Assembly: GCA_000934665.2 (NCBI GenBank)
Contig: JYFJ02001221.1
Span: 62,001 to 86,346, forward strand
Direction of reading: 5' to 3'
DNA: 24,346 nt
DNA from: Catajapyx aquilonaris
Taxonomy: Eukaryota
Shown: positions 1 through 24,346 of the stretch, piece after piece
How positions within the stretch are numbered: the stretch's first letter is position 1
How the letters are laid out: every line of letters starts with the position of its first letter
Notes under the pieces: model-generated
Told to the model about the DNA's origin: nothing
The model's input: only the letters and a program-made list of their open reading frames with translations
Databases searched by the model: none
Made by a program: the position numbers and the translations under genes

Positions 1-99
1 TACACAACGTGTTGAGGTGGCAGGTGTGAAGGAGTGGTGCGCTGTATAGGCCACACACATTCACGTACATTCACACAGGAGAAAGGCCGCTGAATAGAG

Positions 100-209
100 A
101 TGTTGAAGAAGAGACGAGATCCTGAGAAGCTGCAGTTCATGTGCTGTGCTTCTTTCGTGGTCGCACTGGAGAAGACATGTCTTAGGACCGCTGGTGACCT
201 CGTCTACAG
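100..209 (+). CDS. LRR gene coding exon 1 (MLKKRRDPEKLQFMCC...LVYR)
   Basis: Open from ATG100 to donor gtcagt at 210 (phase 2); not in the ORF track. Confidence 0.7.
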
Positions 210-2535
210 GTCAGTTATATTTTCATGACTCGCTTCGCCCCTTTCGCGCGCCTTCGGCGCTTGGCATCCCCGCGACTCCGCCCGAATTTTCATGATGAGT
301 CGACACTAGACAGATAACATGATTGCTTGGTGTATATTTTAGAGAGAAGTTGAGGTCATGGGTTTCGACATATGTGCCGTGGTTGTTGCGTCAAGAGCTG
401 TTGTCCGTGGCTCTGAGAGGAGGGAGGCTGTACAATGCGGTGGATCTTCTGTTGCTGGAGCTTCTTCTGGATTCGGATGTGCGAGAGTTGGTCCTGAGAC
501 AGGTGAGAACAGTCACCTTGAATTTCTGCTGACATGTCATTTGCATACTTTTTTCCTGGATCATTTAACTCTCCCGCCTGGGGAATGTTTGTTCATCGAT
601 GATGCCTTCGTCCCGTCGCGTCATTCGAGCGCGAATCCTTCCTTTTGTTGACTCTGGGATTAGATCCTGTCCGTCAGGGACTGGGAGTTACAGATAATTT
701 CGGGGCTTAGGAGGGGAATCCCAATGAGAACATGTTTTCTGACGTCAAATGTTTTTCAACTGTTGTATGGGATAATGATATTTTCACTATCAGTAGGGCA
801 GCACACTTTGCATTCAATAGAAGCTGTCTCATAACTGGAGTTTGACTGACTGTACAGGCTGGACGGGCTAAATAACAATTGTCTCGGGTTGGGGTTAAGT
901 GAGTTCATTTGGTCTTCCCAAAATCTTGCAATGTGCTGTGCGTAATTAGTAACCTTTATAATTAGAAATTAGGCTTCAGTTCTCTGTCACTTTGAAACAT
1001 TCTTATGTACACTGGTCAACAGGTGAAAATATGTAGCACTTGCCTCTGGTACAATAGAAGAAAAATTCGAGTCAAAATTTATCTATGTTAGTTACATAAG
1101 TTTTGCACCTGGTATGGTGCTTTTGCATAACATTGCAGTATAAGATGGGTAGAAGTCTTTATGGAAACATGTTGGATAACTACATTTTTCTCATGTAACT
1201 TATTCATCGAAAAATGTCAGAGCTGTCATAGTGTGAAGGATATTGTTATCACTGGCTTGACAAACAATTATACAACCCTCACAAATTATTCAATTAGGCA
1301 TACTTCAAAGTTCATTATTGTGTTTACATTGCAATGCTACACTGGGGGGAGGGGGTGGGCTAATGTCATTCTTATCAAGTTTGTCGTCATGCCTGACTGT
1401 ATTGTGGATACAATGTATTCACATTTGCGCAACTCAAATGTCTATCTTCCTAATCAGTCAATGAGATATGGTCAACAAGCCCTCTTGAACCTGCAGATTG
1501 AATTCAATGTTAATAATTGTCCTGCAAATGTCAGTGTAAATGTAAATGTTCAGTGTAATCAGTTGGCCAAGAATCAGTCGACACAATAAATGGCCACATG
1601 CTCCTAAAAATAACATAAGTCGTTAATAATAAATTCTAATCAGCTTACTTTATCAGAAGTGTTTCAAGTTCGAGGTTGCTCTAAATGAACCTTTAACAGA
1701 AACACTCAATATCCTGTGTTTTAAAAATGTTCAGTACCACTCAGCTGTCAAAAGATGTCTTTAAAATGTTTGTACGTCAGTCACATATTCATAATGTAAG
1801 TACCATGACTGAAGGCTCTATGACTCTCAACTCTGGCGATTTCTCATAGTCCAGAGCTTTAATGTGGGATGCAATTTGCTCACAACTTTCTCCACTTTGC
1901 TTCAGGTTCGACCATTCTATTGGACCTCATTCTTGTCAATAGTGGCCAGATATGGTGGGGGACTGGAAACTCTTTCCCTGGAGGATTCAGGTGGAACTCC
2001 AGGTCCAATCCTGGGCCCAACCCTCTCATCTCTCCAACACCTACAGTATCTTACTCTCCGATTTGTTGCGGACGATACCTGCCTTGCTACCTTGGGGTAT
2101 AACTGCCACCATCTCCAGTCATTGGATGTCTCCAGCTCACTGTCTGTTACTGATTCCGGCCTCCGACTCCTGTGTTTATGGACACCACCTCCTCCCGACC
2201 ACAACACTTTGGACAACACTGAGTTGCAACACAACTGTTGGGGGGTGAAGCAGGGTGAATCCATAAAAAAGGAGAGCTGCTTTGACCTGGTGAATGTGTG
2301 CTTGCAGCCTCTTATAAACAATGCAATTGGAGAAGCTGATGGCCAGTCCTGGAAGCGCCGACCATCCTGGTGGAGGCAGTCTCTCCTCAAGAGAGCCAAA
2401 AAGAATCCATGCTGTTCCTCACTGCTGAAGATTAACTTGAATGCAACCCAAGTTACTTGCGGTGGGCTACACATTATTTCAGCATGCGTTCCTTCTGCTG
2501 TAGTTCTCACTACCATAAAGTCAAGACATTTGTGA
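100..2535 (+). CDS. Uncharacterised BC-box/Cul2-box (VHL-box-like) leucine-rich-repeat protein, ~299 aa; exons 100-209, 343-502, 1906-2535
   Basis: ATG100 has an in-frame TGA at 91. Splice sites ag|gtcagt (210), tttag| (342), cag|gtgaga (503) and ctttgcttcag| (1905) give matching phases (2, 0). The joined CDS is 900 nt. The protein has N-terminal PEKLQFMCCASF and VPWLLRQEL motifs and cysteine-containing LRRs (LQYLTL, CHHLQSLDVSSSLSVTDSGL, CSSLLKINLNATQVTCGGL). Confidence 0.75.
229..285. mobile_element. 57-bp GC-rich micro-insertion flanked by 10-bp direct repeat ATTTTCATGA
   Basis: attttcatga at 219-228 and 286-295; internal gcgcc-ttc-ggcgc hairpin and three TTCG motifs. Confidence 0.55.
343..502 (+). 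CDS. LRR gene coding exon 2 (EKLRSW...RELVLRQ)
   Basis: Inside ORF 323-532; acceptor tatattttag, donor gtgaga. Confidence 0.75.
1906..2535 (+). CDS. LRR gene terminal exon (VRPFYW...SRHL*)
   Basis: Inside ORF 1864-2535; strong pyrimidine tract and acceptor at 1905 (an alternative in-frame cag at 1854 is possible); F-box/LRR-type repeats. Confidence 0.8.
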   Translation, partial: VRPFYWTSFLSIVARYGGGLETLSLEDSGGTPGPILGPTLSSLQHLQYLTLRFVADDTCLATLGYNCHHLQSLDVSSSLSVTDSGLRLLCLWTPPPPDHNTLDNTELQHNCWGVKQGESIKKESCFDLVNVCLQPLINNAIGEADGQSWKRRPSWWRQSLLKRAKKNPCCSSLLKINLNATQVTCGGLHIISACVPSAVVLTTIKSRHL

Positions 2536-2768
2536 GTTTTGGTTTGGAGCCATTCATACGCCATGTAATGCATTTGTGAGAGGAAGTGTGGAAATGAGTT
2601 CATGGCAAGCATACGTGCTCACTGTAATAAGCAGCTGATAGGAATGGATGAAGACTGGAAAAGCTATGCAGAATTGGAATGCTGAAATCAGCATGGGCTA
2701 GTCAACAACTTTCAAATATAAGTCCATATGGTGCAATCTTTTGGCTAGGACCACAAATCTCTCAAGGA

Positions 2769-2774
2769 TTTATT
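2769..2774 (-). terminator. Probable poly(A) signal of ATP5MK
   Basis: AATAAA on the minus strand ~67 nt after the stop. Confidence 0.6.
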
Positions 2775-2840
2775 CCAGCAAGTATCATGACAGCTAATGA
2801 AATCCTATGTACAAGAAATTTTAGAAATTTCAACAGCATC

Positions 2841-2915
2841 TTATGCCTTCTTCTTGGGCTTCAGGTACATGAAGAGGAGGAGAGATCCGACAATGGCATA
2901 AGTTGCCTTAGCAAC
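2841..2915 (-). CDS. ATP5MK: ATP5MK coding exon 2
   Basis: 24 codons plus TAA; encodes the hydrophobic TM helix and KPKKK. Confidence 0.93.
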   Translation of the reverse strand, partial: VAKATYAIVGSLLLFMYLKPKKKA

Positions 2916-4012
2916 CTGTAAAGAAGACCAAGTCAAACATTAGCAGTAATCTCACTTGGACTTTGATACCAGTAGTCTTTGAATGGTAGAGCCATTGTTA
3001 CCATTGTCATATTGATATCCATACTTAGATTCCTGCTATTATAGTGTGCTGACAACTGTCAAAAAAGATCCTGCCACAATGCACCATGAAAAACAAAAGT
3101 TTCTCTGTATTTGAACTCAACAGGTGCTGCAGCAATGTGCTTCTATTTCTTTGTTGGTTTTAAAAAATTTGCCATTTTAAAAGTTCACTTTGAAAAGGTC
3201 ATTACTGTGATATGTTGTAAAATGAAGGGTCATAATATGGGGCTTTCCAGCATAGGATTCAAGGTGCTGTACAGATAATTTTGTATAATATTTAAAAATA
3301 AAAGTGAAAATCTTTTTTTAACCTTCTAGTTAGTCACCATTGTCACTCAATAGCATTGCCTTACGTCCCACAGGTAAACATGAACCATAATTTAAAATAA
3401 GGCAGAATCCAAAGTATACCCCAAGAGAGAAGACATTCATGTGCAAATTATATGCCTCTCTTCTCAACAGATAAAATTTAAGTACTGTAAATGCAAGACT
3501 CTCCCCTTCCTATTTAGCATCATACAGTGAATCCTGTCTTCCAAGTAGCTGATATTTGTTATAGGTATGCTGTACATAAATGTGTTCATTAGAGAAGATT
3601 TCAAAGAAATTGACTGATTCTGATTCCTTCAGTTCACAATGCAAGACTGGCCTTAACAGAAGTAATATTCTATACTTCACAGCAATTTGAGACTAACTTG
3701 TAAGAAATAAACATGGGCCTAGAAGCACAGCTATGAAACTTGGGACCTGGACTGTTCAATTCTGTCCTTCCTGCCACCTGCATGTGTGGGCTTTTAACAA
3801 TAAAAATTTGCCAATCTGGGATGGACAACATGCGTACAAGTATTCCCTCCTCACACGATGACTGGAACATGTCAATAATGTGCAGGTTCTGAGTTATTGT
3901 GGTGACCGTAAATAAAGAAAGGCTTCCTTACATTTGCCCGCCCCCTGATGGTGGTACCATTGAAGTGCTTGGACAGGCCCTTGAACTGTGAACCTTCAAC
4001 TTCTCCAGCCAT
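2841..4012 (-). CDS. ATP5MK: ATP synthase membrane subunit K / DAPIT (USMG5; Drosophila Neb-cGP-like), 51 aa; coding exons 4012-3932 and 2915-2841
   Basis: Spliced translation MAGEVEGSQFKGLSKHFNGTTIRGRAN|VAKATYAIVGSLLLFMYLKPKKKA* matches the DAPIT signature (GxxKxFNxxTxxGRxN-xxxATY, TM helix, basic tail). Canonical GTAAGG donor and CTTTACAG acceptor, phase 0. Confidence 0.95.
3297..3302 (+). terminator. Candidate poly(A) signal of the LRR gene
   Basis: First canonical AATAAA seen after stop 2535, followed by T-rich sequence. Confidence 0.4.
3932..4012 (-). CDS. ATP5MK: ATP5MK coding exon 1 (exon begins at 4022)
   Basis: Acceptor tatttcag 10 nt before the ATG; 27 codons. Confidence 0.93.
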
Positions 4013-4159
4013 TGCTCACTCCCTGAAATAATAAAACAGCATCATCATATTTCAAGTTCACTTACTACAATGATCCATTTACATTACCACCAATTTTATT
4101 ACATTACTACCATTTATGCCACTCTCTTGCTGCTTCTAGTGATAAAAGCACCTAAGCTA

Positions 4160-4449
4160 CTGTGCCCTGGTCACATGTGAAACAAGTCTCGGACAACTCT
4201 CCAGTGATACCACAAGAAACGAGCATCAATTGCCCAGATGACACACCTGATGTTGTTGATGTCATGCCCTTCTTGCAACGTATGGGTTTGGGGTTGAAGA
4301 TGGGCATAGCATAAATTACACCATGTTCTGCTCTAGTTTGAGGACATCTGTTGCAACAACGGTGTGAACGATGGAGACTGTTGATCACACCGGATATTTT
4401 CCCATCAGGAAAACGATTGCAAGTTATTTATGTCACATCTGATCAGGGC
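4160..4449. mobile_element. Candidate degenerate hAT-like MITE in ATP5MK intron 1
   Basis: 17-bp inverted repeats (15/17) at 4164-4180 and 4433-4449; 8-bp direct repeat CTAAGCTA at 4152-4159 and 4450-4457. Confidence 0.45.
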
Positions 4450-5000
4450 CTAAGCTATGGTCCCCAAACAAACATGATGGGAGCCAAGTAGTCTCCTAAA
4501 AATCACGTAAGGTTCACACAATTCCTTCCGACTTGGCTTTGAGCCACATCCCATATTGGGCTTTTATACATAGTTGCACAGTGTACAATTTGTTTGCAAA
4601 ACATTACTGGCGACAGTTTTGTTATAGCAATTGCTGCTTCCAATGTGACCAAAAATCATTCAGCTAGCCCACATAGTAAACCAATTTACACAATTTATCG
4701 CCCACATCAGGTTCTGCACTCACGATCTTTGACGCCTTGCATTGGGAATGTCGCCAACTTGAAAAAATTTGCCACTACCAATTTTTTTCAGGAGACATGA
4801 CCGACTCTACATTATTGCGACCTTCCTTTGACTTCATTATTCTGGATCTTATCTGCTGCAATGGAATCAGGGCATTCCATTTACAAGTCATACTCATGTA
4901 ATTATTCCCTACACACACACAAGTGGAGTGATAAGCTACCGTCACGAATACCGGACACTTCGGGAGGTACTGCAACCTCCTGCCCGATCCTAGTTCTCAC

Positions 5001-5070
5001 CTCTTCAGAGTTATATCACCCAGAATTTTGCAAATGTAATAATCCGGAATAGGTGAAGAGGGCGAAGGGA
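5001..5070 (-). other. ATP5MK: Probable non-coding first exon of ATP5MK (5' end approximate)
   Basis: Donor GAG|GTGAGA at 5000; pyrimidine-rich start region CTTCCCTTCGCCCTCTT; no upstream ATG. Confidence 0.6.
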
Positions 5071-5450
5071 AGTGACGTCACGGATACAGGGCTCGGTTCC
5101 AAATAAAGTGTGAGCAGATGAATATGGTGGAAGATAGTCGCTATAAAAATCAATTTAAATTGATCTTAAAACTAGATAATATATCAATAAACGGTTATAT
5201 ATATTTTTTCTTATAAAACTACTAGTTATAAGTTTCGAGCTGCACTTTTGTCTGACAACCCTTCCAATGAAATATGGCCGCCGCTGACCATGCTTTCGGA
5301 AGATTTGGCGTCTGAAAAGCAAGCTGAAAAGTGACCGTACGGAGAGGAAGCTTCTGTGCACGTGAGCCAGGTAGTGCGGCCAAGTAGAGGAGCAACCAGA
5401 GATTTCTTGAAGGGCTGTTAGAAGGGCAGATAAATGAATGGAGAGGAAGC
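5060..5450. promoter_or_regulatory. Bidirectional promoter shared by ATP5MK and RRP5
   Basis: CpG-enriched segment between divergent genes. GGAAGTGACGTCAC (ETS+CRE) 5068-5081, YY1-like AATATGGCCGCC 5271-5282, E-box CACGTG 5359-5364. Confidence 0.65.
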
Positions 5451-6100
5451 AGAGTGTTGATAACATGAGTTCAACACGCAGGCAGTGTTTGGAAAAACTC
5501 TTTGAAGGGTTTTGGGGGTTTTGGGTAAATACTGCGAAAGCTGGTACAAATTTAGGTAAAATTTATGCGCGTAATGGAAAAGTCGAGAAGTTGTAATTTT
5601 TAAAAAGTCCATAGCATTAGCGTAATCAGTGAGTATGCATGGGGCCCTGCAAATCACTGAAAATAGGTCAACTGCACACCACTGTTTGTTGGGTAGTCGT
5701 AGGCCTACATGTTAATTAGTCATCATGATGTTGCGGCAGCAATAGTGCAGTAGTGAAATATAGTTTTATTGCCATTTTTGAGCAGTTGGTTTTTTTCGTT
5801 GCCAAAAACACTTGAAAATAAGTTCTTCCATTTTTCCCTTTCTGTGTAAGCAAGAGAGTAAAAGGAGTCTCATTGATTGCCCAGCAAGAAAGCTGATGTG
5901 TGAATATTCTAATGAGGAAAATTGTTAATCTTTATCATATGACAGTTGCCCACTACCTTTGAAAGTTAATGAAATACTACATGGGTGCCTAATTTATTGT
6001 CAAAGTGTGACTGTTCTATTACCGGTAATGTTCAGTTGTTTTCCTAGCATGATATTAGTGACTAAGTTGTTGTTATTTCAGGTTTTGATAGAGCAGAGTT

Positions 6101-6334
6101 ATGGCAGTTAAAAGGGAAGTCGACTTTCCCCGTGGTGGGGTACGGAAGAAGCTGAAGACTGAGGTCAAAGTGCAGCAAAAGAAGGACAAGGATCTATTCC
6201 AGGTGGAAAAGCCAGGTGCTGGGAAGGAGAAGAAAGTTAAGAAGAGGAAGACAAGCAAGGAGAAGGAAAGCAAAGATGACTCGGGATTTAAGATGGCCTC
6301 AAAGATTACTCAAGTTGAGCAGTTGGATTATGTT
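6101..6334 (+). CDS. RRP5: RRP5 coding exon 1 (exon starts 6082)
   Basis: Acceptor ttatttcag 6081; DFPRGG; donor gtaagt 6335. Confidence 0.92.
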
Positions 6335-9300
6335 GTAAGTATGCAGCACATTTTCATGAGCTCAAAAAAGAAGGGCAATGTTTTAAACCAGGGACTGCCC
6401 CTCTAGTAATTCCCGTTACATAGTTGTACTGTGGAGTTGGGACTACCTGACCTCTATTATCTGACATTCTGCATTATCTGGCACAGCCATGCAAGATACT
6501 ACTCTACTATTGTTTCACTTCGTTGATTTGAAATTCACTACTAGTTTACATGACATGCAGGATGGTCGGTAAATGGTGCACAAGGTTCAGGTAGTGAGAT
6601 TCTTTGTGAAAAACCGGCATATATGAAAGTGAAGGTCCTAGTGCTCTACGATCTATCACAATCTATCACGAGGCCTCCGAAAGTTGGAGCCAAATTGTGA
6701 TGTCACAATCATCTGCCAGTGACATTCAAAAGCAACTGCATCGCTACTGTATACGCCTCGTTGCTAGGTGTTGCCAGATGTTGCCATGTCGCTGTCCCAC
6801 GCATTCCCACCTAACACTCTTGAACCTTATAAACATGTGGGAATATGGGGGCATGGCAGTTCCTGGCAACATCTGGCCACACCTGGCAATGAGGCGTATA
6901 CAGTAACGATACAGTAGTGTTTGAATTTCGCGGGCAGACGGGATGTCACGATTTGGCACCAACCTTGGAGGCCTCATGAGCGATAATCACGCATCGTAGA
7001 GCAATTGGATCTTCACTTCCATATACTGGTTTTTCACAAGGAATTTTGTATGTGAAGCTTGAGCGCCATTTACCGACCACCCTGCATAATTATATTTCTT
7101 TAAGAATAATTATTGATCTGTATTATTTGGGTTGCAGGGAAGAACAGTAATAGTGAATTTGATTAAATCCTTGGATATTTAATTTACAATTTGTTCTACA
7201 CTCCTTTCCACCTGTTCCATTGTAACCTTGTCTTTGTGGTGAACTGCCAGTTTCAACTCCTATTCTTCTCTACTTCTCTCAGTCACGAGCTCCATGAGCC
7301 TCCTGGTATTAATTGCCTGGGTTCCCACAATAAACCGACAAATTCAAACCATTCTCATTTTGTTTACATTATTGGGATTCTGCAACACTTATGATGATGG
7401 TAGAATAATAAGTATTACAAGTGGCACATTGGAACACATGATCAGTAGGTAACAAGGGTGAGAGCGAAAAGCAACATGGCAACACACTGACTCTTGACTA
7501 GTTTTGCAAAATCAAAAGCAAATGAGATAGATTTTCTTGGGATTGTCACTCCACACATTGGTACTTCCAGAGCAGAAGTCCAAATGTGGAAGGTGTAGAA
7601 TTGTGCAAAATGATAATAATTTTTGACATAACTGAAAGAGGTTAATGACTGAAAATAATGAGAAAAAAATGACACAGTTGTGCCATAATAATGATAATCA
7701 TTGCTGTCATTTAAAGCAGGCCTGGGTGTTATCTGTGGTACATTGAACATCAATGTGTCATATTTTCAGAATGAGGCTGCAGCATTGTAAATGAAGCTCG
7801 TAGTTTTCAATTATAGCACTGTCAAAGCTGTAAATTCTATGCAATACATATATTTTTTAAATCAATCTCAGTATTTGTTTGATAAGCTCCCTTAGTTTCT
7901 GTACTCCTTTGAATTTTATGACTGTAAATAGGAAACAGATTTGAAAATTGCTGAGCTTTAACCTACTTATTGTGTCACATTAGTGTTACATTTTAAAAAT
8001 GGAATCTTGCAATCATGTGACTAGTCATTTTATACCAGAAATGTACAAGGTTGATCAATTTATTCCAGCACTTGAGCCCTGGGATGCTGGTTTTGGGTTG
8101 CATCCAAGAAATTGGTGATTATGGATTGAAGGTTTCCCTCCCTGGCCGCCTGCAGGGTCAAGTTTCCATTGCAAGCATATCTCAGCCATACAAGGCACAG
8201 CTTGAGAAGATTGCAGAAGGAGACGATTCTGACAATGTAAGTGACATTACTGTTTTAATACCTGCTTGTGAATCAGAGTTTTAAACTCAATGAAATTCCT
8301 CAATTATGCTTCCCTTGCCATGTTGCATTGAAATAATGTGTAAGTGTTGTTCTGGCAAAGTAATGGTATTGTCAGGTTAATTTTGTTTGCATTTTTTCAG
8401 GATGTAAATGACTTAAAGACAATGTTTCGGATAGGCCAGAAAGTTGCGTGCAAAGTTGTGAGTGTGACTCGAGTTGACACAAAGCATGATGTGACTCTCA
8501 CACTTTCACCAGAGGAAGTGAACCAAATGCATAATCCTTACACACTGAGGAAGGGAATGCACATCATTGCTGCAATTAAGAGTGTGGAAGACCATGGATA
8601 TGTAATGGACCTTGGCGTTAAGGGAACCAATGCATTTCTGGCCTCAAACGACGCAAAAGGCTACGTTGAGCACTGGAAGTTTGAGACTTTGAGTGTTGGC
8701 CAATTGCTTCCATGTGCTGTGTTGAAAGTGGATGCATCAGACTCAGCAGCTGTGGTGACACTCACAGCTAATCCAAAGAAGGTGGAGAAGACAAGGATCG
8801 CTGAAGATGCAGATGTGAAGGTCCACTTGCTCCTCCCTGGCCAGCTCATTGATGTCTCCATGCAGAAGGTAATAATTTTTTTTAGTTGCATGAAATGAAA
8901 TATTTTACCCTCCAATTTTTGAAGGTTTGGACTGACTTCACCTTTGTGTTACTGTTAGGGGGACTTATTAATGATAGCAATGGTCCGAACTTTACAAAAT
9001 CATAGTATTTGCATGTACGTTCAGTAATATTCTTATGCTCAGCCCATTACTGTTGCTAAGGTAAACTAGGTAACCTGTTAAAAATCTTGGACCAATTTCC
9101 TATTCCACTGTTTTTCTGCGCATGTGGATTTCTGGAGTACCAGTAATGACTTTTATGGCGGAAGCCAACTAATCTGAAATAAATTGATGGCTCACTAATA
9201 GATAGTCAGATGTGACATTGGCCCTTTGTTAAGAATTAATTTTCTTTCAGGTGCTGAAAGGAGGTCTCCAAGTAAAGGCCTACGGACTGACTGCCTACAT

Positions 9301-12300
9301 ACCTGAAACCCATACACGTTCAACTTGGGATAGCGTTGATAGCTACAGTGACATTGAATCTTTATCTGCTGTGGTGATGTATGTTATGCCCATTACAAAT
9401 CACATCTACCTGAGCCTCAAGCCTTCCCTACTGAGCACCCTCCCTCCTAAGCCTTGGCCTGGCCAACTCAAACCAGGCCAGGTAGTGAACTGTGAAGTTG
9501 CACAGGTCACCACACGTGGCACTATCTTGAAGGTGGAGAAGGCTATGAGAGGATTTGCTACCATGAAGCATTCTTCCGATTCTACTTTTTGCAATGCCAT
9601 GCAACTTCGACAGGAGTTGAAGCCTGGTGCAACAAAGCCCTGCCGTGTGTTTCAATATGATTATTTTGACCAAGTATATGTGTGCAGCCTGAAAAGTTCG
9701 GTGGTTAAGTCGATCATGATGACACTTGAAGATGCTAAAATTGGGCAAAAGGTCAAGGCATCTATTGTGAGCATGGTTGAGAATGGTGGTGCAGTAGTCA
9801 GAATTGGCAGCATGAAGAGTGCTGAAGGTGTCAATGGTTTCATCCCAAAAAGCCACTTGTCAGATTTGCCATTGAGTCGACCTCAGGACCGATTTCAAGT
9901 AGGTCAAAAGGTAGCTTGTCGAGTTCTCCAAGTTGATCCTCAGAAACATCGACTTCATTTGACTGCCAAGCCATCTTTAGTTTCCTCAAAGCTGAAGATT
10001 ATATCTGCGTTTGACCAAGCGCAAGTGGATGATGTTGTTCTTGGGACCATTTTTATGATGAAGGAAACAGGTGTGTTTGTTTCACTGTACGGTGATGTCA
10101 AGGGTTGGATACCCGTCTCCAAACTAAGCTCTGAACATGTGGAATCCCCGGAGAAGAATTTTTATGTGGGACAGACTCTGAAATGCCGCATCGTAAGTTT
10201 GGATTCTTCCAAGAACCGAATGGTATTATCATGCAGGATGAAGGATGCCAATAAGGTTGAGAAACAACCAAATTTTGGAGATGTCATCCAATGCAACGTT
10301 ACACACGTGTTTAAAGACGGATTGCAGGTATGTTTTGATTTATTGTTATGTAAGGCTACTTTGCTTTTTCAAATCCATTGCCATGAAAGCAATCGATTAA
10401 ATTTCTATAATTCCAAGTTTGGACTCTGCATGAGATAAATTATTGCACAGCAAGAGCTATGTTTCAGTGAGTGCAAAGAGAAATGAAATATGTGCAGAAA
10501 ATAAATGGTAGTTTTAATTATCTTCCAAGAAAAAGGGTATTTGAATGTATTGTTATGGACTACGTTGGTATTGACTTTTTCGCTTTTTCATCATGATACA
10601 TTCTTGCAGATAAAATCTACTGAGAATGGTGCCACATACTTCCTACCTGCCGTGCACCTTGGGGATTATCCTAGCCTCACAAGCCTGATGATAGGCACAT
10701 ATACACCTGGAGATGCCCTGAAAGTTGTTTGCTACCAAACAGGGGGTCAATCTGTGTGGGTGACACTGAAGCCAAGTGTGGAGGACTTCATTAAGAAGTG
10801 CCAAGCGGAAGGACTGGAGGGAATGAAGGACTTGAAGGAAGGAACAATCATCACTGGGACTGTGGCTAGCAAGAAGGACTATGGCATGTTCCTGAAGGTA
10901 CCCATGGTCAAACTAAACAAGTGGCTTCTAGTGCACATCAGGGTAAGTTCAGTTGATTGACAGTTTGTTTCTTGTAAGGGAGGGGATATATTGCCTGAAT
11001 CCATGTACCTTGTAGATGAGGTTGCATATAATAATAATAATAATAACAACAACAACAACAATAATCCTGGGTAGTGCTTTCACCCTATTAGGGTCTATTG
11101 CACGGACCTTTATTTAATCCGTTCGTACAGTCATGGTACCGGTACCTATTTAGTGTAACGTCCACGCCCACGGGCAGGGTGACTGGGAGGGGATGTGCAA
11201 AGTGCAGTGCAATGTCCAGGGTGAGGTCATTTTGTGAACTCCCCGGGTGGTTAGTCTAAGGAGTCCCACCTGAGACGAAGCCAGAGATGGCCGAAACTCT
11301 GCACGAGATGAAGGGGGAACCCCTGGCTGGGTTCGAACCCGGGACCTTACCATCCCTGGGCGCCGCAGCGCCACTCTGCCTCCCAGGTGAGGTTGCATAT
11401 AGGTTGCAGATATAATCTGTTCATTATTGTCTGCAACATATTTTCAACCTCACCTTGAAGGCATACGCTTGCACTGTACAGAGCTTAGTATGGGGTATCT
11501 GAAAGAAAATTTATTTATAAATAGTGTTTCTTCATGAAGAGGCTCTTGAAATGGAGAGCCCAGGTTGCTACAAGACTGAACTTTCAAAATGATTTGTTTC
11601 AGAATTTGTCAAGTTCTTTCATAGAAAGTATGGATACTGCTGACATCCAGATTCATCAGACAGTAATGGCCAAAGTGCTGGAGGTTGATGCAGAATCTGA
11701 GAGAGTGTCTTTGACTGCAAGCCTGGAGACTTTCTGGGACCCAAAAGACAAGGGTGTGGCCTTTCTTGAGGGCTACCTCCACAATTGGCATAGAATCTTG
11801 AGCCATGCTTGGCCACAAGATGAAGTTAGACAGAAACTTGTAAAGCACAAGATGGGAAGTTTTATCAGGGGAACTGTTACAAAGGTGACCCTTCAGGGAG
11901 TATTGCTGAAACTGGAGGATGATGTGGATGCCATTGTAACTTCACATCACATTGGAGGTATGTTGAGTTACAGTGATTCATTATCAACGTTTCCATATTA
12001 GGAAAAAGATTGTACAGTACATGTTGCATGTGACAGTTTGACGTGGGTTGTACTTTCCCTGTAATGAACGTCTTCTTACCAAAAATTTCACCAAAATGAA
12101 AAGAAATAATCACTGTCAAGTCCCTGTACTGCACAATCACCTGTTCAAATTTTGAACAATTTGGTGTCTGTTGTCATGAGTAACAGCTACTAGATTTGGA
12201 CTTTGCAGTTTTTTCCCCCTGGGGTGGATCAAGTCACGAAAGTAACACGGATAGTTTAATTTAGATGTGTGGTCATTGTTACTTGCAGTAGGACGTCATC

Positions 12301-15300
12301 TTACATTATTTAGTGTAGCAAACTGTTGGTAAATAAGAGCTAATTGAAGCACTTGTGATGCAGATGCTAGCCTTGAAGAAGGGAATGTGGTGAAAGGAGT
12401 GGTCATCTTTATTGATGTAGCAGAAAATTGTTTGGAGGTCTCCCTTCAGCCAAAGGTTTTGCTGCGGGCCAAGCAGAAAAAGAAAGGTAATGTTTGTGTA
12501 TCTCCAGCATGGTTATTGTTGTTACATATTCCATCCTCTTGTTTTTCCAGATAAGGCAGCCAAGCTGAAAGAAGGACAGGCAGTTATTGGGGAAATTGTT
12601 GTTGTCAAACCACACTTGGCAATTCTTCATGTGAATGAAACAGGTCACCTGGTATATTTGCCTGTCCGCAAGCACATAAATGATTTTGTACCTGATACAG
12701 ACCAGTTTAAGCTGGAAGAGAATGTCAAAGCTGTTGTCAGGAGGTAAAGGTACATTAATATGTTAACAATCATACTTAACCTAACCTAATGTATATCTTG
12801 CCAGCACTGTCATGGACATGGTCATAGCTACGTTGGATCTGAAAGCCACAAAGAAGAAAATGAAACGAAAATTAAAAGCTGCACCTGAGAAAAGTAACAA
12901 GAAAGTGAAGCAGTCGCCAGAAGTAAACAAGGAAAAGAAGGCCAAGGTGGAGCAGAAGGTTGCCATAACTGCAACAGAGACATGGGTGGAGCAGAAGGTT
13001 ACCATAACTGCAACAAAAAGGAAGGCTAAGGCTTCTGAAGCTGAAGTCAAAAGCAAGAAGGTCAAGAAGTTGAAGGAAACCTCCATAGAAAAGGCAGTGA
13101 AGCAGGAAGATGACAGCACTGGCAAGGGGAAAGAGAAAAAGTGTGCCACAACAATAGCCCCACATTTGGATCTCAGTTCTGGCTTTGTATGGGATCAGGA
13201 TGTTCCTTTTACCCAGCTGACAGAGGTGAAGAAAGAAGATGAATCATCAGATGATGAAGAGGAAGAAGTAAAGGTGGGCAGTTTATCAGTCTGAACAGAA
13301 ACTGCAAATCATTGGCTTCTTGACCATCTTGACAGCCAGACAGATTCTGATGTATTGTACTGGCTACTGACTTTATTTCATTAACCTTTTCAGACCAAGA
13401 AACTGAGCAAATCTGAACGTGAGTCCCTGGAAAAGCAGGAAGAACTGGAGACAGAAGAACGTGAACGCCAGTTGATGGATGCTGAGAGAGACCCCCAAAC
13501 CTCAGAAGACTTTGAACGACTAGTGATGGGATCGCCAAACAGCTCCATATGCTGGACCAAATATATGGCCTTCCTGTTGCAGGCCACAGAGATAGAAAAG
13601 GCTAGAGCCGTTGCCAAAAGAGCCCTGGCCACCATATCCTTTAGAGAAGAAGGAGAGCGGCTTAACGTTTGGTTTGCACACCTCTCGATGGAGAACCTGT
13701 ATGGCAGCCAGGACTCTTTCAATAAATGCTACGCAGAGGCTCTGCAGGCTAATGATGCCCTGAAGGTGTACAAACATGTGGCTAACCTATTTATTTCTAG
13801 TGGAAAGATTGAGGTGAGTTTGGTTCTTGAGATGTCAAGCTTAAGAAAATTGCTACTGGCAGAATGTTTGTGAATTGTTACAATGGTGCTCTGTTGATTT
13901 GTGTTACAGTTTAGTATTTCTCCAAACTTCTGTGAATTGTAAATCACAAAATAATTATAAGAGAGATATTTTTGGATCTGGAAGTTTCCATTAAGATGAA
14001 AAATACTCTTGAAAATAGGTGTTTATTTTCCCAGTTGTGAAAATTATTGCTCATTGATAGTGAATGATTTAATCATGAGACTTATCCTTGATTTACAGCA
14101 AGCAGAAAAAGTGTACGAGACGACAAGGAAGAAGTTCAAGGCAGACAAGGAAGTATGGATTGACTTCGGGCTCTTCTACTTCCAGCAAGGGAAGCCAGAG
14201 GAGGCCAGGAAGATTATGCAGAGAAGCTTGCTCAGCCTACCAAACAGGGAACGTGAGTGATTGATTGCAGTTTTTTCGGTTTGGGGTTCTTAGAAGGTGT
14301 GGACTGGGCTGGAAAAAAGATCAGTTCATGTTCAATGTATTGCAAAATGTTATATGAAGGACATATTTTATCAAAACACTATACAGATTCTGTGATGATT
14401 TTAATGCTTTCCGTGACCATGTAAAGTTAGAAAAATTGAGATTTGATACTTTTCAAATCCACATTTTATGTTTGGGAATCAAAATACACAAAAACTGACT
14501 TTAATTTTTTTAAATGTCATTCAAAAATGATTGGGACTCCAATTCTTTTCTGCACACTAACCATTTCATGGGACAAAATAAATTCAGGGTACATGAGGGT
14601 ATTTCCTCCCAATGTCTATGTACTGTTGCCTCCATTCCGGCAATTTTCGTATTGCTGCAGAAAACCATTCTTTGGGGGGTACCCTGGTGCCACTCGTGGA
14701 CAACCGACTGAAGCTCGTCGTTGGAGATGAACTTGTGACAGCGCACTCTTTCATTGCATCAGGCAGAGCATAGTCACTAGTCGCAAGATCTAGTGAATAT
14801 GGAAGATGAGGCAGCACGGTGTACCCTAGAGCCTTCAGGATATCAGTGGTGGAGCGACTGACATGTGGCTCCGAATTGTCGTATCATGACCTCTATGGTA
14901 CACTGTGCTGCCTCATTCTCCATAGTTGCCGGATCTTGAGACTAGAGACTATGTTCGGATCTACCCAATGAAAGAGGCAGTGCACTATCACTAGTTCACC
15001 TCAAACAACGAGCTTCAGTTGGTTGTCCACGAGTTGTGCTGGATACCCCCAAAGAATGGTCTTCTGCACTAATATGGAAACTGCCGGAACGGTGGCAACA
15101 GTGCATACACATTGGCAGGGAATACCCTAATGTACGTGCATTCATTTTGTCCCATTAAGTGGTTAGTGTGCAGAAAAAAATTGGGAGTCCCAAGCATTTT
15201 TGAACGAGCTATAGGAACAACTGCATTGCAAATTATTGCATTATGAACTGAAGTCAATCCTGCAAATCATCTGTTGAGTTGCTTGCAACCTATTACTGAT

Positions 15301-18226
15301 GCTGCACAGTGGTGGTGGGTTTTGTTGTTGTGGGCTTACTGGAAACAGGTACTGTACCAAAGTAATTATCACCAAGCAGCAAGCAGCTTTGTCTATTGGC
15401 AGGGCTACCCAAGTCAGACAGGTCTTTGGGATAGGAGACAGACTAAGAGTGATATCAATCTTTCCTCTCTTCTTTTTCCTCTTGGTTTTTCTCTCCATCC
15501 TTTGTGTCTTCTTATAGCCAGATAGTCATAGTTGCTTTGGCTCCTTCCTAAGAAACCAAACCAAACCAAGCAGCATGGGATAAAGGAAAGGAAGAGAACT
15601 CAGTTGAGTATGACACAACATCATATGGGAGAGGGAGGTTTTGAGAATGGGGATAAATGGGCGAACCTTGAGCAAACCTGCACAAACATAGAGCTTCATT
15701 ACATGGACTGTTGCATCACTTCTATTTGAAAACATTGGATGGACCCCCCTGCCCTGTAGTAACAAGTTACATATTGGGCCTCTGAGAGCAGTGGAGTCTC
15801 TGTCACCGCTTCTCCCTCTCCTCCTCCCAACCACCACCTACTCCAAAATCCAGTAAGTTGGATGATATTGGAAAGTGCTGAAGTTGGAAGAAAGAAGATC
15901 CAGTGATATGGAAGGAGTAATCCGCTTAAAACTGAACATTGGGCAGGTAAAAGGTGGATCAACTCAGGGCAGCAACTTCCTATGCATCTCGAGTTGGGTG
16001 TCCTTTTTCACAAGTTATATGCCAATGATGCTGCTCCATAACCTGCACACCTTTCTGAACCGTTTCAAATGGGCAGCATGTAATGCAGCTCGTAGAGAAC
16101 CCCAAGAAACTTCACCTCTACCTAGGGATTGACTTGGGACCTCAGCAATAGAAGGCTGTGACATTAACTAGGACACCACCATGCTGCCCCTGCAATGGTG
16201 ATGGTAATGTGGACTGCAAGCAGTCAGAATTGCATTGTATTGATAATAATCATTGCTGCATGCAATGGGACAGAATCCAGGAAGAGATTTGCCAATTTTG
16301 ACTCCATTGTGGAGATAGCTGACTAATTTTTTTCTGTTACTCATGGAGATTAGGGAATTTCCTTAAACTCTGATGCCACAGTAATGATGGAGACAGCATA
16401 ACCAGCAAGATATGTCATCATTTCCAGAAGTTATGGAGGAAAACAGACTCACATGTGCTTATTTATTCATATGTTACAGAGCCAAAGTTTCCAATATCAA
16501 ATAGGACAACATTATCAGAGACTTCCAAAGGAATACATATTGCATGGGAAATGTAGACCTTTCTCACCACCTTGTATAGTAGAATGAAATACCCGGCATT
16601 CAGAATTGATTTTCCTGTGTGTGGATTTGTTCCAATGTTTAAAAAATACAATGTGATACAAAGCATTATTGGATGAGAATCTTTTCCTTCGGGATTTCAT
16701 TGTCTTGACTAAATAGCTAGCCAATGGAGGACATAATTGAAATGACTTTTTTCGAGGGCGACACGGTGGCGGAGTGGTTAGCGCCACAGCCTTCCACCTC
16801 TAAGGTCCCAAGTTCAATCCCTGGTTCAGGCAGAGGATACTTATGTGGATAGAGTTTCGATGGGTTCTCTCCGTGTTAGCGTGGGTTTTCTTGGGGTTCT
16901 CCCGTTTCCTCCCCCTATCAAAATCCATCACATTACAGGCAAATGATTCAAGTCGGTGAATTAAAATATGATCCCCGAAAAAGCCCAATGAAGCTTATCA
17001 AGGGGTATCCATTATTATTATTATTAAATGCGTTTCTTCATACACAAAGTTGTTTTTTAATAAGCTTGCTTGTAATCTGGCATAATATAAGGACAAAGGC
17101 CAGTCCAAGTTTGTGACATACATTTTTGATTTTATGAGTGTTTTGTGGAATGTCAGTATTAGATAATAATAATAATAATCCGGGGTAGTGCTTGACCTTA
17201 TCTGAGGTATGCAGCACGGACCTTTATTTATTACATCAAGTACATTTGAGCCTTTTTACGTAGCGCCCGGGCCCACGGGCAGGATGACAGGAGGGGATGT
17301 GCAAGGTGCAGTGCAATGTCTTAATGTGGCCATTTTTAGTGAACTCCCCCGGGTGGTTTAGTCTGTGGAAATACCACCCAAGACTCTGCACGAGATGAAG
17401 GGGGTGTCCCCGGGTTGGGATCGAACCCGGGACCTTAACATCCGTGGGCGCATAAGTTACCGCAGCACCACTCCGTCTCCCCTTATGTCAGTATTAGATA
17501 CTGCCATTCTATATTGCCAGCACTGAGAATGTGATTTGTTGTGTTGGTAAAGAAGTAGGCCATTCACATAGTCAGGGACACTCTTGTCTAGTAGTCACTG
17601 TAATTGTGAGAAGTTTCCAATGCTCCCTTTTGGAAAATAATTGTGCATAATCAAAGGTACACATGAAGAGCCAACCCCTTGGGGAGGAAGACAGAAAGAA
17701 TAGTAGCAAGAAAGAACCTATTGATGCAGCAGAATGTTATTGTAATAAATTGTTTCCTATTGCTGTGGCAGATATTGCAGTTCTGAACAAATTTGCTCAC
17801 CTGGAATTTCAAATGGGCAGTGCAGAAGTTGGGAAGACCATGTATGAGCAGATCTTAAGCACTTATCCAGCCCGAGTAGACTTATGGAACGTTTATGTGG
17901 ATGCCCTTGTGAAGTCTAATGACATTGATGGTGCCAGGTTAGTATCCTTTTCTTAATGCAAAATATTTACTGTTACTTCACTTACACATTATATTTTTCT
18001 TCTATTCAGATCAGCCTTGGAGAAGGCGTCTAGCTTGAATTTGCGTCCTAAAAAAATGAAGAGTGTGTTTAACAAGTTTTTGAAATTTGAGTCTCAATTT
18101 GGGACGCCTGAATTACAGAAGAAGGTGAGGGACAAGGCCAAGGCTTATGTGGAAAGCAAGGCAGGGGACAAGGCTTCTGATGATGAAGAGGAGGTCAAGG
18201 AAGAGGTCAAAAATGAAGACATGTGA
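6101..18226 (+). CDS. RRP5: rRNA biogenesis protein RRP5 / PDCD11, 1458 aa; 13 coding exons: 6101-6334, 8069-8236, 8401-8868, 9251-10327, 10610-10942, 11603-11957, 12364-12486, 12551-12743, 12805-13273, 13394-13813, 14099-14252, 17772-17937, 18010-18226
   Basis: N-terminal DFPRGG, tandem S1 domains (SVEDHGYVMDLG; GFIPKSHLSD), and C-terminal HAT/TPR region (DFERLVMGSPNSSICWTKYMAF; ISFREEGERLNVW; YPARVDLWNVY; PKKMKSVFNKFLKFE). All introns GT-AG with matching phases; total 4377 nt. Confidence 0.96.
6555..7087. mobile_element. Fold-back (fully palindromic) MITE with Tc1/mariner-like CAGG(G/A)TG ends
   Basis: Arms ~6555-6810 and ~6837-7087 are reverse complements (atgcaggatggtcggtaaatgg / ccatttaccgaccaccctgcat; ctactgtatacgcctc / gaggcgtatacagtaa); ~26-nt spacer. 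Confidence 0.88.
8069..8236 (+). CDS. RRP5: RRP5 exon (S1 domain)
   Basis: ttccag| ... |gtaagt, phase 0/0. Confidence 0.92.
8401..8868 (+). CDS. RRP5: RRP5 exon (S1 domains)
   Basis: ttttcag| ... |gtaata, phase 0/0. Confidence 0.93.
9251..10327 (+). CDS. RRP5: RRP5 exon (several S1 domains)
   Basis: ctttcag| ... |gtatgt, phase 0/0. Confidence 0.95.
10610..10942 (+). CDS. RRP5: RRP5 exon
   Basis: cttgcag| ... |gtaagt, phase 0/0. Confidence 0.92.
11031..11384 (-). mobile_element. tRNA-derived SINE, family A copy 1
   Basis: Minus-strand A box TGGCGCTGCGG and B box GGTTCGAACCC; (ATT/GTT)n tail; 17-bp TSD ag(a/g)tgaggttgcatata at 11014-11030 and 11385-11401. Confidence 0.92.
11603..11957 (+). 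CDS. RRP5: RRP5 exon
   Basis: gtttcag| ... |gtatgt, phase 0/1. Confidence 0.92.
12364..12486 (+). CDS. RRP5: RRP5 exon (ASLEEGNVVKGVVIFID...), not in the ORF track
   Basis: atgcag| ... |gtaatg, phase 1/1, S1-like sequence. Confidence 0.88.
12551..12743 (+). CDS. RRP5: RRP5 exon
   Basis: ttccag| ... |gtaaag, phase 1/2. Confidence 0.9.
12805..13273 (+). CDS. RRP5: RRP5 exon (Lys/Glu-rich linker, GFVW motif)
   Basis: ttgccag| ... |gtgggc, phase 2/0. Confidence 0.88.
12946..13015 (+). repeat. In-frame 39-bp tandem duplication in the RRP5 linker
   Basis: ggtggagcagaaggtt(g/a)ccataactgcaaca at 12946 and 12985 (VEQKVAITAT / VEQKVTITAT). Confidence 0.9.
13394..13813 (+). CDS. RRP5: RRP5 exon (HAT/TPR start)
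   Basis: ttttcag| ... |gtgagt, phase 0/0. Confidence 0.95.
14099..14252 (+). CDS. RRP5: RRP5 exon (HAT/TPR)
   Basis: tttacag| ... |gtgagt, phase 0/1. Confidence 0.93.
14513..15211. mobile_element. Mariner (DD34D)-derived fold-back element made of two inverted 3' ends, with decayed transposase fragments
   Basis: ~320-bp arms are reverse complements; symmetric TA at 14511-12 and 15212-13. The minus strand reads DNSEPH...VLPHLPYSLDLATSDY (34 residues between the two D) and, after a frameshift, IRKLPEW. Confidence 0.93.
16090..16190 (-). mobile_element. Decayed tRNA-derived SINE head related to the 16756 element (3' extent uncertain)
   Basis: Minus strand GGGCAGCATGGTGG...CACAGCCTTC...AGGTCCCAAGTCAATCCCT aligns with 16756-16822. 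Confidence 0.7.
16756..17025 (+). mobile_element. tRNA-derived SINE, family B, with V-domain-like core
   Basis: A box TGGCGGAGTGG, B box GTTCAATCC, core gttctctccgtgttagcgtgggttttcttggggttctcccgtttcctccc, (ATT)5 tail; weak aaatg direct repeat at the flanks. Confidence 0.88.
17166..17482 (-). mobile_element. tRNA-derived SINE, family A copy 2
   Basis: Homologous to 11031-11384; B box GGTTCGATCCC; (ATT)n tail; perfect 16-bp TSD atgtcagtattagata at 17150-17165 and 17485-17500. Confidence 0.92.
17772..17937 (+). CDS. RRP5: RRP5 exon (HAT/TPR)
   Basis: ggcag| ... |gttagt, phase 1/2; the junction gives H-IAVLNKFAHLEF. Confidence 0.93.
18010..18226 (+). CDS. RRP5: RRP5 terminal exon
   Basis: tattcag|, phase 2; ends at TGA 18224-18226. 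Confidence 0.93.
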
Positions 18227-18284
18227 AGTGTCTTTGAAAATTAATTTCAAATGTGTTGGGGTCTCACAGTCAGTGAAGGTTTTT

Positions 18285-18509
18285 AATAAATTTTAAACTG
18301 AAGATTTTCTAGTGTCTGTTCTACATGCAACATCCTCACTCATCATTAGTATGTAGATTATACATTGTTAGTGATTTTGTGTATCTTGATAAGAGAATGG
18401 TATATTTTAGGCACCGACGTGGTAATCATAATTGCACAAATACTGTTGGATTTTTTTAAATGTAATAAAATAATTTTTGCTGTGGATTGGTAAGTGAAAG
18501 ATTAATAAA
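18285..18509 (+). terminator. Candidate RRP5 poly(A) signals
   Basis: AATAAA at 18285, 18464 and 18504. Confidence 0.55.
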
Positions 18510-19499
18510 GGTATAATTATATGTGAAAAATAATTGTTGGAAAATTTCTTGGCATTTGGATAATGGAGTGTGACATTAAGATCCCTTCATTGTGCCTCGG
18601 CTTCCTATTGTGGCCCAGTGGGCTTCACTTCCTTGCCTGGAAAGGATGATAATGAGTCTTGTGTTTAGGTGGGAGGAGAGAGAAAGAAGGGGAAGGCATA
18701 AAGAATGTAGGTACAGTCGAGTGGATGCAGGTAATATCGAGGACTAAGTGGGGACCCACTTACCTCATTCTTGCATCACTCTGCAATCCCACCAGACCGC
18801 TATTATGAAACCCATCAGGTATAAGGAGAGGACCTTTTTTTTTCTTCAAAGTTTGGTATGGATGTGGGTGGGTGGGTGGATGAGAGGGGGAGGGGGGGCA
18901 TCCCAGACATCTCACCATCACCTCTGCATGACTAGTTTTTGGCGGGTCAGTGGGAAATGAGGCTGCCCAATTCCTACTAACTGATGAATGGCCTCGCTTT
19001 TATCTTTGCCGATTAGGAGTTCCTTCCGTTTGATACCGAAGCAAATTCTAAGGTTAGACCATTTCAAGGGAATTGGCTCCGACATGCACTAGTGATCAGC
19101 GGCATGCATGTACCAGGGTGTTGCACGTGACCCATTACAACTTTTAGCCTGGGAAAGACCCATGCACACCAATGCTATGGAGTGTTTTAATATTAATTAA
19201 GAGTTATTTGTATGGTATGGACCTATGCAAATATTAGCTATTGCTTACCACTTTTCCTCATGTTACACTTGTACTTTTCTTTTTTGTGTACATAGGGCTG
19301 CGGTTGAGATGTTGAAATTAACAATTATTGCACCTTGCCTCATATAAGTCGTACATAATTTTGGACAGGTGTCGTGTGATCTACATTTCAGCTGGTGCAC
19401 TAGTATGCCATGATGAGCAGACCTACACTTAGGGTGAACTTGACCCTATATTTAGACAACCTGAATGTTATGACCCACCCTTCCCGTTTTTAACTTGTC

Positions 19500-20022
19500 T
19501 TGCTGACGTGTGCTAGGATATGAGGATAGCCGTCCCAAGACGAACAACTCCACGAAAAAAGGGGGTCGGTGTACCCGCCTGCAGGGGGTAGCAATAAAAG
19601 TGGGGCGTCGCCTTTAATCACGTGGATTTTAGCTGCCAAGGGAACGGGGTCAAGCATCCCCAACAGCCATCCTTTTCTTTCTTCGCCCCTTCTACTTGCC
19701 TACTTGCTCCTTTGCTCATGGCCTACCTACCTGCCCAATCTTCGCATAACCCCTTCTCTTCCTGACGCCCCCAGCAAAGAACTTGACTTTTCCGTTCCCA
19801 CCTGCCATTTCTAGACCTTGGCATTCAACCGCAGAAAATTCGCGCTTTTCTGCACTCATCCCTCTGAATTTATTTGTATATAAAAAAACCCCGGCGTCTT
19901 TGACACCACATCTTTCAAAAGTTTGGTTCAGTTTTGTGGGAATACGACCACAGTAATAGATTGCTCGGAAGTGGTTTTTGAGGATGCACACGACTGGTGA
20001 CTTATTGTTGAAAAACAATTGG
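19500..20022 (+). promoter_or_regulatory. Candidate promoter and non-coding first exon of an unidentified downstream gene
   Basis: Abrupt switch to CpG-rich sequence; CACGTG 19619; TATATAAA 19877; TCAGTT 19928; strong donor gg|gtgagt 20023. Confidence 0.45.
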
Positions 20023-22008
20023 GTGAGTTTCTTTTATTGTGTCATACCTGTCGGTAATTCGTAATTGAAATAAGAGCTGATTTTTAGGAATCTGCGCATA
20101 ATGCCCGGAGTGTAATTGGAGAATTTTTTAAAATATGCTATCGTAAAGAGTTGTGTCGACTCATAAAAATATTTCGATTACATATTGTGATTGCCTATAT
20201 ACGTAATCGTCGATTTTCCCGAATTTTCGTTGATAAAACTGGTTGTAAATTAATGCGATTTGGGAACGACTTTTTAAACGATTGTAAGGTGTACGGTGTC
20301 TCAAATCATTGACTTTGGGATTTTCAATATTTTAATGAAATTAGGCGAATTTGATCGAAAGGTGTATTAATTTGTGTCAGTATAAAACGATAAGATGTCA
20401 GATGGTATCACCAATGGTGTTTCTTTGTACTGTACCATTCCCGTCATCTGAGGAACTGAGGTGTTCCAAGCGGAAATACAGTATAGCCTTTTTGTGTTCA
20501 TTCAACCAATTCAATTCGTGTTTATTGCAGCGGAAATGCGTAATAAATTCAGTGCAGTCATGGGCAAAATGGAGACAAAAAAAAGTTCAATATTTGCGAC
20601 TACGTAATGCCTTCCTATTTTACAGAGGTACACCTAAATGACTGACATATCGAACTTTTACTTTAGCTGTGAGTTTTAGCTTTGTTTGTTTACCAACTTT
20701 GTGCCGTTATGTGATTCACCCTGTATTTTATGGTCGGGTTGACATTCAAACACCAATGTAGTGAATATAGTGCCAGACAGATTAGTGGATACTCTTGTTC
20801 TACATGATACTAGTTGCCATTTTTATTCGCAAAAAACATGAGGTAAAGTAGGACTACCTAAACACGGGGAAAAGTAGGGCCCACTTGTAACAACCATTAA
20901 AATCCTTTCGGCTCCGGCGCGGAAAAAATCCACTTGACCCCAATATAAAGCTGGATTTTTTTGCGGTCAAGTGTTACGGAAAAAAATACATAACACCGTT
21001 ATGTAAGAATTTGGAAAAATGGAGTACAGTGAAAGCTCACTTTTTATCAGATTAAGGAGCATTGATGATAAACCATATGAATCAGACGTAATTATTTAAA
21101 GAAATTTAGATACAGTATCGTACCTGAATGGAGATTGAATACAGAAAGTTTAATATAATGGCGATTTTATTGACTGTAAGTGTGAATTTGATATGACATG
21201 TAATTGGCGCTTGGTTTACTCCATAAAGTGTAATACCGTGTCTATAATGTTCACCTCACATTTTTGGACACCTTTTTGAATTTTGATGATAATCCTGCTG
21301 CTTTACGTAATGACCTATACGCATTTGTAATATCGCGGAAGATGTAAGAAGTCAACAGCTGCGTAACGGAAGGAACATAAAGAATTCGCATATTCATCAC
21401 ATGATGTACCGGTACTGCTACAATGCCTCGTGAGTTGTGCCTTACATAGCACGCACAAAGCAGGGTGCCGTTACAAGAGAAGCTACTGTTGCATTAACCA
21501 AATCTATAAGTATGGACTCGGATGTACGGTATACCGTCATACTCAACCTAATTAACAATATCAGACGCATGATGCTCGATGTTTATTATTGTTTCTCGCA
21601 GTGTCATTCCGTTCATCACGCATACAGTATACCTATAGGGTAGCTTCAAAGCAGTTGACCACATGACGGAACCTTACTTCACTTGCGAAAGTTGTTTTGA
21701 TGACATAACGTAAACTTCGTGCCTTGTGTACTGCCACCTTATAACAGCATTCAGGAAGTAGAAAGTTAAAAGCATGCGAATTGCGACGACGGTCATTAAC
21801 GAATGTTATGAGAGTTGGACCTGCATTGCATGTTATGTAGCAATACCGAGTCTACATGTCAAGGCCATTTATAAAATTGTAAATGAGTATGTGGCATGCA
21901 ACACGATTGCATTGATGTCACGTATCGGTTTTCGGAGGAGCAATCGACAATTAAGGGCAACTCAATTGGTGCCTCTGATTGTTGGACCACTATTCCCAAT
22001 GCCACCTT

Positions 22009-22212
22009 TACACTCTCAGCCATGTAACCTCAATATTCAAGTTACATTATTGCAAAATTTGTACCTTATAGCAGTTACCATGAAGTAGATATTGCTCTCA
22101 TTACGTACATTGAGCATACATTTCTGATGTACATTTTCCAGGGTTTTGCTGTCGTTGTATCTTTGAAAATACTGTTGAAAAGCAACGTTGAAGTTACATG
22201 ACTGAGAGTGTA
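22009..22212. repeat. Inverted-repeat element (MITE-like)
   Basis: tacactctcagccatgtaacctcaatatt (22009-22037) vs reverse complement of 22184-22212, 25/29 identity; TA at both ends. Confidence 0.6.
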
Positions 22213-23039
22213 TGTCAGTTCTGGGAACTGGGCCGACGGGAAGCGCAACTCTCGGATATGGATCCCGTACAGCTAACTCTTTTTTCCCCGTAAACTCCGT
22301 GACAGAAGAAAATTCTAAAACAGCGCATGTAGCATAGTAGGACTTCTTGAAGGCACCTTCTTTTGTAGTACACATTTTTCATAAGTAAGCCGCATCGTAC
22401 GTGTTCTGCAAAAATTACGTTCTAAACCTGAAGTGTTACGTCAGCAAAAATCCGTTCAGAAAGAACTATATTTACGTGTTTAGTGTACGTATATCGGAAA
22501 AATGTATCTGCGTAATTGGAATAACCAAATGTTGATAAATATTATTCTAGACATGCTTTGCAGAAAAGATATTAAGATATCATTGGACGTAGATGTTTAT
22601 GCATCAAATAAATGCCGAAAAATTGCGTATAATTGGTAACACCCATTGTACATTGTTTGTTGATCTGATTTGCAGTCTAAACAAATAGCTCTCCGCGTAA
22701 GTACGGAATTACCACGCAAGCTCGTGTTTTAAAAGGCTACTTGAATCGGACGAATGATGGCCATTACCACCTCCAGAGTGCAGCTTAGTGGCTTCCAGCT
22801 CCCACATTCCAGAGGAACAAAAAACAAGTGCTGTGTAGTTACTTCACCCTCGAGCCATGGTGAAGGGGTGAATAAACCCGAGCAACTGATTATTCTCGTG
22901 TCAATTGTAGAAGCCTCCATTTCCGGCAATGGTACAACCCAGCTGAAAAAGAACGATTGAGGGTATATAGGGGGGGGGGGGGGTCCTTGACATTGGCGAT
23001 TTTTTTTAAAAGAGCCACGCAAAAAAAAAAAAGACAGAT

Positions 23040-23533
23040 GAAATAAGGGCGCGTCCCAGATCCGCCAACTCATAACAATTATCGCTGACTGCCCACCTGC
23101 AACTCTTCCCCAAAAACCCCCGCCAGCTAAAGTAATAAACGCCTTTGAAAAAATGTACACAAACCGGTTGGATCGGAGCTTCTTCCCGGGCTCAAACCGG
23201 CAACGGGTTTGTAGACAGGACAGTCGGGATTGGTTGGAGGAAGGGCCATTGAGGATTGCTATTGGTGGAGGAGGTGTCGGGGTTGCCGGGTTGGTCTCCT
23301 GGAAGTGTGGGCATCTCCTGGAGAATTGAAGGGGTCGGATCCAGTTCGTCTCTTGTCGTCTGCCTGGATGGCTTTGTCTGGGAGAATCCGCCAATTTCTA
23401 CAAGAGTTTTGTGGGGGCTAGAGGAAGTGTGGATTGTCTTCTGGGTAACGTCCACTGGTCCTTGCTGTACCGCCGGAGCATTTGTAAGTGTAGCGGCGGG
23501 TCTTTTTGAATTCTGCGCGGGTCAATGGCCAAG
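23040..23533 (+). promoter_or_regulatory. Second GC/CpG-rich promoter or 5' exon candidate
   Basis: ATTGG boxes at 23229 and 23261; GGCGGG-N4-TTTGAA 23495-23510; donors gtaagt 23484 and ATGGCCAAG|gtagat 23534. Confidence 0.35.
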
Positions 23534-24346
23534 GTAGATTTTTTTTTTTATCGTCCATCCCCCGGAGTGTCACTTTGAAATGTTGTGTGGCGACTCACGG
23601 TCTGGTGGGTATCTGATCGGTAGATGAGTTTCCGGTGGCTGGACATTGATTTTGCATTAGGTGTTAAGTGAAGTGAATAGTGCATTTTAAAGACGTGTTG
23701 TTACTTACACACTATACACAGTTGCAATTTTGTCTATAGAAGTCACTTGTATTAAATGGCAAGTTAATCTGTCCATTGACCAATCAGGCTGCAGAATATA
23801 CTGACACTGACAGTGAGATAAGTAAGTGTTTTTAAATGGCCCGTGAATGATAGGTGCCTATGGTCACAGTTCTGAAAACACGTAATGTACTGGGTATGGT
23901 ACTTTTGCATTTGACTCGTGTTTAGAATTTTCATCTTCAAAACATTACCTCACATGAAATAATTATAGTATTTCTGGAAGGATAGTATTAATTTTTGGCA
24001 ACGAATGGCAATATTCCATGTCCTGCCATGTCATTTCGTTTTGATTTGTATATTTATGATTTGTTCCATTATAATTATTGCTTGTAATGACATAATAAAT
24101 TAGGCTACTAGTAAGATAATAGGCATACTCTAGTTATAGTTCGGTCTTTTTCACCAATAATACCATGGAATCAAATCAATCAATACAGCCATGCTGGGAG
24201 GATGCTGAACTCTCGGATCCATGTGGGAAACCCATACATTGCCTGAAGATAATGGGGAACTAGCCTTGGTCTGGGATTTGGGATTTTTGTTCATAACTAG
24301 CTAGCCCATGCCTGTAAACATACATTCCATCACTCTGTTGCATCAA

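What the first reader, a model, noticed from the sequence alone, without database searches (positions are those of the whole stretch)
2841..6334. ATP5MK-RRP5/PDCD11 head-to-head pair, apparently conserved between an arthropod and human
Seen: DAPIT/ATP5MK (minus) and RRP5 (plus) diverge from a promoter of a few hundred bp. Known (from memory): human ATP5MK (USMG5) and PDCD11 are adjacent and head-to-head on 10q24. The human ATP5MK coding intron falls after GRMN (c.87), the same phase-0 position as GRAN| here. Inference: the pair may date to the bilaterian ancestor. It may be kept by a shared promoter that couples an ATP synthase subunit to ribosome biogenesis. Such a link would be easy to miss because the 51-aa gene is often unannotated.
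Basis: partly seen in the sequence, partly recalled or inferred. Interest (0 to 1): 0.8.

Follow-up and report, generated by a model that had tools for sequence, protein, structure and literature searches.

The report
Back-to-back gene pair shared with humans
In this crustacean-like genome a tiny ATP synthase subunit gene and the ribosome-assembly gene RRP5 sit back to back, as they do in humans and in a water flea; this is likely an ancient gene pair of a known kind, kept by a probable shared promoter rather than by a functional link.

Summary
ATP5MK/DAPIT (two coding exons, minus strand, 51 codons, Pfam PF14960) and a full RRP5/PDCD11 (plus strand) diverge, with start codons 2,088 bp apart. 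Spliced contigs place their 5' ends at most about 850 bp apart, over a CpG-rich stretch. The human pair is a published bidirectional promoter; mouse has the same divergent pair, zebrafish is listed too and chicken has the genes adjacent. New here: a Daphnia-like metagenome contig (L017) has the same head-to-head pair, 347 bp between start codons, so the link likely predates the split between the window's lineage (malacostracan-like) and water fleas. It is not universal. Only 1 of 7 DAPIT loci with enough upstream DNA carried RRP5, a termite locus and two other loci have other neighbours, and Drosophila Rrp5 pairs with another gene. Molluscs, annelids, echinoderms, amphioxus and cnidarians could not be tested, so bilaterian age is inferred (about 0.8). 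Coupling of ATP synthase to ribosome biogenesis has no support. Verdict: a new member of a known class (ancient 5'-5' microsyntenic pairs); I found no report of it outside vertebrates.

The parts
2841..2915 (-). ATP5MK/DAPIT last coding exon (24 codons + stop; predicted membrane helix and basic tail)
   Evidence: PF14960 positions 29-50, E 4.9e-4; AATAAA at 2774 on the minus strand
2916..3931 (-). DAPIT coding intron, 1,016 nt, phase 0, GT..AG, after GRAN
   Evidence: a donor at the same site in 20 of 27 other DAPIT loci; no spliced contig across it was shown
3932..4022 (-). DAPIT first coding exon (10 nt of UTR, ATG at 4012, 27 codons)
   Evidence: (E 5e-11); contig covers 3939-4021
4023..4110 (-). 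DAPIT 5'UTR intron, 88 nt, GT..AG
   Evidence: joint in a contig of run X1, depth 48
4111..4437 (-). DAPIT transcribed leader exon (5' end not reached); 10 ATGs upstream of the DAPIT start counted over 4438-4013
   Evidence: one contig with 6 differences from the genome; ATG count
4438..5290 (.). Interval that must contain both start sites; candidate shared promoter (CpG-rich, AT-rich core near 5100-5200, CRE palindrome at 5073)
   Evidence: bounded by contigs; CpG o/e 0.83-0.98 at 4801-5600 against 0-0.5 in flanking gene bodies; motifs; bins
5291..5370 (+). RRP5 non-coding first exon (5' end not reached), with CACGTG E-box at 5359
   Evidence: spliced contig 5291-5367 joined to 6079, GT..AG
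5371..6081 (+). RRP5 5'UTR intron, 711 nt
6082..6334 (+). RRP5 first coding exon (ATG 6101, FPRG motif), spliced to 8069
   Evidence: (loose end matching 8069)
8069..18339 (+). Rest of RRP5/PDCD11: S1/OB repeats, then HAT repeats; stop at 18226, transcript seen to 18339
   Evidence: Pfam, ORFs, tblastn, seven GT..AG joints in one contig

Best explanation
ATP5MK/DAPIT and RRP5 are transcribed in opposite directions from a stretch under 1 kb, an arrangement likely inherited from the bilaterian ancestor and likely kept because one short shared promoter rarely survives a chromosome break, not because the two proteins need joint control. Shown: both genes, their orientation, spliced leaders on both sides, the same pair in a Daphnia-like contig, and (in print) in vertebrates. 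Inferred: that the CpG-rich interval 4438-5290 is one unmethylated, open promoter firing both ways; that the vertebrate and crustacean pairs share descent; and that losses in flies, termites, moths and other arthropods happened by partner exchange. RRP5 probably gets its growth control from a Myc-type E-box on its own side.
For: Window anatomy. L017: DAPIT ATG 3815(+), RRP5 ATG 3467(-), 347 bp apart; RRP5 tblastn E 7e-42; DAPIT closest to Daphnia, with a leader collinear with two other Daphnia-like loci. The window's organism is a separate lineage: its arginine kinase scores about 460 bits with the top single-domain entries (one named Pro c 2, a crayfish allergen) against 417 or less for entries I recall as Daphnia and Limulus. 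Vertebrates: human gap 172-189 bp, mouse 141 bp, zebrafish listed; chicken adjacent; a 531-bp human fragment of this promoter enhanced both reporter genes of the screen. Chance recurrence among 924 human pairs is 0.05-1.85 pairs for partner pools of 20,000-500 genes (my arithmetic). Irimia et al. report 600 deeply conserved pairs in human, 54.8% of them 5'-5', with repeated lineage losses (passages). Partner exchange: Drosophila CG5728 pairs with CG6413 at 109 bp; DAPIT faces a HAD-like hydrolase in L015 and L022.
Against: Only two deep branches carry the pair (vertebrates, pancrustaceans), three lineages by Irimia's count, below their threshold of four. No mollusc, annelid, echinoderm, hemichordate, amphioxus or cnidarian was tested. 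RRP5 was found at 1 of 7 loci with more than 2.2 kb upstream. The wider human neighbourhood is not shared: TFIID_NTD2 (TAF5-type) genes lie on other contigs, and the tail-to-tail neighbour here is an LRR gene. There is no conserved promoter sequence between the window and L017 beyond short chance-level matches. Start sites are not mapped; the evidence is contigs from one run of unrecorded type.
Confidence: 0.62

Rival explanations
1. Independent re-association: two housekeeping genes that each favour head-to-head promoters came together once in a vertebrate ancestor and once in a pancrustacean ancestor.
For: Both genes pair head-to-head with other partners elsewhere. With a small partner pool (500 genes on a shared ancestral chromosome) about two chance recurrences per genome pair are expected, and a genome scan selects for such cases. 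Flanking synteny is not shared.
Against: With larger pools the expectation is 0.05-0.5, while hundreds of ancient pairs are documented. Exact adjacency, orientation and a sub-kilobase gap all match in three groups.
Confidence: 0.2
2. Ancient pair kept by selection for joint regulation, tying supply of ATP synthase subunit k to ribosome biogenesis.
For: Retained from zebrafish to human and between two crustacean classes. The human fragment was active on both reporters. Irimia et al. argue that co-regulation preserves many 5'-5' pairs.
Against: Absent at the fly, termite and probably moth loci, with other partners in flies and in L015/L022. GO-similarity score 0. The E-box lies on the RRP5 side in both crustaceans (post hoc, shuffle p 0.02-0.14 and 0.03). 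One accessory subunit is a poor handle on ATP synthase output (own knowledge). No co-expression data were tested.
Confidence: 0.18

Closest known systems
Human USMG5/ATP5MK-PDCD11 bidirectional gene pair (PMC9740945, PMC10175485, PMC2871058 Table S5, PMC2670823 file 2)
   Same: Same two orthologues, same divergent orientation, gap under 1 kb, DAPIT intron at the matching codon.
   Different: The published range is vertebrates only. Here the start sites are unmapped, TAF5 is not the next gene, and no promoter sequence conservation was shown.
Conserved ancestral microsyntenic pairs (CAMPs) in 5'-5' orientation, e.g. HSPD1-HSPE1 (Irimia et al. 2012, PMC3514665)
   Same: Unrelated housekeeping genes, head-to-head, short gap, patchy retention with loss in flies.
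   Different: Seen in three lineages here, not the four required. The partners have no shared function, unlike HSPD1-HSPE1. I could not read the CAMP list to see whether it already holds this pair.
Drosophila CG5728-CG6413 divergent pair (PMC2670823; the names Rrp5 and Dis3 for these ids are recalled)
   Same: RRP5 on a very short divergent promoter (109 bp).
   Different: The partner is another gene, which shows that the DAPIT link is dispensable.

Membership tests
ATP5MK/DAPIT (PF14960) | Pfam ATP_synth_reg match above the curated cut-off, about 50-60 aa | tested here: met
   42.3 bits against a cut-off of 25 for exon 1; exon 2 covers the rest of the profile; top PDB hits are subunit k/DAPIT, weak at E 0.09
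RRP5/PDCD11 | FPRG N-terminus, tandem S1 domains, C-terminal HAT repeats in one gene | tested here: met
Divergently paired genes / bidirectional promoter | Adjacent, opposite strands, start sites under 1,000 bp apart | tested here: met
   Transcribed ends at 4437(-) and 5291(+), so at most 853 bp between them (one run, contigs only)
Divergently paired genes / bidirectional promoter | One DNA fragment drives transcription in both directions | not testable with these tools
   Reporter activity published for the human fragment; not tested for this genome
CAMP (Irimia 2012) | Non-paralogous genes linked with four or fewer genes between | tested here: met
   Directly adjacent in the window and in L017
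CAMP (Irimia 2012) | Linked in four or more lineages, vertebrates counted as one | tested here: inconclusive
   Three lineages found (vertebrates, malacostracan-like, Daphnia-like); no other invertebrate genomes could be searched; the paper's supplement was unreadable
CAMP (Irimia 2012) | Co-expression above neighbouring-gene controls | not tested
   No expression series available; contigs cannot rank genes

The most novel reading that the evidence does not exclude
A bilaterian-age bidirectional promoter, missed by synteny surveys because one partner is a 51-codon gene, has been kept for over 500 million years because it couples a structural subunit of ATP synthase to ribosome biogenesis.
Probability: 0.15. 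Interest if true: 0.6.

Novelty: new member of a known kind. Interest (0 to 1): 0.32.

Why it matters
It extends a known vertebrate bidirectional pair to two crustacean classes, which suggests that surveys of ancient gene order undercount pairs with very small genes. The human promoter is well studied (ETS sites, recurrent melanoma mutations) and serves a Leigh-syndrome gene (listing). Lineages that kept or swapped the partner give a natural comparison for whether such pairs persist through joint regulation or through resistance to breakage. The class itself is established, so this is a modest addition.

Tried and rejected
Word-seeded homologue search with the DAPIT exon read into its intron found nothing; a full HMMER scan gave 8 hits, 2 of them unrelated repeat proteins. 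Testing adjacency through accession numbers failed for most taxa because the RRP5 hits and DAPIT hits (best 120 of 483 shown, arthropods only among the named ones) shared almost no species. The one overlap, Leguminivora, has accessions about 11,900 apart, which is indirect evidence only, and moths have two DAPIT copies. Viral contigs gave nothing; the two prokaryote-genome hits were weak and had no RRP5. No RNA holder was listed by the run search; run X1 has no recorded type but gives spliced contigs. A non-coding DAPIT exon ending near 5002, which I guessed from a donor-like site, was not seen in the contigs; a hole there proves nothing. A shared CACTTC leader motif was rejected as chance-level. 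A MADF hit upstream of DAPIT in termite locus L007 was absent from 6 of 6 other termite loci, so it was not counted as a partner. L011 is a chimeric transcript contig and uninformative. Supplements: Irimia 2012 unreadable; Robert 2022, Simakov 2015 and Grau-Bove 2024 had no occurrence of the gene names (one file of the last was not searchable), which says nothing on the pair because their tables may use other ids. An ALF family search for taxon placement and an Atlas search of RRP5 were uninformative. No Rfam family in 2500-8100.

Full report
Observation. The minus strand carries a two-exon ATP5MK/DAPIT gene: 4012-3932 (27 codons, ending GRAN at a GTAAG donor), a 1,016-nt phase-0 intron, and 2915-2841 (24 codons and stop). 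The exons match consecutive parts of Pfam PF14960 (E 5e-11 and 4.9e-4), and the genome has one match above the cut-off. The plus strand carries RRP5/PDCD11 from ATG 6101, with S1_RRP5, OB_RRP5 and HAT domains and collinear tblastn hits to amphioxus, hemichordate and coral RRP5 from 8036 to 18169. The start codons are 2,088 bp apart.

Transcripts and promoter. One public run (X1, type not recorded, contigs only) gives spliced pieces. RRP5 has a non-coding exon from at least 5291 to 5370, joined across a 711-nt GT..AG intron to 6082. A DAPIT contig joins 3939-4021 across an 88-nt intron to 4110-4437. Both start sites therefore lie within 4438-5290, at most 853 bp apart. CpG observed/expected rises to 0.83-0.98 in 4801-5600 against 0-0.5 in the flanking gene bodies. 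There is an AT-rich core at 5101-5200, a CRE palindrome at 5073 and an E-box at 5359 inside RRP5 exon 1. The DAPIT leader is odd: 10 ATGs lie upstream of the start, and the contig differs from the genome at 6 places where four other contigs have none. Whether it is the main form is open.

Vertebrates. PMC9740945 (passages) calls ATP5MK-PDCD11 a bidirectional pair and found a 531-bp fragment of it active on both reporter genes. PMC10175485 (passages) describes ETS sites in the shared promoter. Supplement rows give gaps of 189 bp in human and 141 bp in mouse (PMC2670823), and 172 bp with the pair listed for zebrafish, human and mouse only among 64 eukaryotes, GO score 0 (PMC2871058). PMC12672016 lists the pair among human divergent pairs (supplement rows). 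A chicken SNP table places TAF5, USMG5 and PDCD11 together (PMC11636908, passages). Mammalian GRMN aligns with GRAN and ends at residue 29; five papers contain 'c.87+1G' with 'USMG5' (listing only), consistent with the same intron.

Other invertebrates. One metagenome scan with a DAPIT alignment returned 27 loci. tblastn and profile searches found RRP5 in 1 of 27: L017, where DAPIT (ATG 3815, +) and an intron-containing RRP5 (ATG 3467, -) are 347 bp apart. Its DAPIT exon scores best with three Daphnia proteins, and its leader aligns with two other Daphnia-like loci that are too short to test. Most loci are uninformative. The window's own arrangement needs about 2.2 kb upstream, which 7 of 27 have (L007, L010, L015, L017, L019, L024, L028), so the count is 1 of 7. 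Among the misses, termite L010 has 10 kb without RRP5 and a DNase II exon on the DAPIT strand, and L015 has a HAD-like hydrolase facing DAPIT, as does the shorter L022 (taxa not established). L007, L019, L024 and L028 have no clearly identified neighbour. Drosophila CG5728 is paired with CG6413 at 109 bp (that these are Rrp5 and Dis3 is recalled). In the moth Leguminivora the RRP5 and one DAPIT accession are about 11,900 apart (indirect). A donor directly after the GRxN motif is present in 20 of 27 loci, so the intron marks orthology, not linkage.

Placement of the window. The genome's arginine kinase scores 460-463 bits with the top single-domain PDB entries, one named Pro c 2, and 417 or less with entries that I recall as Daphnia and Limulus. 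I take the organism as malacostracan-like, a different class from L017. The pair therefore likely goes back to the common ancestor of the two classes. TAF5-type genes are on other contigs, and the gene beyond DAPIT is an F-box/LRR-like gene, so only the pair is shared with human.

Chance. For 924 human sub-kilobase divergent pairs, chance recurrence is 0.05, 0.18, 0.46 or 1.85 pairs for partner pools of 20,000, 5,000, 2,000 or 500 genes (simple arithmetic, pool size unknown). Irimia et al. (PMC3514665, passages) find 600 deeply conserved pairs in human, 54.8% in 5'-5' orientation, often lost in single lineages, and require four lineages. This pair has three. I put common descent at about 0.8 and re-association at 0.2.

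Mechanism. Most likely one short open promoter serves both genes, and a break inside it would damage both, so the pair persists until a rare rearrangement supplies another partner. Selection for joint regulation is less likely (0.18): partners are exchanged in other arthropods and the GO score is 0. A CACGTG lies on the RRP5 side in both crustaceans (window 5359; L017 3546, about 80 bp from the RRP5 start codon), as described for Myc-driven nucleolar genes in flies (PMC10782387, passages). That motif is a post hoc, weak signal (shuffle p 0.02-0.14 and 0.03). No other conserved promoter sequence was found.

Novelty. Searches for USMG5+PDCD11 (9 papers), ATP5MK+PDCD11 (3), RRP5+DAPIT (0), Neb-cGP+Rrp5 (0) and 'protein RRP5 homolog'+'ATP synthase membrane subunit' (0) showed no invertebrate report in titles, abstract starts or the passages read (3 of the 12 listed papers were opened). 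The CAMP table could not be read and may already hold the pair. The scan's own index had no note on this pair and one similar case for another pair. Verdict: a real feature and a new member of a known kind; interest 0.32.

Noticed in passing
window 4111-4437 (-): The DAPIT leader seen in the contig holds most of the 10 upstream ATGs, including a 51-codon ORF from 4307 with no Pfam match, and differs from the genome at 6 positions. Unusual for a housekeeping mRNA.
   Followed up: partly
window 2886-3398: A contig runs unspliced from DAPIT exon 2 into the coding intron (depth 3.7): retained intron or pre-mRNA.
   Followed up: no
window 1131-2535 (+): F-box/LRR-like gene converging on DAPIT (Atlas 0.93; Pfam LRR_6 E 0.15); a contig covers 1814-2265. 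It stands where TAF5 stands in vertebrates.
   Followed up: partly
window 6555-7087: Nested inverted repeats (five arm pairs, 76-89% complementary) in an RRP5 intron, like a MITE. High-depth repeats also lie at about 11200-11440 and 16800-17480.
   Followed up: partly
window 19800-22800: Long CpG-rich stretch (o/e mostly 0.7-2.0) downstream of RRP5; the ORFs tested there had no Pfam hit.
   Followed up: no
L014:2033-2326, L015:9435-9746, L015:6107-6385, L022:2-238: Another recurring DAPIT neighbourhood in metagenome loci: FAA hydrolase downstream on the same strand (L014, L015) and a HAD-like hydrolase head-to-head (L015, L022).
   Followed up: no
proteins P0102, P0132-P0141: Many moth and butterfly models, and one beetle model, fuse two DAPIT-like units, pointing to a tandem duplication merged by gene prediction.
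   Followed up: no
L037:1267-2517 (G000:C3): A second, divergent, apparently intronless phosphagen kinase ORF (416 aa open frame) in this genome besides the ordinary arginine kinase.
   Followed up: no
L011: Chimeric transcript contig: an elongase ORF, a chlorophyll a-b binding ORF and an animal DAPIT in one record.
   Followed up: yes
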